DNA of 64,000 bases from an uncultured Planctomycetales bacterium (lineage in GTDB: Bacteria > Omnitrophota > Gorgyraeia > Zapsychrales > Fredricksoniimonadaceae): positions 782,290 to 846,289 of the forward strand of contig CAZNDZ010000001.1 in NCBI GenBank assembly GCA_964572155.1, given 5' to 3'. The position numbers and the translations under genes were made by a program. The notes under the pieces were generated by a model. The model was not told where the DNA came from and made no database searches. It saw only the letters and a list, made by a program, of their open reading frames with translations. Of this stretch, positions 1 through 64,000 are shown one piece after another (positions within the stretch are counted from its first letter, which is position 1; each line of letters begins with the position of its first letter).

Positions 1-35
1 GAACCGCTGGATCGTCGGGCAACATCTCAACAAAG

Positions 36-341
36 ATGCAAGCACTGCAAGATGCCGTCGCTGAAATCAAGAAGTCTGCGGATGATATAAGCCGTAACAC
101 CAATGATTCGCAATCATCCTTGAAACAAATCATCGATGGTGTCAATCAGCTCTTATCGCGTGAATCTGCGAAGGCAGGGTTAGAAGATTCAATGACGGTC
201 GCGGATCTTTCAGCTCAACAAGCTAAGGACATGGAAAAAGTACATATGAAGTTGGAAGAAATTACCGCGAAAATCAATGCCTTGAAGGAAGCAATGCAGT
301 CATCCGACGTGGTTGTCAAGTCCTGGTTTGAAAGTGACTAA
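36..341 (+). CDS. Hypothetical coiled-coil protein (101 aa from the ATG). Possibly 5'-partial, because the frame stays open to position 3.
   Basis: ORF with ATG at 36. No in-frame stop lies between position 3 and 36, so it may be the C-terminal tail of a gene that begins before the window. Helical, charged sequence with no recognisable family. Sits 8 nt upstream of the next gene. Confidence 0.45.
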   Translation: MQALQDAVAEIKKSADDISRNTNDSQSSLKQIIDGVNQLLSRESAKAGLEDSMTVADLSAQQAKDMEKVHMKLEEITAKINALKEAMQSSDVVVKSWFESD

Positions 342-349
342 TACATATT

Positions 350-1654
350 ATGAAGATTAAAAAACACATCATCTTAGGCGTCATCTTTGCTATGATCATG
401 ATACCGTGTGTCTATGCCGACGTGTATATCAACGTTATGGCGGTTAACGGTTCTGAGATTAAAAAAGAAACGCCGGTAAAGTTTAATTTACCGGGAGATG
501 TAACTGCGGGTGATATATTAGACACCAATGGTTTAACTTTAGATTATAATGCCAACGATGGCAATTATGTTGTTTCAGGCACAGCTACCTTAGATCCCAA
601 AGCATCAAAGACCTACCGCATCCGTATTCGTGATGTATGGAAATTATCACAAGAAGAAACAGATAAAATTAAGAATCAAATCAATAAAGGTTTTGAAGAA
701 ATTGGTAAGCAATTTGATTCAACCCATACGCAAGAATTAAAGGATAGGCTTTTAAAGCGTTTGGATTTGGTTATTGAACAGCAAAATGTAAAGGCAGACA
801 GCATAGAAAAACGCATTGACGCTGCGCGTTCGTATCGCAAAGAGATGCAGCGCATTCAAGATGAGGCATTAGCGGTAGATTACTGGCGTTCACAACCAGA
901 AGAAGTTAAGGCGCAGAAAGCCATCCGTTTAAAAATAGAAGTTGAGAATCCAGCGTCGAGCGCGAATACAAAGGTGAAACAGAAAATCTTTTTGCCGTCC
1001 GAGGTTAAGCCGCAACATGTCTTGGACGCAGCTGGGCTTGAAGTACGCTACGATCAAGCTAAACAACAACCATTTTTGTTCAAAGAAGATGATATTATCC
1101 CAGGTCAGAAAAAGACCTATGTGGTTAGTATTTTAGATATTTGGAATGTTGAAGCAGGGGACATAGAAGGCATGCGCAAGCGTGGGTCCTATGCTTACGA
1201 TTTCTTAAAGAATTCTAAATTTGTTGACACAGCGAAGATGTTGTTCGATAGTGCTAATGCCCATTTAGATGATATAGAAAAATCTCAAGCGGTACCAAAG
1301 GAGATTAAAGAACACATTAGTGCATATCGCGTTAATCAAGAAAGTTTTGAAGCATCACGATCAGACATTGAGAACTTAGAAAAGTTGCTGAATGTGTATC
1401 GTGAAGATCTGGAAAAGAGTAAAGTTAAGAATGTATTGCAAACCATTAGCACCTTTAAAGGTATTGGGGATGTTTCCAAGCAAGTCTTTGAAAAGAAGCC
1501 AACGCCGTCGACAACATGGAATTTTATTGGGTATGTTTTAATATTCGTAGCTGTCATCGCCGTCTTGTATTTCGTTTTCTTAATGATACGTAGCAGCGCT
1601 AAACCCAAAGTGGCTAAAACAGAAGAGAAGCCTCAAGAACAGCCAAAAGCTTAA
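350..1654 (+). CDS. Hypothetical exported protein, tail-anchored in the membrane (434 aa). It has a signal peptide, two ~90-aa internal repeats separated by helical linkers, and a C-terminal TM helix.
   Basis: N-terminal signal peptide MKIKKHIILGVIFAMIMIPCVYA. Repeat 1 (~aa 24-118) and repeat 2 (~aa 190-290) share the pattern LP..V...LD..GL...YD / KTY...I.D.W. C-terminal hydrophobic segment WNFIGYVLIFVAVIAVLYFVFLMI, then a basic tail. No family recognised. Confidence 0.6.
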   Translation: MKIKKHIILGVIFAMIMIPCVYADVYINVMAVNGSEIKKETPVKFNLPGDVTAGDILDTNGLTLDYNANDGNYVVSGTATLDPKASKTYRIRIRDVWKLSQEETDKIKNQINKGFEEIGKQFDSTHTQELKDRLLKRLDLVIEQQNVKADSIEKRIDAARSYRKEMQRIQDEALAVDYWRSQPEEVKAQKAIRLKIEVENPASSANTKVKQKIFLPSEVKPQHVLDAAGLEVRYDQAKQQPFLFKEDDIIPGQKKTYVVSILDIWNVEAGDIEGMRKRGSYAYDFLKNSKFVDTAKMLFDSANAHLDDIEKSQAVPKEIKEHISAYRVNQESFEASRSDIENLEKLLNVYREDLEKSKVKNVLQTISTFKGIGDVSKQVFEKKPTPSTTWNFIGYVLIFVAVIAVLYFVFLMIRSSAKPKVAKTEEKPQEQPKA

Positions 1655-1673
1655 TGCGTTGTTAAGGAGCAAT

Positions 1674-3203
1674 ATGGAATTAAAACCCTTACAGTATACA
1701 GAAGTTGGTGTTGTTAAATCCTTGCGCGGTTGTATTGTTATCGTCGTAGGGTTTAAGAATTGTATCAATGGTCAGAAAATTAATTTTGGTTATGGAACCA
1801 TGGGCATGATCGTTGGTTTCAATGAAACCGAAGCCCAGGTTTTATTAATCAAAGAAGTTGATAAGATAAAGACGGGTGACAAGGCCATTGCGTCGATTGA
1901 ACCTTTTGAAATGCCAGTTGGTGATAAGTTTATTGGACGCATTATCAATGTGTTGGGTGACCCCATGGATGGTTTGGGTCCCATTGAGAGCGATAAGACT
2001 GCACCCATTTTTCCAGAAGCCCCCCCTATCCTTGTTCGACAACCATTAAAGAAAACATTAGAAACAGGCATTAAGGTATTAGACGCGATGATTCCTATTG
2101 GTTTAGGGCAGCGTGAATTGATCTTAGGGGATAAGGCAACGGGAAAAACAACCTTTGTTACCGATACCATATTAAATCAAAAAAATACCGACGTGCTTTG
2201 TATTTATTGCGCTATTGGTAAACCACGTTCTGCATTAGCAAAAATTGTTCAATTATTTAAAGATCATGATTGCTTTAAATACAGCATGATTGTTACCGCA
2301 GGCGCGTCTGTGCCTCCAGGGCAACAATATTTAGCCCCATATGTTGCTTGTTCTTTAGCAGAACACTTTTTGCATCAAGGTAAAAATGTTTTCATCGGTT
2401 TTGATGACTTTACCAAACATGCATGGTGCTACCGTGAAATCTCTTTGCTATTAGGTCGTCCTCCAGGACGCGACTCTTACCCAGGAGACATTTTCTATTT
2501 GCATTCAAAGATGATCGAACGTGCATGTTACATGGATGAAAAACATGGCGGTGGTTCGATCACATTCTTCCCGATCGTCGAGATTCTGGAAGGTGACTTA
2601 ACAGCATTCGTTCCTTCTAATCTTGTTTCGATGACCGATGGACAGATTTTGCTAAGCAGCACACTTTTCGGTGAAGGTCAAAAGCCCGCTTTGGATCTTG
2701 GGTTGTCGGTTTCTCGCGTTGGTTCTAAAGTTCAGTGGCATGCCATTAAGACTTTGTCAGGGCCACTACGTTTGCAATACTTGCAATACCGTGAGTTGTT
2801 GCGTATTTCAAAACTAAAAACTACAGGGCACTCCGACGAAACATTAGAAAAATTAAAGCGTGGTGCTATCTTAACTGAAATTTTGAAACAAGATAAAGAT
2901 AAACCTGTGTCGCAAGAAATTCAGGTCATTATTTTCTTTGCATTTAATAAAAAATTATTAAATGATCTTTTGGTTGAAGAAGTGCGTATCTTCCAAGACG
3001 AAATTTTAGAATATGCTCAAGCTGTGAACGAGAATTTATTGAAGTTGATCCGGGAACGTCGTAAGTTAGACCCAGAGTTGGAAACGGGTATGACAGAACT
3101 TGTTAAAGAGCATGTGAAAGATATTGTAGGTCGTCGTAAGAAAGAACCTACGGATAATATGGATGATTATTTAAATAAGGACAGCAAGGCAGCGGCGGTG
3201 TAG
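1674..3203 (+). CDS. atpA: F-type ATPase alpha-subunit-like protein (divergent)
   Basis: Alpha-type Walker A GDKATGKTT followed by FVTDTILNQ (E. coli: GDRQTGKTA...IINQ). GRIINVLGDPMDGLGPI motif. N-terminal beta-barrel. Real start taken at ATG 1674, which is preceded by AAGGAG; the ORF track starts at a TTG at 1659. Confidence 0.8.
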   Translation: MELKPLQYTEVGVVKSLRGCIVIVVGFKNCINGQKINFGYGTMGMIVGFNETEAQVLLIKEVDKIKTGDKAIASIEPFEMPVGDKFIGRIINVLGDPMDGLGPIESDKTAPIFPEAPPILVRQPLKKTLETGIKVLDAMIPIGLGQRELILGDKATGKTTFVTDTILNQKNTDVLCIYCAIGKPRSALAKIVQLFKDHDCFKYSMIVTAGASVPPGQQYLAPYVACSLAEHFLHQGKNVFIGFDDFTKHAWCYREISLLLGRPPGRDSYPGDIFYLHSKMIERACYMDEKHGGGSITFFPIVEILEGDLTAFVPSNLVSMTDGQILLSSTLFGEGQKPALDLGLSVSRVGSKVQWHAIKTLSGPLRLQYLQYRELLRISKLKTTGHSDETLEKLKRGAILTEILKQDKDKPVSQEIQVIIFFAFNKKLLNDLLVEEVRIFQDEILEYAQAVNENLLKLIRERRKLDPELETGMTELVKEHVKDIVGRRKKEPTDNMDDYLNKDSKAAAV

Positions 3204-3206
3204 GCC

Positions 3207-3512
3207 ATGGCCAAAGTTTATAAAAATAATTTTTGGTGCACTATTCTTAGCCCTAAGAATATTATTTTTGAGAACAATGTTAATAGTTTGTTTATCATTG
3301 GTGACAGAAGTGAATATGAATTGTTAGCTTATCATTATCCATTGGTAGGATTGGTAAAAAAGGGCGATATCATCATTGATTGGAAGCGACGTTTACCTAT
3401 TCGTTCAGGGATCTTAAGATTTTTTGCAAATGAATGTACGATTTTGATTGAAGAGACAGCGGAAACATTTGCGGCTTCTCAAAATAAACAAGAACAAGCC
3501 ATTTCTATTTAG
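3207..3512 (+). CDS. atpC: F-type ATPase epsilon-subunit-like protein. Beta-sandwich only; the C-terminal helical hairpin is missing.
   Basis: 101 aa. The pattern ILSP..IIFE..V.SLF..G..SEY.LL..H.PLVG.VK.GDIII......LPI.SGIL....NE.TILIEETAE matches the epsilon N-terminal domain. Follows atpA after 3 nt. Confidence 0.5.
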   Translation: MAKVYKNNFWCTILSPKNIIFENNVNSLFIIGDRSEYELLAYHYPLVGLVKKGDIIIDWKRRLPIRSGILRFFANECTILIEETAETFAASQNKQEQAISI

Positions 3513-3524
3513 GAAGGAACAGGC

Positions 3525-3746
3525 ATGATAGCCGAAACGATTATTATCATGACAGTCATGTTCATCGCCGTCATGGGGCCATCTGTGGTCATTGCGGTGC
3601 TTGGTTATGCTGTTATAAAAGCGTTGAGCCGTAACCCATCAGCAGCACCAAAAGTTTTCATGGGCATGGCGATCATGTTGGTTTTTGTCGAGGCCATTGC
3701 TGTTGTTGCCATATTAATTGTATTCCAGCTCTTTTCACCTAAGTAG
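3525..3746 (+). CDS. atpE: F-type ATPase c subunit (proteolipid)
   Basis: 73-aa two-helix hairpin. Polar loop RNPSAAP. Conserved carboxylate in helix 2 (LVFVEAIAV). RBS GGAAGGAA upstream. No Na+-binding Q/ES/T signature, so it looks H+-type. Confidence 0.8.
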   Translation: MIAETIIIMTVMFIAVMGPSVVIAVLGYAVIKALSRNPSAAPKVFMGMAIMLVFVEAIAVVAILIVFQLFSPK

Positions 3747-3755
3747 GGATAACAT

Positions 3756-3983
3756 ATGGGTTTTAAATTTTGGCATGAAGCGTTTATCTTTGTATTGGTG
3801 TTTAGCGTCTTAATCATTGTTCCATGTTATTTTATCGCAGCATTTGGAGCCAAAATGATCAATGAGATTGGCAATTTTCCAACGCGTTCCGATGAGATTC
3901 AATCGAAGTCGTTGTGGAAGATCTTAGTGATATTTATTGTGACAGCATTGTTACTGTCGTTATTTTTTCATATTTTCTATTAA
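3756..3983 (+). CDS. Small 2-TM membrane protein of unknown function. Could be an Fo accessory protein analogous to AtpZ/AtpR/AtpQ.
   Basis: 75 aa with two hydrophobic helices. Lies between the c and b genes with 9- and 19-nt gaps. Too short and too hydrophilic to be subunit a. Confidence 0.45.
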   Translation: MGFKFWHEAFIFVLVFSVLIIVPCYFIAAFGAKMINEIGNFPTRSDEIQSKSLWKILVIFIVTALLLSLFFHIFY

Positions 3984-4002
3984 TCAAAGATAGGAGACTC
4001 TT

Positions 4003-4755
4003 ATGAGTTGGAATTTAATCATTCAATTTTTAGTCCTGACGACATTTATATCAGGCGCCATTATTTTTGCGTTATACATGGTCTTGATTAGAACCGTTGA
4101 TGGTGCTAAGCAACGTTTAGACCGTGATGCGGAAGCGGCGCGTAAACGTGAAGCTGAACTTAATCAAAAGATTAAGGAAGCTGATGCCCAGTTGCAACAA
4201 CGCAAAAAAGAATTAGACATCATGGAAAAGAAAATGCGTCAAGAGTTAGAAGAGCAATCAGCAAAACAAAAAGAAGAAATTATTAGCAAAGCGCGTACCG
4301 AAGCTGAAGAAATCATTGTTAAAGCACAGAATGCCCGTGATCAGATTAAGAAAGAATTAGAAAAGAATTATGAAATTAAAACTTTGGATTATTCCGTTAA
4401 GATCTTAGCAGACGTCTTCTCAAATAGTGTTAAGGATACCATTGACCGTCAATTGTTTAATGAATTTATTGAACGTTTAAAGACGGTTGATTTCTCTAGG
4501 CTTGGTCCTGATGTTAAGACAGCAGATATCATTACAGCTAATCCATTGGATCAAGCGGCGATCACGACGGTGTCTAACATATTCAAAGAAAAGTTAGGTC
4601 GTGAGATCAAATTTAATCCAAAGATTGATAAGACAGTTATTCAAGGTGTTGTTTTGCAATTTGAAAGTTTGTTATTAGATGGTAGTTTGCAAAATTCATT
4701 CAAAGAAGCTGCGGGGGCATTACGGCAACAGGTTGAGAAACAATACGCAGCATAA
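4003..4755 (+). CDS. atpF: F-type ATPase b-subunit-like protein with a delta(OSCP)-like C-terminal domain (a b/delta fusion)
   Basis: N-terminal TM helix (LIIQFLVLTTFISGAIIFALYMVLI), then a long charged coiled coil with KREAELNQK... The C-terminal segment ITANPLDQAAITTVSNIFKEKLGREIKFNPKIDKTVIQGVVLQFESLLLDGSLQNSF matches the delta C-terminal consensus (..SA.PL....I...L..K.G..V.....VD.SLIGG..I..GD.V.DGS....L). RBS TAGGAG. Confidence 0.55.
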   Translation: MSWNLIIQFLVLTTFISGAIIFALYMVLIRTVDGAKQRLDRDAEAARKREAELNQKIKEADAQLQQRKKELDIMEKKMRQELEEQSAKQKEEIISKARTEAEEIIVKAQNARDQIKKELEKNYEIKTLDYSVKILADVFSNSVKDTIDRQLFNEFIERLKTVDFSRLGPDVKTADIITANPLDQAAITTVSNIFKEKLGREIKFNPKIDKTVIQGVVLQFESLLLDGSLQNSFKEAAGALRQQVEKQYAA

Positions 4756-4769
4756 TACCTTGAGGCGAC

Positions 4770-5627
4770 ATGGGCAAAGCCAGTAAAGTTAAATATGAAG
4801 TTATGGAAGTCCGTGAGCTCGTCGACCTCGTTCAAGTTTTAAAAGACGTTGCGGATATGAAGTATCACTCGCTGATTGCCCAGCGATCAAAGTTTAATCG
4901 TTTTACAGAATCCTTTACCGATTTCTTTAGTCTCGTCAGTTTCTCAGAAGTAAGACACCCTTTAGTTAATAACAGCACCCCTAAAACAGCCATTTTAGTT
5001 ATCTCATCTGAACGTGGTTTCGTTGGCGATTTAAATACGCGTGTGGTTAATCGTGCTGTTGAAGAATTAGAAAAATTAAATGGTAATGCAGAATTTGTTG
5101 TTATTGGCAAAAAAGGTGTTGGTAAATTAGAGAGCATGGGCTACAAGCTCTTAAAATCATGGGAAGATGTTGAAGACAAAGGTTTTTATGAAATGTCTTT
5201 GGAGATCAAAGACTTTCTAGTTAAAGAAGTTATGGAAGAGCGCATTGGACGTGTGATTGTCGTTTACCCATGGCCTAAAGACTATACCGTGATCAAGCCG
5301 CGTGCCGTTAAATTATTGCCCTGTGAAGATCTTTTGCCGCAGCAACAAGCGAGTGTTGATTTTTTTAAAGAACTGATTGAAGAATCTGATCCTGTCGATA
5401 TGATGGGTTATCTAGCAGATATGTGGTTGTCATCGAAAATATTTGAAATATTTTATGATACAAATTTAGCGGCAGCATCGGCGCAAACCCAGCAATTGGA
5501 TAATAGTTTAGGAAAGATGAAGAAAGAGCGGGAAGTTGTTAAGTTAAAATATCGCAAAGCCCGTCGTGGTGACATTGATAAGAGTTTACGTGAAGTTTTC
5601 TCAGCCAGAATGATGGCGATCAAATAG
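4770..5627 (+). CDS. atpG: F-type ATPase gamma-subunit-like protein
   Basis: 285 aa. TAILVISSERGFVGDLN resembles the gamma motif VGYLVVSTDRGLCGGLN. Helical N and C termini (YRKARRGDIDKSLREVFSA resembles the gamma C terminus). Position between b/delta and beta. Divergent. Confidence 0.55.
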   Translation: MGKASKVKYEVMEVRELVDLVQVLKDVADMKYHSLIAQRSKFNRFTESFTDFFSLVSFSEVRHPLVNNSTPKTAILVISSERGFVGDLNTRVVNRAVEELEKLNGNAEFVVIGKKGVGKLESMGYKLLKSWEDVEDKGFYEMSLEIKDFLVKEVMEERIGRVIVVYPWPKDYTVIKPRAVKLLPCEDLLPQQQASVDFFKELIEESDPVDMMGYLADMWLSSKIFEIFYDTNLAAASAQTQQLDNSLGKMKKEREVVKLKYRKARRGDIDKSLREVFSARMMAIK

Positions 5628-5634
5628 GAGATAG

Positions 5635-7095
<1,461 letters not shown>

Positions 7096-7096
7096 T

Positions 7097-8842
7097 ATGT
7101 TTAAATCCGTTTCCAATAAGATCCTCCAAGATGTCCTTATCAAACAAGGTATCTCAAGCGTTACCGATGTAGCCAGCCATTTTTTTGCCGCACAATCCCA
7201 GCGACGGGATTTGTATGCATATCTCATTGAGAATAATGTTATCCCTGAGACGGTCTTAGCTGGGGCATTGGCCAAAGAATTTCGCGTTGACATCGTTGAT
7301 CTGCGCAAAATTGAAATCCCCGATAGTGTCATCGACCGAGTTCCTGTCAAAATAGCTAGTTTCTATGAATTCATGCCTGTCGCTTTAAATGGCAATGAAT
7401 TAACCATTGCCGTCTATCTTCCAGGTGATTTGCGTATGGAAGATGACATTCGTATTAATCTTGGTTTGTCACCTAAGTTTGTTTTAGCACCTAAGTTGCA
7501 AATTCAAGAAGCGTTAAAAAAATATTATGGTTTTGCCTCCCAAACCATTGAAGGCATTTTAAATAAAGAGCCTCAAAAAATAGCGACTGATCACACGCAA
7601 GCTTGGGTTGAGGATATTGAGAAAAAGAGTGAAGATCCGTCGGTAGCCAAGTTGGTTAATCAGATCATTCTGGAAGCGTATCAAAAAAGAGCTACCGATA
7701 TTCATTTGGAACCGTACCGTGATAAAGTGCGTTTACGTTATCGCATTGATGGTGTTTTGGTTGATGCAAATTTACCTCCTGAGGCGAAACATTTTTTGTT
7801 GCCCATCTTATCGCGCATCAAGATCATGTCGAACTTAAGCATCACTGAGCGTCGCTTGCCGCAAGATGGCAGTACGGTTGTGCGCACCAATGAGCAAGAT
7901 TTGGATTTGCGTATCTCAACTATTCCCACACCTCGGGGGGAGAGTATGGTGATTCGCATCTTGCCAACAAAAAGCATGCGCAATAATTTAGAAAGTTTAG
8001 GGCTTAACGCCTACAATGCAGAAAAGTTTCGTAAATTAATTAGCCAACCCCATGGCATCATCTTTGTTACAGGACCGACGGGAAGTGGTAAGACCACAAC
8101 CTTATACGCATGTTTGCATGAATTAAATCGAGATGCTCATAAGATCATCACGATTGAAGATCCCATTGAATATGAGATGGAAGGTATCACCCAGATTCAG
8201 GTCAACCCTAAGATCAATTTTTCATTTGCGGAAGGTTTGCGTAGCATCTTGCGTCATGACCCTGATATCATCATGGTCGGGGAAGTTCGAGATTTAGAGA
8301 CAGCAGAAATAGCCATTCGGACAGCATTGACTGGTCATTTGGTTTTTTCAACCTTGCACACCAATGATGCTGCCTCAGGCATTACACGGTTGATTGACAT
8401 GGGGCTGGAGCCCTATTTGATTGCCTCTTCTGTTGAAGCATTTGTGGCTCAACGTTTGGTGAGATTGATTTGTCCTCAATGCAAACAGAAAGATGATCAG
8501 GTGCCTAAGGAAATTCGCCAAGAGATTAAAGAATCGTTGCAATTACCGACGGATGACTTCGTGGCATATAAGGGTGTTGGGTGTGATCATTGCAATCGTA
8601 CCGGTTATTTTGGGCGAACGGCAATTTACGAGATTTTTGAAATGAGCCCTGCGGTTAAAGCCATGCTTAATACAAAACCAAAATTAGAACAATTAAAAGC
8701 GTTAGGTTTGCAAAACGGGATGGTGACATTGCGTCAAAATGGTTGGCAAAGTGTTGTCGAAGGTTTGACGACGGTATCAGAAGTCTTGAATGTCACGGGA
8801 AGAAAAGACCCGGTTTCCGATTATGCCCTCGTTCGTCTATAA
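7097..8842 (+). CDS. gspE: Type II secretion / type IV pilus assembly ATPase, GspE/PilB family
   Basis: N-terminal T2SSE_N-like domain. Walker A GPTGSGKTTT. Walker B DPDIIMVGEVRD. His box GHLVFSTLHTND. Tetracysteine CPQC...CDHC. Starts 1 nt after the atpD stop. Confidence 0.85.
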   Translation: MFKSVSNKILQDVLIKQGISSVTDVASHFFAAQSQRRDLYAYLIENNVIPETVLAGALAKEFRVDIVDLRKIEIPDSVIDRVPVKIASFYEFMPVALNGNELTIAVYLPGDLRMEDDIRINLGLSPKFVLAPKLQIQEALKKYYGFASQTIEGILNKEPQKIATDHTQAWVEDIEKKSEDPSVAKLVNQIILEAYQKRATDIHLEPYRDKVRLRYRIDGVLVDANLPPEAKHFLLPILSRIKIMSNLSITERRLPQDGSTVVRTNEQDLDLRISTIPTPRGESMVIRILPTKSMRNNLESLGLNAYNAEKFRKLISQPHGIIFVTGPTGSGKTTTLYACLHELNRDAHKIITIEDPIEYEMEGITQIQVNPKINFSFAEGLRSILRHDPDIIMVGEVRDLETAEIAIRTALTGHLVFSTLHTNDAASGITRLIDMGLEPYLIASSVEAFVAQRLVRLICPQCKQKDDQVPKEIRQEIKESLQLPTDDFVAYKGVGCDHCNRTGYFGRTAIYEIFEMSPAVKAMLNTKPKLEQLKALGLQNGMVTLRQNGWQSVVEGLTTVSEVLNVTGRKDPVSDYALVRL

Positions 8843-10031
8843 AGCCAAGAATACTAGCGCACAAACTGTTACGGGGCATGTTCAAGCCCAGCATCAGGAA
8901 GAAGCGTTGGAATTTATCTACAATCAAGGCCTTGTTCCTGTTTCCATCGAAGAAGAAACCAATCGCGGTGTTTTAGTCAGCCAAATTCAAACAAAGAAAA
9001 TTAAGAGCAAAGAAATCTATTTGTTTACAAAACAATTAGCAGGCTTAGTCAAATCTTCCGTGTCGTTGTTAAAAGCTTTAGAAGTTATTGCGCAACAAAA
9101 TCGTAATCCTTATTTTTCAAAAGTTATCGACGAGATAGCTCAAGGGGTCAGGACTGGTCGTTCATTTTCAAATTGTTTGGCGCAGTATCCGGTGATATTT
9201 TCAAATGTCTATGTGTCTATGATTCGTGTTGGGGAGGAGATGGGGCATTTGCGAGATGTGTTGATTGACTTGGCGCAGTTTTATAAACGCCAAGATGAAT
9301 TATCAAGCAAGGTATCGAGTGCGATTGTTTATCCGCTTGTCATGTTAGGCGTGGGTTCATTAACCGTAATCTTTATTCTGACCTTTGTCTTGCCAAAGAT
9401 AGCTGTGATCTTTGCTGATGCACATGAGCAATTACCAACACCGACGATCATCGTGATGACGATTAGTCAGTATGTGCGTTTATTCTGGATTCCAACATTT
9501 GCAGCAGGAGCGATCCTTTTTGTCGGGTTTAATCGTTGGCGCAAAACAAATATGGGTAAGATTGTCATTGGCGGGTGGTTGTTGCGGTTACCCGTCATAA
9601 AAGATTTGGTTATTAAGATTGATTTCACCCGATTTAGTCGCACCACCTTCTTGTTATTGCAGAGTGGTTTGCCATTATTGCGGGCAATTGAGACAGCCGC
9701 TCAAACAATGTCTAATCCGCAGTTAAGGATGGATATGTTAATGACCGCAGAAGCGTTAAGTGGTGGTGAGAATTTTGGACGATCATTAGCGCGTTGTCAT
9801 CATGTGCCTCCTATTTTTATAGAGACTTTGGCGGTTGCGGAAGAGGGTGGGCACTTAAAAGAAGCCTTTGCGGATATTGCTGATTCTTGTGAAATGGATG
9901 TTTCCGACGCTATTAAAACAATTACAACGTTGCTCGAACCTTTTATGATTCTAGCCGTTGGTGCCGTTGTTGGTTTTATTATCTTTGCAATGCTCTTGCC
10001 TATTTTTTCTATGGATATCATGGCCAGATAA
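8823..10031 (+). CDS. gspF: T2SS/T4P inner-membrane platform protein, GspF/PilC family
   Basis: Two tandem GspF domains with 3 TM segments. N terminus MPSFVYKAKNTSAQTVTG is GspF-like. Start taken at ATG 8823, which overlaps the gspE stop by 20 nt; the ORF track begins at 8790. Confidence 0.8.
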   Translation: MPSFVYKAKNTSAQTVTGHVQAQHQEEALEFIYNQGLVPVSIEEETNRGVLVSQIQTKKIKSKEIYLFTKQLAGLVKSSVSLLKALEVIAQQNRNPYFSKVIDEIAQGVRTGRSFSNCLAQYPVIFSNVYVSMIRVGEEMGHLRDVLIDLAQFYKRQDELSSKVSSAIVYPLVMLGVGSLTVIFILTFVLPKIAVIFADAHEQLPTPTIIVMTISQYVRLFWIPTFAAGAILFVGFNRWRKTNMGKIVIGGWLLRLPVIKDLVIKIDFTRFSRTTFLLLQSGLPLLRAIETAAQTMSNPQLRMDMLMTAEALSGGENFGRSLARCHHVPPIFIETLAVAEEGGHLKEAFADIADSCEMDVSDAIKTITTLLEPFMILAVGAVVGFIIFAMLLPIFSMDIMAR

Positions 10032-10032
10032 A

Positions 10033-10860
10033 ATGCCTAACATGTTTACATGGATGCTGTGTTTTTTATTGTTTCTTAATGTTCCAGCACAAGCTTTTGA
10101 GATCAATTTTGATTTGGAACAATGGAAACAGAAGAAAGGCGACCATTTTGTTGTTTATTATACGCAACAATCACAGGAACAGGATGCAGGAGAAATCCTG
10201 CGACATGCTGAAGAGGATTATGAGCGTATCCTAGATCGTATTGGTGCTAAGAAGGTTGATAATTTCTGGACGTGGGATGATCGTGTAAAGATTGTTTATT
10301 ACCCAGATGCGCAAAGTTTTGTGAAAGCAACTGGGCAACCGTCATGGTCTAAGGGTGTTTCCCTGAGCCATGCATCTAATTTCAAAATGCGTTTGATTGT
10401 TAGCTTTCAAGGTCAAGATGACTTTCTAGGTGCCGTCTTGCCACACGAAATTAGTCATTTGGTGATGCATGATTTTATGCGCAATAAACCCATGCCACGT
10501 TGGTTTGATGAGGGGGTTGCACAATTAGACGAAAGCAATAATAACGAGGAGCATCGCAAACTTTTAGCAAAATTGATTGAAAGCAATCGTGGGATTCCTT
10601 TTGCGATGTTGGATGCGTTTCCTTCCATGATCAGTGAGGATCCCATGAAGGCTGCAATATTTTATGCAGAAAGTCTTTACATTGTTGACTTTTTGATTAA
10701 AACTTATGGTAAGGATAATTTTGCCGAATTATGCCGGTTATTAAGAGATGGTCAAAATTTTGAAGCAGCTTTGGCAAAAGCGTATTATCCGACCATAGAT
10801 TCGTGGCAAACATTAGAAGCAAAGTGGAATCAGTACATGTTGTCTTTTGTACACATTTAA
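10033..10860 (+). CDS. Secreted HExxH zinc-metallopeptidase-like protein (gluzincin-like), embedded in the T2SS operon
   Basis: Start at ATG 10033, 1 nt after the gspF stop. Signal peptide MPNMFTWMLCFLLFLNVPAQA. HEISH motif with a downstream DEG glutamate (LPHEISHLVMHDF...WFDEGVAQ). Not a PilD/GspO-type polytopic prepilin peptidase. Confidence 0.55.
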   Translation: MPNMFTWMLCFLLFLNVPAQAFEINFDLEQWKQKKGDHFVVYYTQQSQEQDAGEILRHAEEDYERILDRIGAKKVDNFWTWDDRVKIVYYPDAQSFVKATGQPSWSKGVSLSHASNFKMRLIVSFQGQDDFLGAVLPHEISHLVMHDFMRNKPMPRWFDEGVAQLDESNNNEEHRKLLAKLIESNRGIPFAMLDAFPSMISEDPMKAAIFYAESLYIVDFLIKTYGKDNFAELCRLLRDGQNFEAALAKAYYPTIDSWQTLEAKWNQYMLSFVHI

Positions 10861-10880
10861 TAGAATAAACAGGGGGCTAT

Positions 10881-11300
10881 ATGAATCTACGTAAATTTAA
10901 CCAAGCATTTACCTTAGTTGAGATCTTGCTAGTGGTTGTGATCATTGGGGCATTGGCTGCTATGATCATCCCACGATTTGCAGGTCGAGGAGAAACAGCC
11001 AAGGTCAAAGTTGCTCGGACTGATATCGAAGCAAATATTTCAACAGCCTTGAAATTATATGAATTAGATAATGGCAGCTTTCCTTCAACGTCACAAGGTT
11101 TAGCGGCCTTGAAAACCCGTCCAAGTGGCAATCCAATTCCTGCAAATTGGAATGGTCCTTACATCGAGAAAGCTCCTCTTGATCCTTGGGGTCATGCATA
11201 TGTTTATGCTTCTCCAGGGGAACATCGTTCTGACTATGACCTTTCTTCAAAGGGAAAGGATGAGGCATCTGACAAGGATGACATCACCAATTGGCAATAA
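10881..11300 (+). CDS. gspG: T2SS major pseudopilin GspG
   Basis: Prepilin leader and N-methylation motif (KFNQAFTLVEILLVVVIIG). GspG-specific C-terminal signature GLAALKTRP...PANWNGPYIEKAPLDPWGHAYVYASPGEHRSDYDLSSKGKD...DDITNWQ. Confidence 0.85.
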   Translation: MNLRKFNQAFTLVEILLVVVIIGALAAMIIPRFAGRGETAKVKVARTDIEANISTALKLYELDNGSFPSTSQGLAALKTRPSGNPIPANWNGPYIEKAPLDPWGHAYVYASPGEHRSDYDLSSKGKDEASDKDDITNWQ

Positions 11301-11682
11301 TTCAAAAGGGTTTACCTTTGTTGAAGTAATGGTGACGTTGGTTGTTCTTTCCTCGGGGATTGTTTTTATCTACAAATCTTTTTTCTTGTGCGCTGATTAT
11401 TTAACCCGCCTATCATTGCGCTTGGATGCGAATCAATTGCTCGATAATAAGATCACAGAGATCAAACGCTATGTTAGCGGTAGTCATGATCTTTCTTTTT
11501 CGCGTTCAGGAATTATCCCCGTGGAAGCGTTTAATCATCGCACGATTCAATTCTTCTATCAGACGGAGTTGTCGCCGATCATTGGTTCTGAGGATTTGTA
11601 TCAGATGAATGTTAGTCTGTCGTGGGAAGAATATGGTCATAAAAAACATTTAAATCGCATGAGCTTGTTGGAGATAGGATGA
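11278..11682 (+). CDS. Minor pseudopilin (GspH/GspI-like)
   Basis: Prepilin motif NNSKGFTFVEVMVTLVVL. Start is the ATG at 11278, overlapping the gspG 3' end by 23 nt in another frame. The ORF-track start at 11125 is spurious. Confidence 0.6.
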   Translation: MTSPIGNNSKGFTFVEVMVTLVVLSSGIVFIYKSFFLCADYLTRLSLRLDANQLLDNKITEIKRYVSGSHDLSFSRSGIIPVEAFNHRTIQFFYQTELSPIIGSEDLYQMNVSLSWEEYGHKKHLNRMSLLEIG

Positions 11683-12269
11683 GATTACGTCGTTCTGGAT
11701 TTACCTTAATGGAAATTTTGTTGGTCTCTGTCCTTATTGCTACGGTTTCGATTGCCATTTTTGGTGTTTTAAATAATGGCATTAAGTTATGGAGTCGTGG
11801 TATGGCGGTTGATAAAAAGGGCGAATTATTTATTGGCCTTGAGAAGATTGCCCAAGATTTTAGAGGGGTGTTGCCTTTTTCATTAATTAAATTTAAAGGC
11901 ATGGAATCGCAAGTTTCATTCGCAACCATTGTACTGACGCCTGCGGATGTTCGCAGCAGTCGCGTAACGGAGGGGATTGTGGATCAGCTTGGTGCTGTTG
12001 AATATCGTTTTGATCCTGCTTTAGGCAAGATGTTCCGACGACAAGCAGATTATGGTCAGGCCATTAAAAAGCAATGGGGTCAAGAACAAGAAATAGCATC
12101 GGGGATAAGTGATGTCCGTTTTGATTATTATATTGACGGGCAGAAAAGTTATGAACGCAAAGCGCATATTGAAACTCACATCCCAAAGGGTGTGATGTTG
12201 ACCATGCGATTTGGTGAACGTGGTCCACAAATGCAGCGTTATTTTGAAATCCCTGTGGGAGGACAGTAA
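11679..12269 (+). CDS. Minor pseudopilin (GspJ-like)
   Basis: Prepilin motif RRSGFTLMEILLVSVLIA. 196 aa. Four-nt ATGA overlap with the preceding gene. Confidence 0.55.
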   Translation: MRLRRSGFTLMEILLVSVLIATVSIAIFGVLNNGIKLWSRGMAVDKKGELFIGLEKIAQDFRGVLPFSLIKFKGMESQVSFATIVLTPADVRSSRVTEGIVDQLGAVEYRFDPALGKMFRRQADYGQAIKKQWGQEQEIASGISDVRFDYYIDGQKSYERKAHIETHIPKGVMLTMRFGERGPQMQRYFEIPVGGQ

Positions 12270-12274
12270 AAGCC

Positions 12275-13297
12275 GTGCGATTTAGAACATTACGACAAAA
12301 TGGTTTTGTTTTGATCTTTGCCTTATGGGTTTTGGGGTTGTTGACTTTTTTGGCCGTGAGCGTCGCTTTAGGTGTGCGCCAAAAAACGTTAGCGGCAGAG
12401 AAACTCGAAGAGCAAAGTCGCATGTATTATTTGCAAGAAGCGGTGCTTAAGCAAGTTAAGGTGTATATTCGCAAACAAATGAATGACCATCAATTTATTT
12501 ATACGGCAGATCTTAAACAACAACTTCATAATAATATAAACTTTTTTGGCCGCATTCCATTCGGAGCGGACAATGCATCTGTTAGTTTTACGTTGTATGA
12601 TCAAGGTCGTTCCATGGAACAGTTTGGTGTTGTTGACGAGGAGAGAAAGGTTAATCTCAATACAACTAATATCTATGTTTTACAGCGTCTAATCGAGCAA
12701 GTATTAGATGTAAAGCCAGAAGAGCGTTTACAGTTAGCTCAAGCCATTTTGGATTGGCGTCAACAAGGACAATCACAAGCTGACGGTTTTTTTAGCGATG
12801 ATTATTATGGGAATTTGAAACATGCATATTTTAAGAAAGATGCAAATTATGAATTGATGGAAGAGTTGCTATTGGTTAAGTGGATGACGCGCACTAAGTA
12901 TGAACGTTTATTGCCGTATGTGACGGTGTATGGTGAAGGTAAGGTGAATATCAATACAGCGTCGGGTGTTGTGTTGTATGCTTTGGGGCTTGATCATGCT
13001 GTCGTTGAAAAGGTTTTAACGGCCCGACGTGGAAAAGATGGGTTGGAGGCAACCGGGGATGATTTATTTTTTACAAAGACATTTGATGTGGCCAGTGATG
13101 TTGGAAGTCGTGTGAAGTTGGAACCGCAAGAAATGCGCGCCATAGATGCGCTTAATTTACAGGGTGTCTTGACGACAAATTCATATTATTTTTATTGTGC
13201 CATGCAGTCGCGTTTGTCACGCTCGGGTTGGTCTCGCCAAGCCCAAGCCATTTACGCGTCTAGGGATAATAAGGTTTTATATTGGAGAGAAAAATAA
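12275..13297 (+). CDS. gspK: Minor pseudopilin GspK-like protein
   Basis: N-terminal NGFVLIFALWVLGLLTFLAVSVAL matches the GspK G.ALL.VLW.L.LL signature. ~340 aa. Sits after the GspH/I/J-like genes as in gsp operons. Confidence 0.6.
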   Translation: MRFRTLRQNGFVLIFALWVLGLLTFLAVSVALGVRQKTLAAEKLEEQSRMYYLQEAVLKQVKVYIRKQMNDHQFIYTADLKQQLHNNINFFGRIPFGADNASVSFTLYDQGRSMEQFGVVDEERKVNLNTTNIYVLQRLIEQVLDVKPEERLQLAQAILDWRQQGQSQADGFFSDDYYGNLKHAYFKKDANYELMEELLLVKWMTRTKYERLLPYVTVYGEGKVNINTASGVVLYALGLDHAVVEKVLTARRGKDGLEATGDDLFFTKTFDVASDVGSRVKLEPQEMRAIDALNLQGVLTTNSYYFYCAMQSRLSRSGWSRQAQAIYASRDNKVLYWREK

Positions 13298-13366
13298 TTA
13301 TTTTTCCATGGTACGGTTATAAAATTTAGTTATAATAAAAACAATTAAATAAATACCAGAGGGCTC

Positions 13367-14788
13367 ATGTTCGGAAATGACAAAAAATTTTTAAGTGTCT
13401 TGATCGCAGATGCAACCATCAAAGTGGCACAGGTTACATCTTCCGGTAACGTAGAAAAAATCGCCCGTGCCACAGCAGCGAGCTCTACGCAGGATGAAGT
13501 TGTTAAGGCGCTTAAACCGCTTCTTGGTGGTTTTGATCGCAAGGCATCGGTTGTCTGTGTTATTTCAACAGCACATGCCACATCGAAGAGCATTGAAGTT
13601 CCATCCAGTGATCCAAAAGAAATAAAATCCATTATTAATTTACAAGCTAGCCGTCATACACCATATTCCCGTGAGGAAGTTATCATTGGGCACGTGAATC
13701 TTGGTAGCATGGCAAATGGTAATACCAAAATCCTACTCGTCATTGCTCATCGCAATGTGATAAAAGAACGTTTAGCTATTTTAGAAAAATGTGGTTTAGT
13801 TGCTGATAAGATCTTGTTTGCTCCTGAAGGCATTGGTCGTTTATATTCTAAGGGATTAAATCTTAAGAATAATGCCAGTGTTGGTGTTATCGATTTCGGT
13901 CTAAATAACGTTAATTTCTGCGTAGTCGGTCGAGGCAGCGTGATTTTTGCACGTTCCATCAATTTAGGCATCAAGAATTTGCTAGAGCCTGAAGGTGCAA
14001 AAGCGGTGGCTGATGAAATTAGCAAAACATTGGTTGCATTTCAAGCAGAAGACACCCAAGCGGTTGAATCTTTTATTGTGACAGGCGATCATAGTGTTAT
14101 CAAAGATTTCTTAACCACGTTAAATGATATTTTAAAAGTTGAAGTTCGTCTAAGTCCATATGTATCGCTTTTAAAGACAAATGCAGTGAAGGGTAAATTA
14201 CAAAAAGATTATGCCGATGACTCATTCTTAGAGGTTGTTGCTTCTGCTGTCACAAGCGCTAAATCAGAAGTTAATTTCATCCCAGATGAAATTGTCATGA
14301 AGCGCACGGTTGAACAACAAAGTGTTGAGGCAAGCAAAGCAGGTGTCGCAGGTGTTGTCATCATGTTGCTTTTAGGTGGCATCTTGATGAGTAAGATTTA
14401 TTTCAAAGATGTTTTCTTGACGAAGAATTTAAAACAGCGTTATGCAGAGCAACATGAAGAAGTTGTAGCGTTGCAAAATAAGATGGCTAAGGTGAGGATC
14501 GTCCGGGAATACATGCGCGATCGTCTGGTAGGTCTTGATGTTTTAAAAGAAATTTATCGTGTCACGCCTAATGACATCTATTTGTCAGCGATTAGTTTAG
14601 AAGAAGATGGCTCGTTGACCTTGTCAGGTATTTCACCATCAATGTCACAAATCTTTACTTATGTTAAGACGCTCGACGATTCACCAATGTTTGTCGATGC
14701 CAAAACAAAATCAACCTCAACAAAAAAAGACGGCGCCAAAGATTTAGCTGTGTTTGAGGTGGCATTAAAATTAAAGGAAGCGAATTAG
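13367..14788 (+). CDS. GspL-like / PilM-PilN fusion protein (cytoplasmic actin-like domain, TM, periplasmic domain)
   Basis: N-terminal actin-fold (PilM/GspL-cyto-like) region. Single TM (AGVAGVVIMLLLGGILMSKIYF) near aa 320. PilN/GspL-periplasmic-like C terminus. Preceded by a 69-nt AT-rich gap. Confidence 0.5.
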   Translation: MFGNDKKFLSVLIADATIKVAQVTSSGNVEKIARATAASSTQDEVVKALKPLLGGFDRKASVVCVISTAHATSKSIEVPSSDPKEIKSIINLQASRHTPYSREEVIIGHVNLGSMANGNTKILLVIAHRNVIKERLAILEKCGLVADKILFAPEGIGRLYSKGLNLKNNASVGVIDFGLNNVNFCVVGRGSVIFARSINLGIKNLLEPEGAKAVADEISKTLVAFQAEDTQAVESFIVTGDHSVIKDFLTTLNDILKVEVRLSPYVSLLKTNAVKGKLQKDYADDSFLEVVASAVTSAKSEVNFIPDEIVMKRTVEQQSVEASKAGVAGVVIMLLLGGILMSKIYFKDVFLTKNLKQRYAEQHEEVVALQNKMAKVRIVREYMRDRLVGLDVLKEIYRVTPNDIYLSAISLEEDGSLTLSGISPSMSQIFTYVKTLDDSPMFVDAKTKSTSTKKDGAKDLAVFEVALKLKEAN

Positions 14789-14789
14789 C

Positions 14790-15350
14790 ATGAATGTGAT
14801 CACACAATTTATAGCTGGCTTATCGAGCACAGGAAAAAAGTTATTTGCGATTGCATTTGTGATTGTTGCCATTGCCTTATTTGATCGCTTGCTTATCTCG
14901 CCGACATTGTCCCGCATGTCTGCCATCGATAGTGACATTGAAAAAGAGACCAATAGCATTAAGCAAGATTTACGATTTTTAAGTTATAAAGATAAAATTA
15001 ATTCAGAAAGCAAGGTTTATGCACCATACTTAAGCGAAAAAGCTTTGTCAGAAGAAGAAATTATCTCAGCTTTTTTAAAGAGCATTGAAGTTTTGGCTAA
15101 AAAAGGAAATGTCACGGTTGCAAAAGTAACGCCATCGTCTGGTAGTAAAGAAAAAGATTATGTGAAGTATGTTGCTGATTTAGAATGTTCAGGGGTGTTG
15201 TCTGACGTGGTGACGTTTATCCATTTAATTGATACTTCCGAAGAATTAATGAAGGTAGTGAAATTTAGTTTCTCTTCAAAGAAAGCCGACTCCGACGAAA
15301 TCAAAGCCGTCATGACCATCCACAAGGTCGTTATCTCAAAACGTGATTAG
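14790..15350 (+). CDS. GspM/PilO-like bitopic membrane protein
   Basis: 186 aa with an N-terminal TM (LFAIAFVIVAIALF) and a periplasmic domain. Follows the GspL-like gene after 1 nt. Confidence 0.4.
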   Translation: MNVITQFIAGLSSTGKKLFAIAFVIVAIALFDRLLISPTLSRMSAIDSDIEKETNSIKQDLRFLSYKDKINSESKVYAPYLSEKALSEEEIISAFLKSIEVLAKKGNVTVAKVTPSSGSKEKDYVKYVADLECSGVLSDVVTFIHLIDTSEELMKVVKFSFSSKKADSDEIKAVMTIHKVVISKRD

Positions 15351-16083
15351 ATTTTTCCTCATAGTTTTATTAAGTCTATTCGTTGTTATCCCCAATGCGA
15401 TGTCTGCAACTGTGCGCGAATTATACGAACAAGCTGTTGATAGTTACAATCAACAAAAGTTCGATGATGCCATTACGTCTTATCAAGAGATTTTAAAGAT
15501 GGCTCCAAATTTTGCGCCAGCCTATGTTGGCATCGGTCTTTCTTTGAAAGCTAAGGGGGCAGAGACCGACGAAGTTGTTCATTATTATAATGAAGCTGTG
15601 AATCATGATCCAACCAATTTGCAGGCCTTAGAGCAATTGGGGCGATTGTATTATGCTATTAATCAATTTGATAAAGCAGAGAAGGTTTTTTTAAAATCAC
15701 TTAAGATAAATCCTGCCCAACCAGAGATTAAACAAGCATTGGCATGGGTATATTTGATTGGAAAATCTAAGCCTGAGCTTGCCATCAAGTATTTTAAATC
15801 CGCAGGTCAATTAAATAAGCCAGACACGATGTATGGCCTTGGCATGGCGTATTTTTCTAACAATCAGCGCGTGGAAGCAATGGATATGATGATGCAATTG
15901 CGTTCCGGTGGTTTTGATGATTATGCCAAGCGGCTTGAGCAAGCCATCCGTGAGAACAGGCGTGTTGTCTTAGATAGTAATGAAGATGGTGGTTCGAAAG
16001 AAGATTTTTCCGATATGACAACCAAATCAAGTAAAAGTGGTGTCAAGGTCCGCTTACGCGGCAAGCTCTCCGATTTGAATTAG
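15343..16083 (+). CDS. Exported TPR-repeat protein
   Basis: Signal peptide MIRFFLIVLLSLFVVIPNAMSA. Several TPR-like repeats (AITSYQEILKMAPNFAPAY..., ALEQLGRLYYAINQFDKAEKVF...). Last gene of the T2SS block. Confidence 0.55.
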   Translation: MIRFFLIVLLSLFVVIPNAMSATVRELYEQAVDSYNQQKFDDAITSYQEILKMAPNFAPAYVGIGLSLKAKGAETDEVVHYYNEAVNHDPTNLQALEQLGRLYYAINQFDKAEKVFLKSLKINPAQPEIKQALAWVYLIGKSKPELAIKYFKSAGQLNKPDTMYGLGMAYFSNNQRVEAMDMMMQLRSGGFDDYAKRLEQAIRENRRVVLDSNEDGGSKEDFSDMTTKSSKSGVKVRLRGKLSDLN

Positions 16084-16115
16084 CCATTATATAGATAATA
16101 TGGTATTCTTTTGGC

Positions 16116-19100
16116 ATGCAAGGGAAGTTCTTAAAATTACTCCTATGTTGTTGTTTACTGCCATTTCCTAGATTATTTGCAGGGGAGATTGTATTGCCTG
16201 CACCAGGGACAATGGTGCATTTAAGCCCTGCTGTAGAAATACCCATCTTAAAAGGCATTAAAGTTCACAGCGACGATCCTTTCCGTCTCGAATTCGTCTT
16301 AGACTCCGGAAACAATACATCCACCGATCTAAAGGAAGAATCTAATAAGCTGATTAAATATTTCCTAGCCAGCTTAACCACCCCCGATAAAGACATGTGG
16401 GTCAATCTAAGCCCATATGAAAAAGACCGCATCATCCCAGATCAATTCGGCCAAACTCAAATGGGGCGCGATCTATTGGCGCAAGATTATATCCTCAAAC
16501 AAATCACCGCGAGTTTGATTTATCCCGAGGACACAGTTGGTCGAGAATTTTGGCGACGCGTTTATCAATCTTCAGCAAATAAAAACATTCCCGTTAAGAC
16601 ATTTAACAAAGTATGGATCGTCCCTGATAAGGCTGTTGTCTATGAAAATGCTAAGGCAGGGGCTGCGTATGTTGTGGAATCATCCCTTAAGGTTTTAACA
16701 GAACAAGATTACCTCGCCAGTACCAAAAATAACAATGAATCAAATAACAATCAAATCATCAAAGACGTTGTGATCCCGCAATTAACCAAAGAAATCAACA
16801 CCGGCGCCAACTTTGCTCAGTTGCGACAAGTATACAATGCCTTAATTTTAGCGACGTGGTACAAAAAGAAGATTCAAGACAGTATTTTAAATAAGGTTTA
16901 TTCGGATAAGCATAAGATTCATGGAGCAACATATGAGGACACGTTAGATACTAAATTGATTTATGCGCGTTATTTGGAAGCATTTAAGAAAGGTGCGTAT
17001 AACTACATCAAAGAAGATACTGAAACGCTTGGCATTACAGGGCCAAGAAAGTATTTTTCTGGTGGATTTAATTTGGCGTTGAGTGGTGATGACAGCCTAA
17101 AGGTTACAACGGATGCGGCCATGGTATATCGACGTAGGGATCATTTAATGCAAGTGGATGTTAATCTTTCAGGCATTTCATCACCATCAAGAAACTTGTC
17201 AGGGAAGAAAGTTAAGTTTTCTGAATTTGTTGAATGGATGAATCAAGATTTTGATAATCCTCATGTGCTTTCTGACGCAGAAGTTTCCTCGTTAGCTGCA
17301 AGATTTAATATTCAACATCGAGATTTTGATCTATTGAAAAAAGAAGGAATGAATATTGCTAAGGGAAGTTATGCGTTTTATCAAGATTTACCAAAAGATG
17401 GAAAGTTAAATGTCTATTTATTCCGTGATGCATTTGGACTATACCTTGCGGATAAGATGTCTGGTGGAGATCCTTTAGCCATGATGGTTTCAAAAACCTC
17501 TGTTAGTTCATTAGGATTGGATGGATTAGACGTGGAGATGTCTGCCGTTGTTGATGAGATCAAAAGGAGGATGGGTTTAGCACTGGATGCTCCTATACCT
17601 GAAGAGCAATATGCTAGATTTAAGCAATTATTTTTTAAGTTTTGGGACAACTTATTTGAACATAAAAGCGTTGGAAAGATGTCGTCGGATGATGCGTTTG
17701 TTTTGAAGGATCAAGATAATCTCATCAATGCCATGCATCAGTTATCTGCATATGCCAATAGCATAGGGATAACCAGTCAATTGGTAAAGACGAGAGGGGT
17801 TAGATTTATTGATACTACGATGAGAGGGACCCTTGTTCTTTTTATGGAAGCTGTGGTGCATATGATGGCTAAAAGTGATGGTTTACAACAGGATCAGATT
17901 AAAACAGATAGTCGGATGTTTTATAGTCAATGGTCGCAAGCTTTAAGCGCACTAAAGTTATCTTCATCTGAAAAGATTGCGCGCATGACAGAATATTTTG
18001 ATTATCCTATTAGGTTTAGAGGATTTGATAAGAATTATACGCCACGCGTAGAATTTCGAGATCCTCACTTTATCAACAAGTTTATTTTTTTAACACGATT
18101 AATAAAAAGTGAACTCTTAAGATTAAATCAAGATCACGCTCAAATGTCACAAAGTTTGTCGATGGATGATATTTCAATAATACAGACGATGCCTTTGAGT
18201 GAGGCTGGCAAGCAATTGATTGTACGTAAGGCGCGGGGGTTGATGGGACAAATGCAAGCTAATAGAGCACTATACCAAAATGGTCAGCACGATATATGGC
18301 AGGATGTTCCATCTTTAATAATGAGTAATCCATATTCTGCTGTTTTTCGTCCAGAAAATAAAGAGGCAATTCATGTGTATGCAGAGGAATTAAAAAGATT
18401 ATGGCTAGAGAATGGATTTGATGAGGCTTATGGGGCGCTTACTGAGGTTATCGCAGCGTTTGAAGCAAACAAAGGCGCCCGTCCATCACAGCTCACATTG
18501 TTTCACCAAGTATTCCTGCAATTTCTAGAGAGTTTCGATGCGCAAGCGAAGGCGATGGGTTTAGCACAGTTAGTCGTTAATCATAGTTTGCATTTAAGGT
18601 TTAATGGATTGCATGATGAGGTGCATGATGTTAATTGGGGTTCAGTCTTTATTGATAATGAATTATTAATTGGTCATGATGATATACAGGGAGCGCTTCA
18701 GAGGTATTTACTATCATTAGTTGAGTTAAGCAAAGACAAAAACAGATGGGAATCTATTCTACCGGGTAAGGACGGAGCAGCGAATCATTTAGGGATTAGA
18801 TTAAAAGATCATTTGTTATGGGTGCTTGTTCTAGGAATAGATCCTAGTCTTCATGCATTTACAAATCAACCAAATGATGTCATAGATGAGGTGTTGAAGA
18901 AATATTGGGGCACTGATAATCGAGAACAGGTGATGCAATTGGCTGTAAAGAAGATATTTAGCGATCCATTATTAAAAGATCATCTGGAAGAGATTAATGT
19001 ATTAGTCAAAGAAGCGTTAACGATTTCTTCTCAAGAGTGGGAAAGCAAAGGTTTACGTTCACCATATCGTTTTGGTGTGGATTTTGGAAGTGCTGAATTA

Positions 19101-19508
19101 TTATTCAAATCGACAAGATTTGCAGATACATCAGCTTGGGAAAAGTATCCTTTAAAAGATAGGTTTTTGATGGTTGGTTTGCAACCTGAATTTCTGCCCA
19201 CGTATGAGATCTTTGAAGATAGAGGTCTTAAGGGGAGAGTTGATGTGTATTTGGCACAAGATAAGGGTAAAGATTTGAGACCTTTGTATGAAAGAATTTT
19301 AGAGAAACAGTTATCCCTGTCGCCAACAGGTGGGATTGATTTGAATGCGAGTAGAATGAATTTGGAGACGCAGCAGGTTGGGGAGGGGATTCGGTTTAGG
19401 TTGGATGAGGGGCAAATTGAGCGTTTGAAAGATATGGAAGGTTTGTCGCATGTGATTATTAAGATTGCACCTGTCACAGATCTGCAGCAGTTTTTAGGGA
19501 TTTTATAA
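16116..19508 (+). CDS. Giant exported protein, paralog 1 of 3 (1130 aa). Conserved N-terminal ~330-aa domain and conserved C-terminal ~60-aa 'GGIDLNA' domain.
   Basis: Signal peptide MQGKFLKLLLCCCLLPFPRLFAG. The N-domain is near-identical in long stretches to those at 38454 and 55642 (LPAPGTMV.LSP, LIKYFLASLT, WVNLSPYEKDRI, GRDLLAQDYLLKQITASL, FNKVWIVP, LRQVYNALILATWYK, AFKKGAYNYIKE, PRKYFSGG). C terminus PTGGIDLNASRMNLETQ...IKIAPVTDLQQFLG. Confidence 0.8.
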   Translation: MQGKFLKLLLCCCLLPFPRLFAGEIVLPAPGTMVHLSPAVEIPILKGIKVHSDDPFRLEFVLDSGNNTSTDLKEESNKLIKYFLASLTTPDKDMWVNLSPYEKDRIIPDQFGQTQMGRDLLAQDYILKQITASLIYPEDTVGREFWRRVYQSSANKNIPVKTFNKVWIVPDKAVVYENAKAGAAYVVESSLKVLTEQDYLASTKNNNESNNNQIIKDVVIPQLTKEINTGANFAQLRQVYNALILATWYKKKIQDSILNKVYSDKHKIHGATYEDTLDTKLIYARYLEAFKKGAYNYIKEDTETLGITGPRKYFSGGFNLALSGDDSLKVTTDAAMVYRRRDHLMQVDVNLSGISSPSRNLSGKKVKFSEFVEWMNQDFDNPHVLSDAEVSSLAARFNIQHRDFDLLKKEGMNIAKGSYAFYQDLPKDGKLNVYLFRDAFGLYLADKMSGGDPLAMMVSKTSVSSLGLDGLDVEMSAVVDEIKRRMGLALDAPIPEEQYARFKQLFFKFWDNLFEHKSVGKMSSDDAFVLKDQDNLINAMHQLSAYANSIGITSQLVKTRGVRFIDTTMRGTLVLFMEAVVHMMAKSDGLQQDQIKTDSRMFYSQWSQALSALKLSSSEKIARMTEYFDYPIRFRGFDKNYTPRVEFRDPHFINKFIFLTRLIKSELLRLNQDHAQMSQSLSMDDISIIQTMPLSEAGKQLIVRKARGLMGQMQANRALYQNGQHDIWQDVPSLIMSNPYSAVFRPENKEAIHVYAEELKRLWLENGFDEAYGALTEVIAAFEANKGARPSQLTLFHQVFLQFLESFDAQAKAMGLAQLVVNHSLHLRFNGLHDEVHDVNWGSVFIDNELLIGHDDIQGALQRYLLSLVELSKDKNRWESILPGKDGAANHLGIRLKDHLLWVLVLGIDPSLHAFTNQPNDVIDEVLKKYWGTDNREQVMQLAVKKIFSDPLLKDHLEEINVLVKEALTISSQEWESKGLRSPYRFGVDFGSAELLFKSTRFADTSAWEKYPLKDRFLMVGLQPEFLPTYEIFEDRGLKGRVDVYLAQDKGKDLRPLYERILEKQLSLSPTGGIDLNASRMNLETQQVGEGIRFRLDEGQIERLKDMEGLSHVIIKIAPVTDLQQFLGIL

Positions 19509-21971
19509 GACTTGAAATGTTTTGATTTGTGTCCTGCCGGTTAAATCACTGCTTGATTTGATGAGTTTGAAGTTTTCCATCCCTTGTCCGTTAAAGAAAT
19601 ATAATTTCATCATCAGTGAATTCGCTAATGAAGTATCCATCAAGCGGCATAGGGTTTGATTGTCTTGGGTGTAGATGACGATGGAGTAATTCAGTGATGC
19701 GTTGGGAATCTTTTGTTCAGTTATCACGCCGTCTTTAAGGTAAACAATGCTCTGCGGGCTGCCGTGGCCGTATTGATTTGAGTTCATGATGGCGCGTTTA
19801 TAATCTGGGCTGACGAGCAAGCCAGGGGCAAAGAGCAGGCCATCGTCGGTTTTATTCACGACAGTAAATTGTTCGCTAAACTTAGACGGGCCGCCGGCTA
19901 ATTCCCAGAGATAATTGATGAAATCTTTGGAGTTAGGTTTTGGCGCAAGGCTTAATAGGGCGGGGCTTGAATTAATTTCTTCGATCTTCCGAAAGTTGCG
20001 TCGGCCCACAAAAACAATCCCGATATTTTCTTCTACAATCTCATTATAAATTAACAAATAGCTATGTGGCATGGTGCTATGGGTGAGGCGTAATAATTGA
20101 TTGGCATCGTTGACACTCATTAATGAAGTCAAAGTACCGCGCGCGTCATTTAATGATTGCGGGGCAATGGTGGTTAAGATATCGACTGCATCAGAAGTCT
20201 TGAATTTCTTCGATAATAAAAATTCCGTTGCTTTATTGCCGCTTAAATTGAGCATGCGCAAGATGCCTTTGGCTTCTTGCTCGTCGTTGCTAAGGTAAAC
20301 TTTGGCCATCCAATAGCCGGTCTGACCTTCACTTAATGAGGCGCCATCAAACATGACCCGTCTGTTAGCAATGGCTTTGATAAAATGACCGGGCGGCCAC
20401 CACGTGTTGATGATGGCGTCACTGGGTGTTTTTGTTCTAAGTGCGGATAAGTTGTCATTCCACACGTCATTGAAGATGGGGGTTAAGACGGTGCGGATAT
20501 TAGCATTGGCTTCAACCCAACAAAATCCAACCAAGCCCAAACCACATGCGAGGCTGATCCATGTTGATTGAGGAATACGTCTGATGTTCTCAAGTATCAT
20601 CTGAAGTGCTAAACCAAAGAATAAACTTAGAGGGATGATCATAAAGATAACAAAACGCGTGGCTTTAAGTGTTAATACCGTCGTGATCAATAAGAATATT
20701 AAGACGATGATATTCTTTAAGTGAGCAGGATTCAGGCGATCTTTAAATAATTTAAAACAAGCAATCATGCTTCCTATAAAACTTAATGTTAAAAATATTG
20801 GACCGCCGGTGTCGCCTAAGATATCGGTAAGACTAGATTTCTTTAATTCACCAACTTCCATAAATAAATTAGGCCATAGGTTTAAACCTTTGTTGGTGAA
20901 TTTGCCCAATTCACTGCTACCCTCGGTAAAGAAGGTAAAAAATCCGCTCACACCATAAATCAATATTCCGATGACAATGATTGTTGTTAAAAAGGTCAGT
21001 ATAAACGTAAATTGAAGCGAGATGATGGATTTATTCTTTTGAATAATAAAGCCATATCCGCCGATCGCGCATGCGGCTATGAGGGTTAAGAAGAACAAGA
21101 AAATCCAACCTTGCCATATGAGTGAGAATAAGATTAAGTTAAGACTCAATAACCCTGCCCAGATCATCATATTGCGTGTCGTGGAAGTGGGGATGGCCTT
21201 AAAGATGATATACAGAAAGCCTAAGGTGAAAAGCAAGTTGTAAGGATCTGTGTCATACCAACCTAATGCACTACGTTTAAGAAAAACAGGGAGCATAGCA
21301 AAGTAAAATGTGCTGATTGCAACGACGGGGTAGGATAAGCCAAATAATCGTGCGCAAGCAATAAAAGCCCCGATGACAAAAAATGTTAACACCAGTGGTG
21401 TGATGGCGGCAGCTTCCATGAGTTTGATTGAGCTATTGAATATTTGTGCAATTTTGTAGACGATAAATCCAACATATGGGTGAAGGCTTAAGGGTTGCCA
21501 GAAACCAAATGGGGCGCCCATGTAGGTGTTGAAATATTGATGGCCTTTGATCACTTTTGCCATTTTCCCAGTGTTTAAGATGTTTTCTGTTAAGTTATAA
21601 AAATAAAAGGGGTCAGCCTCAAGCAAATACACATTATTTGGCAATCCACTTTGAGCAAACATGGCTTGATTTGTTTTCTCAATGGCGCGAGACAGGTTGC
21701 TTTTTTCTTTGCGCAATGTTTCGTTTAATTTCGTTGTCGCAATGTGGCTAGCTTCCTCGATGGACATTTGAGGATATTGCGCGTGAATTTGGGACAAAAA
21801 ATTTTGTTTGAGGTTATAGACAACCGACATGGTTGCGGCTTCATGGGTGGGGGCCCAAATGTGGCCCCAGTGGGGAAAACAGCGGATGTAAATGCTTAAT
21901 AGGCCAACAATAACCCAAATGCATAAAGCCCACCCCCAAGATTTTTGAAGATTTTTTAACATAGAAGGCAT
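19503..21971 (-). CDS. STT3/PglB/AglB-family oligosaccharyltransferase-like polytopic membrane protein
   Basis: 822 aa with ~13 TM segments, then a soluble C-terminal domain. The first external loop GWYDTDPYN resembles PglB GYYDTDM. INTWWPPGHFIKAIANRRVMFDGASL matches the WWDYGY...DGG region of PglB. Convergent with the giant gene; their 3' ends overlap by 6 nt. Confidence 0.55.
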   Translation of the reverse strand: MPSMLKNLQKSWGWALCIWVIVGLLSIYIRCFPHWGHIWAPTHEAATMSVVYNLKQNFLSQIHAQYPQMSIEEASHIATTKLNETLRKEKSNLSRAIEKTNQAMFAQSGLPNNVYLLEADPFYFYNLTENILNTGKMAKVIKGHQYFNTYMGAPFGFWQPLSLHPYVGFIVYKIAQIFNSSIKLMEAAAITPLVLTFFVIGAFIACARLFGLSYPVVAISTFYFAMLPVFLKRSALGWYDTDPYNLLFTLGFLYIIFKAIPTSTTRNMMIWAGLLSLNLILFSLIWQGWIFLFFLTLIAACAIGGYGFIIQKNKSIISLQFTFILTFLTTIIVIGILIYGVSGFFTFFTEGSSELGKFTNKGLNLWPNLFMEVGELKKSSLTDILGDTGGPIFLTLSFIGSMIACFKLFKDRLNPAHLKNIIVLIFLLITTVLTLKATRFVIFMIIPLSLFFGLALQMILENIRRIPQSTWISLACGLGLVGFCWVEANANIRTVLTPIFNDVWNDNLSALRTKTPSDAIINTWWPPGHFIKAIANRRVMFDGASLSEGQTGYWMAKVYLSNDEQEAKGILRMLNLSGNKATEFLLSKKFKTSDAVDILTTIAPQSLNDARGTLTSLMSVNDANQLLRLTHSTMPHSYLLIYNEIVEENIGIVFVGRRNFRKIEEINSSPALLSLAPKPNSKDFINYLWELAGGPSKFSEQFTVVNKTDDGLLFAPGLLVSPDYKRAIMNSNQYGHGSPQSIVYLKDGVITEQKIPNASLNYSIVIYTQDNQTLCRLMDTSLANSLMMKLYFFNGQGMENFKLIKSSSDLTGRTQIKTFQVL

Positions 21972-21987
21972 TATCCTAAAATTTCAT

Positions 21988-22674
21988 TTATTGTCTACGG
22001 ATATTTGAGAGTAAAGTTAAATATTGTTCGTGGATTTTGTCAGAAGCAATGCAGAGGCTAGAACGTTCTTTGCTTTGATGTTTACCCATCACCATTCCAA
22101 GTAACTTTCCTTGGCGGTTAAAGATAGGGCCGCCACTATCTCCTTGATATAAATTCAAGTTTGTTTCTATGAATTCTATTGTACCTTGTGAACGACTTTG
22201 AATCAGGCTTGTGATATTTCCTGATAAGATGCTGTTATTGTTATATTCAGATGATCCAATGGCAATGATAGGTTCTCCAATTTGCGCTAACGCTGAGTCT
22301 GCAAACTTAACAGGGCTTAGTCCGAAACCAGGATTGATTTTAAGGATACTAAAGTCGTGGTCGATAGATACATATAGCACTTGTGCGTTATAGCTTTTTT
22401 TGTTAGACAAGGTGATGATAATGCGTGGCGCATTCTTAATAATATGGGTGTTGGTGACGATTAAACCCTTTGCGTCAATGATGATCCCTGTACCTTGGCG
22501 GGTGTAGGCTACTTGTTTCTTGCCTTTTTTTGTCGACATGACCTTGGTATAAACGGTTTGAACGCTAACCAAAGATTTTTCTAAACGTTGCATTTGCTCT
22601 AAAACAGAGGGTCCGGCATGGCACACCTGCGGTACAAAAAATATACAAATAAGGCAGTAAATAATTCTTAACAT
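21988..22674 (-). CDS. Exported trypsin-like (S1 family) serine protease
   Basis: Signal peptide MLRIIYCLICIFFVPQVCHA. Catalytic serine motif GDSGGPIF. TNTHI histidine region. 228 aa with no PDZ domain. Lies upstream of the OST-like gene on the minus strand. Confidence 0.7.
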   Translation of the reverse strand: MLRIIYCLICIFFVPQVCHAGPSVLEQMQRLEKSLVSVQTVYTKVMSTKKGKKQVAYTRQGTGIIIDAKGLIVTNTHIIKNAPRIIITLSNKKSYNAQVLYVSIDHDFSILKINPGFGLSPVKFADSALAQIGEPIIAIGSSEYNNNSILSGNITSLIQSRSQGTIEFIETNLNLYQGDSGGPIFNRQGKLLGMVMGKHQSKERSSLCIASDKIHEQYLTLLSNIRRQ

Positions 22675-22703
22675 TATTTTATTCTACCGTATAATAATCG
22701 CTT

Positions 22704-23354
22704 ATGTCTAACCTTATTATACGTCCCTTTACGAAATCTGACACCCAAGCTGTTCGAGATATTTGTGCAGACGCAGCGGATAGGGGAGAGCGGGTTGAGA
22801 ATTTTTATCCAGATAGGGAAAGCATTACGGATCTCTTGTGTGGCTATTATACCGACTATGAACCGCAGTCTTTGTTTGTAGCTCAACAAGATGGTCGTGT
22901 AGTTGGTTACATCATGGGTTGTTTTGATAATCGTCGCTATGGTTTGGCCATGACATGGATTATCATTCCTAAAGCATTGTTTAAAGCATTTAAGCGTGGC
23001 GTTTTCTTTCAGCAGCAATTTTGGGCATTAATCGCTGGTATGTTGCAGAATTGGCCGCGTTTATTTGCATGGCGCAAAGAATCATTTCATAGTCACGCTG
23101 GTCATTTTCATATTGGCATTGCCAAAGATTTTAGGGGACAGCATATTGGTCCTAAATTAATGGAAGCATTATCAACGTATGCCAAAGGTCAGCATGTTAC
23201 ATCCTTATCTGCGTCGGTGCATGATGGTAATATTTCTGCAGTTAAGTTTTTTGAGAAAGCAAAATTTAAAATCATTCAACGTTACCCCATGCGCATGTAT
23301 CAGGGGGGTAAGTACGTTGATTATCAATCGCTCTTATATGTTAAAGAAATTTAG
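22704..23354 (+). CDS. GNAT-family N-acetyltransferase
   Basis: 216 aa. GNAT-like core (IRPFTKSDTQAVRDI..., acetyl-CoA-binding-like region HIGIAKDFRGQHIGPKLMEAL). Confidence 0.55.
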   Translation: MSNLIIRPFTKSDTQAVRDICADAADRGERVENFYPDRESITDLLCGYYTDYEPQSLFVAQQDGRVVGYIMGCFDNRRYGLAMTWIIIPKALFKAFKRGVFFQQQFWALIAGMLQNWPRLFAWRKESFHSHAGHFHIGIAKDFRGQHIGPKLMEALSTYAKGQHVTSLSASVHDGNISAVKFFEKAKFKIIQRYPMRMYQGGKYVDYQSLLYVKEI

Positions 23355-24720
23355 TCTAATCATTGTGTTATTGTTGGTCACCGTCGTGAATGCTTTGGCC
23401 GCAGATACTAGTATTCCTGAATTGACCTTGTCCCCAGATGATCGCATTTTGGTTTTAGCGCCACATCCTGATGATGAGGTTTTGGGTACGGCAGGCATTT
23501 TGCAAAGGGCTGTAAGCATGAATATCCCCGTCAAGGTCGTTTTCTTTACATATGGGGATAGCAATCAATGGTCATTTTTGCTCTACCGCAAGCACCCTGT
23601 TTTTATCCCCAAGGCGGTTGAGAATATGGGGCTTGTCCGTCGAGATGAAGCGATTTCAGCCGCAAGTATTTTAGGGGTAAAACGAGACGATTTAATCTTC
23701 TTAGGGTATCCGGACTTTGGTACCATGAATATTTGGTCTGCGCATTGGAATGATCGCAAACCTTTGCGTAGCATGTTCACCCGCGTTAAGAAGGTTCCGT
23801 ATCAAGGGGCTTTAAGACCAGGAGCACCATATAAGGGAGAAGAAATCCTGCGTGATTTGCGTTCCGTCTTACATGCATTTAAACCAACCAAGATTTTTCT
23901 GTCACATCCTGCGGATCATAATGGGGATCATTTGTCCTTGTATTTGTTTACGCGGGTCGCTTTATGGGACGAAGGGATGGAGAACAATGTCGCGCTGTAT
24001 CCATATTTAATCCATTACGTGGGTTGGCCTAAACCATTTGGTTTTCATCCAGAGCGCACCTTAAAGCCACCCGAAGCGTTTAGTAAAATTATTTCGTGGC
24101 AACAATTTACGTTATCAAAACAGGAATTTACTTTTAAGAAAGCTGCTTTACAAGCGCATAAAACACAATACACCTCCTCGCGCAGTTATTTATCGTCGTT
24201 CTTGCGTCAAAATGAACTCTTTGGAGATTTTCCAGTAATACGTTTGCATATCAATGAAAACTCTTCGGTATTTTCAACTAAATATAAATTTACCCCCAGC
24301 GCTGCGTTGCCTGAAGAATTAAGTCCTAAAGAAAAGTTAGCATTTGTTGGTATTGAATGGAAATTTGTGCGTTGGGAAGGGGACCATTTGTCTGTATCCA
24401 TAGCCTTATCAAAGCCATTGGCCGCAAATGTGGAAGCCTCGATTTATATTTTTGGTTACCAAAGAAATGGGGATAAAACGCCCTTTGCTCAAATGCCAAA
24501 GATTAGGGTGAATTTGGGTGTTCTTAGTTATAATGTTTTTGATCAGGACAAACGCATCGACCAAGGCTCTGTTGAGATCAAGCGGAGTGCCAATGAGATT
24601 ATCATTAATGTTCCTTTAAAATTAATTGGTAATCCTGACCGTATTCTAACCAGTGCGCGCACCTATTTGGATAATGTGCCGCTTGATAGTGCCTCGTGGA
24701 TGGCTGTGGAGCTAAATTAA
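23338..24720 (+). CDS. Exported PIG-L/LmbE-family N-acetylglucosaminyl deacetylase with a ~220-aa C-terminal beta-rich extension
   Basis: Start at ATG 23338 (the ORF track begins at 23179). Signal peptide MLKKFSLIIVLLLVTVVNALAA. PIG-L motif LVLAPHPDDEVLG plus a HPADHNGDH histidine cluster. Overlaps the GNAT 3' end by 17 nt. Confidence 0.7.
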   Translation: MLKKFSLIIVLLLVTVVNALAADTSIPELTLSPDDRILVLAPHPDDEVLGTAGILQRAVSMNIPVKVVFFTYGDSNQWSFLLYRKHPVFIPKAVENMGLVRRDEAISAASILGVKRDDLIFLGYPDFGTMNIWSAHWNDRKPLRSMFTRVKKVPYQGALRPGAPYKGEEILRDLRSVLHAFKPTKIFLSHPADHNGDHLSLYLFTRVALWDEGMENNVALYPYLIHYVGWPKPFGFHPERTLKPPEAFSKIISWQQFTLSKQEFTFKKAALQAHKTQYTSSRSYLSSFLRQNELFGDFPVIRLHINENSSVFSTKYKFTPSAALPEELSPKEKLAFVGIEWKFVRWEGDHLSVSIALSKPLAANVEASIYIFGYQRNGDKTPFAQMPKIRVNLGVLSYNVFDQDKRIDQGSVEIKRSANEIIINVPLKLIGNPDRILTSARTYLDNVPLDSASWMAVELN

Positions 24721-25500
24721 ATGGATTTCTTTCATGCGATTATTCTAGGGATTGTAGAAGGGGTAACCGAGTATTTGCCTGTTTCTTCGACGGGGCATAT
24801 GATCATTGCCTCACATTTATTGCATTTACCTGAAACAGAATTCTTAAAGACATTTGAAATTGCTATCCAATTAGGCGCCATTGTGGCAGTGTTTTCATTG
24901 TATTGGCGCACATTTTTATTAGATTGGGAAGTGGGGCAAAAAGTATTAGCAGCTTTTATACCTACGGCCGTCATCGGGTTTGTTGTTTATAAATTCGTGA
25001 AGCATTTTTTGATGGGGAATGTTTTTGTTGTTGTTCTTTCATTATTTATTGGCGGGGTTATCCTTATTGTTTTTGAAATGCTTCATAAAGGCAAAGAAGG
25101 TAAGACCAATCGATTAGAGGCCATTTCATACCCACAAGCCATTGTGATTGGTTTGTGTCAGTCTGTGGCTGTTATCCCAGGGGTTTCACGTTCTGCTGCC
25201 ACCATCCTTGCTGGTTTAATGGTTGGGATAAGCCGACAGACAATTGTAGAATTTTCATTTCTACTTGCCGTACCGACGATTAGTGCCGCTGTTGCTTTAG
25301 ATATCTTAAAAAGTTCTGCGAGCATTACTTCAATGCAATGGGGTTTATTGGCGGTAGGGTTTCTGGTGGCTTTTGTGGTGGCATGGGGCAGTGTGAAGTT
25401 CTTATTGAGGTTTATCAAACATAATGATTTTATCGTTTTTGGGGTTTATCGCATTTGTGTGGCTGTGCTTTTATTCTTTTTACTTTTAGGACATTTGTAG
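24721..25500 (+). CDS. uppP: Undecaprenyl-diphosphate phosphatase
   Basis: N-terminal VEGVTEYLPVSSTGHMII and the PGVSRSAATI motif, both typical of UppP/BacA. 8 TM segments. Confidence 0.85.
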   Translation: MDFFHAIILGIVEGVTEYLPVSSTGHMIIASHLLHLPETEFLKTFEIAIQLGAIVAVFSLYWRTFLLDWEVGQKVLAAFIPTAVIGFVVYKFVKHFLMGNVFVVVLSLFIGGVILIVFEMLHKGKEGKTNRLEAISYPQAIVIGLCQSVAVIPGVSRSAATILAGLMVGISRQTIVEFSFLLAVPTISAAVALDILKSSASITSMQWGLLAVGFLVAFVVAWGSVKFLLRFIKHNDFIVFGVYRICVAVLLFFLLLGHL

Positions 25501-25556
25501 TAGAATTTCTTCTTTATTAATGAAAGGAATACCTTTTAACAGGTATCATAGGTTAT

Positions 25557-27524
25557 ATGAGTTTTATAGGTAAGTTAAAAAATACGGTTATTGGCAAGGC
25601 GCTTAATTTGCATGAGGGGGGCATCTTTCATCAGATGTCCTTGATTGCTTTCTTTGCGTGGGTTGGTCTTGGGGCGGATGGTTTATCGTCATCTTGTTAC
25701 GGCCCAGAAGAAGCTTTCTTAGCGCTTGGTCAACATCAACATTTAGCTGTGTTTGTCGCTTTAGCTACGGTGATCACAGTTTTTGTCATCAGCGCTAGCT
25801 ATTCTCAAATCATTGAAGTTTTTCCTTCAGGTGGTGGTGGATATCTTGTCGCAAGTAAATTGTTATCGCCTAATTGGGGGATGGTTTGTGGTAGTGCTTT
25901 GTTGATTGATTATTTGTTAACGATCACCATATCGATAGCTAGTGGAACGGATGCTTTATTTAGTTTTCTTCCGCTTGATTGGCAGCCTTGGAAGATACAT
26001 TTTTCTGCATTTGCACTTATTTGTTTGATGGTGTTGAATTTGCGTGGTGTTAAAGAATCTGTACTACCGTTAGTTCCTATTTTCCTTACGTTTATTTTTA
26101 CACATTTCTTTATTATTATTTACGCTATTAGTACGCATTTAATGGATTTTCCTCAAATGGGAGTGAATATTCATAATGATGTACAGTCTTCATTTTCAGA
26201 GGTTGGTTTTTGGGGATTGTTCTTTTTGATTTTACGGGCATATAGTTTAGGTGCAGGTACATATACAGGTATTGAAGCTGTTAGTAATGGCATGTCAATT
26301 CTAAGGGAGCCTAAGGTTAAGACTGGTAAGCGAGCGATGTTATATATGTCGTTATCTTTGGCCTTCACGGTCATGGGCCTCATGTTGGCATATTTGATTT
26401 ACCAAGTCAGTCCTCAGCCAGGAAAAACACTCAATGCTGTAATGTTTTCAACCATTTCTCAGGGTTGGGGTACGAATGGCTATATCTTTGTGTTGGTTAG
26501 TTTAATTTCAGAAGCATTGTTGTTGTATATTGCTGCTCAAACAGGTTTCTTAGGGGGGCCAAGGGTTTTAGCAAGCATGGCGGCTGATCGATGGTTTCCG
26601 ACGAAGTTTGGGGCTTTAAGTGATCGATTGGTCTATCAAAAAGGCATTTTGTTGATGGGCATTGCCGCACTTGTTGTTATGATAATGACCCATGCGTCAG
26701 TAAAATTTCTCGTTGTTTTATATAGTATTAATGTGTTTATCACATTCTGTTTATCCCAGTTGGGGATGGTGCGTCATTGGTGGATCTCGCGTAGTCGTAA
26801 CAAAGAATGGGTTAAGAAGATTTTTATTAATGGTTTAGGTCTTTCGTGCACAACATTTATCTTGCTTTCTGTGACGGTGATCAAATTTCATGAGGGCGGC
26901 TGGATCACCTTACTTATGACGGGCTCTGTGGCTATGATCGCTGTTGCCATCAAACGCCATTATATTAATACGGCTAAGCAGCTAAAGCGTTTAAATCCTT
27001 TGGTTCAAGGGATTATGGCAACTAATGCCACGCGGCTTAAAGTTGATGGCCCAAGTGAGTTTGATCCGAAAGCTAAGACAGCGGTGTTGGTCGTTAATGG
27101 TTTTAATGGGTTAGGACTGCACACGCTATTTAATGTGGTCCGTTTGTTCGGCGATCAATTTAAAAATTATATTTTTATTCAAATCGGTGTTATTGATGCT
27201 GGAAACTTTAAAGGGCATGAAGAAGTAGAAGCCTTGCAGACAAAGATTGATGCGGAAAATCAACGTTATGTAGATTACATGCGTTCGGAAGGGTATTTTG
27301 CACAAAGCTATACAGCCACAGGCATTGATGTTATTTCCGAAGTTGAAAAATTAAGCATTGATGTGTCACAAAAATATCCTGGGGTTGTTTTCTTTGGTGG
27401 GCAGGTTGTTTTTGAGAAAGAAACTTTCTTTAATAAGTGGTTGCATAACTACACCGTTTTTGCCTTACAGCGTCGATTGTATAGTCATGGTGTGCCATTC
27501 GTCGTTATGCCAATTCGGGTGTAA
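25557..27524 (+). CDS. APC-superfamily transporter, KimA (YdaO)-like K+ importer with a cytoplasmic C-terminal domain
   Basis: GADGLSSSCYGPEEAFLAL and FPSGGGGYLVASKLL...GSALLIDYLLTITISIASGTDAL closely match the KimA N-terminal core. ~12 TM segments plus a ~200-aa C-terminal soluble domain. Confidence 0.6.
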   Translation: MSFIGKLKNTVIGKALNLHEGGIFHQMSLIAFFAWVGLGADGLSSSCYGPEEAFLALGQHQHLAVFVALATVITVFVISASYSQIIEVFPSGGGGYLVASKLLSPNWGMVCGSALLIDYLLTITISIASGTDALFSFLPLDWQPWKIHFSAFALICLMVLNLRGVKESVLPLVPIFLTFIFTHFFIIIYAISTHLMDFPQMGVNIHNDVQSSFSEVGFWGLFFLILRAYSLGAGTYTGIEAVSNGMSILREPKVKTGKRAMLYMSLSLAFTVMGLMLAYLIYQVSPQPGKTLNAVMFSTISQGWGTNGYIFVLVSLISEALLLYIAAQTGFLGGPRVLASMAADRWFPTKFGALSDRLVYQKGILLMGIAALVVMIMTHASVKFLVVLYSINVFITFCLSQLGMVRHWWISRSRNKEWVKKIFINGLGLSCTTFILLSVTVIKFHEGGWITLLMTGSVAMIAVAIKRHYINTAKQLKRLNPLVQGIMATNATRLKVDGPSEFDPKAKTAVLVVNGFNGLGLHTLFNVVRLFGDQFKNYIFIQIGVIDAGNFKGHEEVEALQTKIDAENQRYVDYMRSEGYFAQSYTATGIDVISEVEKLSIDVSQKYPGVVFFGGQVVFEKETFFNKWLHNYTVFALQRRLYSHGVPFVVMPIRV

Positions 27525-27526
27525 GC

Positions 27527-27778
27527 ATGGGCGGTAAATTAAAGTTAGATCTACATGACATCTTTAATAAAGGCTCAGAGATTGATGATGCTCTGCAAGA
27601 TGTTGTTGATCAAGCTGTCACTAAAAAGATTGATATTGTAGAGATCATCCCAGGCAAAGGTAGCGGTCAGTTAAAGAAGAAAGTCATTCGCTTTTTAGAG
27701 CAGAAGCATATTAAGTCTTTATATCGGCGTTTAGAAAAAGACGATAAGAATTTTGGCCGCATCTTTGTTCACTTCTAA
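27527..27778 (+). CDS. Smr-domain protein
   Basis: 83 aa. DLHD...IDIVEIIPGKGSG resembles the Smr DLHG...hGkG signature. Confidence 0.5.
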   Translation: MGGKLKLDLHDIFNKGSEIDDALQDVVDQAVTKKIDIVEIIPGKGSGQLKKKVIRFLEQKHIKSLYRRLEKDDKNFGRIFVHF

Positions 27779-27779
27779 A

Positions 27780-28235
27780 ATGAATAAAATCAAAGCATTC
27801 TTCCAAGGCATTTATCATCAAATCATCACCATGCATGATTCACCGCATCACATTGCGTTGGGTTTTGCGTGGGGAGTCTTCCTTGGTATTTTACCTTTCA
27901 CAGGTGTTGTTGCTGCCGTCACAGTTGCTGCCATCTTCAAATTTAATAAAGCAGCGGCATTAATGGGGAGTTTGCTTACAAATGCTTGGCTTAGCATTGT
28001 GACCTTTGTGCTCGCAGGTAAACTTGGATGCATGATTTTAGGTCTTGATTGGGAGAAGATTTATCAACAGGCTAAAGATGTGATCTTTCATTTTTCTTGG
28101 AGCGCTTTGTTTAAGACGGCATCATTTCAAATCCTTTTGCCGCTTTTTTTGGGTTATGCGATTGTTGGTGCGTTATGTGGTTTTGTGTCATATTGGGTTA
28201 TTTTGTTTATTTTAAAGAAAAACAATCCACGTTGA
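27780..28235 (+). CDS. DUF2062-family membrane protein
   Basis: Start at ATG 27780 (MNKIKAFFQGIYHQIITMHDSPHHIALGFAWGVFLGILPF), typical of DUF2062. 3-4 TM segments. The ORF-track start at 27753 overlaps the Smr gene. Confidence 0.45.
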   Translation: MNKIKAFFQGIYHQIITMHDSPHHIALGFAWGVFLGILPFTGVVAAVTVAAIFKFNKAAALMGSLLTNAWLSIVTFVLAGKLGCMILGLDWEKIYQQAKDVIFHFSWSALFKTASFQILLPLFLGYAIVGALCGFVSYWVILFILKKNNPR

Positions 28236-28280
28236 ATTTTTCTTGTCTTTTTTTTCGCGTAGCGATATACTACCCGCACT

Positions 28281-28661
28281 ATGTTAGATAATCGTCGTCA
28301 TATACGTATTAGAGAAATCACCGATGTGCGTTGGACTGTCCTTGGCACAGAACTTTTAGGTGAAGGTAAGATTGTGAACATCAGCTCATCGGGTTTATTG
28401 CTTCAAACAGATAAGAATTATAATCCACATGTGCGCGGTAAGGTGTATGTGGATGCTGTTGGTGCAGATCCTTTGGTGTTTGGCCCTAAACGTGGTCGAG
28501 TGGTGTGGACCCGCCGTATAGAGAATGCTGAGGGGTTTCAATGTGGGGTTGAGTTTGAGAAAAATATGCCATTTGATTCACGCCTAGAGCAGTGGATAGA
28601 TAAAAAGGCAGAGGAGATCTCACAAACAACCAATGCAAATATTTTAAGTCATTACGTTTAA
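28281..28661 (+). CDS. PilZ-domain protein (putative c-di-GMP receptor)
   Basis: RRHIRIRE near the N terminus (RxxxR) and NISSSGLLL (D/NxSxGG), the two halves of the PilZ c-di-GMP binding signature. A TATACT -10-like element lies upstream (~28255-28265). Confidence 0.6.
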   Translation: MLDNRRHIRIREITDVRWTVLGTELLGEGKIVNISSSGLLLQTDKNYNPHVRGKVYVDAVGADPLVFGPKRGRVVWTRRIENAEGFQCGVEFEKNMPFDSRLEQWIDKKAEEISQTTNANILSHYV

Positions 28662-28696
28662 AAGCTTACATCGTCATAGTAAAACAGGAGGAGCAC

Positions 28697-29494
28697 GTGG
28701 CAGAATCAGTATTGAATCAGCAAGAGCAAAAAGATAATCAGGTCAATGATGGGCAACATCAGAAGAACACATTAAAGAAGATCATTGGCGGGATTTTAAC
28801 CGTGATCATGGTGGCTTTAACGGTTTATGTTCTAAATATTCAAAGTCAGAATTATAACACACTCAATAAGAGCTCAGATTTGGCTAATGTTGCTCAAGCG
28901 CATCAAGCTGCCAATTACCGTGCCTATGTTAAACAATATAAAGAAACGAAAGTTGAATTAGAAGAGACAACAGAAAAGTTAGCACAAGTCACCAAAGACT
29001 TGGATCGTGTGAGTGGTGAATTAGCCACAGCGAAGAGCATGTTGACTCAAACACAAGATTTATTGACGTCTGCTCAGCAAGAGAATACTAAGTTAAAGGC
29101 AGATATTCAAGAATTAGAAGCGTTACGTAACGCTGAGAATGTAAGCAATATCGGTGAATTAGAAAATAAAATCAATTCATTGAAGAAAAAGAATGTGGAA
29201 GTGACAGACCAATTAAATTCTGTGAAGACTGAAATGCGTGCATTTGAAGCTGACTTTAATAATATGGAAGAAGGAAAGTCTTTATTAGTCTTATTCCAAA
29301 ATAAATTGAAATTGGTTAAAAGTCGTATGCGTTATTTGAAGCAAGAGGCATATTTTGCTAAAGTCGCTGCTCAAAAAGAACGTGATCGTATTGAAGCATT
29401 AACTGGAAATAATGGGTTCCTAGTTAAGGATGGAGCACAGTCAAAGGGCAATGCCTCTAAAGGGTTCGCCATTGATGTTAAGATTGTTCCATAA
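28697..29494 (+). CDS. Bitopic coiled-coil protein of unknown function
   Basis: Single TM (IIGGILTVIMVALTVYVL), then ~200 aa of heptad-rich sequence. Followed by a rho-independent terminator. Confidence 0.5.
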   Translation: MAESVLNQQEQKDNQVNDGQHQKNTLKKIIGGILTVIMVALTVYVLNIQSQNYNTLNKSSDLANVAQAHQAANYRAYVKQYKETKVELEETTEKLAQVTKDLDRVSGELATAKSMLTQTQDLLTSAQQENTKLKADIQELEALRNAENVSNIGELENKINSLKKKNVEVTDQLNSVKTEMRAFEADFNNMEEGKSLLVLFQNKLKLVKSRMRYLKQEAYFAKVAAQKERDRIEALTGNNGFLVKDGAQSKGNASKGFAIDVKIVP

Positions 29495-29517
29495 GTAGTT
29501 GTGAGGCTAAACTTCAA

Positions 29518-29550
29518 GGCGTATGATGAATTTCTCATACGCCTTTTTTT
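29518..29550 (+). terminator. Rho-independent terminator
   Basis: GGCGTATGA-tgaatttc-TCATACGCC hairpin, then TTTTTTT, directly after the 28697-29494 gene. Confidence 0.7.
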
Positions 29551-29563
29551 ATAGGGAGGAAAT

Positions 29564-30016
29564 ATGTCGTTAGAAGAAAAAATCAACCAAGATTATGTAG
29601 TTGCTATGAAAGAACGTAACAAAGAACTTTCTGCGATGTTAAGCTTTTTGCGTGCTGCTGTTAAGAATGTGAAGATTGATAAACGCATCGACGTTGTTCC
29701 TGATGAAGAAGTGATTGCGGTTATAAAGAAACAAGTCAAGCAGCGTCAGGATTCTATTGCGCAATTTACTAGTGGTGGTCGCCCTGAGCTTGCAGCGAAA
29801 GAAGCTGCAGAGATGGATATGTTAAAAGCATATTTGCCTGCGGAAATGTCAGCGGATGCTTTAAAAGTGATCGTTGAAGAGGTGATTAAGGCAACGGGTG
29901 CGACATCAATCAAGGATATGGGCCGTGTGATGAAAGATGTGCTGGCGAAGGTGGCTGGTCAAGCGGATAATCAAACGGTTGGGGCTTTGGTTAAGGAACG
30001 TCTGTCTAAGGTATAG
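29564..30016 (+). CDS. GatB/YqeY-domain protein
   Basis: 150 aa. N-terminal INQDYVVAMKERNKELSAMLSFLRAAVKNVKIDKR and a C-terminal region typical of YqeY. Confidence 0.65.
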   Translation: MSLEEKINQDYVVAMKERNKELSAMLSFLRAAVKNVKIDKRIDVVPDEEVIAVIKKQVKQRQDSIAQFTSGGRPELAAKEAAEMDMLKAYLPAEMSADALKVIVEEVIKATGATSIKDMGRVMKDVLAKVAGQADNQTVGALVKERLSKV

Positions 30017-30027
30017 GAGCATTAAAC

Positions 30028-30843
30028 TTGCCGCGTAAAAGAAGAATTCTTTTCTCCGTTTTTGTTGTTTTGGCCATTGCGGTTCTCACCTTTGTGTTTT
30101 GGGTACGAGATCGTTATGTGGTACCTATTATAACGTATCATAATGTTTCAAATCAGCATGGTTTGTATTCTCTTAATAATGTGTCTCCGAAGTCATTTGC
30201 TTGGCAAATGAAATTTTTGAACAAGCACCGTTATAATGTGATAAGTTTTGATGATTATGTCCAAGGGATGAAGAAAGGCGTTGCTTTTGCGCGCAATACG
30301 GTGGTCATTCATTTTGATGATGGGTATGAAGATAATTATACCTATGCATACCCCATCTTAAAGCAGTACCAATTTCCAGCCAGTATTTTCTTAGTATCCG
30401 ATAGTATAGGTAAAGATAATTTTCTGAAATGGGATCAAGTTAAAGAAATGGAAAGTTCCCGTATTGAATTTGGTTCACATACTCGTCGTCATGCGTATCT
30501 TCCAGAGTTAAATATTTCGAATGCTGTGGATGAAATTGCTGGCAGTAAACAGGTGATTGAAAAAAACCTTGGTCATTCGATAAAATATTTTGTTTATCCC
30601 TCAGGCGGATATACAGATGAGGTTAAAGGCATTGTGCAAACAGCCGGATATGAAGCAGCAGGGACAACAAATCGCGGCAGGGATATGTTTAACCGAGACC
30701 TGTTTGAATTAAATCGCATTCGTGTAAAAAATAAAGAAACAGCGTTAACATTTTGGGCTAAGTTGTCGGGTTATTATAATTTATTCCGCAAATCACGTTG
30801 CGGTGAGCATTGTGGAAAGGAAAAATATGCCGTATCGTCTTGA
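30028..30843 (+). CDS. Polysaccharide deacetylase (NodB-homology domain) with an N-terminal TM anchor
   Basis: N-terminal TM. NodB motifs VVIHFDDGYEDNY and FGSHTRRH...P. Confidence 0.7.
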   Translation: MPRKRRILFSVFVVLAIAVLTFVFWVRDRYVVPIITYHNVSNQHGLYSLNNVSPKSFAWQMKFLNKHRYNVISFDDYVQGMKKGVAFARNTVVIHFDDGYEDNYTYAYPILKQYQFPASIFLVSDSIGKDNFLKWDQVKEMESSRIEFGSHTRRHAYLPELNISNAVDEIAGSKQVIEKNLGHSIKYFVYPSGGYTDEVKGIVQTAGYEAAGTTNRGRDMFNRDLFELNRIRVKNKETALTFWAKLSGYYNLFRKSRCGEHCGKEKYAVSS

Positions 30844-33800
30844 TCAAGCAGGCGCATTTGAAATCACGGATTATAACCAAGAAAAAGTTTTTGCCAATTT
30901 CTTCCCAGGTGTTGCGGGTTTATACGGGATCCCCATGTGGGCTTTTTATATTAACCGAGGGCAGGGGATCAGCTCATTTGGCATTGAATCTAAAGATAAG
31001 AGCATTCTTGAATTTCAACCCGCCAATCGCGCGTATCGTTTAACATCAATTCAAGGTTTCCGTACTTTCCTAAAAGTTGGTCATGCATCGGCTCAAAAGT
31101 TTTACGAGCCATTTGCTAATCCTGTAGCAAGTCCTTATAAGATTAAGCAACGCATGATCATGCAAAGCCATGATTTAACCGTTGAAGAAATCAATAGCAC
31201 CTTGGGGATTAAAACAACGGTCAATTATTTTACATTGCCACAAGAACCATATGCGGCTTTGGTTCGTCGTGTAACATTTGAGAATATTTCAAAGAAAGAT
31301 CTGCAAATACAATGCATTGATGGTCTGCCGGCGCTCAATCCATACGGCCTCAAAGATTGGTTGGGTAAACATATCTCACGCACCGTTGAAGCATGGGTGG
31401 CCGTGCATAATATTGCTAAAAAGGCTCCGTTTTATCAATTGAAGGTAGAAGTGGCTGATACACCTCAAGTTACCCACATTCACGAGGGGAATTTCTATTT
31501 TGCCTTTGATGCGAGCACCAAAAAATTGTTGGATCCAATTGTTGAAGCTGCGTTGGTTTTTGGGCAATCTAGTGATTTCTTGGTTCCAGAAATATTTTTG
31601 AAGTCCGATAAATTTAGCGTTCCATTAAAACAACAAACGACCAACCGTACGCCCAGCGCTTTTGTTACCCAAGCGTTTAATTTAAAGTCGGGTAAAACAC
31701 ATCAGATCACCGCATTAGCAGGGTATGCGCATGACATGGATGAATTAAATCGTGTGGTCAAGCAAGCGACCAAATCAGATTTTATCGAAAATAAGTCCAA
31801 AGAAAATCAAGCCATCATCGACGATATCAAAGGGTATTCCTTGACGCACAGTGCGGCTAATAATTTTGATCAATATTGTGGTCAAAACTTCCTAGATAAT
31901 GTGTTGCGAGGTGGTTTGCCAATATCGTTGCAAACAGCCCAAGGCCCTGTGTCGTTTAATGTGTATAGCCGTAAACACGGTGATCTAGAACGTGATTATA
32001 ATTTCTTTACGCTGGCACCTACATTTTTATCGCAAGGTAATGGTAACTTCCGTGATGTGAATCAGAATCGCCGTAATGACATCTGGTTTAACCAAGACGT
32101 GAAGGATAGTTTGGTTATTAACTTCTATAATTTGATTCAAGCAGACGGGTACAATCCTTTGGTGATCAAAGGTTTAAGTTTCACCGTGTTGGAAGATGCA
32201 CAGATCGACGCTATCATTAAAGAATTTTCCCCTCAAGGCAATTTGGCTAAGTTAAAGAGCATCTTAAAGAAAGGCTTTATGCCAGGTGACCTCTTAAAGC
32301 TCATTGATCGTGAAGTGCCGATCACTGGCAAGAGCGCAGATTTCTTAAGCCGCGTTTTAAGTGTTAGTCAAAAGCAAGAACAGGCGGATTTTGGGGAAGG
32401 GTACTGGAGTGATCATTGGACGTATAATCTAGATTTAATTGAAAGTTATTTGAGTGTTTATCCAGAGAAATTAAAAGAAATCCTTTTAGATAAGAAGGTT
32501 TTCTATTTCTATTTTAATGATGCGTACGTTTTACCGCGTGAGAAACGTCATGTGTTAACACCTTATGGTGTGCGTCAATATCATTCTTTAGCCGAGCATG
32601 ATAAAACAGTTCAAGCCACGGCCAAGGGTCATCGCCTGCGTACCAAGGGTGGCTCAGGGGATATTTATCATACAAATTTAATGGTTAAGTTATTGGCCAT
32701 GTTGGCTAATAAAGCAGCCACCTTAGATCCCAGTGGTATTGGCGTTGAAATGGAAGCCAATAAACCAAATTGGTATGATGCCTTAAACGGCTTGCCAGGG
32801 TTATTAGGTTCATCCATTAGTGAAACGTTTGAAGTAAATCGTTTGGCAAAGTTTGTTAGGAAAAATATCGACGCCTTGCGGTTAAACGATCATGAAAAAG
32901 TGACCATGATGGTTGAATTAGCGGATTTCATCGAGGGGTTGACCCACGTTTTAACCAATGAACACAATAGCCTAGAATATTGGAAGAAATCAAACAATCT
33001 CAAAGAACATTATCGCCGCAGCGTTCATTTAGGGATAGATGGGGCAGAGCGTCCATTAACGATCCTTGAGGTGAAGCATTTCTTAGATGGTGTTATTAAG
33101 AAGACATCCCAAGCCCTTAAGAATGCCCAAGATGACAAGGGTTTGTTTGCGACCTATTATTATCATGAAGTCACACAATATGAAGAATTAGATAAGAGCC
33201 ATCATGGTGATCATCATGTCAGGGCTTTGGCGTTTAAACGTCATGACTTACCATATTTCTTAGAAGGTTTTGTGCACGCATTGCGTGTTATGGATCAAGC
33301 GGATGCGTCAGCTTTGTATCAAGCCATTAAGAAAAGTGCGTTATACGATAAACCTTTAGGCATGTATCGTGTCAATGCGTCATTGTCCAAGGAAACCGAA
33401 GAGATCGGCAGAACACGTATATTCCCGTCGGGTTGGTTGGAGAATGAGTCGGTGTGGCTGCATATGGAGTATAAGTATTTATTAGAATTGTTGCGCGTTG
33501 GTTTGTATGAAGATTTCTTTAAGGATGCCAAGCAATGTTTTGTTCCATTCCTTGACCCCAAACGTTATGGGCGCAGTGTTTTAGAAAATTCTTCGTTCAT
33601 TGCCTCAAGTGCGCATGAGGATAAGAATCTTCATGGTCAAGGTTTTGTAGCCCGTTTGTCAGGTTCCACGGCGGAGTTTATTCATATTTGGTTAACGTTG
33701 TGTATTGGCAATAAACCATTTGTGTTAAATGCGGCAGGTCAGATTGAATTGCATGTAAAGCCCATTTTACCTGCATGGTTGTTTACAACGCAGGCGACGG

Positions 33801-34033
33801 AAGATTTTTCAAATGATACGTTTGCGTTTAAATTCTTAAACAAGACCATGATTGTTTATCATAATCCCAAACGTCAAAACACCTTTGGCAAGCAAGGTGT
33901 GCGCGTGCAAGAAGTTCATGTGTTGTATCATGATAAAAAAGAAGTTGTCTATAAAGGTGATGTGTTACCGTCGGCAATCGCATTGGACGTGCGTTCGCTT
34001 AAAGTGCAGCGCATGGATGTTATCTTAGGTTAA
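30827..34033 (+). CDS. Large (1068 aa) putative glycoside hydrolase/phosphorylase-like protein. Family not resolved.
   Basis: Start taken at ATG 30827 (RBS GGAAAGG), 17 nt inside the deacetylase 3' end. Long soluble protein with no signal peptide. General resemblance to multi-domain (alpha/alpha)6 glycoside phosphorylase/hydrolase architectures. Adjacent to a NodB deacetylase. The family call is weak. Confidence 0.35.
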   Translation: MPYRLDQAGAFEITDYNQEKVFANFFPGVAGLYGIPMWAFYINRGQGISSFGIESKDKSILEFQPANRAYRLTSIQGFRTFLKVGHASAQKFYEPFANPVASPYKIKQRMIMQSHDLTVEEINSTLGIKTTVNYFTLPQEPYAALVRRVTFENISKKDLQIQCIDGLPALNPYGLKDWLGKHISRTVEAWVAVHNIAKKAPFYQLKVEVADTPQVTHIHEGNFYFAFDASTKKLLDPIVEAALVFGQSSDFLVPEIFLKSDKFSVPLKQQTTNRTPSAFVTQAFNLKSGKTHQITALAGYAHDMDELNRVVKQATKSDFIENKSKENQAIIDDIKGYSLTHSAANNFDQYCGQNFLDNVLRGGLPISLQTAQGPVSFNVYSRKHGDLERDYNFFTLAPTFLSQGNGNFRDVNQNRRNDIWFNQDVKDSLVINFYNLIQADGYNPLVIKGLSFTVLEDAQIDAIIKEFSPQGNLAKLKSILKKGFMPGDLLKLIDREVPITGKSADFLSRVLSVSQKQEQADFGEGYWSDHWTYNLDLIESYLSVYPEKLKEILLDKKVFYFYFNDAYVLPREKRHVLTPYGVRQYHSLAEHDKTVQATAKGHRLRTKGGSGDIYHTNLMVKLLAMLANKAATLDPSGIGVEMEANKPNWYDALNGLPGLLGSSISETFEVNRLAKFVRKNIDALRLNDHEKVTMMVELADFIEGLTHVLTNEHNSLEYWKKSNNLKEHYRRSVHLGIDGAERPLTILEVKHFLDGVIKKTSQALKNAQDDKGLFATYYYHEVTQYEELDKSHHGDHHVRALAFKRHDLPYFLEGFVHALRVMDQADASALYQAIKKSALYDKPLGMYRVNASLSKETEEIGRTRIFPSGWLENESVWLHMEYKYLLELLRVGLYEDFFKDAKQCFVPFLDPKRYGRSVLENSSFIASSAHEDKNLHGQGFVARLSGSTAEFIHIWLTLCIGNKPFVLNAAGQIELHVKPILPAWLFTTQATEDFSNDTFAFKFLNKTMIVYHNPKRQNTFGKQGVRVQEVHVLYHDKKEVVYKGDVLPSAIALDVRSLKVQRMDVILG

Positions 34034-34035
34034 GT

Positions 34036-35169
34036 ATGGCGAAACAAAAATTACGTGTGGGATTGATCAAGGGTGGACAGCTGGGTTTAATGCTCTTAGA
34101 GGCTGCCAAAGGATTCGATGTCCAAACCTTTGTTTTAGATGATGATCCCAATTGCCCGTGCCGCCATTTATGTGACAATTTTGTTCAGGGTGATTGTCAG
34201 AATTTTGATCAAGTGTTTATGTTTGGCAAATCGTTGGATTTGTTGACATTTGAATATGAGCACATCAATATCGATGCGTTAAAAGAATTACAGTCTGCGG
34301 GATTAACCATTTATCCGGATCCCAAAATCTTAAGTGTTGTTCAAGATAAGGGAACGCAGAAAGAATTTTATCGCACGCATGAAATACCCACTAGCCCATT
34401 TCATTTAATACGTTCAAAAGAAGAATTAAAGTCCTTAAAAGTTGCATTGCCCTTTGTGCAGAAGACGCGTAAGGCTGGGTATGATGGCAAGGGTGTATTA
34501 AAGATCAATACAAAAGCAGATCTAGATAGAGCATTTGATGAGCCTTGCGTTGTGGAAGAATTCATAGATTTTGAAAAAGAGATCGCGGTTGTGGTTGCGC
34601 GCAATCTCAAAGGTGATGTTGAAGTGTATCCGACGGTTGAAATGGTTTTTCATCCGGTTAAAAATTTAGTGGAGTTCTTGGCCAGCCCTGCTAATATCAC
34701 GCCGGAAGTTCATATAGAGGCACGACGCATTGCGGTTGATTTGGCGCATCAGTTAGAAATGGTGGGGATCTTGGCGGTAGAAATGTTTGTGACTAAGAGC
34801 GGTAAGGTCTTGGTTAATGAAATTGCACCACGCGTGCATAATAGCGCCCATCACACTATTGAGGCCAATGTCACCTCGCAGTTCGAACAACATTGGCGGG
34901 CGGTGTTGGGCATGCCCTTAGGGTCGACGGATATAAAATCACCTGCTGTGATGGTGAATATACTTGGGGAAGATGGTTGCCAAGGCAAGGCGCGTTATGA
35001 AGGCATTGAAGATGCAAAGCAATTAGGCGACGTCTATGTTCATTTGTATGGCAAAGCCATTACAAAACCTTTTAGGAAAATGGGGCACGCAACCATTTTA
35101 GATGGTAAAATTGATAGGGCATTAACAAAAGCGCGGTTGGTCAAAGAAATCATCAAAGTAAAGGCCTAA
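34036..35169 (+). CDS. purK: N5-carboxyaminoimidazole ribonucleotide synthase (ATP-grasp)
   Basis: N-terminal [18 protein letters not shown]-grasp motifs. Immediately upstream of purE. Confidence 0.8.
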
Positions 35170-35170
35170 T

Positions 35171-35692
35171 ATGAGTAAACCACAAGTCGCGATCATCATG
35201 GGTAGCCAAAGTGATTTAAAAATCATGGGTGGAGCTGCTGAAATCTTAGAAAGTTTTGGCGTTGCTGTTGAAGTGACGGTTGTCTCAGCACATCGCACGC
35301 CAGCACGCATGTATGATTATGCAACCAAGGCGCAAGCGCGTGGCATTAAAGTGATCATTGCTGGTGCAGGTGGTGCAGCGCATTTGCCAGGGATGGTGGC
35401 GTCATTATCGACGATGCCTGTGATTGGCGTTCCTGTCTTGCTTAATAATTCATTAAATGGTTTAGACGCATTATTATCGATCGCTCAAATGCCTGAGGGT
35501 ATTCCTGTTGCGACTGTGGCGATCAACGGGGCAAAGAATGCCGGCATCTTAGCAGCAGAAATCATTGCCATTAACGATCAGAAGGTTGCCCAAAAGTTGA
35601 TTGTTTATAAGAAACAATTAAAAACAAAAGTAGAAAAAAGCGTGAAGGAAATTGCCGCCAAGGGTTATAAGGCTGTGCGTGCTTTAAAATAA
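35171..35692 (+). CDS. purE: N5-CAIR mutase
   Basis: [11 protein letters not shown]...VVSAHRTP...[13 protein letters not shown], the canonical PurE motifs. Confidence 0.85.
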
Positions 35693-35694
35693 TT

Positions 35695-38436
35695 ATGTTT
35701 TCAGATTCTCACGGGATATCTTCCCATACACATATTCGCCAAGATGTTCGTTTTTTAATGGGGTTGTTGTCGGACATCATTAAAGAGCAAGAAGGTGAAG
35801 AATTGCTCTTGAAGATCGAGCAAATCCGCACATTGGCTAAAGAAATTCGTCATACACATAATCCATTGTTGGTGGAGTCTCAAAAGAAGCTGATTGCATC
35901 GTTGACGCTGACCGAAAGTTATCACGTGGCGCGCTCCTTTACGATTTATTTTCAATTGGTTAACATCGCCGAGGAAGTGCAGCGTATCCGTCGGTTAAGA
36001 GACTATGATAAGAGTGAAGATGTGTTGCAAGACATGTCCTTGCGCAAACTTTTCAAAGAATTGATGGAAGATGGGTTTACACCGAAGGAAATTACAAACT
36101 TTATTTCAGAAAGTGATATCCAGCCTGTATTAACAGCGCATCCAACAGAGGCAAAACGAAAAACCGTGTTGGATCATTTGTTCTTTATTTCCGGACAGCT
36201 TATCCAATTAGATCGTCCTGATTTGACTTATTCCGAGAGAGATTATCTAACCAAAAACATTAAAGAGACGTTGGAGATTTTATGGCAAACCTCAGAAGTG
36301 CGTAGCCGCAAGGTGGAGGTTTTAGATGAGGTGGATCAAACGCTATATTATTTTGATCGCACCATCATCATGTTGATTGCTAATATGCATGAAAAAATTC
36401 ATCGTGAATTTCATCGCTTAGGTGTTGAGATTGATGAGGAGCTTAAGCCGTTTTTGCATTTTGGTTCATGGGTTGGTTCTGATCGCGACGGTAATCCTAA
36501 TGTGACAGCAGAAATCACCAAGACCGTTGCACGCAAACAGAGGCAAGTGATCATTAATTTTTATCTAAAGCAAATCGAAGGTTTCATTAAGAAATCTAGC
36601 CAGTCAGACCAGTACATTGATTTTACTAAGAAGTTTTATGATTCATTAGAACGTGATCGCGCGCTGATGCCTGATTTAGCGCATGATTTAAATCGGTATG
36701 AGACACAAGAACTCTATCGTAAGAAGTTTTCTTTTATTCACCGTCGATTAACCTTGGTTTTGATTGATGCCAAGGCAGCGTATAAGAATGCGGATGAGTT
36801 CATTGAAGATTTAGAGATTGTAAAAGAGAGCTTATTAAAACATAAGGGGATGTTGGCCGCTAATGGTGATTTAAAGCGCTTGATCATTCAGGCCAAGACC
36901 TTTGGTTTTCATTTGGCACGTTTAGATTTCAGAGATCATTCTGGGAAATTACGTAAGACCATCACGGAACTATTTAAAGGTGAAACCACACAAGCAGAAT
37001 TATTAGATGCTTTAAATGAAAAAGTAGTTCGCAAATGGCCGCATGTGACAAGTAATGAGGCGAAAGATATCCTCGAACAAATGGCTATGTTTCGATTCCT
37101 CAAAGAAAAATTTGATCCTAATATCGTTGATGCGTATATCATCAGCATGACGGAATCTGCGTGGGATATGTTGGCTTTATTTTATTTGGCCAAACGCGAA
37201 GGCATCATTGAAATTGCTCATAAACGTGTCAAAGTAGCCAATATGGGGCTGGTCCCTTTATTTGAAACCATTCATGGTTTAGAGACGGCACATGAGGTGA
37301 TGGAGGGATTATTTAAGATCCCTATTTATCGTTCTTATTTGAAAGCCCGTGGGGATGTGCAAGAGATCATGTTGGGTTATTCCGATAGTAGCAAAGACGG
37401 TGGTTATTTAGCCGCGAATTGGAATTTGTACATGGCTCAAAAAAATCTCCATAAGGTCGCCGAGAAATATGGCATTAGTTTGAAATTCTTTCATGGCAAA
37501 GGCGGCACCATTGATCGTGGTGGTGGTGAGTCACATAAAGCCATTTTAGGTCAACCATATTCAGCAAGTGAAGGCCGCATTAAGTTAACAGAGCAAGGCG
37601 AAGTTGTTTCTCAAAAATATGCCAACTCCATGGTAGCAAAGCGCAATTTGGAACAACTGATTTCGGCGGTTGTGACGGCGAATTTAGTGACCAATAAAGA
37701 AATCAAACATAATGCTAAGATTAAGGTATGGGAAGAACGACTAAAGCATTTGTCATCGAGTTCTTTTACCTTTTACCGTAATCTTGTCTTTGGTACACCA
37801 GGCTTCTTAGATTTTTATCATGAAGCAACGCCCATCAATGTCTTGAAGATCACCAAGATTGGGTCTCGTCCTTCAGCGCGCGGTAATCTACGTTCGTTTG
37901 AACAATTGCGGGCGATCCCGTGGGTATTCTCGTGGGTGCAATCGCGTTATATCATTTCTGCATGGTATGGGGTGGGGGCTGCGTTACGTCAATATATTGA
38001 TGATAACCCAGAAGATGGTTTAGCACAATTGCAAGAAATGTATCGCCAATGGCCCTTGTTTAATTCCATGATGCATAATGTGCAAGCGTCACTGGCTAAA
38101 ACAGATTTATATATCGCGCAGTTGTACGCCGATATTGTGGAAGATGAAACCTTGCGTGCAAAAATCCATACGATGATTTCCGACGAGTATGAACGCGCCT
38201 TAAATGTTGTCTTAGAGATCACTGAACAACAAGAGTTGTTGGATTATCACAAGGTTTTGCAAGAATCGATCAAATTGCGTAATCCTTATGTTGATCCACT
38301 AAACTACATTCAGGTTCATTTCTTAAAAGAACAAAGCAAGTTATCCGCCACATCCGATACCAAGCGTGCCGCCATCGATGAAATCCTACTGTTGACGGTC
38401 AACGGCATCGCTTCGGGTATGAAAAGTACGGGTTAG
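35695..38436 (+). CDS. ppc: Phosphoenolpyruvate carboxylase
   Basis: VLTAHPTE motif. FHGKGGTIDRGGG (the FHGRGG(T/S)xGRGG box). 913 aa with a C-terminal ...TG. Confidence 0.9.
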   Translation: MFSDSHGISSHTHIRQDVRFLMGLLSDIIKEQEGEELLLKIEQIRTLAKEIRHTHNPLLVESQKKLIASLTLTESYHVARSFTIYFQLVNIAEEVQRIRRLRDYDKSEDVLQDMSLRKLFKELMEDGFTPKEITNFISESDIQPVLTAHPTEAKRKTVLDHLFFISGQLIQLDRPDLTYSERDYLTKNIKETLEILWQTSEVRSRKVEVLDEVDQTLYYFDRTIIMLIANMHEKIHREFHRLGVEIDEELKPFLHFGSWVGSDRDGNPNVTAEITKTVARKQRQVIINFYLKQIEGFIKKSSQSDQYIDFTKKFYDSLERDRALMPDLAHDLNRYETQELYRKKFSFIHRRLTLVLIDAKAAYKNADEFIEDLEIVKESLLKHKGMLAANGDLKRLIIQAKTFGFHLARLDFRDHSGKLRKTITELFKGETTQAELLDALNEKVVRKWPHVTSNEAKDILEQMAMFRFLKEKFDPNIVDAYIISMTESAWDMLALFYLAKREGIIEIAHKRVKVANMGLVPLFETIHGLETAHEVMEGLFKIPIYRSYLKARGDVQEIMLGYSDSSKDGGYLAANWNLYMAQKNLHKVAEKYGISLKFFHGKGGTIDRGGGESHKAILGQPYSASEGRIKLTEQGEVVSQKYANSMVAKRNLEQLISAVVTANLVTNKEIKHNAKIKVWEERLKHLSSSSFTFYRNLVFGTPGFLDFYHEATPINVLKITKIGSRPSARGNLRSFEQLRAIPWVFSWVQSRYIISAWYGVGAALRQYIDDNPEDGLAQLQEMYRQWPLFNSMMHNVQASLAKTDLYIAQLYADIVEDETLRAKIHTMISDEYERALNVVLEITEQQELLDYHKVLQESIKLRNPYVDPLNYIQVHFLKEQSKLSATSDTKRAAIDEILLLTVNGIASGMKSTG

Positions 38437-38453
38437 CCGCGTTAAAAGAAATT

Positions 38454-41400
38454 TTGGCTTATATAGTATTTATATTCTATACTTTCCGTGTGAAATCCCC
38501 CTATAAGAAGCTTATTGCAATTGTGGTTATTTTAACTTTTTGGGCATCGCTATTTGTCCCACAGCAAGTCCATGCCCAATTAAGCTTACCAGCACCCGGC
38601 ACCATGGTGTCGCTTAGCCCTTCATTTCATCCGCCCGTCCTCAAAGGCATTAAGATTAATCCCAATGATCCTTTAAAGTTTGATTTCATCCTAGATAAAG
38701 GTTCCATAGAGACGCGATTGATCGCGTCTCAAACAACAACTTTAATTAAATACTTTTTGGCCGCATTAACAATCCCAGAACAAGACCTTTGGGTTAACTT
38801 AAGTCCGTATGAAAAAGACCGCATTGTGCCAGATTCTTTTGGTCAAACCGAAATGGGCAGAGATTTATTAGCCCAAGATTATTTGCTCAAACAAATCACG
38901 GCATCATTGGTTTATCCCGAAGGGGATATTGGCAAAGCATTTTGGAAAAAAGTTTATGCGTCATCCTCGACAAAAGATGTCCCAATCAATGCATTTAACA
39001 AAGTTTGGATTGTGCCTAATAAGGCCGTTATTTACGAAAATACCAAAGCAGGTACGGCTTATGTTATTGAATCTTCGTTAAAAGTTTTAACCGAACAAGA
39101 TTATCTTGCCAGCACTAAGAATAGTATTAAAACGAATAATAATCAAATCGTTAAAGATGTGGTGCTCCCGCAATTAACCAAGGAAGTCAACGAAGGGGCA
39201 AATTTTGCCAAGCTTCGTCAAGTCTACAATGCGCTCATCTTGGCCACGTGGTACAAAAGAAAAATCAAAGATAGTATCTTTTCAAAAACATATGCCGACC
39301 AAAACAAGATTAACGGCATAGCGATAAGCGACCTTAAAGAAAAACAGAAAATCTATGAACGTTACTGTGAAGCTTTTAAAAAAGGCGCATATAACTACAT
39401 CAAAGAAACACCGATGCCTGACGGGACAATGGTTCCAAGGAAATATTTCTCAGGAGGGGTAGTCCTAAAATTTGGCAACAATGATTTCGCCATGGTTGAT
39501 CATATTTCGGGAGAAGTGAAGGGAGATTTTGCACAGGTTAGCGTTGCATTGAAGTGGTTAAAGAAAATATTTGGTTCAAATACAAAAGGGATGTCGCAGC
39601 TAGAAATAAAGTTGATTGGCGATAATCCATTAAAGAAACAGGCGATTGAGGCGATATTGCAACGCATCGAATTGGGGAATTTAGTTGATAAGCAACGTCT
39701 AAGAGAGCTTGTGAGTATAGACCCAGAACATATTGCCATGGTCATAGACCCAAGAAATTATTCTGAAGCGATTCCATATAGTGCCGATTTTGTAACCATG
39801 GTGATAGGTAATGGCAAGGCTTTGGCTCAAGTAAGTCTAAGTCATGTCGGGATGGATTTCTTTCAGTCGGATGAAGGCGTTTTAATATTAAAAGAATTAG
39901 GCATGGGCATAATTTGGAAGACGCAGTTTGATCAGAATAAGGCAGTGATTCCAAATGTGGTCAATTTTTATTCTGTGCAAGGCATTAATAAGATTATCAC
40001 GGAGAATGCAGAATTTTTAAAACGTTATGGATATCGCGTTCAAGGTTTTATGGGGCAAGCTGACATTGAGCGTTTCATCACGTTATTGCTTATTAGTGAT
40101 TCAGCGCCACAACATGAATCGTCGATAAGCGCATTGTTTTACGGTTATCCTCGCGAGGCTGTAGAATCGTTTATGAAGCATATACAAACCATGTACTCCT
40201 TTCGAGACGCAATAAGAAACATATTCCCAATATATTTTCATAAAATCAAAGGCATTCATCCATTTGCCAAATTTGCCATCACCAAGGAGTCGTTTTTACC
40301 AGCCATGAAAAAATTAGAGGAGCGATATCGCGGCATTGATACCGTCTCAGCTGCATTAAGATATTCAAAAGATACAGATCAAGCGCAGATGGTTAAAGGG
40401 GTTTCATTAACGATAGAAGAGGCGAAGGCTATTAAGGTTTTAAGAAATATTTTGTCTAAGAATCAAAATGATATTTTATCGATTGGCGGCACGTCTGATG
40501 TTTTCTTTAATCGCATACGTTTTGAGCTTATTTTTGGTTTATTAGGTCAACACGTCGATGTTTTTCAGCCAAGGAAAGCATATTACAAGCAGTGGCAAAG
40601 AGATTTAAAGACGAGGGATTGGCAGAAGGTAAAAGATAATGTTTCGTTATATGAGGAGCCCTTTAGAAGCAACAGTCGCATAAATCCAAAAACTAAGTCA
40701 GTTGCTGTATTGATGAGTGTTCTTTCTGATCCTGAAGTAGCGGATTGGATAAAACAACGGTTGTTACAAAATGTATTAAATGTACTTCAAGAAAATGGGG
40801 TGTTGATTGTTGGTTGGTATAAAGATCGGAAGATCAGAGATCGTGAATTCCAAGATACCAAACGCATACTAGATTGGTTTGTCGAAAGAGGGTATACCTT
40901 TACGCTTGATACAGAACATCAGATCACAAGTTCCATGCATGAGATACAAATTTATCGTGTCACAGGGCAGCGTATAGGTTTCTTTCGATACTGGGCAAAG
41001 AGGTTATTTAATCAGCCTGTTGATCAAGCGATCCCAATTAGATTAAATGAAGCCTCGACTGATGAGATTAATTTCATCCGTGAGATGTCGTCGTTAAACT
41101 TAAGAGATGGTTCAAATATTGCAGCCATAGGTTCAACTAATGGGAAAGAAACGCATCTTCATGAAAAACAAATTCGAGTTCCAGAAGTTTTTGCGTCGAT
41201 GGGGCATCATGTGGACGTTTTTCAACCAGAAACATTTGGTGCAGATAAGTGGGAAACAGCAAAAGCTGCTGCAAATAGGCCTAAATATTTCAACAATATA
41301 ACCATTCACCGAAAATCCGTTGGTTATAACGGCGTGCTTCCAAAAGATTCAGTGTCGGTTGCTTTTCTAGATGCTGTCTTATCAGATCCTTTTATCATGG

Positions 41401-43613
41401 CTACAGAAAGAAATGGGTTTGCTTTGCTAGGATCTGTTATGGAGGCGATCAAGGATAAGGGCTATTTGATGGTTGGTTGGTATAAGAATGATCCCACGGA
41501 TTCTGAGCGAAGAGACACCTATTACTTTTTAGATTTGATTAGAAATCGTGGATATCATTTACAGAAATTGCCAAATAAGATAAGTAGCGAAGCACATCAA
41601 ATAGAGGTGTACCGTGTGATCAAAGATCATGCGCAGAGTTCTTTGGTTAATGGCGTGCGTTTAGTTCAATACGCTCTTGCAACTGATGTTGCCCAACACG
41701 TCGCACGTCGTATGGCAGATGTGATTAAAGCAAATAATGAGTTGGGTCGAGAGACGCGTTTTATTACTCCGACGGGTGGGACCTATGAGGCGGTGTATCA
41801 GCAATTGATTGCGATTATTGAGCAAGAACAGATCGATTGTTCACGGTTAATCACGTTTAATATGGATGAATATATTGGCGTTGCAGATGAGCAAAGTTAT
41901 CGGCATTACATGGAGCAGAATTTATTTAGCGCCTTAGAGCGATTTGGCTGGAAGAAAGCAAATGGGCATGTGTTAAATGGTAAAACCGTTAACATAGAGG
42001 ATGAAGTAAATGCCTATGAAAAAGCCATTCGTGACGGTGGGATTGATTTAGCATTAGGTGGCATCGGCCAAGATGGCCATATCGCGTTTAATGAGCCGAT
42101 CATCCGTGTTGGAACAACTGGGGTCACCTTTGAACAAGCGCGCGATTTTAATGAGTTTGTCCTCGATGTTCCAGAAAGTCAACGCGCTGCTATTATCCAA
42201 CAAATTCATGATCAGCGTAGAAAAGCACGAGAAATTGAATCTTTAAAAAGTTATTTAGCTTCTAAAATTTTTGGTAAAGATGTGACAGGTTTAGCGGCAA
42301 GGCTGAAAGATCAACCGATAAAGATTTATACAGATTCAAAAGAAATATCAAACCTACAAACACGCCATGTGCAACTAGCCCTACAAACCATCATCGACAA
42401 TAGCCGCTATTTCCCCGATGCCAATCAAATGCCAATAGAGGCGCTTACCATTGGCATTGCCACGATCAAGATCGCCAAGGAAGTTATGATTGCGGCCACA
42501 GGTTCAAATAAGGTGGATGCGCTGATGGCTGCTCTTAAGAAAGAACCATCGACGGAGGTTGCGGCTTCGCAGTTAAGGGGTCATGAAAATGTAGCTTTCG
42601 TGGTTGATTTTAATTTGACCGAAGAAATACATGCGCGTTTGATTAAATACATGTTACATCAGGAAGAATTTGATTTAAAAGAAATCATAGCCTATGGCAA
42701 AACCTTAGGGCTAGATCAAGGGGAATTATTCAAGACCATTGAACAGTTAACAAATCAAAAAGCGTTTATTCGAGAGCCTCAAAAAGATCCACATCGATGG
42801 ACATCATTTCTTCCCATTTTTAGACGGGATGGTACTTTTACAGGTAAGGTCAAAGATTATTGGGCGACGGGTAGAGACGGGGATTGGTACAAGGCAAGTT
42901 GTGTTTTTCTCCAGAGTCAATCAGGGAAATTATTGCTTCAGATCCGTAAGGATGGAACGCTTGATATTTCCATTGGTGGTGCTGTGGATATTGGTTTTGA
43001 TGAAGAAAGCACGGCCATTAAAGAAGCACGGGAAGAATTGGCGTTAGATATTAAAAGCAAAGATTTAAATCAAATCAAAGGTTCTAGTAATGGTTCGATC
43101 ATCGAGCCTGTTGATGAATACGTTATATTTAATTTTTTTCATGTTGCTTTGACGCGGGCTAAAGAGAATTCTTGGAGAAAAAATGTGGGGCATGTGGTGA
43201 TGTCATGGGACGATTTTTTACAAGGCAAGACGCGCGTATTAAATGATGAAGTTTCGGGCATTGTTGAAGTTCAAGCCAAAGAGCTTATTGACTACTACTT
43301 CAAGGATCCAAAAAACCAGATAAAGTTTGCACAGGGTTTAAAAGCTGCATTGGAAGATCAAGATGTGCGTTCCTATCTTAAATCCATCGATCCTGCACAA
43401 ATAGGGCAAATGGCAGAGCGTCTGACGCCAGGTGGTATCGACCTAAATGCTTCTAAGATGAATGTTGAGACGCATAATGCTGGTGAGGCCATGAAGTTGG
43501 GCGTTGACCCAGTGCTTTTGAAGCAACTTCAAGAGGCTGGAGGGTTTATGCCGGTTATCCTGAAAATCCAGCCTTTGGTGGATGTGAAGGCCTTTTTGGG
43601 TGTGAGCGGTTAA
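38454..43613 (+). CDS. Giant exported multidomain protein, paralog 2 of 3 (1719 aa). Conserved N-domain, two ~170-aa internal tandem repeats, a NagB/6-phosphogluconolactonase-like module, a Nudix-like module and the conserved C-terminal GGIDLNA domain.
   Basis: Signal peptide ...LIAIVVILTFWASLFVPQQVHA. The true start may be the GTG at 38490, giving MKSPYKK..., because the ATG at 38454 sits inside a promoter-like TTGGCT-17-TATACT. N-domain shared with 16116 and 55642. Tandem repeats each contain HVDVFQP...VLSDP...GWYK...YRV. ITPTGGTYEAVYQQL...LALGGIGQDGHIAFNEP is NagB/Pgl-like. GGAVDIGFDEESTAIKEAREELAL resembles a Nudix box. C terminus TPGGIDLNASKMNVETH...LKIQPLVDVKAFLG. Confidence 0.8.
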   Translation: MAYIVFIFYTFRVKSPYKKLIAIVVILTFWASLFVPQQVHAQLSLPAPGTMVSLSPSFHPPVLKGIKINPNDPLKFDFILDKGSIETRLIASQTTTLIKYFLAALTIPEQDLWVNLSPYEKDRIVPDSFGQTEMGRDLLAQDYLLKQITASLVYPEGDIGKAFWKKVYASSSTKDVPINAFNKVWIVPNKAVIYENTKAGTAYVIESSLKVLTEQDYLASTKNSIKTNNNQIVKDVVLPQLTKEVNEGANFAKLRQVYNALILATWYKRKIKDSIFSKTYADQNKINGIAISDLKEKQKIYERYCEAFKKGAYNYIKETPMPDGTMVPRKYFSGGVVLKFGNNDFAMVDHISGEVKGDFAQVSVALKWLKKIFGSNTKGMSQLEIKLIGDNPLKKQAIEAILQRIELGNLVDKQRLRELVSIDPEHIAMVIDPRNYSEAIPYSADFVTMVIGNGKALAQVSLSHVGMDFFQSDEGVLILKELGMGIIWKTQFDQNKAVIPNVVNFYSVQGINKIITENAEFLKRYGYRVQGFMGQADIERFITLLLISDSAPQHESSISALFYGYPREAVESFMKHIQTMYSFRDAIRNIFPIYFHKIKGIHPFAKFAITKESFLPAMKKLEERYRGIDTVSAALRYSKDTDQAQMVKGVSLTIEEAKAIKVLRNILSKNQNDILSIGGTSDVFFNRIRFELIFGLLGQHVDVFQPRKAYYKQWQRDLKTRDWQKVKDNVSLYEEPFRSNSRINPKTKSVAVLMSVLSDPEVADWIKQRLLQNVLNVLQENGVLIVGWYKDRKIRDREFQDTKRILDWFVERGYTFTLDTEHQITSSMHEIQIYRVTGQRIGFFRYWAKRLFNQPVDQAIPIRLNEASTDEINFIREMSSLNLRDGSNIAAIGSTNGKETHLHEKQIRVPEVFASMGHHVDVFQPETFGADKWETAKAAANRPKYFNNITIHRKSVGYNGVLPKDSVSVAFLDAVLSDPFIMATERNGFALLGSVMEAIKDKGYLMVGWYKNDPTDSERRDTYYFLDLIRNRGYHLQKLPNKISSEAHQIEVYRVIKDHAQSSLVNGVRLVQYALATDVAQHVARRMADVIKANNELGRETRFITPTGGTYEAVYQQLIAIIEQEQIDCSRLITFNMDEYIGVADEQSYRHYMEQNLFSALERFGWKKANGHVLNGKTVNIEDEVNAYEKAIRDGGIDLALGGIGQDGHIAFNEPIIRVGTTGVTFEQARDFNEFVLDVPESQRAAIIQQIHDQRRKAREIESLKSYLASKIFGKDVTGLAARLKDQPIKIYTDSKEISNLQTRHVQLALQTIIDNSRYFPDANQMPIEALTIGIATIKIAKEVMIAATGSNKVDALMAALKKEPSTEVAASQLRGHENVAFVVDFNLTEEIHARLIKYMLHQEEFDLKEIIAYGKTLGLDQGELFKTIEQLTNQKAFIREPQKDPHRWTSFLPIFRRDGTFTGKVKDYWATGRDGDWYKASCVFLQSQSGKLLLQIRKDGTLDISIGGAVDIGFDEESTAIKEAREELALDIKSKDLNQIKGSSNGSIIEPVDEYVIFNFFHVALTRAKENSWRKNVGHVVMSWDDFLQGKTRVLNDEVSGIVEVQAKELIDYYFKDPKNQIKFAQGLKAALEDQDVRSYLKSIDPAQIGQMAERLTPGGIDLNASKMNVETHNAGEAMKLGVDPVLLKQLQEAGGFMPVILKIQPLVDVKAFLGVSG

Positions 43614-43665
43614 GTATTTTTTCCTATCCTAAAGCCCCTGCTTTGTGCTAGAATAACCCCTTCCT

Positions 43666-44685
43666 ATGAATAAATACTATAATATTATAAATAAATTTAA
43701 GTCCAAAAGGCTTCTCGTTATTGGGGATCTGGTGTTGGACCAGTATATCAAGGGGTCAGTTTCCCGCATTTCTCCGGAAGCGCCGGTGCCCATTGTGGTT
43801 CAACAAGAGTCTTTTTTCACCCCAGGGGGCGCGGCTAATGTGGCCAATAACCTAAGTAGTTTAGGCGCGGATGTGACCTTGATTGGTAAGGTTGGGGATG
43901 ATATTGAAGGCGCTATTTTAAAACGGGAATTAAGCCATCGTAAGATTCATACCAACGGCATTTTCATGGATGAAACCATCCAGACCATATTTAAGACCCG
44001 CATCATCGCCCAACATCAACAAATTGTACGTTTGGATCGTGAGACGGTTGGTGTCACCAATGATGAGCTTTTTAAAACCAAGATTGTGCCATTTTTAAAG
44101 AAGAATTTTACCAAGTATGATGCGGTGATTATTTCTGATTATGGCAAAGGCATGATTGATATGGGGCTCATGGCAATGGTTCATGAGTTGGCCTTGCAAC
44201 ATAAAATTCCCGTCGTGGTTGATCCTAAATTTGAAGATTTGCGTGCTTATGGTGTTGTGACCTGCATCACACCCAATAAAAAAGAAGCAGAAACAGCCTT
44301 GAAGGCGATCACAGAAGCGGCACGCAAAACATTTGGCGTTGTATCCACACGGTTGGATAAAAAAGAAGAGATTGAGAAAAACGGCCAAGGGTTATTGGCT
44401 TACTTAGGCATTGAATCATTGCTCATCACCTTAGGTGAGCATGGCATGTATTTATTTGAACATGATCGCAAACCTTTTCCCATTGCAACCCGCGCCCAGG
44501 AAGTTTTTGATGTTAGTGGTGCAGGGGACACGGTGATTTCTGTTTTTTCTCTAGCACTAGCAGCCAAGGCTGATCGTCGCAATGCAGCCGATATTGCTAA
44601 TTATGCCGCCGGTGTGGTTGTTGGTAAAATGGGGGCAGTTGCCATTGAACCTGATGAGTTAAAGCAGGCGGTTAAAGCATCATGA
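43666..44685 (+). CDS. hldE: D-glycero-beta-D-manno-heptose-7-phosphate kinase (RfaE domain I, PfkB family). Stand-alone kinase domain.
   Basis: LVIGDLVLDQYIKGSVSRISPEAPVPIV is typical of RfaE domain I. PfkB C-terminal GAGD motif (VSGAGDTV). 339 aa, so no adenylyltransferase domain. Confidence 0.7.
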   Translation: MNKYYNIINKFKSKRLLVIGDLVLDQYIKGSVSRISPEAPVPIVVQQESFFTPGGAANVANNLSSLGADVTLIGKVGDDIEGAILKRELSHRKIHTNGIFMDETIQTIFKTRIIAQHQQIVRLDRETVGVTNDELFKTKIVPFLKKNFTKYDAVIISDYGKGMIDMGLMAMVHELALQHKIPVVVDPKFEDLRAYGVVTCITPNKKEAETALKAITEAARKTFGVVSTRLDKKEEIEKNGQGLLAYLGIESLLITLGEHGMYLFEHDRKPFPIATRAQEVFDVSGAGDTVISVFSLALAAKADRRNAADIANYAAGVVVGKMGAVAIEPDELKQAVKAS

Positions 44686-45419
44686 GAACCATTGGCGTCA
44701 TCCCTGCACGCATGGCCTCAACGCGTTTTCCAGGGAAAGTTTTAGCCAAGATAGGCGATCAAACCATGATCGAACGGGTTTGGCGCAAGGCAAAAGCGGC
44801 GACAAAATTAGATGATGTCTTAATAGCGTGTGATCACGACGATGTTTTAAAGACAGCCAAGAGTTTTGGCGCACGGGCGGTGATGACAGATCCAAATCAT
44901 CCCTCGGGTTCTGATCGCATTGCACAGGCCATTTCAAATGAGGTTTGTGAGATTGTCATCAATATTCAAGGTGATGAACCTTTTATTGATACAGGTGTGA
45001 TTGATGCTTTAGCAGGGGCATTGCAAGCAGATGCGAAAATTAGCATGAGCACGGTGATCAAGCCCATTGCCTCCGATGAAGAATTTCTTAACCCTAATGT
45101 GGTTAAATGCGTCATTGATGAACAAGGCTTTGCATTGTACTTTTCACGCGCACCTATTCCCTATAAACGAGATGCGCAATCAGCGACGATCAAACGCTAC
45201 AAACATTTAGGTATTTACGCGTATCGTAAAGAATTTTTATTGCAGTATAAAGATTGGCCTAAGTCGAGTTTAGAAAATTGTGAGCAACTTGAACAATTAC
45301 GGGTTTTAGAAAAGGGCTATCGCATTAAGACCGTTGAAACACATCAAGAGTCGATTGCGATTGATACACCCGCAGATTTAGAAAAGGCGCTTCTATGGTT
45401 ACAAAAACAGTCAAATTAA
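44682..45419 (+). CDS. kdsB: 3-deoxy-manno-octulosonate cytidylyltransferase (CMP-Kdo synthetase)
   Basis: IGVIPARMASTRFPGKVLAKIGDQTMIERV. NIQGDEPFI motif. Confidence 0.85.
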   Translation: MRTIGVIPARMASTRFPGKVLAKIGDQTMIERVWRKAKAATKLDDVLIACDHDDVLKTAKSFGARAVMTDPNHPSGSDRIAQAISNEVCEIVINIQGDEPFIDTGVIDALAGALQADAKISMSTVIKPIASDEEFLNPNVVKCVIDEQGFALYFSRAPIPYKRDAQSATIKRYKHLGIYAYRKEFLLQYKDWPKSSLENCEQLEQLRVLEKGYRIKTVETHQESIAIDTPADLEKALLWLQKQSN

Positions 45420-46222
45420 ATAACAATGTTCATTTTGGTGGCAAGCATCCGTTTGTTTTGATCGCAGGCCCCTGTGTTATTGAATCCCCAGACAGTGCCT
45501 TTAAAATTGCACAAACATTAAAGGCCATCACCAAAAAGTTAGGGGTTGCCTTTGTGTTTAAAGCCAGCTACGACAAGGCGAATCGCACGTCCATTCATTC
45601 ATTTCGCGGTCCAGGCATCGTCGAAGGTTTAAAAGTATTGGCGAAGATCAAAGAAAAGTTAGATGTGCCGGTGGTGAGTGATGTTCATTCCGTCGAGGAA
45701 GCAACGATTGCCGGAGATTTCTTAGATATCATTCAGATCCCCGCGTTCTTATGCCGTCAAACAGATTTGATTGTTGCTGCTGCCAAGACCGGTAAGATTG
45801 TTAATGTTAAGAAGGGTCAATTCTTGGCACCGAGCGATGTGAAGGGTATTATCAAGAAAATGGAAGAAGCGGGTAATAAGAAATTATTATTAACAGAGCG
45901 TGGGTCGAGCTTTGGTTACAATACCTTGATCACTGATTTTAAAGGCATGTGCGCCATGCGAGAATTAGGTTATCCTGTTGTGTTTGATGCAACCCATAGC
46001 GTGCAAAAGCCAGGTGGGTTAGGTCATGCCACTGCAGGGGAGAGTCAATATATCCCTGCATTATCCAGAGCCGCGGTTGCTGTTGGGGTGGATGGTTTAT
46101 TTATTGAAACGCATCCAAATCCAGCAAAGGCTTTGTCCGACGGGCCTAATATGTTGCCCTTAAATAAAATGGAAAGCTTACTCAAAGATTTAATCGCCAT
46201 TAATAAGGTGGTCTTAAAATAA
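45395..46222 (+). CDS. kdsA: 3-deoxy-8-phosphooctulonate synthase
   Basis: FVLIAGPCVIES. DFLDIIQIPAFLCRQTDL. DATHSVQKPGG motifs. Confidence 0.85.
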   Translation: MVTKTVKLNNNVHFGGKHPFVLIAGPCVIESPDSAFKIAQTLKAITKKLGVAFVFKASYDKANRTSIHSFRGPGIVEGLKVLAKIKEKLDVPVVSDVHSVEEATIAGDFLDIIQIPAFLCRQTDLIVAAAKTGKIVNVKKGQFLAPSDVKGIIKKMEEAGNKKLLLTERGSSFGYNTLITDFKGMCAMRELGYPVVFDATHSVQKPGGLGHATAGESQYIPALSRAAVAVGVDGLFIETHPNPAKALSDGPNMLPLNKMESLLKDLIAINKVVLK

Positions 46223-46223
46223 C

Positions 46224-47180
46224 ATGTTAAAACGCGCAAAAGAAGTCATCACGATTGAAGCCAATGCCATCAAAGCGCTTTTAAAAAAGCTCGATGGTAA
46301 TTTTGCAACGGCGGTAGATTTGATCGCCAAGTGTTCAGGGCGTGTGGTTGTTTGTGGCATGGGCAAGACGGGCATCATCGGCCGCAAGATTGCTGCCACC
46401 TTATCATCGACCGGAACGCCGAGCGTCTATTTGCATAGTGCTGAGGCTGTTCATGGTGATTTAGGGCAAGTGACATCTAAAGATATTATCATCGTCATTT
46501 CACAAAGCGGCGAAACCGAAGAAACAGTGCGTTTGTTGCCTGCGGTTAAAAAGATTGGTGTTAAGACTATTGCCATGACAGGCAATTTAAAATCATCTTT
46601 GGCGAAACATAGCGACGTGGTGCTAAATACATCTGTTGCTAAAGAAGGTTGTCCATTAGGGTTAGCGCCCATGGCATCGACGACAGCAACCTTGGCCCTA
46701 GGCGATGCCTTGGCTGCATGCTTGATTGATCGTCGAGGATTTAAAAAAGAAGATTTTGCCTTTTATCACCCAGGCGGTAGTTTGGGGCGACGTTTATTAT
46801 TGAAGGTTGAAGATATCATGCGCACAGGTGCAGGTTTAGCCTTGGTTAAGCCGACGATGAAAGTCAAAGACGTCTTATTGGCCATCACCAAAGCTCGCAG
46901 CGGTTGTGCGTGCGTGGTTGATGCCAAGGGTCACTTGGTCGGGTTTTTTACAGACGGTGATTTGCGTCGACATTTGAATGAAGGCGCTTTGGTTTTATCG
47001 CAACCTGTTGAAGGGATCATGACCAAAAAGCCAACATCCATCACCAAAGATAAATTAGCTGCGGCAGCGTTTGATATTTTAAAAACCCGTCGTATTGATG
47101 AGTTGCCTGTTGTTGATAAAACCAATAAGGTGGTCGGATTGGTGGATGTTCAAGATTTGCTTAAAGCAGGTTTGGTATGA
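46224..47180 (+). CDS. kdsD: Arabinose-5-phosphate isomerase (SIS plus tandem CBS domains)
   Basis: SIS domain (VVVCGMGKTGIIGRKIAATLSSTGTPS) plus two CBS domains. Canonical KpsF/GutQ architecture. Confidence 0.85.
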   Translation: MLKRAKEVITIEANAIKALLKKLDGNFATAVDLIAKCSGRVVVCGMGKTGIIGRKIAATLSSTGTPSVYLHSAEAVHGDLGQVTSKDIIIVISQSGETEETVRLLPAVKKIGVKTIAMTGNLKSSLAKHSDVVLNTSVAKEGCPLGLAPMASTTATLALGDALAACLIDRRGFKKEDFAFYHPGGSLGRRLLLKVEDIMRTGAGLALVKPTMKVKDVLLAITKARSGCACVVDAKGHLVGFFTDGDLRRHLNEGALVLSQPVEGIMTKKPTSITKDKLAAAAFDILKTRRIDELPVVDKTNKVVGLVDVQDLLKAGLV

Positions 47181-47689
47181 ACACCGCGGCTCTAAAGAAT
47201 ATAAAAGTCTTGGTCATGGATGTCGATGGTGTATTAACCGATGGTAAGATCATTGTTGATAGCAATGGTGTTGAGTCAAAAAATTTTGATGTTCAAGATG
47301 GCTTAGGGATTGTCTTGTTGCATCAATGTGGGATTAAGACAGCGATCATTTCAGCACGTCAAAGTGAAGTGGTTAAGTTCCGTGCTGGTGATTTAAAGAT
47401 CGATCAAGTTTTTGTAGGCGTGTATCCAAAGATGAGTGCCTATGAAGAAATGCTTAAGAATTTAAATGTCAGCGATAGTGAAGTATGTTTTATCGGTGAT
47501 GATGTTGTTGATTTAAAAGTTTTACGCCGTGTTGGTTTTGCTGTGGCGGTTGATAATGCCGTGTTTGAAGTTAAAAAAGCAGCACATTATGTCACAAAGA
47601 AGCGTGGCGGTAACGGGGCAGTGCGGGAAGTTGTGGAGTTAATCTTAAAGGCCAAGGGCCAATGGACAAAAGAGCTATATGAACATTAA
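47177..47689 (+). CDS. kdsC: Kdo-8-phosphate phosphatase (HAD family)
   Basis: VLVMDVDGVLTDGKI. CFIGDDVVDLKVL HAD motifs. 170 aa. Confidence 0.8.
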   Translation: MNTAALKNIKVLVMDVDGVLTDGKIIVDSNGVESKNFDVQDGLGIVLLHQCGIKTAIISARQSEVVKFRAGDLKIDQVFVGVYPKMSAYEEMLKNLNVSDSEVCFIGDDVVDLKVLRRVGFAVAVDNAVFEVKKAAHYVTKKRGGNGAVREVVELILKAKGQWTKELYEH

Positions 47690-48524
47690 AACATGCATGT
47701 TGATAATGTTGTTGCTTTTAAATGTGTCGTTGGTTGTTGCTGATGATAGTGGTCCAACGCAGCAATTAGAAGGCTTTAATTTGAATGGTTATACGACGGG
47801 TGGGAAAAAGTCTTGGGAAATTAATGGCGATAAAGCAGACATCACGGATGAAAGCATTAAGGTCACCAATGTCAATGCCAATATGTATGATAAACAGAAT
47901 GCAAATTTAAAATCAAAGAGTGGGGTCATCAATAAGGTTAACGGCGATGTGCATTTGCAAGATGATGTGGTCTTAACATCTGACCGTGGCACCACCATGA
48001 CAACCGATAGTTTGGATTGGAGCCGAAACAATGATTTGGTTAAGACCGATGACAAAGTGACCATTCAAGATGAGAAGGGTACATTGACGGGAACCGGGTT
48101 AACTGGTCATCCAAACTTAAAGAAGGCGCAATTAAATGAAGATGTGACAGCAACAATCAAAGCAGGGCAATCTACGGCTTTATCTGGTTCTTTGGTGCAA
48201 ATCACCTGTGATGGGCCAATGGAAGTTGATCAGCAAAAAATGAATGCGGTGTTTAATAAGAATGTCGTTGCGCGTGAATTACAAACAGGGCGTCAGCTGC
48301 AAGCAGATAAGATGACCATTTGGTTTGATGACAAAAACAAGAAGTTAAAGAAGGTTGTTTGTTCTGGCCATGTGATCGCCACCCAAGGCAACAATTCAAC
48401 ATATGCCGACGAGATGATTTATACCGGCGATGATGAGAAGTTGATCATGACAGGGAGGCCTAAATTGATTTTTGATACAGGCACTGAAGGCAGTAATAAT
48501 TTGTTCGATAAGATAGGTCAATAA
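47679..48524 (+). CDS. LptC/LptA (OstA)-family periplasmic LPS transport protein. A single gene where lptC and lptA are usually separate.
   Basis: N-terminal hydrophobic segment (MNIKTCMLIMLLLLNVSLVVA), then a beta-jellyroll-like sequence. Sits between kdsC and lptB, where lptC-lptA normally lie. Confidence 0.5.
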   Translation: MNIKTCMLIMLLLLNVSLVVADDSGPTQQLEGFNLNGYTTGGKKSWEINGDKADITDESIKVTNVNANMYDKQNANLKSKSGVINKVNGDVHLQDDVVLTSDRGTTMTTDSLDWSRNNDLVKTDDKVTIQDEKGTLTGTGLTGHPNLKKAQLNEDVTATIKAGQSTALSGSLVQITCDGPMEVDQQKMNAVFNKNVVARELQTGRQLQADKMTIWFDDKNKKLKKVVCSGHVIATQGNNSTYADEMIYTGDDEKLIMTGRPKLIFDTGTEGSNNLFDKIGQ

Positions 48525-48526
48525 TC

Positions 48527-49249
48527 ATGCGTTTATTGGAAGCAAAGAATCTGGTGAAAATTTATGGCGGCCGTAAGGTTGTCGACGGGTTAACCATATC
48601 TGTTGGCCGTTCTGAAATTGTGGGGTTGTTAGGCCCCAATGGCGCAGGGAAGACCACGGCGTTTTACATGGTTGTTGGCATCGTTGCGCCCGATGAAGGA
48701 CAAGTGATTTTTGACCAAGAGGACATTTCCAAAAAACCCATCCATGAGCGCAGTCGTCTAGGGATGGGCTATTTGGCGCAAGAAAGTTCGATCTTTCGCA
48801 AGTTAACTGTTGAGGAAAATATTTTAGCGGTTTTAGAGACCTTGCCCATTAGTCCGCAAGAACGCAAGCGTCGCCTTGAATCGCTTTTAGAGGAACTCAA
48901 TATTTCACATTTGGCAAAATCAAAAGCATTTACGTTGTCCGGCGGAGAACGCCGTCGTTTGGAAATCACCCGTGCGCTGGTGACCAACCCATCGTTTTTA
49001 TTGTTGGACGAACCTTTTTCCGGCATTGATCCGATTGTGGTTGCTGAAGCGCAAGAAATCATCAAAGATTTAAAGAAGCGTGGTTTAGGGATTTTGTTAA
49101 CCGATCACAATGTGCGTGAAACCTTGTCGATCACCGACCGTGCGTATCTGGTTGCTGACGGCAGGATATTGATTTCAGGTACTGCCCAAGATCTCATCAA
49201 TGATCAAAAAGCCCGCAAGATTTACCTAGGCGAAAAATTTAGCATGTAA
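48527..49249 (+). CDS. lptB: LPS export ABC transporter ATP-binding protein
   Basis: Walker A GPNGAGKTT. Signature LSGGERRRLEI. Walker B LLLDEPFSGIDP. 240 aa. Downstream of the lptC/A-like gene. Confidence 0.85.
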   Translation: MRLLEAKNLVKIYGGRKVVDGLTISVGRSEIVGLLGPNGAGKTTAFYMVVGIVAPDEGQVIFDQEDISKKPIHERSRLGMGYLAQESSIFRKLTVEENILAVLETLPISPQERKRRLESLLEELNISHLAKSKAFTLSGGERRRLEITRALVTNPSFLLLDEPFSGIDPIVVAEAQEIIKDLKKRGLGILLTDHNVRETLSITDRAYLVADGRILISGTAQDLINDQKARKIYLGEKFSM

Positions 49250-49322
49250 CCCTCCTTCGCTCCAAAACTTTCGTTTGGGAGCTATGGCGGGTAAACCAAC
49301 AACAGAAATGGAGTCCAGTATC

Positions 49323-50267
49323 ATGAAAGTCGAAGTTAAAAAAGTAGATGCATTACGTCGTGAATTATCCATTGAAATCCCTCGTGAACGTGTGACTGTT
49401 GCGATGGATGAAGTTTATAAAGAAATCGGCAAATACGCCAAGGTCAAGGGTTTTCGCCCAGGGAAGGTGCCGCGCAATTTATTGGTGAGCTCCCATGGCA
49501 AGATGGCCCAAGAAGAAACGATTAAGAAATTAATCCCAGAAGCCTATCAACAAGGCTTGGTTCAAGAAAAATTAAATCCAATCGATTTGCCAGAAATCAC
49601 CGACGTGGCTTTAAAAGATGGTGTGTTAACATTCAAGGCAGCGCTTGATATTCGTCCTGAAATCAAGACCGGTGATTATAAAGGCATTTCTGTAACACCC
49701 ATTAGCACCAAGGTGACGGAAGAAGATATTAATAAGACATTAGAGTTTTTCAAGAAGGGCCGTGGGGATGATAAGGAAGTCACCATTGACGATGCCTTTG
49801 CGCATGGCATGGGCTTTCCGTCACTTGAAGAATTCAAAAAAGCGCTGACACGCCAATTGGAATTTGACAAGGATCGCCAGAACCGCATAGAACTAGAAAA
49901 TCAAATTGTTGACCACTTGTTAAAACATGCTAAATTAATTGTTCCTCAATCGCTTGTTAAGCGCCAATTTGAATACCGTTTAAATGAAACACTGCGCCGC
50001 TTGAAATCCCAAGGCATGGGGGATGAAGAGCTAAAGACCAAGCAAGAAGAAATTGCCAAGAATTTAAATGAAGTCGTTGAACGCGATGTAAAAATCTTTT
50101 TAGTCTTAGAAGAAATCGCGAAGATCGAAAAAATTGAAATCACCTCAAAGGAAGAAAGTTTACCGATGAAGGTGATGGAGCTGTTATTAAAAGAAGCAAA
50201 GTGGGAACCAGCTAAAGATGTGAAAGAAGTCAAAGAAGCGAAAGAATCTAAAAAAGATAAGAAATAA
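49323..50267 (+). CDS. tig: Trigger factor lacking the PPIase (FKBP) domain
   Basis: Start at ATG 49323 ([20 protein letters not shown]...). The ribosome-binding N-domain, including the GFRPGKVP signature, runs directly into the C-terminal chaperone arm. Only 314 aa, against ~430 for the canonical protein. Lysine/glutamate-rich tail. Immediately upstream of clpP. Confidence 0.65.
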
Positions 50268-50293
50268 TCGTTTATACAAAAGGGAGAGATCAT

Positions 50294-50899
50294 ATGGCAC
50301 AATCATCGCTGTTAGTTCCAATGGTTATTGAAAAATCATCACACGGTGAGAGAGCGTATGACATTTACTCCCGTTTGCTTAAAGAGCGCATCATCTTTTT
50401 AGGTACAGCTATCGATGACAATGTTGCCAATTTGATCATTGCCCAACTGTTGTTCTTGCAGTCAGAAGATAGCACCAAGGATATTAGCATTTATGTTAAT
50501 TCCCCAGGCGGTTCGGTGACGGCAGGTATGGCTATTTATGACACCATCCAATTTATCAAGGCGCCGGTTGCGACCTTTTGTTTAGGTCAAGCGGCAAGTA
50601 TGGGGGCGGTGTTATTAGCAGCAGGTGCCAAAGGCAAACGTTATGCGTTACCCAATGCACGTATCATGATTCACCAACCATGGGGCGGCGCACAAGGTAC
50701 AGCTAGCGATATTTCTATTCAAGCAGAAGAAATCTTACGTATGAAACGTGAATTAAACGGCATCTTAGCCAAGCATTCTGGTCAAAGCATTGAAAAGTTG
50801 ACCAAAGATACCGATCGTGATTATTTTATGTCTGGTCAAGAAGCCAAAGATTATGGTTTGGTCGACGGCGTTATTACCAGTATGAATGATTTGAAATAA
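50294..50899 (+). CDS. clpP: ATP-dependent Clp protease proteolytic subunit
   Basis: [12 protein letters not shown]. Catalytic GQAASMGA (Ser). IMIHQP (His). 201 aa. Confidence 0.9.
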
Positions 50900-50929
50900 T
50901 AATGTTTTCTTAAGGAAGGAAAAAACCTC

Positions 50930-52075
50930 ATGAAACGCAATCTGTTGTTAACACCAGGACCAACACAAGTGCCAGCAAAACTTTGCGCTGCGTTGGGTCG
51001 TCCCATCATCCATCACCGCACACCAAAGTTTCAAGAATATTTGAAACTCGTGGTGCAAGGCTTGCAAGAAATCATTCAAACCAAGAATGATGTCTACTTG
51101 CTCGCGTCATCGGGATCAGGTGGGATGGAGGCTGCTGTTGTTAATATCTTATCCCCAGGGGATAAGGCAATTGCTGTCGACGGAGGAAAATTTGGTGAAC
51201 GTTGGGTAGAATTATGTCAAACGTATAAAGCCAACACCATTGTTCATAAAGTGCAATGGGGTAAAGCGCCAACAGCGGCGGAGATCAAAGCTTTATTAGC
51301 TGCCAATCCTGACACCAAGGCTGTCTTTATCACCTTGGCAGAAACATCGACGGGTGTAACCCCTGATGTGAAGGCCATTGGGGAAGTTGTCAAAGATAGT
51401 AAGGCTGTCTTAGTTGTCGACGCTGTTTCTGGTTTAGCTGTGCAAGAACTTAAAGCCGATGATTGGCATGTTGATATGGTGATCTCAGGTTCACATAAAG
51501 GCTTGATGTTGCCTCCAGGGGTTGGTTTTATCACCGCCTCACCTAAAGCCATTGCGTATATTAACGCGTGCACAACACCACGCTATTATTTTGATTTGCG
51601 CGAAGCCAAGAAAGCATTAGAGAAAACAGATACACCATTTACCCCTGCAATTGGCATCATCATTGCCATGGTTGATAGTATCGCCATGATCAAGGAACGC
51701 GGGTTAGAAAACATGTTCAAACATTTTGCGCGTTTGGCTAAAGGTGTTCGCGCGGGATGTAAGGCGATTGGTTTGGAATTGTACACCGACCCATCATGTG
51801 CGACTAATGTGTTATCCGCAGTGGTATTGCCTGCTGGCATCGACGGAGAAAAGTTAGCTAAGATCATGCGTGATACACATGGCATCACCGTTGCAGGTGG
51901 TCAAGATCAATTAAAGGGAAAAATCATCCGCATTGCTCATATGGGTGCGCTTGATGAATATGACATTCTGACAGGTCTTGCCTGTTTAGAAAAAGTCTTA
52001 CTCGAAATGGGTCATAAATTTGAATTGGGCGCGAGCTTAACCGCAGCTCAAAAGGTTTTTAATCAAAAAGCATAG
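50930..52075 (+). CDS. Class V aminotransferase, probably phosphoserine / serine-glyoxylate aminotransferase
   Basis: 381 aa, class V fold. SGSHKGL lysine motif. Immediately upstream of serA. Confidence 0.65.
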   Translation: MKRNLLLTPGPTQVPAKLCAALGRPIIHHRTPKFQEYLKLVVQGLQEIIQTKNDVYLLASSGSGGMEAAVVNILSPGDKAIAVDGGKFGERWVELCQTYKANTIVHKVQWGKAPTAAEIKALLAANPDTKAVFITLAETSTGVTPDVKAIGEVVKDSKAVLVVDAVSGLAVQELKADDWHVDMVISGSHKGLMLPPGVGFITASPKAIAYINACTTPRYYFDLREAKKALEKTDTPFTPAIGIIIAMVDSIAMIKERGLENMFKHFARLAKGVRAGCKAIGLELYTDPSCATNVLSAVVLPAGIDGEKLAKIMRDTHGITVAGGQDQLKGKIIRIAHMGALDEYDILTGLACLEKVLLEMGHKFELGASLTAAQKVFNQKA

Positions 52076-52087
52076 ATAGAGGATGAT

Positions 52088-53674
52088 ATGTTTAAAGTAT
52101 TGATTAGCGACAAGCTAGAAAAAGAAGGTTTAGATATTTTTGCTGAAGAAAAAAATATCACCGTTGATTGCAAATTTGGCATCCCAGCCGCTGAACTCAA
52201 AAGCATCATCAAAGATTATGATGCCTTGATTGTGCGTTCAGGTACTCAAGTCACAGCTGAGATCATTGAAGCTGCGGCAAAGTTAAAGGTCATTGGCCGT
52301 GCAGGCGTTGGTTTAGACAACGTTGATTTACCAGCTGCCACCAAAAAAGGCATTGTGGCGATGAATACACCGGCGGGGAATACCACCTCAACGGCAGAAC
52401 ACACCATGAGTTTGATCTTAGCATTATCACGTAACATTGCTCAAGCAGTTGCGTCGGTTAAGTCGGGCAAATGGGAACGCGCTAAATTTACTGGTGTGGA
52501 ATTATATGGAAAAACATTGGGCATTGTTGGTTTAGGCCGCATTGGCTCGACGGTCGCTAAGATGGCACAAGGTTTTGGCATGAAGACAATCGGCTATGAT
52601 CCATTTTTATCTGCCGAGATTGCTGCCAAAAATGGCATCACCTTGGTTGATTTAGAAAAATTGTATAAAGAAGCAGATTATATCACCGTCCATATTCCAA
52701 AGACGGAAGAGACGACCAATATGATCAGCGACAAGCAAATTGCCATGATGAAAAAAAATGTGCGTTTGATCAACTGCGCACGTGGTGGCATCATCGATGA
52801 AAAAGCCTTGGTTGCTGCGTTAAAAGAAAAACGCATTGCTGGTGCTGCGCTCGACGTATATGACGTTGAACCACCAGATTTTTCTCAAGAAATTTTCAAA
52901 TTAGATAATTGTGTAACAACACCACATTTAGGCGCATCCACATCTGAAGCCCAAGTCAACGTGGCCATCGAAATCGCACATGCGGTCAAAGATGCCTTGT
53001 TGGGTCGCGGGATTCGCAATGCTGCTAACTTCCCGTCGTTGTCAGAAGAGGCGTATAAGGGTGTTGAGCCATATTTGAATTTGGGTGAACGCATGGGCAA
53101 GTTTGCTGGCCAATTGGTTCAAGGCCGCATTAGCGCTGTGAAAATTACTTACAGCGGTACTGTCACCAAGCAAAATTTAAAAGCGGTGACCATGGCGGTG
53201 GCTAAAGGTATTTTAACTCCTGTCTTAGGTGAAGGGGTTAACACCATCAATGCGCTTAACATGATGAAAGATCGTGGCATCAACATCGCAGAAGTTTCAT
53301 CGAATGTGGAAGGCGAATATGTGAACTCCATTGCCTTTGATATCACGACCGATAAAGAAAGTGTTGCCTTGCTTGGAACATTAACCAGCAACAAGCAGCC
53401 ACGCATTGTTAAAATTAATAATGTCTACGTCGAGGCAGTGCCAGCAGGTCATATTTTGTTTATCAATAATAATGATAAGCCAGGGATTGTTGGTGCGATT
53501 GGTACAATCTTAGCCGGTGCCAATGTGAATATCGCGGGCATCACCTTAGGCCGTGAAAATCAACAAGGTGTCGCTGTTAGTTTGGTGAATGTTGATAGCG
53601 AAGTGCCCGAGAAGGTCATCGAGCAATTGCGTCAGACAAAGAATATTTTATTTGTCAAAACCATTAAGGTGTAA
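52088..53674 (+). CDS. serA: D-3-phosphoglycerate dehydrogenase (with ASB and ACT domains)
   Basis: NAD-binding GIVGLGRIGSTVA. 2-hydroxyacid dehydrogenase catalytic region. 528 aa with a C-terminal ACT domain. Confidence 0.85.
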   Translation: MFKVLISDKLEKEGLDIFAEEKNITVDCKFGIPAAELKSIIKDYDALIVRSGTQVTAEIIEAAAKLKVIGRAGVGLDNVDLPAATKKGIVAMNTPAGNTTSTAEHTMSLILALSRNIAQAVASVKSGKWERAKFTGVELYGKTLGIVGLGRIGSTVAKMAQGFGMKTIGYDPFLSAEIAAKNGITLVDLEKLYKEADYITVHIPKTEETTNMISDKQIAMMKKNVRLINCARGGIIDEKALVAALKEKRIAGAALDVYDVEPPDFSQEIFKLDNCVTTPHLGASTSEAQVNVAIEIAHAVKDALLGRGIRNAANFPSLSEEAYKGVEPYLNLGERMGKFAGQLVQGRISAVKITYSGTVTKQNLKAVTMAVAKGILTPVLGEGVNTINALNMMKDRGINIAEVSSNVEGEYVNSIAFDITTDKESVALLGTLTSNKQPRIVKINNVYVEAVPAGHILFINNNDKPGIVGAIGTILAGANVNIAGITLGRENQQGVAVSLVNVDSEVPEKVIEQLRQTKNILFVKTIKV

Positions 53675-53680
53675 AACACC

Positions 53681-54307
53681 ATGAGCATTTTGCTCTTTAA
53701 CGTCTTGATTGCAGGTCTCAAAGACGGTTACAGTTCGACGATGATCATGGCTGCTGGGTTGATCATGGTGCTGTATATTTATGGTTGGCGACGTGGTTAC
53801 AAAGTGAATTGGTTTGTAGGTTGGTTTATTTTTGAGTTAATGCTCTTTGGTTTTTTTGCACATTTAGATGCAATCACCTATAACCCGTATCGTATTTTCT
53901 CGTTGTTGCACGATGTGTTGGCTGGTTTGCTTTTTGTTATTGGGGTTAAGTTGTTTTTAAATTGGATTGCAAAAAAACAAGCAGTGTCGTTAGCACCAAC
54001 ACCACTTAAACTGTGGCAAAGAAGTTTGTTGAGTTTAGTCATTGCCGTATGTGCATTAACCTTGGTGATTGCCGATGTGCGTTATCCCATGGATCCATAC
54101 ATGGTGGCATTAAGTAATAATATTTTTGCCAAAGTGGCAGGTGTGATCAGTATTTTGGCGTTATGTTTATATACCATCTTAAAGTTTTGGATGGTTTGGG
54201 TTGTGGTGATCGTATTTTTAAGTTCACGGATTGAAAAGAATTTTAAGATTATCTTAGCAGCAGCGTTTTGTTTAGCGTCGGGATTAAGCATTTTTTATTT
54301 GAGATAA
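53681..54307 (+). CDS. Hypothetical polytopic membrane protein (about 6 TM)
   Basis: 208 aa, strongly hydrophobic. No recognisable family. Confidence 0.45.
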   Translation: MSILLFNVLIAGLKDGYSSTMIMAAGLIMVLYIYGWRRGYKVNWFVGWFIFELMLFGFFAHLDAITYNPYRIFSLLHDVLAGLLFVIGVKLFLNWIAKKQAVSLAPTPLKLWQRSLLSLVIAVCALTLVIADVRYPMDPYMVALSNNIFAKVAGVISILALCLYTILKFWMVWVVVIVFLSSRIEKNFKIILAAAFCLASGLSIFYLR

Positions 54308-54316
54308 ATTTTTTAG

Positions 54317-55600
<1,284 letters not shown>

Positions 55601-55603
55601 GAC

Positions 55604-55633
55604 TTGATTTTTACCCCATTTATAGTGCATACT
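55604..55633 (+). promoter_or_regulatory. Putative sigma70-type promoter for giant paralog 3
   Basis: TTGATT, 18-nt spacer, CATACT. Ends 8 nt upstream of ATG 55642. The ATACTTT element also occurs just upstream of paralog 2 (38478-38485). Confidence 0.35.
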
Positions 55634-55641
55634 TTAGCTGT

Positions 55642-57852
55642 ATGCTACATATTTTCCTGACATTTACATTTATTTTGAGCCTTTGTATTGGCCCTAGAGC
55701 TGTTATGGCTGAGGGGTTAGTTGTGCCGTTGATGCCAAAGCCAGGTGAAATGGTGGGGTTGAGTTCTGCGTTTACGCCGGCGTTGATGCAGGGGATTACG
55801 GTTAATAAGGACAATGCACTGCAATTTGATTTTATCATGAATCGTGGTGAAGATAATTTGACGGATGCGGATAAGACACTTGAATACAATAAGCTCATCA
55901 AATATTTCCTCGCGTCGCTGACCATTGCGGACAAAGATCAATGGGTCAACCTTTCGCCTTACGAAAAAGAACGCATCATCGAAGATGGTTTTGGTCGGAC
56001 AGAAATGGGGCGTGATTTGCTCGCGCAAGATTATTTGCTTAAACAAATTACTTCATCTTTGATGTACCCTGAAAATGGTTTGGGTAAAACATTTTGGGAT
56101 AAGATTTATGAACGCGTGGGCAAAGAATTTGGTTCCATCAATATCCCTGTTAATACGTTCAATAAAGTTTGGATCGTCCCTAGTGATGTCACCGTTTATG
56201 AAAGCGGCACGAGCGCGGTGATTTTAAAAAGCCATTTGAAGGTCATGTTAGAAGAAGACTATTTGGCTACACAAAAACATCAGGTCATTCAAAATAAAAC
56301 AGCTGTCCAAGAAATCATCCGCGATGTCATCTTGCCTGAATTAGAGAAAGAAGTAAACACAGGCAAAAATTTTGCACCGTTGCGTCAAGTGGTCAGCGCC
56401 ATGATTTTAGCGACGTGGTATAAGAAGTCCTTAAAAGAATCATTGCTTGGCAAAGTCTACATGGACCAAGCAAAAGTCCAAGGCATCAACACTGACCCCA
56501 AAAATAACACCATCATCTATGATCAATATTTAGAAGCTTTCAAAAAGGGTGTCTACAACTTCATTAAAGAAGAAGTCAATCCTAAGACGCAGCAATTGAT
56601 TCCTAGAAAATATTTTGCGGGTGGGATTCAAGGCATCCAAGAAATGAATGTGGTTCAAAACATTGATAGAGCTATGGTGGATCCTACAGATATAGGCGTT
56701 GATTTTTTGATTCCAGATATTGATATTGTTAGATCTGAAGTTAAGCCAGCAAGGTTTGAATTGTCTCCAGGTCCGCTTCCTGTAATGAGCATTCGGCAAA
56801 GAAGTTGGAATGCGTTAGATTCACAAGTAATAGCTGATAAGGTTTTTAAGTATTTATCAACCAAATATAAGGGTTACGCTTTACTAGGAAAGGTTTTTCA
56901 AGTCAATGTTAGCGCAACTGACATAGTTGAAGGCAGAAGACTTGAAGTAGCGGCAATAGGCTTAGATGCTAAAGAACAGGATCCTATTTCATTATTAAAA
57001 GAACAATTTATGGATGGCAGGATGCTGCCTTTAAAGATTCGTTTTACGGATAAAGGTATTAAGGTTTCTCTGGGGGAAATACTTGAATCATTTTTAGAGC
57101 CTAATGAGATTAATGATTATCTAGTTAATACAAATATTGTTTTAAATAAAGTGCAGCAGCAACTGAATCAGATGTGGGATCAAGAAGCGACGGTTAATAA
57201 AAATTTGACGACGCCTGTGCAAGATTTAAAAACTGATATTAAAATATTTCAAAACAATCAAGATGGATCAATTCGATTAGATGGAATTAAGAATGAGGTT
57301 GAGGTAAATATTCTTGGTGAGAAATACAAAGTGATCAAGCAGTTAAAAAGCGGTGGATTTGAATGGGTTTTGATATTGCCAAATTTGCAGTTTTTTTACT
57401 TTAAAGTGCGCTTAACAAGGCAGTATCCTGTTGAGTTCTTAACCACAGATCTTGAAGGGCACTATATTGTTAAAGATGGAAAGAAAATCCCAATTGAATT
57501 TGTTCTGTATTCTAAAGAAGATAGGAATCAATTAATTATTAGGATGGGTAATAAGTTGTTATTTTCTGATATTACATTAGGTGATACAAAGACGGATAGA
57601 GCCATGCTAAATAATATCAATCAAGTTGTTGTTGATAGGCAAGGTGGGATTGATTTGAATGCGGAGCATTTTGATATGTTGATTAAGCGGGATGAGAAGG
57701 GTGTGGTTTTGCCTTTTGCGTTGCAGGATTTGGAGAAGTTGCAAAGTATTCAAGGTTTTACGCCGCGCATTTTGGAGATTAAACCGGCGGTTAATGTGCC
57801 CATCTTAAGTGAGATTCAAGAGCGGTTGAAAATGGCTCAATCGGCTTCTTAA
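55642..57852 (+). CDS. Exported protein, paralog 3 of 3 (736 aa), with the same conserved N-domain and C-terminal GGIDLNA domain
   Basis: Signal peptide MLHIFLTFTFILSLCIGPRAVMA. N-domain motifs LIKYFLASLT, WVNLSPYEKERI, GRDLLAQDYLLKQITSSL, FNKVWIVP, LRQVVSAMILATWYK, AFKKGVYNFIKE, PRKYFAGG. C terminus DRQGGIDLNAEHFDM...LEIKPAVNVPIL. Confidence 0.8.
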   Translation: MLHIFLTFTFILSLCIGPRAVMAEGLVVPLMPKPGEMVGLSSAFTPALMQGITVNKDNALQFDFIMNRGEDNLTDADKTLEYNKLIKYFLASLTIADKDQWVNLSPYEKERIIEDGFGRTEMGRDLLAQDYLLKQITSSLMYPENGLGKTFWDKIYERVGKEFGSINIPVNTFNKVWIVPSDVTVYESGTSAVILKSHLKVMLEEDYLATQKHQVIQNKTAVQEIIRDVILPELEKEVNTGKNFAPLRQVVSAMILATWYKKSLKESLLGKVYMDQAKVQGINTDPKNNTIIYDQYLEAFKKGVYNFIKEEVNPKTQQLIPRKYFAGGIQGIQEMNVVQNIDRAMVDPTDIGVDFLIPDIDIVRSEVKPARFELSPGPLPVMSIRQRSWNALDSQVIADKVFKYLSTKYKGYALLGKVFQVNVSATDIVEGRRLEVAAIGLDAKEQDPISLLKEQFMDGRMLPLKIRFTDKGIKVSLGEILESFLEPNEINDYLVNTNIVLNKVQQQLNQMWDQEATVNKNLTTPVQDLKTDIKIFQNNQDGSIRLDGIKNEVEVNILGEKYKVIKQLKSGGFEWVLILPNLQFFYFKVRLTRQYPVEFLTTDLEGHYIVKDGKKIPIEFVLYSKEDRNQLIIRMGNKLLFSDITLGDTKTDRAMLNNINQVVVDRQGGIDLNAEHFDMLIKRDEKGVVLPFALQDLEKLQSIQGFTPRILEIKPAVNVPILSEIQERLKMAQSAS

Positions 57853-57956
57853 TACTTCCTCATAGACTGTCCAATTCCCTTGACTTACCTGTGTGCTTAT
57901 GTTAATTTGAATGTCTAAATTTCGTTTAAATTAACCCCATGGATAGGGAGGTTGTA

Positions 57957-58568
57957 ATGTTTTTTCGTAAACTTTGTAGTTTCCTCGTGATCTTAACTTT
58001 AGCGGTCGGTTTAACTGGCTGTACCGTCATTTTCCAAAAAGGCCGTCGTACAGATATTGAAAAAATATCCAAATTAAAAAATGAGCTCTCCGAACTTGAA
58101 CGTGCCAAGTTGGAATTAGAGAATCGTTTGAAGAATGAAATCAACGACAAGCAAGTCAAGGTTGAAATGCAAGACAAGGGGCTAGTTATCACCTTCGTCG
58201 CTGAAGTTTTATTCGATTCTGGCCGCGCGATCTTACGTAAAGATTCCGCACCTAAATTAGAAAAAGTTTCTTCTGTTTTAAACACCACCGTCGCTGATTT
58301 AAACATTGGCGTCGAAGGTCACACCGATAATGAACCCATTAAGAAATCTGGTTGGAAATCCAACTGGGAATTGTCAACCGCACGCGCATTAAGCGTCTTG
58401 CATTTCTTAAGTGAAAATGGTGTGAGTGAACCACGTTTAGCAGCGACAGGTTTTGGTGAATACAAGCCTGTGGCCGATAATGGTTCACGTGAAGGTCGTC
58501 AAAAGAATCGTCGTGTAGAAATTGTTATTTTGCCTAAGACTGAAAAACAAAAAGCACAAGAAGAATAA
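57957..58568 (+). CDS. OmpA/MotB-domain lipoprotein
   Basis: Start at ATG 57957 (RBS GGGAGG). Lipobox LTGC. OmpA-like C-terminal domain (GHTDNEPI...NRRVEIVI). Confidence 0.7.
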   Translation: MFFRKLCSFLVILTLAVGLTGCTVIFQKGRRTDIEKISKLKNELSELERAKLELENRLKNEINDKQVKVEMQDKGLVITFVAEVLFDSGRAILRKDSAPKLEKVSSVLNTTVADLNIGVEGHTDNEPIKKSGWKSNWELSTARALSVLHFLSENGVSEPRLAATGFGEYKPVADNGSREGRQKNRRVEIVILPKTEKQKAQEE

Positions 58569-58588
58569 TTCACCTTTTAGGGGGTTTT

Positions 58589-59026
58589 ATGAAGAATACG
58601 CTGCTGATTGTGATCACGTCCGTTATTACTGTTGGAGCTTTGTTGGTTGCATTTTTTTCGTTTGAGAAACAGAATAAGTTAGGTAAAAGTTTAGCAGAAG
58701 AGAAATATAGCCGCATGGTCGCGGAAGAAAGTTCTCAAAAAAGCGCCGCAAAATTAGCTTCTTTGGAAGTGCAATTACGGTCCGCAGAAGATCGCATGAC
58801 AAAGGTTAAAGATGTGTTGGATCAGGAAAAGGGTGTTAATTCTGATCTAAAGAATCAATATGAAAAGTTGCAGGAAGCTAAGGCTGATTTAGAAAGCAAG
58901 GTTAGAGAATTAGCGGCGCAAAAAGAAGAAGCCGATAAGAAAGCTCAAGAATTAGCGGCTAAGATTGATGCAGCGACATCACAAGCATCAGCACAGGTTG
59001 CTGCTGCGGAGCCTGTTGTACAATAA
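58589..59026 (+). CDS. Bitopic coiled-coil protein of unknown function
   Basis: N-terminal TM (LLIVITSVITVGALLVAFF), then ~110 aa of coiled coil. Followed by a terminator. Confidence 0.5.
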   Translation: MKNTLLIVITSVITVGALLVAFFSFEKQNKLGKSLAEEKYSRMVAEESSQKSAAKLASLEVQLRSAEDRMTKVKDVLDQEKGVNSDLKNQYEKLQEAKADLESKVRELAAQKEEADKKAQELAAKIDAATSQASAQVAAAEPVVQ

Positions 59027-59056
59027 GGGTTTTGCCTTTTAAGGGTTAAGGCGTAT

Positions 59057-59084
59057 GAGGGGGAATTATATCCCCCTTTTTGTT
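59057..59084 (+). terminator. Rho-independent terminator
   Basis: GGGGG-aattatat-CCCCC stem-loop, then TTTTT. Confidence 0.65.
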
Positions 59085-59085
59085 T

Positions 59086-59799
59086 ATGTCAGAAGATAAG
59101 CTTCCACAACATGTAGCGATCATCATGGACGGCAATGGGCGCTGGGCAAAATCCCGTCATTTGCCGCGCACGCAAGGTCATGCGGAAGGTGTTAAACGTG
59201 TTGAAGAGATCATCATTCAAGCGCATGCGCTTGGTATAAAGGTCATGACGTTGTATGCATTCTCCACGGAGAATTGGGCAAGACCTGCCGAAGAAGTTAG
59301 CATGCTCATGCGTTTGTTTATCATGGTTTTGTCGTCACGTGTTAAAGATATTGCAGAGCAAGGTGTGCGGCTGCGTTTTATTGGGCGCCGCCAAGGTGTT
59401 CCCAATGAAGTTTTAAATGCCATTGATGCGGCGATGGATAAGACTAAGCACAATACAGAATTAATTGTTAATATTGCTTTTAATTATGGCAGCCGTGCAG
59501 AAATTGTTGATGCCGTTAAAGTCTTGACCCAAGATGTTTTGGATAAGAAATTAACGGTTGATCAAATCGATGAAGCCTCCATCACACAATATTTGTATAC
59601 GGCAGGACAACCAGAAGTTGATTTGTTGATTCGCACGTCGGGAGAACAACGCATTAGTAATTTCTTGTTGTGGCAGTTGTCTTACGCTGAGTTTTATTTT
59701 ACACAAAAGTTTTGGCCGGATTTTAACGCGGCTGAATTTGAAATAGCGATTAAAGAATTTGCTAGACGACACCGTCGATACGGAGGTGTATATGCCTAA
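59086..59799 (+). CDS. uppS: Undecaprenyl diphosphate synthase
   Basis: HVAIIMDGNGRWA. AFSTENWARP. RTSGEQRISNFLLWQ motifs. Start taken at ATG 59086; the ORF track begins at a TTG at 59080. Confidence 0.9.
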   Translation: MSEDKLPQHVAIIMDGNGRWAKSRHLPRTQGHAEGVKRVEEIIIQAHALGIKVMTLYAFSTENWARPAEEVSMLMRLFIMVLSSRVKDIAEQGVRLRFIGRRQGVPNEVLNAIDAAMDKTKHNTELIVNIAFNYGSRAEIVDAVKVLTQDVLDKKLTVDQIDEASITQYLYTAGQPEVDLLIRTSGEQRISNFLLWQLSYAEFYFTQKFWPDFNAAEFEIAIKEFARRHRRYGGVYA

Positions 59800-60610
59800 A
59801 AATCGTTTATTATCTGCATTGTTTATGATTGCGCTCACCATTGGTGCGGTTATCAATGAGTGGATGTTCATTGCGGTCATTTGTTTTTTGACCGTGGGAG
59901 GATTGTATGAATTCTTCTACATGGTCAAAAAGAAAGATGTGCCAATATATAGTTATGTCGGTACCTTTATCGGGCTTTTGATTCCTTTGTCGATCTTTAC
60001 GCGCTTTGAGTTGACCAAGAATTGGGAATTGTTATTTATTGTCGTTGGGTTCTTGATGATCTTGTTGATGCAGTTTTCCCGTCAAGATAATAAGAATGCC
60101 ATCTTGGGTTTGTCGACGACGCTTTTTGGTGTTTTGTATGTGGCGTGGTTTCTTAGTTTTTTAGTGAAGATTCGTTTGTTGTTGCCAGGTGTTGAGGGCG
60201 TTAAATTGTTGGCCTTTATTTTATTGGTGACAAAGAGTGCTGATGTGGGCGCTTATGTGATCGGCAGTAAGTTTGGTCGCACACCGCTCATACCCAAAGT
60301 AAGTCCTAATAAATCGGTGGAAGGTTGTATTGGGGCGATCATTTTTAGCACAGCTTTTGCCGTGATGTTTCGTTCCTTCTTACCAGCGACGATTGAGTAT
60401 CCGCTGTGGCTGGTGATGTTCATGGGTGCATTCTTTGGAAGCCTTGGACAATTAGGGGATTTATCAGAATCATTGATCAAGCGTGATTGCGGTGTTAAAG
60501 ATTCTGGAAAGTTAATGCCAGGTTTAGGTGGCATTTTAGATATGATTGATAGTTTGTTATTTGCGGCACCGGCATTTTATTTATACATTAGTTCATCATT
60601 AAGAGCATAA
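59792..60610 (+). CDS. cdsA: Phosphatidate cytidylyltransferase
   Basis: Start at ATG 59792, overlapping the uppS 3' end by 8 nt. Polytopic membrane protein. C-terminal signature SESLIKRDCGVKDSGKLMPGLGGILDMIDS. Confidence 0.8.
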   Translation: MPKNRLLSALFMIALTIGAVINEWMFIAVICFLTVGGLYEFFYMVKKKDVPIYSYVGTFIGLLIPLSIFTRFELTKNWELLFIVVGFLMILLMQFSRQDNKNAILGLSTTLFGVLYVAWFLSFLVKIRLLLPGVEGVKLLAFILLVTKSADVGAYVIGSKFGRTPLIPKVSPNKSVEGCIGAIIFSTAFAVMFRSFLPATIEYPLWLVMFMGAFFGSLGQLGDLSESLIKRDCGVKDSGKLMPGLGGILDMIDSLLFAAPAFYLYISSSLRA

Positions 60611-60619
60611 CCGTAAGGC

Positions 60620-61720
60620 ATGAAGAAAAAAAATATTGCGATCTTAGGATCGACGGGATCCATCGGGATAAATGCACTTAAAGTCATTGACCGTTTTCGT
60701 GACCGGTTTAATGTGGTGGCGTTAAGTGCATATCAGAACAAAGACCTCTTGGCAAAACAGCAGGCGAAATATAACCCACAGCATGTTGCCTTAGGTGCTG
60801 ACAATGCAGCGGCATTGACGGATTTTGCGTCGTTAAAAGAAGTGGATATTGTTGTCTTAGCATTACGCGGTGCAGGGGCATTGGCGCCGTTTTTAGCAGC
60901 TGCTAAAGCAGGTAAAACAATTGCACCTGCCAATAAGGAAGCTTTAGTCATTGCGGGTGATTTGATCATGGCAACCGCGCGCAAACATAAAGCGACGATC
61001 ATTCCGGTTGATAGTGAGCAAAGCGCGATTTTTCAATGCATTGATGGTCAAAAAGCGCCCGTGCATAAGGTGCATTTAACAGCGTCGGGTGGACCGCTAA
61101 GGACAGTAAAGCAAAAGAAGTTTAAAAGTGTTACCGTTGAAGATATTTTGAAGCATCCCCGTTGGAACATGGGGCCGAAGATCACGGTTGATTCAGCAAC
61201 GCTCTTTAACAAAGGTTTTGAATTTATTGAAGCACAACGCTTGTTTGATTTGCGCCACGACCAGATTGAAGTGGTGGTGCATCCTCAGGCGATCATCCAT
61301 TCCATGGTTGAGTTTGTGGATGGCTCAGTGTTGGCTCAATTGGGTGCGACCGATATGCGTTTGCCAATACAGTACGCATTGACATACCCACAACGATGGT
61401 CAACGGGTATAGCGGCGCTTGATTTTGCGCAATTAAAGAGCTTGGATTTTGAAAAGCCAGACTTAAAAAAGTTTCCTGCATTGCAGTTGTGTATGGATGT
61501 GGCTAAGGCTGCAGGTACGCTTCCAAGCGTTCTTAATGCGGCAGATGAAGAAGCGGTCGAAGCGTTCTTAAAGGGGAAGATTGGCTTTAATGCAATTTAT
61601 AAAGTGGTTGAAAAAGTTATTACCCGTCATAAAATAGTACATAAACCAACACTCAATGATATTCTAGCTGCGGATAGTTGGGCTAGGATTGAAGCGTGCA
61701 ATTTAATCGCAAAGGTGTGA
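60620..61720 (+). CDS. dxr: 1-deoxy-D-xylulose 5-phosphate reductoisomerase
   Basis: ILGSTGSIG NADPH-binding motif. Dxr-typical core and C-terminal domain. Confidence 0.9.
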   Translation: MKKKNIAILGSTGSIGINALKVIDRFRDRFNVVALSAYQNKDLLAKQQAKYNPQHVALGADNAAALTDFASLKEVDIVVLALRGAGALAPFLAAAKAGKTIAPANKEALVIAGDLIMATARKHKATIIPVDSEQSAIFQCIDGQKAPVHKVHLTASGGPLRTVKQKKFKSVTVEDILKHPRWNMGPKITVDSATLFNKGFEFIEAQRLFDLRHDQIEVVVHPQAIIHSMVEFVDGSVLAQLGATDMRLPIQYALTYPQRWSTGIAALDFAQLKSLDFEKPDLKKFPALQLCMDVAKAAGTLPSVLNAADEEAVEAFLKGKIGFNAIYKVVEKVITRHKIVHKPTLNDILAADSWARIEACNLIAKV

Positions 61721-61721
61721 C

Positions 61722-62840
61722 ATGTCATTAATTGTTTTCTTAATTATTTTAAGCATCTTGGTCTTGGTTCACGAATGGGGCCATTTTATCACTGCTAAAA
61801 AATGCGGTGTTAATGTTGAGCAATTTTCATTAGGCTTTGGGCCAAAATTGTTTAGTCGCGTCCATGATGGTACGGAATTCTGTTTATGCGCCATTCCTTT
61901 GGGTGGTTACGTTAAGATGTCTGGCGATGAACGTGAAAAATGTAAGGGTACCAAAGATGAATACTTTTCTCAAAGTGTTGGTAATCGTTCTCTCATTGTC
62001 TTGATGGGGCCTGTTGTTAATGTGGTTCTCGCCTTTGTGTGCTTCTGGGCGGTGTTCATGTTGGGTTATGTCGACATGGAAGCGTCAGGCAAGAAAGTTG
62101 CGCCATATGTTGGTCAAGTCGTGGCTAATTCCCCATCAGAAAAAGCAGGATTGAAAACAGGGGACAAGATTCTAAAGATCGATGACACGGTCATTAATCA
62201 TTGGCCTGATTTGCAAGATTATGTGACAAGTTCAACAACGCCTGAATTAAGCGTTTTGATTGAGCGTAATCAACAAAGCATGGTCTTAAAGATTAAGCCC
62301 AATGAAGTAAAACAAAAGGATATTTTTGGTCGAGAGCATAATACGCGCCGGATTGGTGTTGGCCCTGTTCAAATCAAAGATAATAGCGATGTGGTGATTG
62401 TGCGCTATGGTCCGATAGGTGCTTTAAGAAGAGCTTTTGAAGAAATCATCGATATATCTGGTAAGACGTACAAAGCGCTTTACGAGATGTGCATTGGCTT
62501 GCGTAGCCCCAAAGAAGCCATGGGCATTGTTGGCATGTTCTTTGTTATCAAGTTTGCACTAACAATCAGTTTTTCATTTTTGTTGCATATCGTCGGTGTT
62601 ATATCGTTAAGCTTGGCTATTTTTAATCTATTGCCATTGATACCTTTGGACGGTGGACATTTATTATTGTTGGCCATTGAAAAGATACGAGGCAAGGCCT
62701 TGTCGTTAAAGACAGATGTCACGATCACGCGCATTGGTTTTGGTTTGATCATGACGCTGGCGGCTTTTGTTTTTTATGTTGATTTTGAACGTATTGGTGT
62801 TTTTGAAAAAATCTTTCAATTATTTAAACCAATGGGTTAA
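61722..62840 (+). CDS. rseP: Site-2 protease (RIP zinc metalloprotease) with a PDZ domain
   Basis: HEWGHF zinc motif in TM1. PDZ domain. LDGG motif (NLLPLIPLDGGHLL). Classic uppS-cdsA-dxr-rseP order. Confidence 0.85.
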   Translation: MSLIVFLIILSILVLVHEWGHFITAKKCGVNVEQFSLGFGPKLFSRVHDGTEFCLCAIPLGGYVKMSGDEREKCKGTKDEYFSQSVGNRSLIVLMGPVVNVVLAFVCFWAVFMLGYVDMEASGKKVAPYVGQVVANSPSEKAGLKTGDKILKIDDTVINHWPDLQDYVTSSTTPELSVLIERNQQSMVLKIKPNEVKQKDIFGREHNTRRIGVGPVQIKDNSDVVIVRYGPIGALRRAFEEIIDISGKTYKALYEMCIGLRSPKEAMGIVGMFFVIKFALTISFSFLLHIVGVISLSLAIFNLLPLIPLDGGHLLLLAIEKIRGKALSLKTDVTITRIGFGLIMTLAAFVFYVDFERIGVFEKIFQLFKPMG

Positions 62841-62852
62841 CAAGGATAACGT

Positions 62853-64000
62853 ATGCCTCCACAACAACTAAGTGCTGCTGAAATGAAAGAGTTGGTACAA
62901 GCTTTCTTGATTAACAAGACGAATTTCTTGCAGATCAAAGACACCATGCACGAAGATGGCTTGCGTAGTTTTGTGGATACAGCGATCACCAATATGTGTA
63001 AAGAAAAGCAGTTGATGATCAACATGGATGATCGTTTAAAGATGATCCGTGAGCTGGTCAGTGGCGTGGTTAGTTTAGGCCCGTTGCGTCCTTTGATTGA
63101 AGATCCAACGATCACTGAAATCATGATTAACGGCCATCGCACCGTCTATATCCAGCGCAAGGGGATGATTGAAAAGACCAATGTCATGTTTGAGGATAAT
63201 CAATCCTTGATGCATACGATTCAAAAGATTTTAGCGGCCTCACAATCTAGTCGTCGGGTTGATGAAAGTTCTCCCTATGTTGATTTTTCTATGACGGATG
63301 GATCACGTGTGAATGTTATTTTACCGCCATGTTCACCGATTGGTCCAGTCATGACCATTCGTAAATTCTCGAGGGACTTGACGTCGATTGATGATTTGAT
63401 TGAACGCAAGACCTTAAATAAACAAATGGCGGCGTTTTTAATTGCAGCCATTAAAGCGCGTCTGAATATCATTTTTTGCGGTTCAACCGGTAGTGGTAAG
63501 ACCACATTATTAAACGTTTTGTCGCGCCATATCCCTGAACATGAACGCATCATCACGATTGAAGACACGGCAGAATTGCGTTTGATGCAAGAGCATGTGG
63601 TGGCCTTGCAGTCTAAGCCTGCAAATATAGAAGGTAAGGGTGTGGTGACGATCCGTGATTTATTTGTTAATTCATTACGCATGCGCCCAGATCGTTTGAT
63701 TATCGGTGAAGTTCGTGGGGAAGAAATTCTAGACTTGGTTCAATCCATTTCATCAGGTCACTCGGGTTCTTTAGGGATTGTGCATGGTGATTCACCCCAA
63801 GAATGTTTTAACCGCATGGTGACCATGATGTTGATGTCGGGTATCCGTTTATCCGGCGAGCAAATCCGTAATCAATTGGCCAATTCGATTGATTTGATTG
63901 TGTATGCGGAATTGTATATGGATGGTGTGCGTCGGGTGACAAATATCACCGACTTAAAATATGATAAAGAAACTAATGAGATCTCTTTGGAAGATATTTT
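62853..64000 (+). CDS. cpaF: CpaF/TadA-family (VirB11-like) pilus/secretion ATPase. 5' partial; it runs off the window end.
   Basis: Translation from ATG 62853. Walker A GSTGSGKTT. Walker B/Asp box LIIGEVRGEE. His box SGHSGSLGIVHGDS. The frame is still open at position 64000. Confidence 0.75.
   Translation, partial: MPPQQLSAAEMKELVQAFLINKTNFLQIKDTMHEDGLRSFVDTAITNMCKEKQLMINMDDRLKMIRELVSGVVSLGPLRPLIEDPTITEIMINGHRTVYIQRKGMIEKTNVMFEDNQSLMHTIQKILAASQSSRRVDESSPYVDFSMTDGSRVNVILPPCSPIGPVMTIRKFSRDLTSIDDLIERKTLNKQMAAFLIAAIKARLNIIFCGSTGSGKTTLLNVLSRHIPEHERIITIEDTAELRLMQEHVVALQSKPANIEGKGVVTIRDLFVNSLRMRPDRLIIGEVRGEEILDLVQSISSGHSGSLGIVHGDSPQECFNRMVTMMLMSGIRLSGEQIRNQLANSIDLIVYAELYMDGVRRVTNITDLKYDKETNEISLEDI

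Follow-up and report, generated by a model that had tools for sequence, protein, structure and literature searches.

A predicted archaeal-type oligosaccharyltransferase with a non-canonical WWD motif, encoded beside a pseudopilus cluster in Candidatus Omnitrophota

An 822-aa polytopic protein encoded in a 64-kb stretch of Omnitrophota DNA (64,000 nucleotides, hereafter the window) is best read as an archaeal-type oligosaccharyltransferase (OST) of the STT3/AglB family (GT66, GT-C fold) with an altered acceptor rule. Its gene is accompanied by that of a periplasmic serine protease and lies beside a pseudopilus cluster, and the best explanation as a whole, to which we give a probability of about 0.55, is that the clients of this enzyme are likely to be components or cargo of the pseudopilus. 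The genes concerned are listed below with window coordinates, strand, and the evidence for each.

7097..8842, plus: T2SS/T4P assembly ATPase of GspE/MshE type with an N-terminal MshEN domain (PF00437, 432 bits; PF05157, 58 bits)
8790..10031, plus: GspF/PilC-type platform protein (PF00482, 192 bits)
10033..10860, plus: Peptidase_MA_2 protein within the pilus cluster (PF13485, 60 bits; gene call in locus L003)
10881..11300, plus: GspG-type major pseudopilin with the class III (prepilin) N-terminus FTLVEILLV (PF08334, 113 bits; PF07963)
11278-11682, plus: minor pilin-like gene 1, N_methyl (gene call and Pfam in locus L003; translation; family consensus)
11679-12269, plus: minor pilin-like gene 2, N-terminus FTLMEILLV (gene call and Pfam in locus L003; translation; family consensus)
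12275..13297, plus: GspK-type minor pseudopilin (NCBIfam NF037980, 80 bits; PF21687)
13367-14788, plus: PilM-PilN fusion (TIGR01175; PF11104, PF05137; 13367..15350 together with the PilO-like gene)
14790-15350, plus: PilO-like protein (weak PF04350)
15400..16083, plus: TPR protein, the final conserved gene of the pseudopilus cluster (TPR Pfam hits)
16116..19508, plus: modular long protein, 1130 aa (no Pfam hit; paralogy)
19503..21971, minus: STT3/AglB-family GT-C glycosyltransferase (PF02516, alignments, AF2, Foldseek, motif census)
21988..22674, minus: secreted trypsin-fold serine protease, 228 aa, S1, HtrA-like, no PDZ (PF13365, signal peptide, triad)
22704..23354, plus: cytoplasmic GNAT acetyltransferase (PF00583, 51 bits)
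~23317..24720, plus: exported PIG-L/LmbE-family de-N-acetylase (PF02585, 76 bits)
24721..25500, plus: undecaprenyl-diphosphate phosphatase UppP/BacA (PF02673, 240 bits; TIGR00753, 231 bits, above cutoff)

The protease and the 822-aa protein are encoded by the only convincing minus-strand genes in the window, as an earlier sequence-only reading of this DNA had observed, and the ORF list agrees. Other minus-strand ORFs (1790, 19031, 22674-23018, 57926, 62837, and 63275) either overlap genes of the plus strand or yield translations that look like shadow ORFs and have no Pfam hit; 62837 and 63275, considered as additional genes, were dismissed as shadow ORFs. The overlap that the same reading saw between the 3′ end of the 822-aa gene and the stop of the long-protein gene is likewise real: TTATAA (19503-19508) is where the convergent genes interlock, the stop codon of each overlapping the last sense codon of the other. 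In identical contigs, the gene call begins at M4, giving 819 aa rather than the 822-aa ORF.

Family, fold, and active site of the STT3-like protein

Pfam assigns the 822-aa protein to STT3 alone (PF02516; 81.3 bits, E 1.4e-22, cutoff 24.5, residues 114-458), with no PMT or ArnT hit, and every one of at least 100 homologues has a precomputed PF02516 hit. The OST core domain PF21436 remains below threshold (16.9 bits, cutoff 23), and none of the NCBIfam models matched. In the AF2 model (pLDDT 89.5, pTM 0.86), 13 long transmembrane (TM) helices precede residue 496 and are followed by a mixed alpha/beta C-terminal domain; the protein has the STT3 fold of 13 TM helices, its C-terminal domain being periplasmic. 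A Foldseek comparison of this model with the PDB places PglB first (5ogl, E 7.8e-21), with AglB at 1e-14 and STT3A at 4e-14; the top 19 matches are all PglB, AglB, or STT3, and DPY19, AftA, ArnT (1.8e-5), and PMT (1.9e-2 or worse) fall far behind. When compared by itself, the C-terminal domain gives 3aag (E 5.7e-9). At the sequence level, the family profile scores STT3A highest among PDB sequences (56.6 bits) and AglB at 39 bits, with the catalytic motifs in register. The description of the protein as PglB/STT3-like in the sequence-only reading is thus borne out by Pfam and fold alike, and the ArnT/PMT-type class, which it had named as the case against itself, is not what was found.

The catalytic Asp of the first external loop (EL1) is D120, located in LLEADPFYFY (first DXD motif, E118-A-D120); LLEAD120PFY aligns with HEFD49PYF of STT3A and GND47PWY of AfAglB. 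The motif GWYDTDPY (236-243) had been taken for the EL1 motif; both it and the WW..G block reported with it are present, but GWYDTDPY is instead the second motif of DXD type and lies in the loop that follows TM4. HMMER aligns it with GSYDNEGI of human STT3A, so that D240-T-D242 stands against D-N-E; D242 is invariant, and the position of D240 is Arg in around 20% of members (RTD 47, DTD 129, DND 34). The equivalent of the EL5 TIXE/SVSE motif is xVGE375 (V-G-E375), in a low-confidence loop (360-390) between TM9 and TM10, E375 being assigned from topology and conservation rather than structural superposition. Thus the acidic residues that bind metal and activate the acceptor are kept (D120, D240/D242, E375), as is R439, the conserved Arg. 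Across 30 members at 24-71% identity, D120, D242, G374-E375, R439, and W524/W525/P527/G528/D542/G543 are invariant, a pattern that argues for an intact catalytic centre and a working enzyme.

The acceptor pocket is where the family departs from known OSTs, in which WWDYG, together with DK/MI, makes up the pocket for Ser/Thr (PMC8342417). The corresponding block, WWPPGHFIKAIANRRVMFDG (524-543), is aligned by HMMER with a 20-residue block of human STT3A and begins W524-W525-P-P-G-H, without the Asp. WW[PA]PGH is found in 74/74 species orthologues, and across 245 family proteins the Asp position is occupied by P, A, S, C, or T in around 97%; only the archaeal outgroup has WWDFGH. At the DGGK equivalent, D542-G543 is invariant but the Lys is absent: near-clade members have DGA[ST] (D542-G-A-S in the window) and deep-clade members DGGT. 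No DxxK or MxxI block corresponding to DK/MI could be assigned from alignments in the C-terminal domain. Since the WWD Asp is absent in all orthologues, the canonical N-x-S/T rule probably does not apply to this enzyme, and the family amounts to a natural "mutant" of the motif responsible for recognising the sequon's +2 Ser/Thr.

Linkage to a protease and a pseudopilus cluster

Gene context was surveyed in 80 species-level Omnitrophota loci, with denominators that vary by gene. The conserved context is a protease–STT3 operon abutting a T2SS-like pseudopilus cluster. In 60/69 loci, the gene directly upstream of STT3, on its strand, is that of the protease; in the window the distance is 16 nt, and therefore the two are probably co-transcribed as one operon. 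The protease (PF13365, 97 bits) possesses a signal peptide, its His/Asp/GDSGGP triad is intact, and DegP/HtrA models cover its protease domain only.

The neighbouring cluster runs in the order GspE(MshEN)-GspF-GspG-minor pilins-GspK-PilMN-PilO-TPR, and GspE, its first gene, is kept in loci whose flank extends that far. It contains the T2SS parts GspE, GspF, GspG, two pilin-like genes, and GspK, with PilM-PilN and a PilO-like protein replacing GspL/M; no secretin is encoded in the cluster or in the 64-kb window. The name that suits it best is T2SS-like or type IV-filament pseudopilus cluster. The TPR gene and STT3 have their 3′ ends facing each other in most species: they are convergent within 1 kb in 53/72 loci and, with up to 6 kb allowed, in 49/55. 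PilO is conserved near STT3 in 46/54 loci and GspK in 39/45, and when the search is run reciprocally, starting at PilMN, 21/24 loci have STT3 downstream.

In a deep clade (27-30% identity), STT3 is instead co-directional within the cluster, between TPR and GspK. The linkage therefore outlasts rearrangement of the cluster. In 4/5 deep-clade loci, STT3 is flanked by DUF2304 together with a 235-aa GT2, a 344-aa GT2, and an S41 protease; the best NCBIfam matches of the 235-aa GT2 are PpgS and AglJ, and those of the 344-aa GT2 include MftF and AglG. ATP synthase beta is likewise conserved upstream of GspE, deep clade included; gene order in the phylum is generally conservative, and adjacency alone is therefore weak evidence of function.

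Putative clients and competing explanations

As proposed here, a short glycan would be moved in the periplasm from a polyprenyl-phosphate carrier to one or more exported proteins, under an acceptor rule that would differ from classical N-x-S/T, and the likeliest clients would be components or cargo of the adjoining pseudopilus system. The proposal parallels archaeal AglB, whose substrates include type IV pilins and archaellins, as well as the action of TfpW/TfpO on Pseudomonas pilins. In the deep clade, the AglJ-like (polyprenyl-P-sugar synthase) and AglG-like GT2 enzymes encoded nearby may build the glycan; only in that clade do two GT2 genes lie beside STT3. In the clade of the window, the genes for glycan assembly would have to be elsewhere: the 64-kb window has no other glycosyltransferase, GT2 included, and no PglC/WecA-type initiating transferase or flippase, and in a Pfam census of 59 loci, covering 150 ORFs that lie upstream of the protease, no glycosyltransferase or lipid-linked oligosaccharide (LLO) gene is among the 25 most frequent families, of which transketolase, response regulators, GST, and NUDIX are the commonest.

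Classical sequons do not single out any client. Observed/expected ratios for N-x-S/T in 16 neighbouring protein families from the 80 loci give no signal; GspG stands at 0.96 and the minor pilin at 1.04, and the cytoplasmic control GspE, at 1.4, is as high as any exported family. Counting N-x-S/T as well as D/E-x-N-x-S/T in each of the 53 ORFs of the window and in the three long paralogues likewise gave background levels. A search for a conserved Asn or family-specific motif in GspG, minor pilins, GspK, PilO-like, TPR, protease, and Peptidase_MA proteins returned only generic GspG/GspK motifs.

This lack of a sequon or conserved Asn signal in the pilus proteins suits a general glycosylation system, in which a relaxed or novel sequon would mark many periplasmic and surface proteins and the position beside the pseudopilus would be inherited gene order. 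PglB and AglB are general systems in model organisms, and the very conservative gene order of the phylum, with the ATP synthase beta–GspE adjacency kept too, points the same way. Against it, the linkage exists in two arrangements (convergent at the cluster end, or embedded between TPR and GspK) and is reciprocal (21/24), and STT3 stays by the cluster even though the TPR–STT3 junction is an insertion hot spot that holds unrelated genes in other lineages. We regard general glycosylation as unlikely, though by no means negligible.

An acceptor other than protein has been weighed as well: the enzyme might act as a hydrolase that releases free oligosaccharide, or pass sugar to an envelope lipid or polysaccharide. 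OSTs have intrinsic LLO-hydrolase activity (PMC8342417), the WWD Asp and the DGGK Lys are missing here, and the ArnT and Aft GT-C families, which are distant fold matches, act on lipids or glycans. However, both WWD Trp residues and xVGE, which in OSTs pairs with the acceptor peptide backbone, are invariant; every one of the closest folds is a protein OST, ahead by at least 10 orders of magnitude in E-value; and a protease as operon partner implies protein clients. This alternative appears improbable.

The sequence-only reading had gone further and joined STT3, GNAT, exported PIG-L, and UppP into one coherent glycan kit for en bloc transfer to giant paralogues, which would be N- or O-glycosylated. 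Its gene identifications were sound: a GNAT (PF00583), a signal-peptide PIG-L with an extra beta domain (PF02585), and UppP (PF02673) do adjoin. All these genes are neighbours in the window, the stop of the long-protein gene interlocks with that of STT3, the N-terminus of the long protein is signal-peptide-like, and GNAT and PIG-L remain beside protease–STT3 throughout the subclade at ≥40% identity. Beyond that subclade the association does not hold, and in other lineages the TPR–STT3 junction is occupied by unrelated genes. GNAT, which is divergent from the protease–STT3 operon, is adjacent in 19/63 loci and PIG-L in 17/57 (around 30% each), all within this subclade; UppP is a housekeeping gene without conserved adjacency (8/54 loci). 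The GNAT is cytoplasmic. Besides the signal peptide MLKKFSLIIVLLLVTVVNALA and its AHPDDE motif, the PIG-L protein has an additional C-terminal beta-rich region of around 250 aa; in NCBIfam, it weakly resembles thiol-pathway deacetylases, and 7 more PIG-L proteins occur among the upstream ORFs of the Pfam census. GNAT, PIG-L, and UppP are clade-specific neighbours, with at most a part in glycan tailoring in this subclade.

The supposed recipients fare no better. The product of 16116..19508 consists of a signal peptide or anchor, a conserved N-terminal domain of around 330 aa, and a C-terminal portion of around 60 aa, and homology to its two paralogues (38454-43613, 1719 aa; 55642-57852, 736 aa; 1130 aa for the first) is confined to these N- and C-terminal parts. 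Two further ORFs considered as giant paralogues were set aside: 30803 (1076 aa) is unrelated, with no similarity to the others, and 35695 (913 aa) is PEP carboxylase. Only 4/63 loci have a long-protein homologue between the pilus cluster and STT3; the long protein is a lineage-specific insertion between TPR and STT3 and not a conserved partner. Across the three paralogues, 22 N-x-S/T sequons were observed against 17.0-17.5 expected (P 0.14-0.17), which is background and goes against their proposed glycosylation by the measure that the sequence-only reading itself had named; the absence of the WWD Asp makes an N-x-S/T reading doubtful in any case. Many Omnitrophota long proteins, moreover, are argued to be membrane-anchored with their bulk in the cytoplasm (2026 preprint 10.64898/2026.06.07.730766). 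En bloc transfer to the giant proteins is therefore largely refuted by the comparative data and very doubtful, and a tempting but wrong reading of deacetylase, acetyltransferase, and UppP genes plus large proteins as one pathway is corrected.

Finally, the protein might be an STT3-like scaffold or chaperone that has lost catalysis and, with the HtrA-like protease, binds exported proteins in their unfolded state. This would accord with the probable operon with a quality-control-type protease and with the degenerate sequon pocket, but is highly implausible, given that D120, D242, E375, and R439 are strictly conserved over at least 1,000 diverged clusters and that GT2 lipid-sugar synthase genes adjoin STT3 in the deep clade.

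Relation to known systems, distribution, and origin

The preferred reading, an archaeal-type OST with an altered acceptor rule, has its closest counterpart in archaeal AglB (A. fulgidus AglB-L, PDB 3waj/5gmy/7e9s). Like AglB, the protein combines a GT-C fold of 13 TM helices with a globular domain at the C-terminus, and it has the two DXD motifs, the Glu of EL5, and the conserved Arg. The AglJ-/AglG-like GT2 neighbours of the deep clade recall the archaeal Dol-P-based pathway. The nearest relative found outside the family is a DPANN archaeal AglB from a Candidatus Nanoarchaeia MAG (P0102), which retains WWDFGH; it aligns end to end, including the family-specific C-terminal motifs FDGAS, GILRML, and GxGxxNF, and its contig bears archaeal marker genes. 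The Omnitrophota host, however, is a bacterial diderm with LPS genes; its WWD Asp is replaced by Pro, Ala, or Ser and its DGGK lacks the Lys; and its gene sits beside a periplasmic serine protease and a GspG/GspK-type cluster, with neighbours that carry no N-x-S/T signal.

Campylobacter PglB (3rce, 5ogl, 6gxc) is the best structural match (TM 0.67 normalised to PglB) and is likewise a single-subunit bacterial enzyme of the periplasm; yet identity is only around 14%, and sequence profiles score STT3A and AglB above PglB. In contrast to PglB, the Omnitrophota enzyme lacks the conserved WWDYG, no MI motif was identified in it, no D/E-x-N-x-S/T enrichment was seen, and the window has no adjoining pgl-type cluster (PglC/A/J/H/I/K). 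With eukaryotic STT3A/STT3B, the ExD, DxE/DxD, and WW..G blocks align; however, the multi-subunit complex, WWDYG, the DNXTZNX[T/S] double sequon, and the DK motif of those enzymes were not found here.

A functional likeness is offered by Pseudomonas TfpW and TfpO/PilO and Neisseria PglL, which are polytopic, lipid-carrier-dependent transferases encoded next to type IV-filament genes and modify filament subunits in the periplasm, the role proposed for the Omnitrophota enzyme. TfpW is a non-STT3 GT-C protein, TfpO/PilO and PglL are Wzy_C O-OTases, and all are O-linked systems. They thus belong to different protein families, and the Omnitrophota gene follows assembly genes rather than a major pilin gene, its target being putative.

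The family is present in at least 172 species genomes and forms 1,246 clusters at 50% identity (representatives at E<=1e-30), and the phylum is Candidatus Omnitrophota at every locus whose record states one. An entire uncultured PVC phylum holds a conserved STT3/AglB homologue with its catalytic centre intact. To our knowledge, bacterial STT3-type protein glycosylation is known experimentally almost solely from Campylobacterota and some Desulfobacterota. No description linking Omnitrophota with STT3 or an oligosaccharyltransferase was found in the searchable literature, and two preprints on Omnitrophota giant proteins (one being 10.64898/2026.06.07.730766) mention T2SS-like loci but not STT3. 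If active, the enzyme would bring a new acceptor specificity to a much-engineered class, which matters for glycoengineering; it would document the transfer of a central N-glycosylation enzyme from archaea to bacteria; and it would tie glycosylation to pilus-like secretion machinery in a group thought to be host-dependent or predatory.

A more specific reading, which we put forward only as speculation and think rather unlikely, is that an AglB-type enzyme was taken from DPANN-like archaea, had its pocket rewired from WWD to WWP, and became devoted, with the periplasmic protease, to the T2SS-like pseudopilus or its cargo. Were this true, Omnitrophota would have a bacterial type IV filament system glycosylated in archaeal style under a new, non-N-x-S/T rule, which might have a bearing on how they attach to archaeal hosts or prey on them.

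Gene layout and fold of the STT3-like protein

Nearly all genes of the window (~40% GC) lie on the plus strand. A serine protease and a polytopic membrane protein are encoded on the minus strand, and the remaining minus-strand ORFs were rejected as shadow ORFs. The gene set described in the sequence-only reading is borne out with two corrections, one to a motif (EL1) of the membrane protein and one to the identity of the long 'giant' paralogues. The features are:

16116-19508, plus strand: 1130-aa ORF, long paralogue 1; no Pfam match
19503-21971, minus strand: polytopic 822-aa STT3-like protein; Pfam PF02516
21988-22674, minus strand: trypsin-fold protease, 228 aa; signal peptide, His/Asp/GDSGGP triad, without PDZ domain
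22704-23354, plus strand: GNAT
~23317-24720, plus strand: PIG-L/LmbE deacetylase; signal peptide, AHPDDE zinc motif, additional ~250-aa C-terminal region
24721-25500, plus strand: UppP/BacA
beyond UppP/BacA in the gene order: amino-acid permease
38454-43613: long paralogue 2, 1719 aa; glucosamine-6-P isomerase-like domain
55642-57852: long paralogue 3, 736 aa

The genes for long paralogue 1 and the STT3-like protein are convergent, and their ends interlock at the palindrome TTATAA (19503-19508), where the stop codon of either gene reads, in reverse complement, as the last Leu codon of the other; there is thus no space for an intergenic terminator.

The STT3-like protein matches PF02516 with 81.3 bits (cutoff 24.5; E 1.4e-22). 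Searching all PDB sequences by phmmer and with a family profile returned solely STT3A, STT3B, AglB, and PglB, the profile scoring eukaryotic STT3A and archaeal AglB above PglB. An AlphaFold2 model, made from an alignment of 30 sequences, has high confidence (pLDDT 89.5, pTM 0.86); its 13 transmembrane helices precede a periplasmic domain of mixed alpha/beta structure. Foldseek against the PDB ranks Campylobacter lari PglB first (5ogl; E 7.8e-21; TM 0.67, PglB-normalised), followed by AglB (1e-14) and by STT3A/B and yeast Stt3 (1e-14 to 1e-12), with DPY19 (2e-8), AftA (8e-6), ArnT (1.8e-5), and PMT (>1e-2) far lower. The PglB/STT3-type assignment first made from the sequence alone therefore holds against the alternative of an ArnT- or PMT-type enzyme, and membership of the STT3 family at fold level is close to certain.

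Catalytic residues conserved, acceptor pocket remodelled

Known oligosaccharyltransferases (OSTs) carry two DXD motifs, TIXE/SVSE, WWDYG, DGGK, and DK/MI, with WWDYG and DK/MI making the Ser/Thr-binding sequon pocket (PMC8342417). The STT3-fold enzyme combines an intact catalytic centre with a remodelled Ser/Thr pocket. Invariant residues in an alignment spanning 24-71% identity include D120, D242, G374-E375, R439-F440, W524, W525, P527, G528, and D542-G543. The catalytic Asp of EL1 corresponds to D120 (in LLEADPFYFY), which aligns with D49 of STT3A and D47 of AfAglB; GWYDTDPY (236-243), previously taken for the EL1 motif, is instead the second DXD-type motif, aligned to D-N-E of STT3A. G374-E375 occupies the TIXE/SVSE position in EL5.

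WW[PA]PGH is the reading in all 74 full-length orthologues taken from species-level genomes, the Asp of WWD being absent; its position (P526 in the window protein) holds P, A, S, C, or T in ~97% of 245 family proteins. The Lys of DGGK is absent, this position reading DGA[ST] or DGGT; neither a DK nor an MI block is assignable in the family alignments, and the OST core-domain model PF21436 falls under threshold on the window protein. The protein fits the family by fold and catalytic residues, with WWDYG unmatched; hence its chemistry is very probably OST-like, and reading of N-x-S/T is not to be assumed. It is predicted with good confidence to be an active glycosyltransferase. Two rare family members from a representative search, P0231 (YWDPGY) and P0242 (WFDPGY), have the WWD Asp with one Trp lost, and may represent either reversions or intermediate stages of the motif's evolution.

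The long paralogues, initially proposed as the glycosylation substrate, have N-x-S/T sequons at background level, which counts against that proposal: 22 are observed, where the window background predicts 17.0 (P = 0.14) and the composition of the paralogues themselves 17.5 (P = 0.17). Nor are sequons enriched in pilus proteins across 80 loci (GspG 0.96, minor pilin 1.04; cytoplasmic GspE control 1.4), and no family-specific conserved Asn motif emerged when the protein families of the cluster were compared. As the WWD Asp is missing, absence of a sequon signal is uninformative on glycosylation by a different rule.

The three long paralogues have in common a signal-peptide-bearing N-terminal domain of ~330 aa (50-64% identity), starting LPAPGTMV.LSP, and ~60 C-terminal residues, with unrelated middles. 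They resemble a cargo-swapping family, possibly one akin to the 'long protein' modules described from Omnitrophota (10.64898/2026.06.07.730766). A homologue in another Omnitrophota locus (L021) has HAD, HATPase, and HEAT domains. Two further candidate paralogues were rejected: ORF 35695 is PEP carboxylase, and the 1076-aa ORF 30803 is unrelated, with no Pfam match and no similarity to the long-protein family. A CE4 polysaccharide deacetylase gene (30028-30843) overlaps the start of the latter (region 30028-34033).

Genomic coupling to a pseudopilus cluster

The enzyme gene probably forms an operon with that of the secreted serine protease, and it is linked in the genome to a T2SS-like pseudopilus cluster, whose GspG-like pseudopilin gene lies at 10881-11300. 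Window proteins were used as tblastn queries (E<=1e-5, approximate ORF calls) against 80 species loci on MAG contigs, some mislabelled 'Planctomycetales', with counts limited to loci with available flank.

Position of neighbouring genes relative to STT3 (loci with the arrangement/loci with available flank)
S1 protease, immediately upstream, same strand: 60/69
TPR gene at the end of the pilus-like cluster, convergent within 1 kb: 53/72
TPR gene, convergent within 6 kb: 49/55
PilO-like, expected order: 46/54
PilM-PilN, expected order: 40/48
GspK, expected order: 39/45
GspG, expected order: 37/45
Long-protein homologue, between TPR and STT3: 4/63
GNAT, adjacent: 19/63
PIG-L, adjacent: 17/57
UppP, adjacent: 8/54

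The reciprocal search, from PilM-PilN in JGI metagenome contigs, gave 24 loci with at least 9 kb of flank; in 21 of them an STT3-like gene lies downstream in convergent orientation.

GNAT, the exported PIG-L, and UppP had been read as a glycan kit; they may be accessories particular to one subclade, or simply unrelated genes nearby. Every GNAT and PIG-L case falls in the subclade at least 40% identical to the window protein, and the resemblance of the PIG-L protein to thiol-pathway deacetylases is weak. A Pfam census of 150 ORFs 5′ of the protease has transketolase, response regulators, GST, and NUDIX among the commonest families, includes seven more PIG-L proteins, and yields no glycosyltransferase or LLO gene in its top 25 families.

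The junction between TPR and STT3 (window 16084-19502) is an insertion hot spot across species (loci L007-L086). Inserts include hybrid histidine kinase and response regulator genes, GH57/DUF3536 with GH77 and DsbA/MauE, a 1784-aa all-TPR protein, or long modular proteins.

A deep clade, 27-30% identical to the window protein and with the motif WWPPGY, has the STT3 gene co-directional and embedded within the pseudopilus cluster in four of five loci (the remaining locus lies on a short contig, with the GT2 after STT3). Its gene order is:

ATP synthase beta, GspE(MshEN), GspF, GspG, pilins, PilMN, x, TPR
then (DUF2304 and a 235-aa GT2, opposite strand), STT3, ~115-aa ORF
then 344-aa GT2, GspK, S41 C-terminal processing protease

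Because the deep clade keeps STT3 in the same cluster, the linkage survives rearrangement. Gene order in Omnitrophota is, however, unusually stable: ATP synthase beta also keeps its place upstream of GspE throughout the phylum, deep clade included (at the starts of L005, L087, and L089), and adjacency alone is therefore no proof of function. In the window, F-type ATP synthase genes lie directly upstream of GspE (1659-7095; alpha starts at 1659, epsilon-like 3207, c-like 3525, b/delta 4003, gamma 4770, and beta 5638).

Glycan-building genes beside STT3, where present, are archaeal-style polyprenyl-phosphate enzymes. The best matches of the 235-aa GT2, all below cutoffs, are the polyprenyl-phospho-GalNAc synthase PpgS, AglJ, and dolichyl-phosphate hexose transferase; the 344-aa GT2 matches MftF first, and also AglG and PglI. 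Three further genes recur ~5-9 kb downstream of STT3, near the deep-clade cluster, in L005, L087, and L089: a second GT-C gene (PMT_2, ~540 aa), an LA_3751/3752-like putative glycosyltransferase, and a metalloprotease-TPR fusion (Peptidase_M10/Reprolysin and TPR, ~620 aa).

Distribution, origin, and proposed role

Homologues named by their source records are Candidatus Omnitrophota MAGs. Relatives are encoded in 172 genomes (pattern scan, one genome per GTDB species); among the best 80 of these, every record naming a phylum gives Omnitrophota, and some carry the label 'uncultured Planctomycetales'. A HMMER scan across the full set of 1.84 billion representatives returned 1,246 clusters at E<=1e-30. 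The sole non-Omnitrophota match in the word-indexed search is P0102, a Nanoarchaeia MAG protein that aligns to the family end-to-end (117 bits) and has the family-specific FDGAS, GILRML, and C-terminal LMxxLxxSL...GxGxxNF; unlike the Omnitrophota family, it retains WWDFGH. This alignment, the archaeal markers on the P0102 contig (aEF-1beta, aS21, ZPR1), and the higher profile scores of STT3A and AglB over PglB point to an archaeal-type enzyme, possibly acquired horizontally by Omnitrophota.

In the proposed role, the enzyme would transfer a short polyprenyl-phosphate-linked glycan to exported proteins in the periplasm, following a non-canonical acceptor rule. Its likeliest clients would be pseudopilus subunits or cargo, by analogy with AglB, which in archaea modifies pilins and archaellins (PMC4336324, PMC2952790), and with TfpW, among the GT-C/O-OTases of pilin loci (10.1101/2020.04.19.049825). 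Pseudopilus components in particular are tentative, rather doubtful clients; the composite of an OST-type enzyme, an altered acceptor rule, and exported clients tied to the pseudopilus is given a probability of about 0.55.

Databases automatically annotate family proteins as 'STT3 domain-containing', so that the gene family is visible but uncharacterised. In Lombard (2016; PMC4973528), the euryarchaeal STT3 clade includes just 'a few bacterial homologues'. Nearby T2SS-like loci are noted in two preprints on giant or long proteins of Omnitrophota, which do not mention the STT3-like enzyme, and no mention of Omnitrophota together with STT3 or oligosaccharyltransferase was found in the searchable literature. 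New here is a phylum-wide bacterial enzyme of predicted AglB-type OST function that lacks the WWD Asp and is tied to a pseudopilus locus.

The window also holds two housekeeping blocks of diderm type, KdsB-KdsA-KdsD-KdsC-LptC/LptA-LptB (44682-49249) and uppS-cdsA-dxr-rseP (59080-62840); LPS and undecaprenyl-phosphate synthesis are thus encoded. UppS and UppP lie 34 kb apart. The pilus ATPase (7097-8842) bears an N-terminal, c-di-GMP-binding MshEN domain and a stand-alone PilZ gene (28281-28661) lies 6 kb past the STT3 region, which hints at c-di-GMP control of the filament.

Follow-up and report, generated by a model that had tools for sequence, protein, structure and literature searches.

Why a protein that opens with a signal peptide should carry enzyme folds typical of the cytoplasm is the question raised by one long gene of an Omnitrophota bacterium. 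Members of this phylum are widespread, uncultured nanobacteria and are suspected predators or parasites. NagB, Nudix, and methyltransferase chemistry depends on substrates and cofactors that a periplasm would not be expected to supply. The window, which is the whole stretch of 64,000 nucleotides that was analysed, derives from a small Omnitrophota genome, and Rfam and tRNA scans across it gave no matches. In it, a first-pass annotation had described an open reading frame at 38454..43613 on the plus strand, which is present in the sequence, and had called its product effector-like.

The coding sequence spans 38490..43613 on the plus strand and encodes 1,707 residues from a GTG codon, stop codon included. 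The first-pass annotation took position 38454 to be an annotated ATG, where the codon is TTG, and offered the GTG at 38490 as the possible real start. The GTG is supported as the better start of the two, as the public gene call for an identical 1,707-aa protein (P0121) begins at the same codon, the signal-peptide layout of related proteins agrees with it, and the conserved promoter-like element of the family genes ends 4–9 nt before the start codon. Here the element occupies 38454..38483 (plus strand) and ends 6 nt ahead of the GTG. It consists of a −35-like TTGGCT (38454–38459) and a −10-like TATACT (38478–38483), separated by a spacer of 18 nt and not the 17 nt first given. As a plain consensus match in a simple promoter scan, TTGGCT/TATACT stays at chance level and does not rise above shuffles. 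The case for a promoter rests on cross-genome conservation instead: in other genomes, too, the element is conserved ahead of family genes (alignment A8), and 33 of 64 family genes have the motif, where 3% would be expected. The gene would then be expressed from its own family-type promoter, as an mRNA that is leaderless or near-leaderless from GTG 38490.

Residues 1–29 (38490..38576, plus strand) form a putative Sec-type signal peptide, MKSPYKK-LIAIVVILTFWASLFV-PQQVHA, recognized by direct reading, hydrophobicity, and the family-wide layout, and judged by rules rather than by a trained predictor. Its parts are those of an SPase I-type signal: a basic n-region (K2, K6, and K7), a hydrophobic core of the usual 10–16 residues (L8–V23), and small residues at −3 and −1, provided by V-H-A ahead of Q30, with cleavage predicted after VHA. 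A lipoprotein reading was ruled out by the lack of a lipobox Cys. The signal peptide proposed at first pass is canonical, and its n/h/AxA layout recurs in 64 of 68 family members. A hydrophobicity scan of the whole protein identifies it as the sole hydrophobic 19-mer among the 1,707 residues and finds no transmembrane segment after it, which leaves the topology unambiguous. Cleavage and export are indicated by the positive-inside rule and by the conservation of the AxA site, directly ahead of a mature N-terminus that is itself conserved.

The signal peptide is followed by an N-terminal domain (aa 30–335; 38577..39494, plus strand) with the motifs LPAPGxMV, WVNLSPYE, FNKVWIVP, and PRKYFSGG, and the protein closes with a C-terminal domain (aa 1645–1705; 43422..43604, plus strand) that reads GGIDLN … GFMPVILKIQPLVDVKAFLG. 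Profiles of both domains match within this one ORF (38490..43613), at E 3e-170 for the N-domain and E 1.5e-25 for the C-domain. The paralog with shared termini noted earlier, an 1,130-aa protein at 16116..19508 (plus strand), is borne out: it has the same signal peptide, N-domain, and C-domain, with 64% identity over ~300 N-terminal and 45% over ~60 C-terminal residues, around an unrelated, orphan middle. A third paralog of 736 aa lies at 55642..57852 (plus strand; N-domain E 7e-150, C-domain E 3e-13). The middles of both other paralogs are without a recognisable domain. Two further candidates, 30803..34033 and 19503..21971, proved unrelated on comparison.

Where the earlier account dealt with a single protein and one paralog, the gene actually belongs to a cassette family of very large size. 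As defined in this analysis, a member combines a signal peptide, a ~300-aa N-domain, variable cargo, and a single ~60-aa C-domain of the pattern GGIDL…PVIINIQPM…FLG, and the protein encoded by 38490..43613 has every one of these parts. The ends are 50–64% conserved and the middles are unrelated. Species-representative genomes contain at least 583 loci, under the labels Omnitrophota/Omnitrophica or, for TPA assemblies, ‘uncultured Planctomycetales’. There are many copies per genome, and three of the genes fall in the 64-kb window. The two end domains co-occur in 65 ORFs. By HMM, no ORF has more than one copy of the C-domain, and the single copy lies near the C-terminus in 57 members, which are classed as complete by that criterion. 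ORFs with the C-domain only lie within family loci, several of them directly 3' of an N-domain ORF, consistent with split genes. The family is Omnitrophota-specific and multi-copy, with constant ends that bracket changing cargo.

Neither end matched a described domain in the libraries searched. No relatives of the N-domain were found in Pfam, NCBIfam, or the PDB, and its confident AlphaFold model, a mixed alpha/beta fold, matches no known fold; the C-domain has no match in the PDB or Pfam. A search of the surroundings of the family genes for a conserved secretion system, chaperone, receptor, or other partner gene found none; what recurs there is limited to antisense shadow ORFs within the N-domain region. 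The organism is a diderm, and the adjoining genes here are the LPS genes hldE, kdsB, kdsA, kdsD, kdsC, lptC, and lptB. Family genes are scattered in unrelated neighbourhoods, so the adjacency to LPS genes is probably incidental.

The cargo of relatives was surveyed on ORFs from genome loci, as a search with the C-domain profile gave only fragments of 58–140 aa. It includes Glu/Leu/Phe/Val dehydrogenase, alanine dehydrogenase, protein kinase, PRK/uridine kinase, GNAT, His-phosphatase, methyltransferase, PPDK (PPDK_N), SNF2 helicase, HEAT, WD40, TPR, and HATPase_c domains, with strong enzyme HMM scores (1e-46, 9e-32, and 1e-36). Since the same signal peptide precedes other cofactor-dependent enzymes of cytoplasmic type in relatives, the export paradox is systematic and not the accident of one gene.

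In the present protein, the cargo begins with an orphan region (aa 336–630; 39495..40379, plus strand). It contains a rare domain at ~aa 385–564 with the motif LFYGYPREAV, has no significant match in Pfam, and among 1.84 billion representatives searched has only two relatives (P0125 and P0133), both weak. For the middle region as a whole (aa 336–1055), a word-index search found no orthologs and an exhaustive search returned only 12 weak partial matches.

The tandem duplication proposed at first pass is real, with a unit of ~195 aa rather than ~170. Repeat 1 (aa 631–824; 40380..40961) and repeat 2 (aa 846–1043; 41025..41618), both on the plus strand, are two copies of one domain (29% identity, E 1e-25; phmmer 7e-20). 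Neither copy gives a Pfam match of its own. Relatives of the domain match Methyltransf_11/12/25 at 1e-5 to 1e-6, Methyltransf_11 is matched by 4 of 11 members of the repeat-domain family (best 9.7e-6), and the best PDB match of the domain profile is 1vlm, a weak one at E 0.012. As in class-I SAM-dependent methyltransferases, the repeat-domain family has the strand order of the fold and its motif-IV/V region (VDVVxMMSVLSD … GYLIVGWY). In contrast to those enzymes, the GxGxG of motif I, needed for SAM binding, is replaced by SIGGTSD in repeat 1 and AIGSTNG in repeat 2, and the end of beta-2, VDVFQP in both, has Gln in place of the acidic residue. By these profile and motif comparisons, the two repeats appear to be a rare, degenerate class-I methyltransferase-like (Rossmann) domain. 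This methyltransferase-like nature of both copies is absent from the earlier annotation.

The NagB-like module is the best-preserved part of the cargo. First placed at ~41740–42140, it extends over nt 41646–42659 on the plus strand and is split by an insertion. Part 1 (aa 1053–1205; 41646..42104) holds the PTGGT loop, D1126, D1195, H1197, and E1202, and part 2 (aa 1290–1390; 42357..42659) holds R1292, R1306, and K1341. The ~86-aa insertion (aa 1206–1289; 42105..42356) falls at the segment that in E. coli NagB comprises the allosteric site and the start of the lid, and no homolog of it was found among the family loci. The module matches Pfam PF01182 at E 2.8e-14 (54 bits against a gathering score of 27), TIGR00502 at E 2.4e-52, and NagB chains of the PDB at E 2e-36 to 1e-24, with 3hn6 at E 2.4e-36. 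The TIGR00502 score, 177.9 bits in two stretches, lies below the equivalog cut-off of 236.9, and identity to known enzymes is ~35–40%.

Residues were assigned against an E. coli NagB reference sequence, in an alignment that agrees with the TIGR00502 and PDB matches. The catalytic D72, D141, H143, and E148 of the E. coli enzyme are kept as D1126, D1195, H1197, and E1202, and the phosphate-binding R172, K208, and PTGGT loop as R1306, K1341, and P1094–T1098. With all catalytic and phosphate-binding residues retained, the module is not a mere scaffold; it appears to be a catalytically intact glucosamine-6-phosphate deaminase/isomerase. The allosteric S151, S152, K160, and T161 of hexameric NagB are not kept and align to T, G, V, and Q. 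The domain thus shares fold, sequence family, and catalytic and phosphate-binding residues with the NagB enzymes of E. coli (1cd5/1dea), Borrelia (3hn6), and Vibrio (4r7t), and differs from them in its place inside a 1,707-aa signal-peptide protein, the 86-aa insertion between E148 and R158, and the loss of K160/T161.

A conserved helical segment (aa 1386–1435; 42645..42794, plus strand), common to the family member in locus L058, leads to a Nudix-fold domain at ~aa 1436–1600 (42795..43289, plus strand). The Nudix-like segment of the first pass is probably a true Nudix fold, by its PF00293 segment score and by a two-sequence profile, and it is divergent, with an incomplete box. PF00293 scores 21.8–22.0 bits on the isolated segment and 17.4 on the full-length protein, against a gathering score of 21.1, and reaches E 2.4e-6 on the L058 relative. 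The two-sequence profile matches NudB 2o1c at E 1.6e-4 and DR0079 at E 1.9e-3. The variant box (aa 1497–1519; nt 42978–43046) reads G-x5-F-x7-K-E-A-R-E-E-L-A-L and departs from the consensus GX5EX7REUXEEXGU at three positions: Phe stands in place of the first Glu (Met in the relative), Lys in place of Arg, and Ala in place of the last Gly. The domain retains the LDxSxGG(x)V lead-in and all three REUxEE glutamates (E1512, E1515, and E1516, as E-x2-EE), and the E, EE triad recurs in a 32%-identical relative. Compared with Nudix hydrolases of the NudB/DR0079/YfcD type, the domain appears to have the fold by profile, the lead-in, and the metal-binding E-x2-EE glutamates, whereas the three box positions are replaced and the Pfam score stands at threshold. 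With an incomplete Nudix box and a degenerate SAM motif in the repeats, parts of the cargo may be inactive.

The explanation that best fits these features, to which we give an even chance, is a Sec-exported modular cassette protein whose cargo acts outside the cytoplasm of the producer. The cleavable signal peptide would carry the chain across the inner membrane, and the N- and C-domains would be handles for envelope targeting, further secretion, or delivery, by analogy with a TPS domain or a T9SS C-terminal domain. The cargo delivered would comprise the orphan domain, the two degenerate methyltransferase-like domains, the NagB-type deaminase/isomerase with its 86-aa insert, and the variant Nudix hydrolase. 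Working outside the producer's own cytoplasm, these modules would find their substrates in a partner cell, be it host or prey: its sugar phosphates and nucleoside-diphosphate compounds, reached inside that cell or at a contact zone. The missing fit of their cofactors and substrates with the periplasm counts against this explanation.

In the stricter form proposed at first pass, the protein is an effector that reaches the cytoplasm of a host or prey cell by injection or translocation, and there the modules rewire amino-sugar and nucleotide metabolism. Both enzyme assignments, the apparently intact NagB residues, and the canonical signal peptide uphold the premises of that proposal. Cofactor-dependent, cytoplasm-type cargo is the rule of the family, and some of it (SNF2 helicases, kinases, and dehydrogenases) would have little to do anywhere but in a cytoplasm. 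In its expansion and hypervariability the family resembles polymorphic effector families, and Omnitrophota have been proposed to be predators or parasites (PMC10066038). However, nothing among the data shows translocation, the neighbourhood search linked no translocation machinery to the family and found no secretion apparatus beside its genes, a Sec signal peptide alone leads only to the periplasm, and no eukaryote- or archaeon-specific targeting motif was seen. The effector label is plausible but unproven, and we consider it doubtful in this strict form; the data are equally compatible with an extracellular action on metabolites from a partner and with a structural coat.

A structural or variable surface coat would make the enzyme folds bulky, diversifiable filler between constant anchoring ends, with catalysis irrelevant. 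The orphan, hypervariable middles, among them those of the two window paralogs, the repeats without a proper GxGxG, and the incomplete Nudix box accord with filler, and the ‘Velamenicoccus’ giants have been proposed as coat formers (PMC10066038). Yet NagB, only ~35–40% identical to known enzymes, has lost none of the six catalytic and binding residues, the Nudix glutamates persist in two diverged homologs, and the strong cargo HMM scores in relatives (1e-46, 9e-32, and 1e-36) argue for selection on function, which makes a coat quite improbable. Improbable too is a protein that is not exported, its hydrophobic stretch being an uncleaved membrane tether or ignored, and that serves amino-sugar and nucleotide metabolism as a multi-enzyme in the cytoplasm or on the inner face. 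Its enzyme chemistry belongs to the cytoplasm, the gene adjoins hldE and kds genes to which it might be related through LPS sugars, and the authors of a giant-protein preprint doubt some extracellular predictions (10.1101/2023.11.21.568195). Against retention stand the positive-inside rule, the AxA site before the conserved mature N-terminus, the absence of a second transmembrane segment able to flip the topology, and the unrelated neighbourhoods of other family genes.

That giant exported proteins of Omnitrophota can contain sugar-phosphate and Nudix modules has already been noted in preprints, which predict export for giants with NUDIX, methyltransferase, PPDK, and sugar-phosphate modules and link them to predation (10.1101/2023.11.21.568195; 10.64898/2026.06.07.730766). 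The cassette protein shares with the Archaeovorin-type giants (West-Roberts et al. 2023, 10.1101/2023.11.21.568195) and the ‘multi-enzyme metabolic cluster’ giants (10.64898/2026.06.07.730766) the phylum, a signal peptide or predicted export, and a divergent, cytoplasm-type mosaic (NUDIX, methyltransferases, PPDK, HEAT, TPR, HATPase, HAD, and sugar-phosphate enzymes) with mostly orphan sequence between. Of the Archaeovorin-type repertoire, methyltransferase-like, NagB, and Nudix modules occur here, and PPDK_N, HEAT, TPR, and HATPase_c in relatives. In contrast, at 1.7 kaa the protein is 10–100 times smaller than giants of >10–147 kaa, and where Archaeovorin-type proteins exceed 10–30 kaa and have many transmembrane helices, it has 1,707 residues and no transmembrane segment after the signal peptide. 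Its N-domain/C-domain cassette is without description in both preprints, and the family genes are scattered, not beside T2SS or pilus loci.

TpsA exoproteins (FHA, CdiA, and ShlA) and T9SS cargo resemble the protein only by analogy, in that a signal peptide and a conserved terminal ‘address’ domain accompany a large variable passenger. Unlike TpsA, the N-domain is modelled as mixed alpha/beta and not as a beta-helix, it lacks NPNL motifs and matches nothing in the PDB or Pfam, and no TpsB/Omp85 gene is adjacent. Unlike T9SS cargo, the C-terminal 70 aa have no Pfam match, and an NCBIfam scan of the whole protein gave no T9SS-CTD. The cassette family differs from both in having both ends conserved at once. 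TPS-domain, T9SS-CTD, and autotransporter readings were rejected, with no profile or fold match and a short C-domain.

Earlier giant-protein work could not settle whether cytoplasm-type modules truly lie outside the cell because transmembrane predictions were ambiguous. In the mid-sized family the topology is clean, with a single cleavable signal peptide and no transmembrane helix, the two ends are sharply conserved, and the promoter is shared, which makes the question experimentally tractable, and single modules such as the intact-looking NagB are open to assay. The whole cargo repertoire of a genome can be listed by searching with the end domains, which are also candidate export signals. In a wider and rather unlikely reading, the N-domain, a new fold, and the C-terminal GGIDL…FLG would be recognition modules of an undescribed Omnitrophota export or cell-to-cell delivery route that carries whole cytoplasm-type enzymes (NagB, Nudix, dehydrogenases, kinases, and SNF2 helicases) into or onto partner cells, and the family, co-regulated via its shared leaderless-type promoter, would be the main effector arsenal of the phylum. 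If the ends are indeed a delivery signal, they would define a new class of secretion substrate.

The gene lies in the forward-strand open reading frame 38454-43613 and is concluded to start at GTG 38490. The first-pass annotation had an ATG at 38454, where the sequence reads TTG; its alternative, the GTG, is upheld by the agreement of the signal-peptide layout, the public 1,707-aa protein, and the position of a promoter element. The product from the GTG is 1,707 aa long and identical to public protein P0121, which forms a cluster of its own when the public collection is grouped at 90% identity. A TTG start would place AYIVFIFYTF ahead of the basic n-region, which is atypical. Translation from the GTG begins MKSPYKK, LIAIVVILTFWASLFV, and PQQVHA, with Q after the cleavage point; a basic n-region leads into a hydrophobic core of 16 residues, and the -3 and -1 positions hold small residues. 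This segment is the only hydrophobic 19-mer of the protein, which holds only three cysteines. The signal peptide proposed earlier is present as a Sec-type layout, kept in 64 of 68 relatives ahead of a conserved start of the mature protein (AQAQ(D/E)F(R)-LPAPG in most cases).

Constant ends define the cassette family to which the protein belongs, here an N-domain at aa 30-335 and a C-domain at aa 1645-1705. The N-domain search returned 1,285 proteins at E ≤ 0.001, the top matches being 50-64% identical to the query and the named sources almost all Omnitrophica/Omnitrophota MAGs. Scanning one representative genome for each species yielded at least 583 family loci, which carry the label Omnitrophota/Omnitrophica or, for TPA assemblies, "uncultured Planctomycetales". 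Multiple copies occur in many genomes, as with the eight from one MAG among the top 80 loci. Those 80 loci contain 57 ORFs of 784 to 3,165 aa that count as complete by a single GGIDL…PGFxPVIINIQPMxDLRxFLG domain close to the C-terminus; ORFs cut off by a contig end reach beyond 3,700 aa. HMMs built in this analysis identify 65 ORFs with both N- and C-domains. ORFs with the C-domain only are few and all in family loci, several directly 3' of an N-domain ORF, which fits split genes. Such pairs at loci L031, L042, L049, L055, and L079 show frameshifts or in-frame stops and are either pseudogenes or MAG assembly errors.

Neither domain has sequence relatives in Pfam, NCBIfam, or the PDB. The N-domain is confidently modeled from a 102-sequence alignment as a mixed alpha/beta fold (pLDDT 82.8, pTM 0.72), for which Foldseek found no match in the PDB (best E 0.16) or BFVD (best E 0.07). 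A third window paralog at 55642-57852 (+, 736 aa), absent from the first-pass annotation, has both domains (N-domain E 7e-150, C-domain E 3e-13), a signal-peptide-like N-terminus, and no Pfam match in its middle. Two other large ORFs, 30803-34033 (+, 1,076 aa) and 19503-21971 (-, 822 aa), do not belong to the family; the latter is the sole long minus-strand gene in that stretch, and parts of it look hydrophobic.

The cargo of the subject protein begins with an orphan region (aa 336-630) that has two weak relatives, P0125 (426 aa) and P0133 (3,328 aa), among 1.84 billion representatives. Within it, a rare domain with the motif LFYGYPREAV (39640-40180, aa ~385-564) has these same weak relatives and a below-threshold match to DUF3793 (E 0.011). 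The tandem duplication noted earlier follows, at aa 631-824 and 846-1043 (29% identity, E 1e-25). A few other long proteins have the repeat unit once, and the majority of these share the N-domain (P0122, P0123, P0124, P0126, P0130). Members of the repeat-domain family match Methyltransf_11/12/25 (best 9.7e-6), and the best PDB match of their profile is the SAM-methyltransferase 1vlm (E 0.012). The family pattern, VVSVGPG … V.VYEP … VDVVxMMSVLSD … GYLIVGWY, is consistent with a class-I Rossmann methyltransferase. In the subject protein, motif I reads SIGGTSD or AIGSTNG and Gln replaces the beta-2 acidic residue, so SAM binding by either repeat is doubtful.

The NagB domain comes in two parts, aa 1053-1205 and 1290-1390. 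Its earlier recognition as a NagB/Pgl module is confirmed by PF01182 (54 bits), TIGR00502 (E 2.4e-52, below the equivalog cut-off in score), and PDB 3hn6 (E 2.4e-36). Alignment with E. coli NagB shows D72, D141, H143, E148, R172, K208, and the PTGGT loop all kept, and by these residues the active site appears intact. The allosteric residues K160 and T161 are replaced in the aligned module. An 86-aa insertion (42105-42356) between E148 and R158 (E. coli numbering) falls exactly where E. coli NagB forms its allosteric site and the lid begins; it has no homolog among the 80 family loci.

A helical segment (aa 1386-1435) precedes the Nudix-fold domain (aa ~1436-1600), where PF00293 gives 22.0 bits on the isolated segment, vs a gathering score of 21.1. 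A family member at locus L058 carries a 32%-identical copy of both (E 8e-42), and a two-sequence profile matches NudB (1.6e-4) and DR0079 (1.9e-3). The Nudix-like segment seen at first reading is real, with a divergent box, G-x5-F-x7-K-E-A-R-E-E-L-A-L. In both proteins all three REUxEE glutamates are kept but the first Glu and Arg of the box are replaced, and the site appears partly intact.

Relatives carry other cargo. Across 43 + 17 family members scanned with Pfam, each type occurred in one or two: ELFV and alanine dehydrogenases, Ser/Thr kinase, Kdo/WaaP-type kinase, PRK/uridine kinase, GNAT, histidine phosphatase, GDSL lipase, methyltransferases, HATPase_c, PPDK_N with PEP-utilizers and HEAT, SNF2 with Helicase_C, WD40 propellers, and TPR. 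In alignment A7, two members have SNF2-related and Helicase_C domains behind a signal peptide and N-domain, one has PPDK_N, PEP-utilizers, and HEAT, and another has multiple WD40 propellers. Such DNA- and ATP-dependent machines are an extreme of "cytoplasmic" cargo behind a signal peptide.

The same module repertoire is reported for Archaeovorin giant proteins (10.1101/2023.11.21.568195). There, sugar-phosphate enzymes were predicted to be extracellular and the authors questioned the TM-based topology. A similar picture comes from a 2026 preprint (10.64898/2026.06.07.730766). In the cassette family, 55 of 64 members lack a TM-like segment past the signal peptide, which makes the topology call much cleaner. 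These preprints already describe exported Omnitrophota proteins with cytoplasm-type modules, and neither mentions the N/C cassette. What is new is a defined family whose N-domain fold is unmatched and whose C-terminal domain carries GGIDL…FLG, together with the family's size, multi-copy nature, and promoter; also new is the subject protein's cargo, which joins two methyltransferase-like domains in tandem, a NagB carrying an insert, and a variant Nudix.

The promoter-like element, TTGGCT-N18-TATACT (38454-38483, +), lies just upstream of GTG 38490. The first-pass annotation had identified it with a spacer of 17; the spacer is 18 and the bare consensus is at chance level (11 sites vs 13.7 ± 3.8 in shuffles), but the element is conserved in the family. 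Alignment A8 shows it across many genomes as cTTGtttt or (A/T)TGGCA, ~17-18 nt, and TAtAGTG-CATACTTT; across loci the upstream half is noted as cTTGtttt or TGGCA and the downstream half, ~17-18 nt away, as TAtAGTGCATACTTT. It precedes the other two window paralogs (~55605-55637, ~16085-16110) and family genes at L002, L008, L020, L021, L025, L028, L029, L034, L037, L043, L051, L055, L062, L073, and other loci, ending 4-9 nt before the start codon. In 33 of 64 family genes, vs 3% expected, a -10-like core is correctly positioned. Shine-Dalgarno-like motifs are missing from all three window paralogs, although roughly half of the window's remaining genes have one; among family starts, only 12 of 63 do. 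The cassette gene is concluded to have its own family-type promoter and its mRNA would be leaderless or nearly so; the shared element suggests a common regulon with leaderless mRNAs.

Upstream on the same strand are purK, purE, and ppc. Directly downstream (43666-49249, +) is a compact LPS precursor/export cluster, hldE (kinase domain), kdsB, kdsA, kdsD, kdsC, lptC, and lptB, which marks the organism as a diderm with LPS; its adjacency is probably incidental. A terminator-like hairpin with T-run (GCCTTTGGTGGATGTGAAGGC CTTTTTGGGT) at 43571-43600 (+) lies within the final 40 nt of the CDS, before the stop at 43611-43613. No gene recurs beside family genes except antisense shadow ORFs opposite the N-domain coding region, at L068 (9674-10879, -), L002 (1344-3047, -), and ~30 other places. 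They cluster as though they were conserved neighbors, yet are almost certainly not genes.

The family combines a Sec-type signal peptide, constant ends, hypervariable enzyme cargo, and a shared promoter footprint. As rivals to an effector role, the proteins could have an extracellular or contact-zone metabolic role or form a structural variable coat. A third rival, a non-exported, membrane-tethered enzyme, is disfavored by the positive-inside rule and by conservation of the cleavage site. The analysis gave no evidence of translocation, and neighbor-gene comparison showed no machinery linked to family genes. The effector idea of the first-pass annotation is compatible with the data and gains appeal from the family-wide pattern. 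The N- and C-domain ends would be targeting, anchoring, or delivery handles, and the cargo may act on partner-cell metabolites, outside the producer's cytoplasm.
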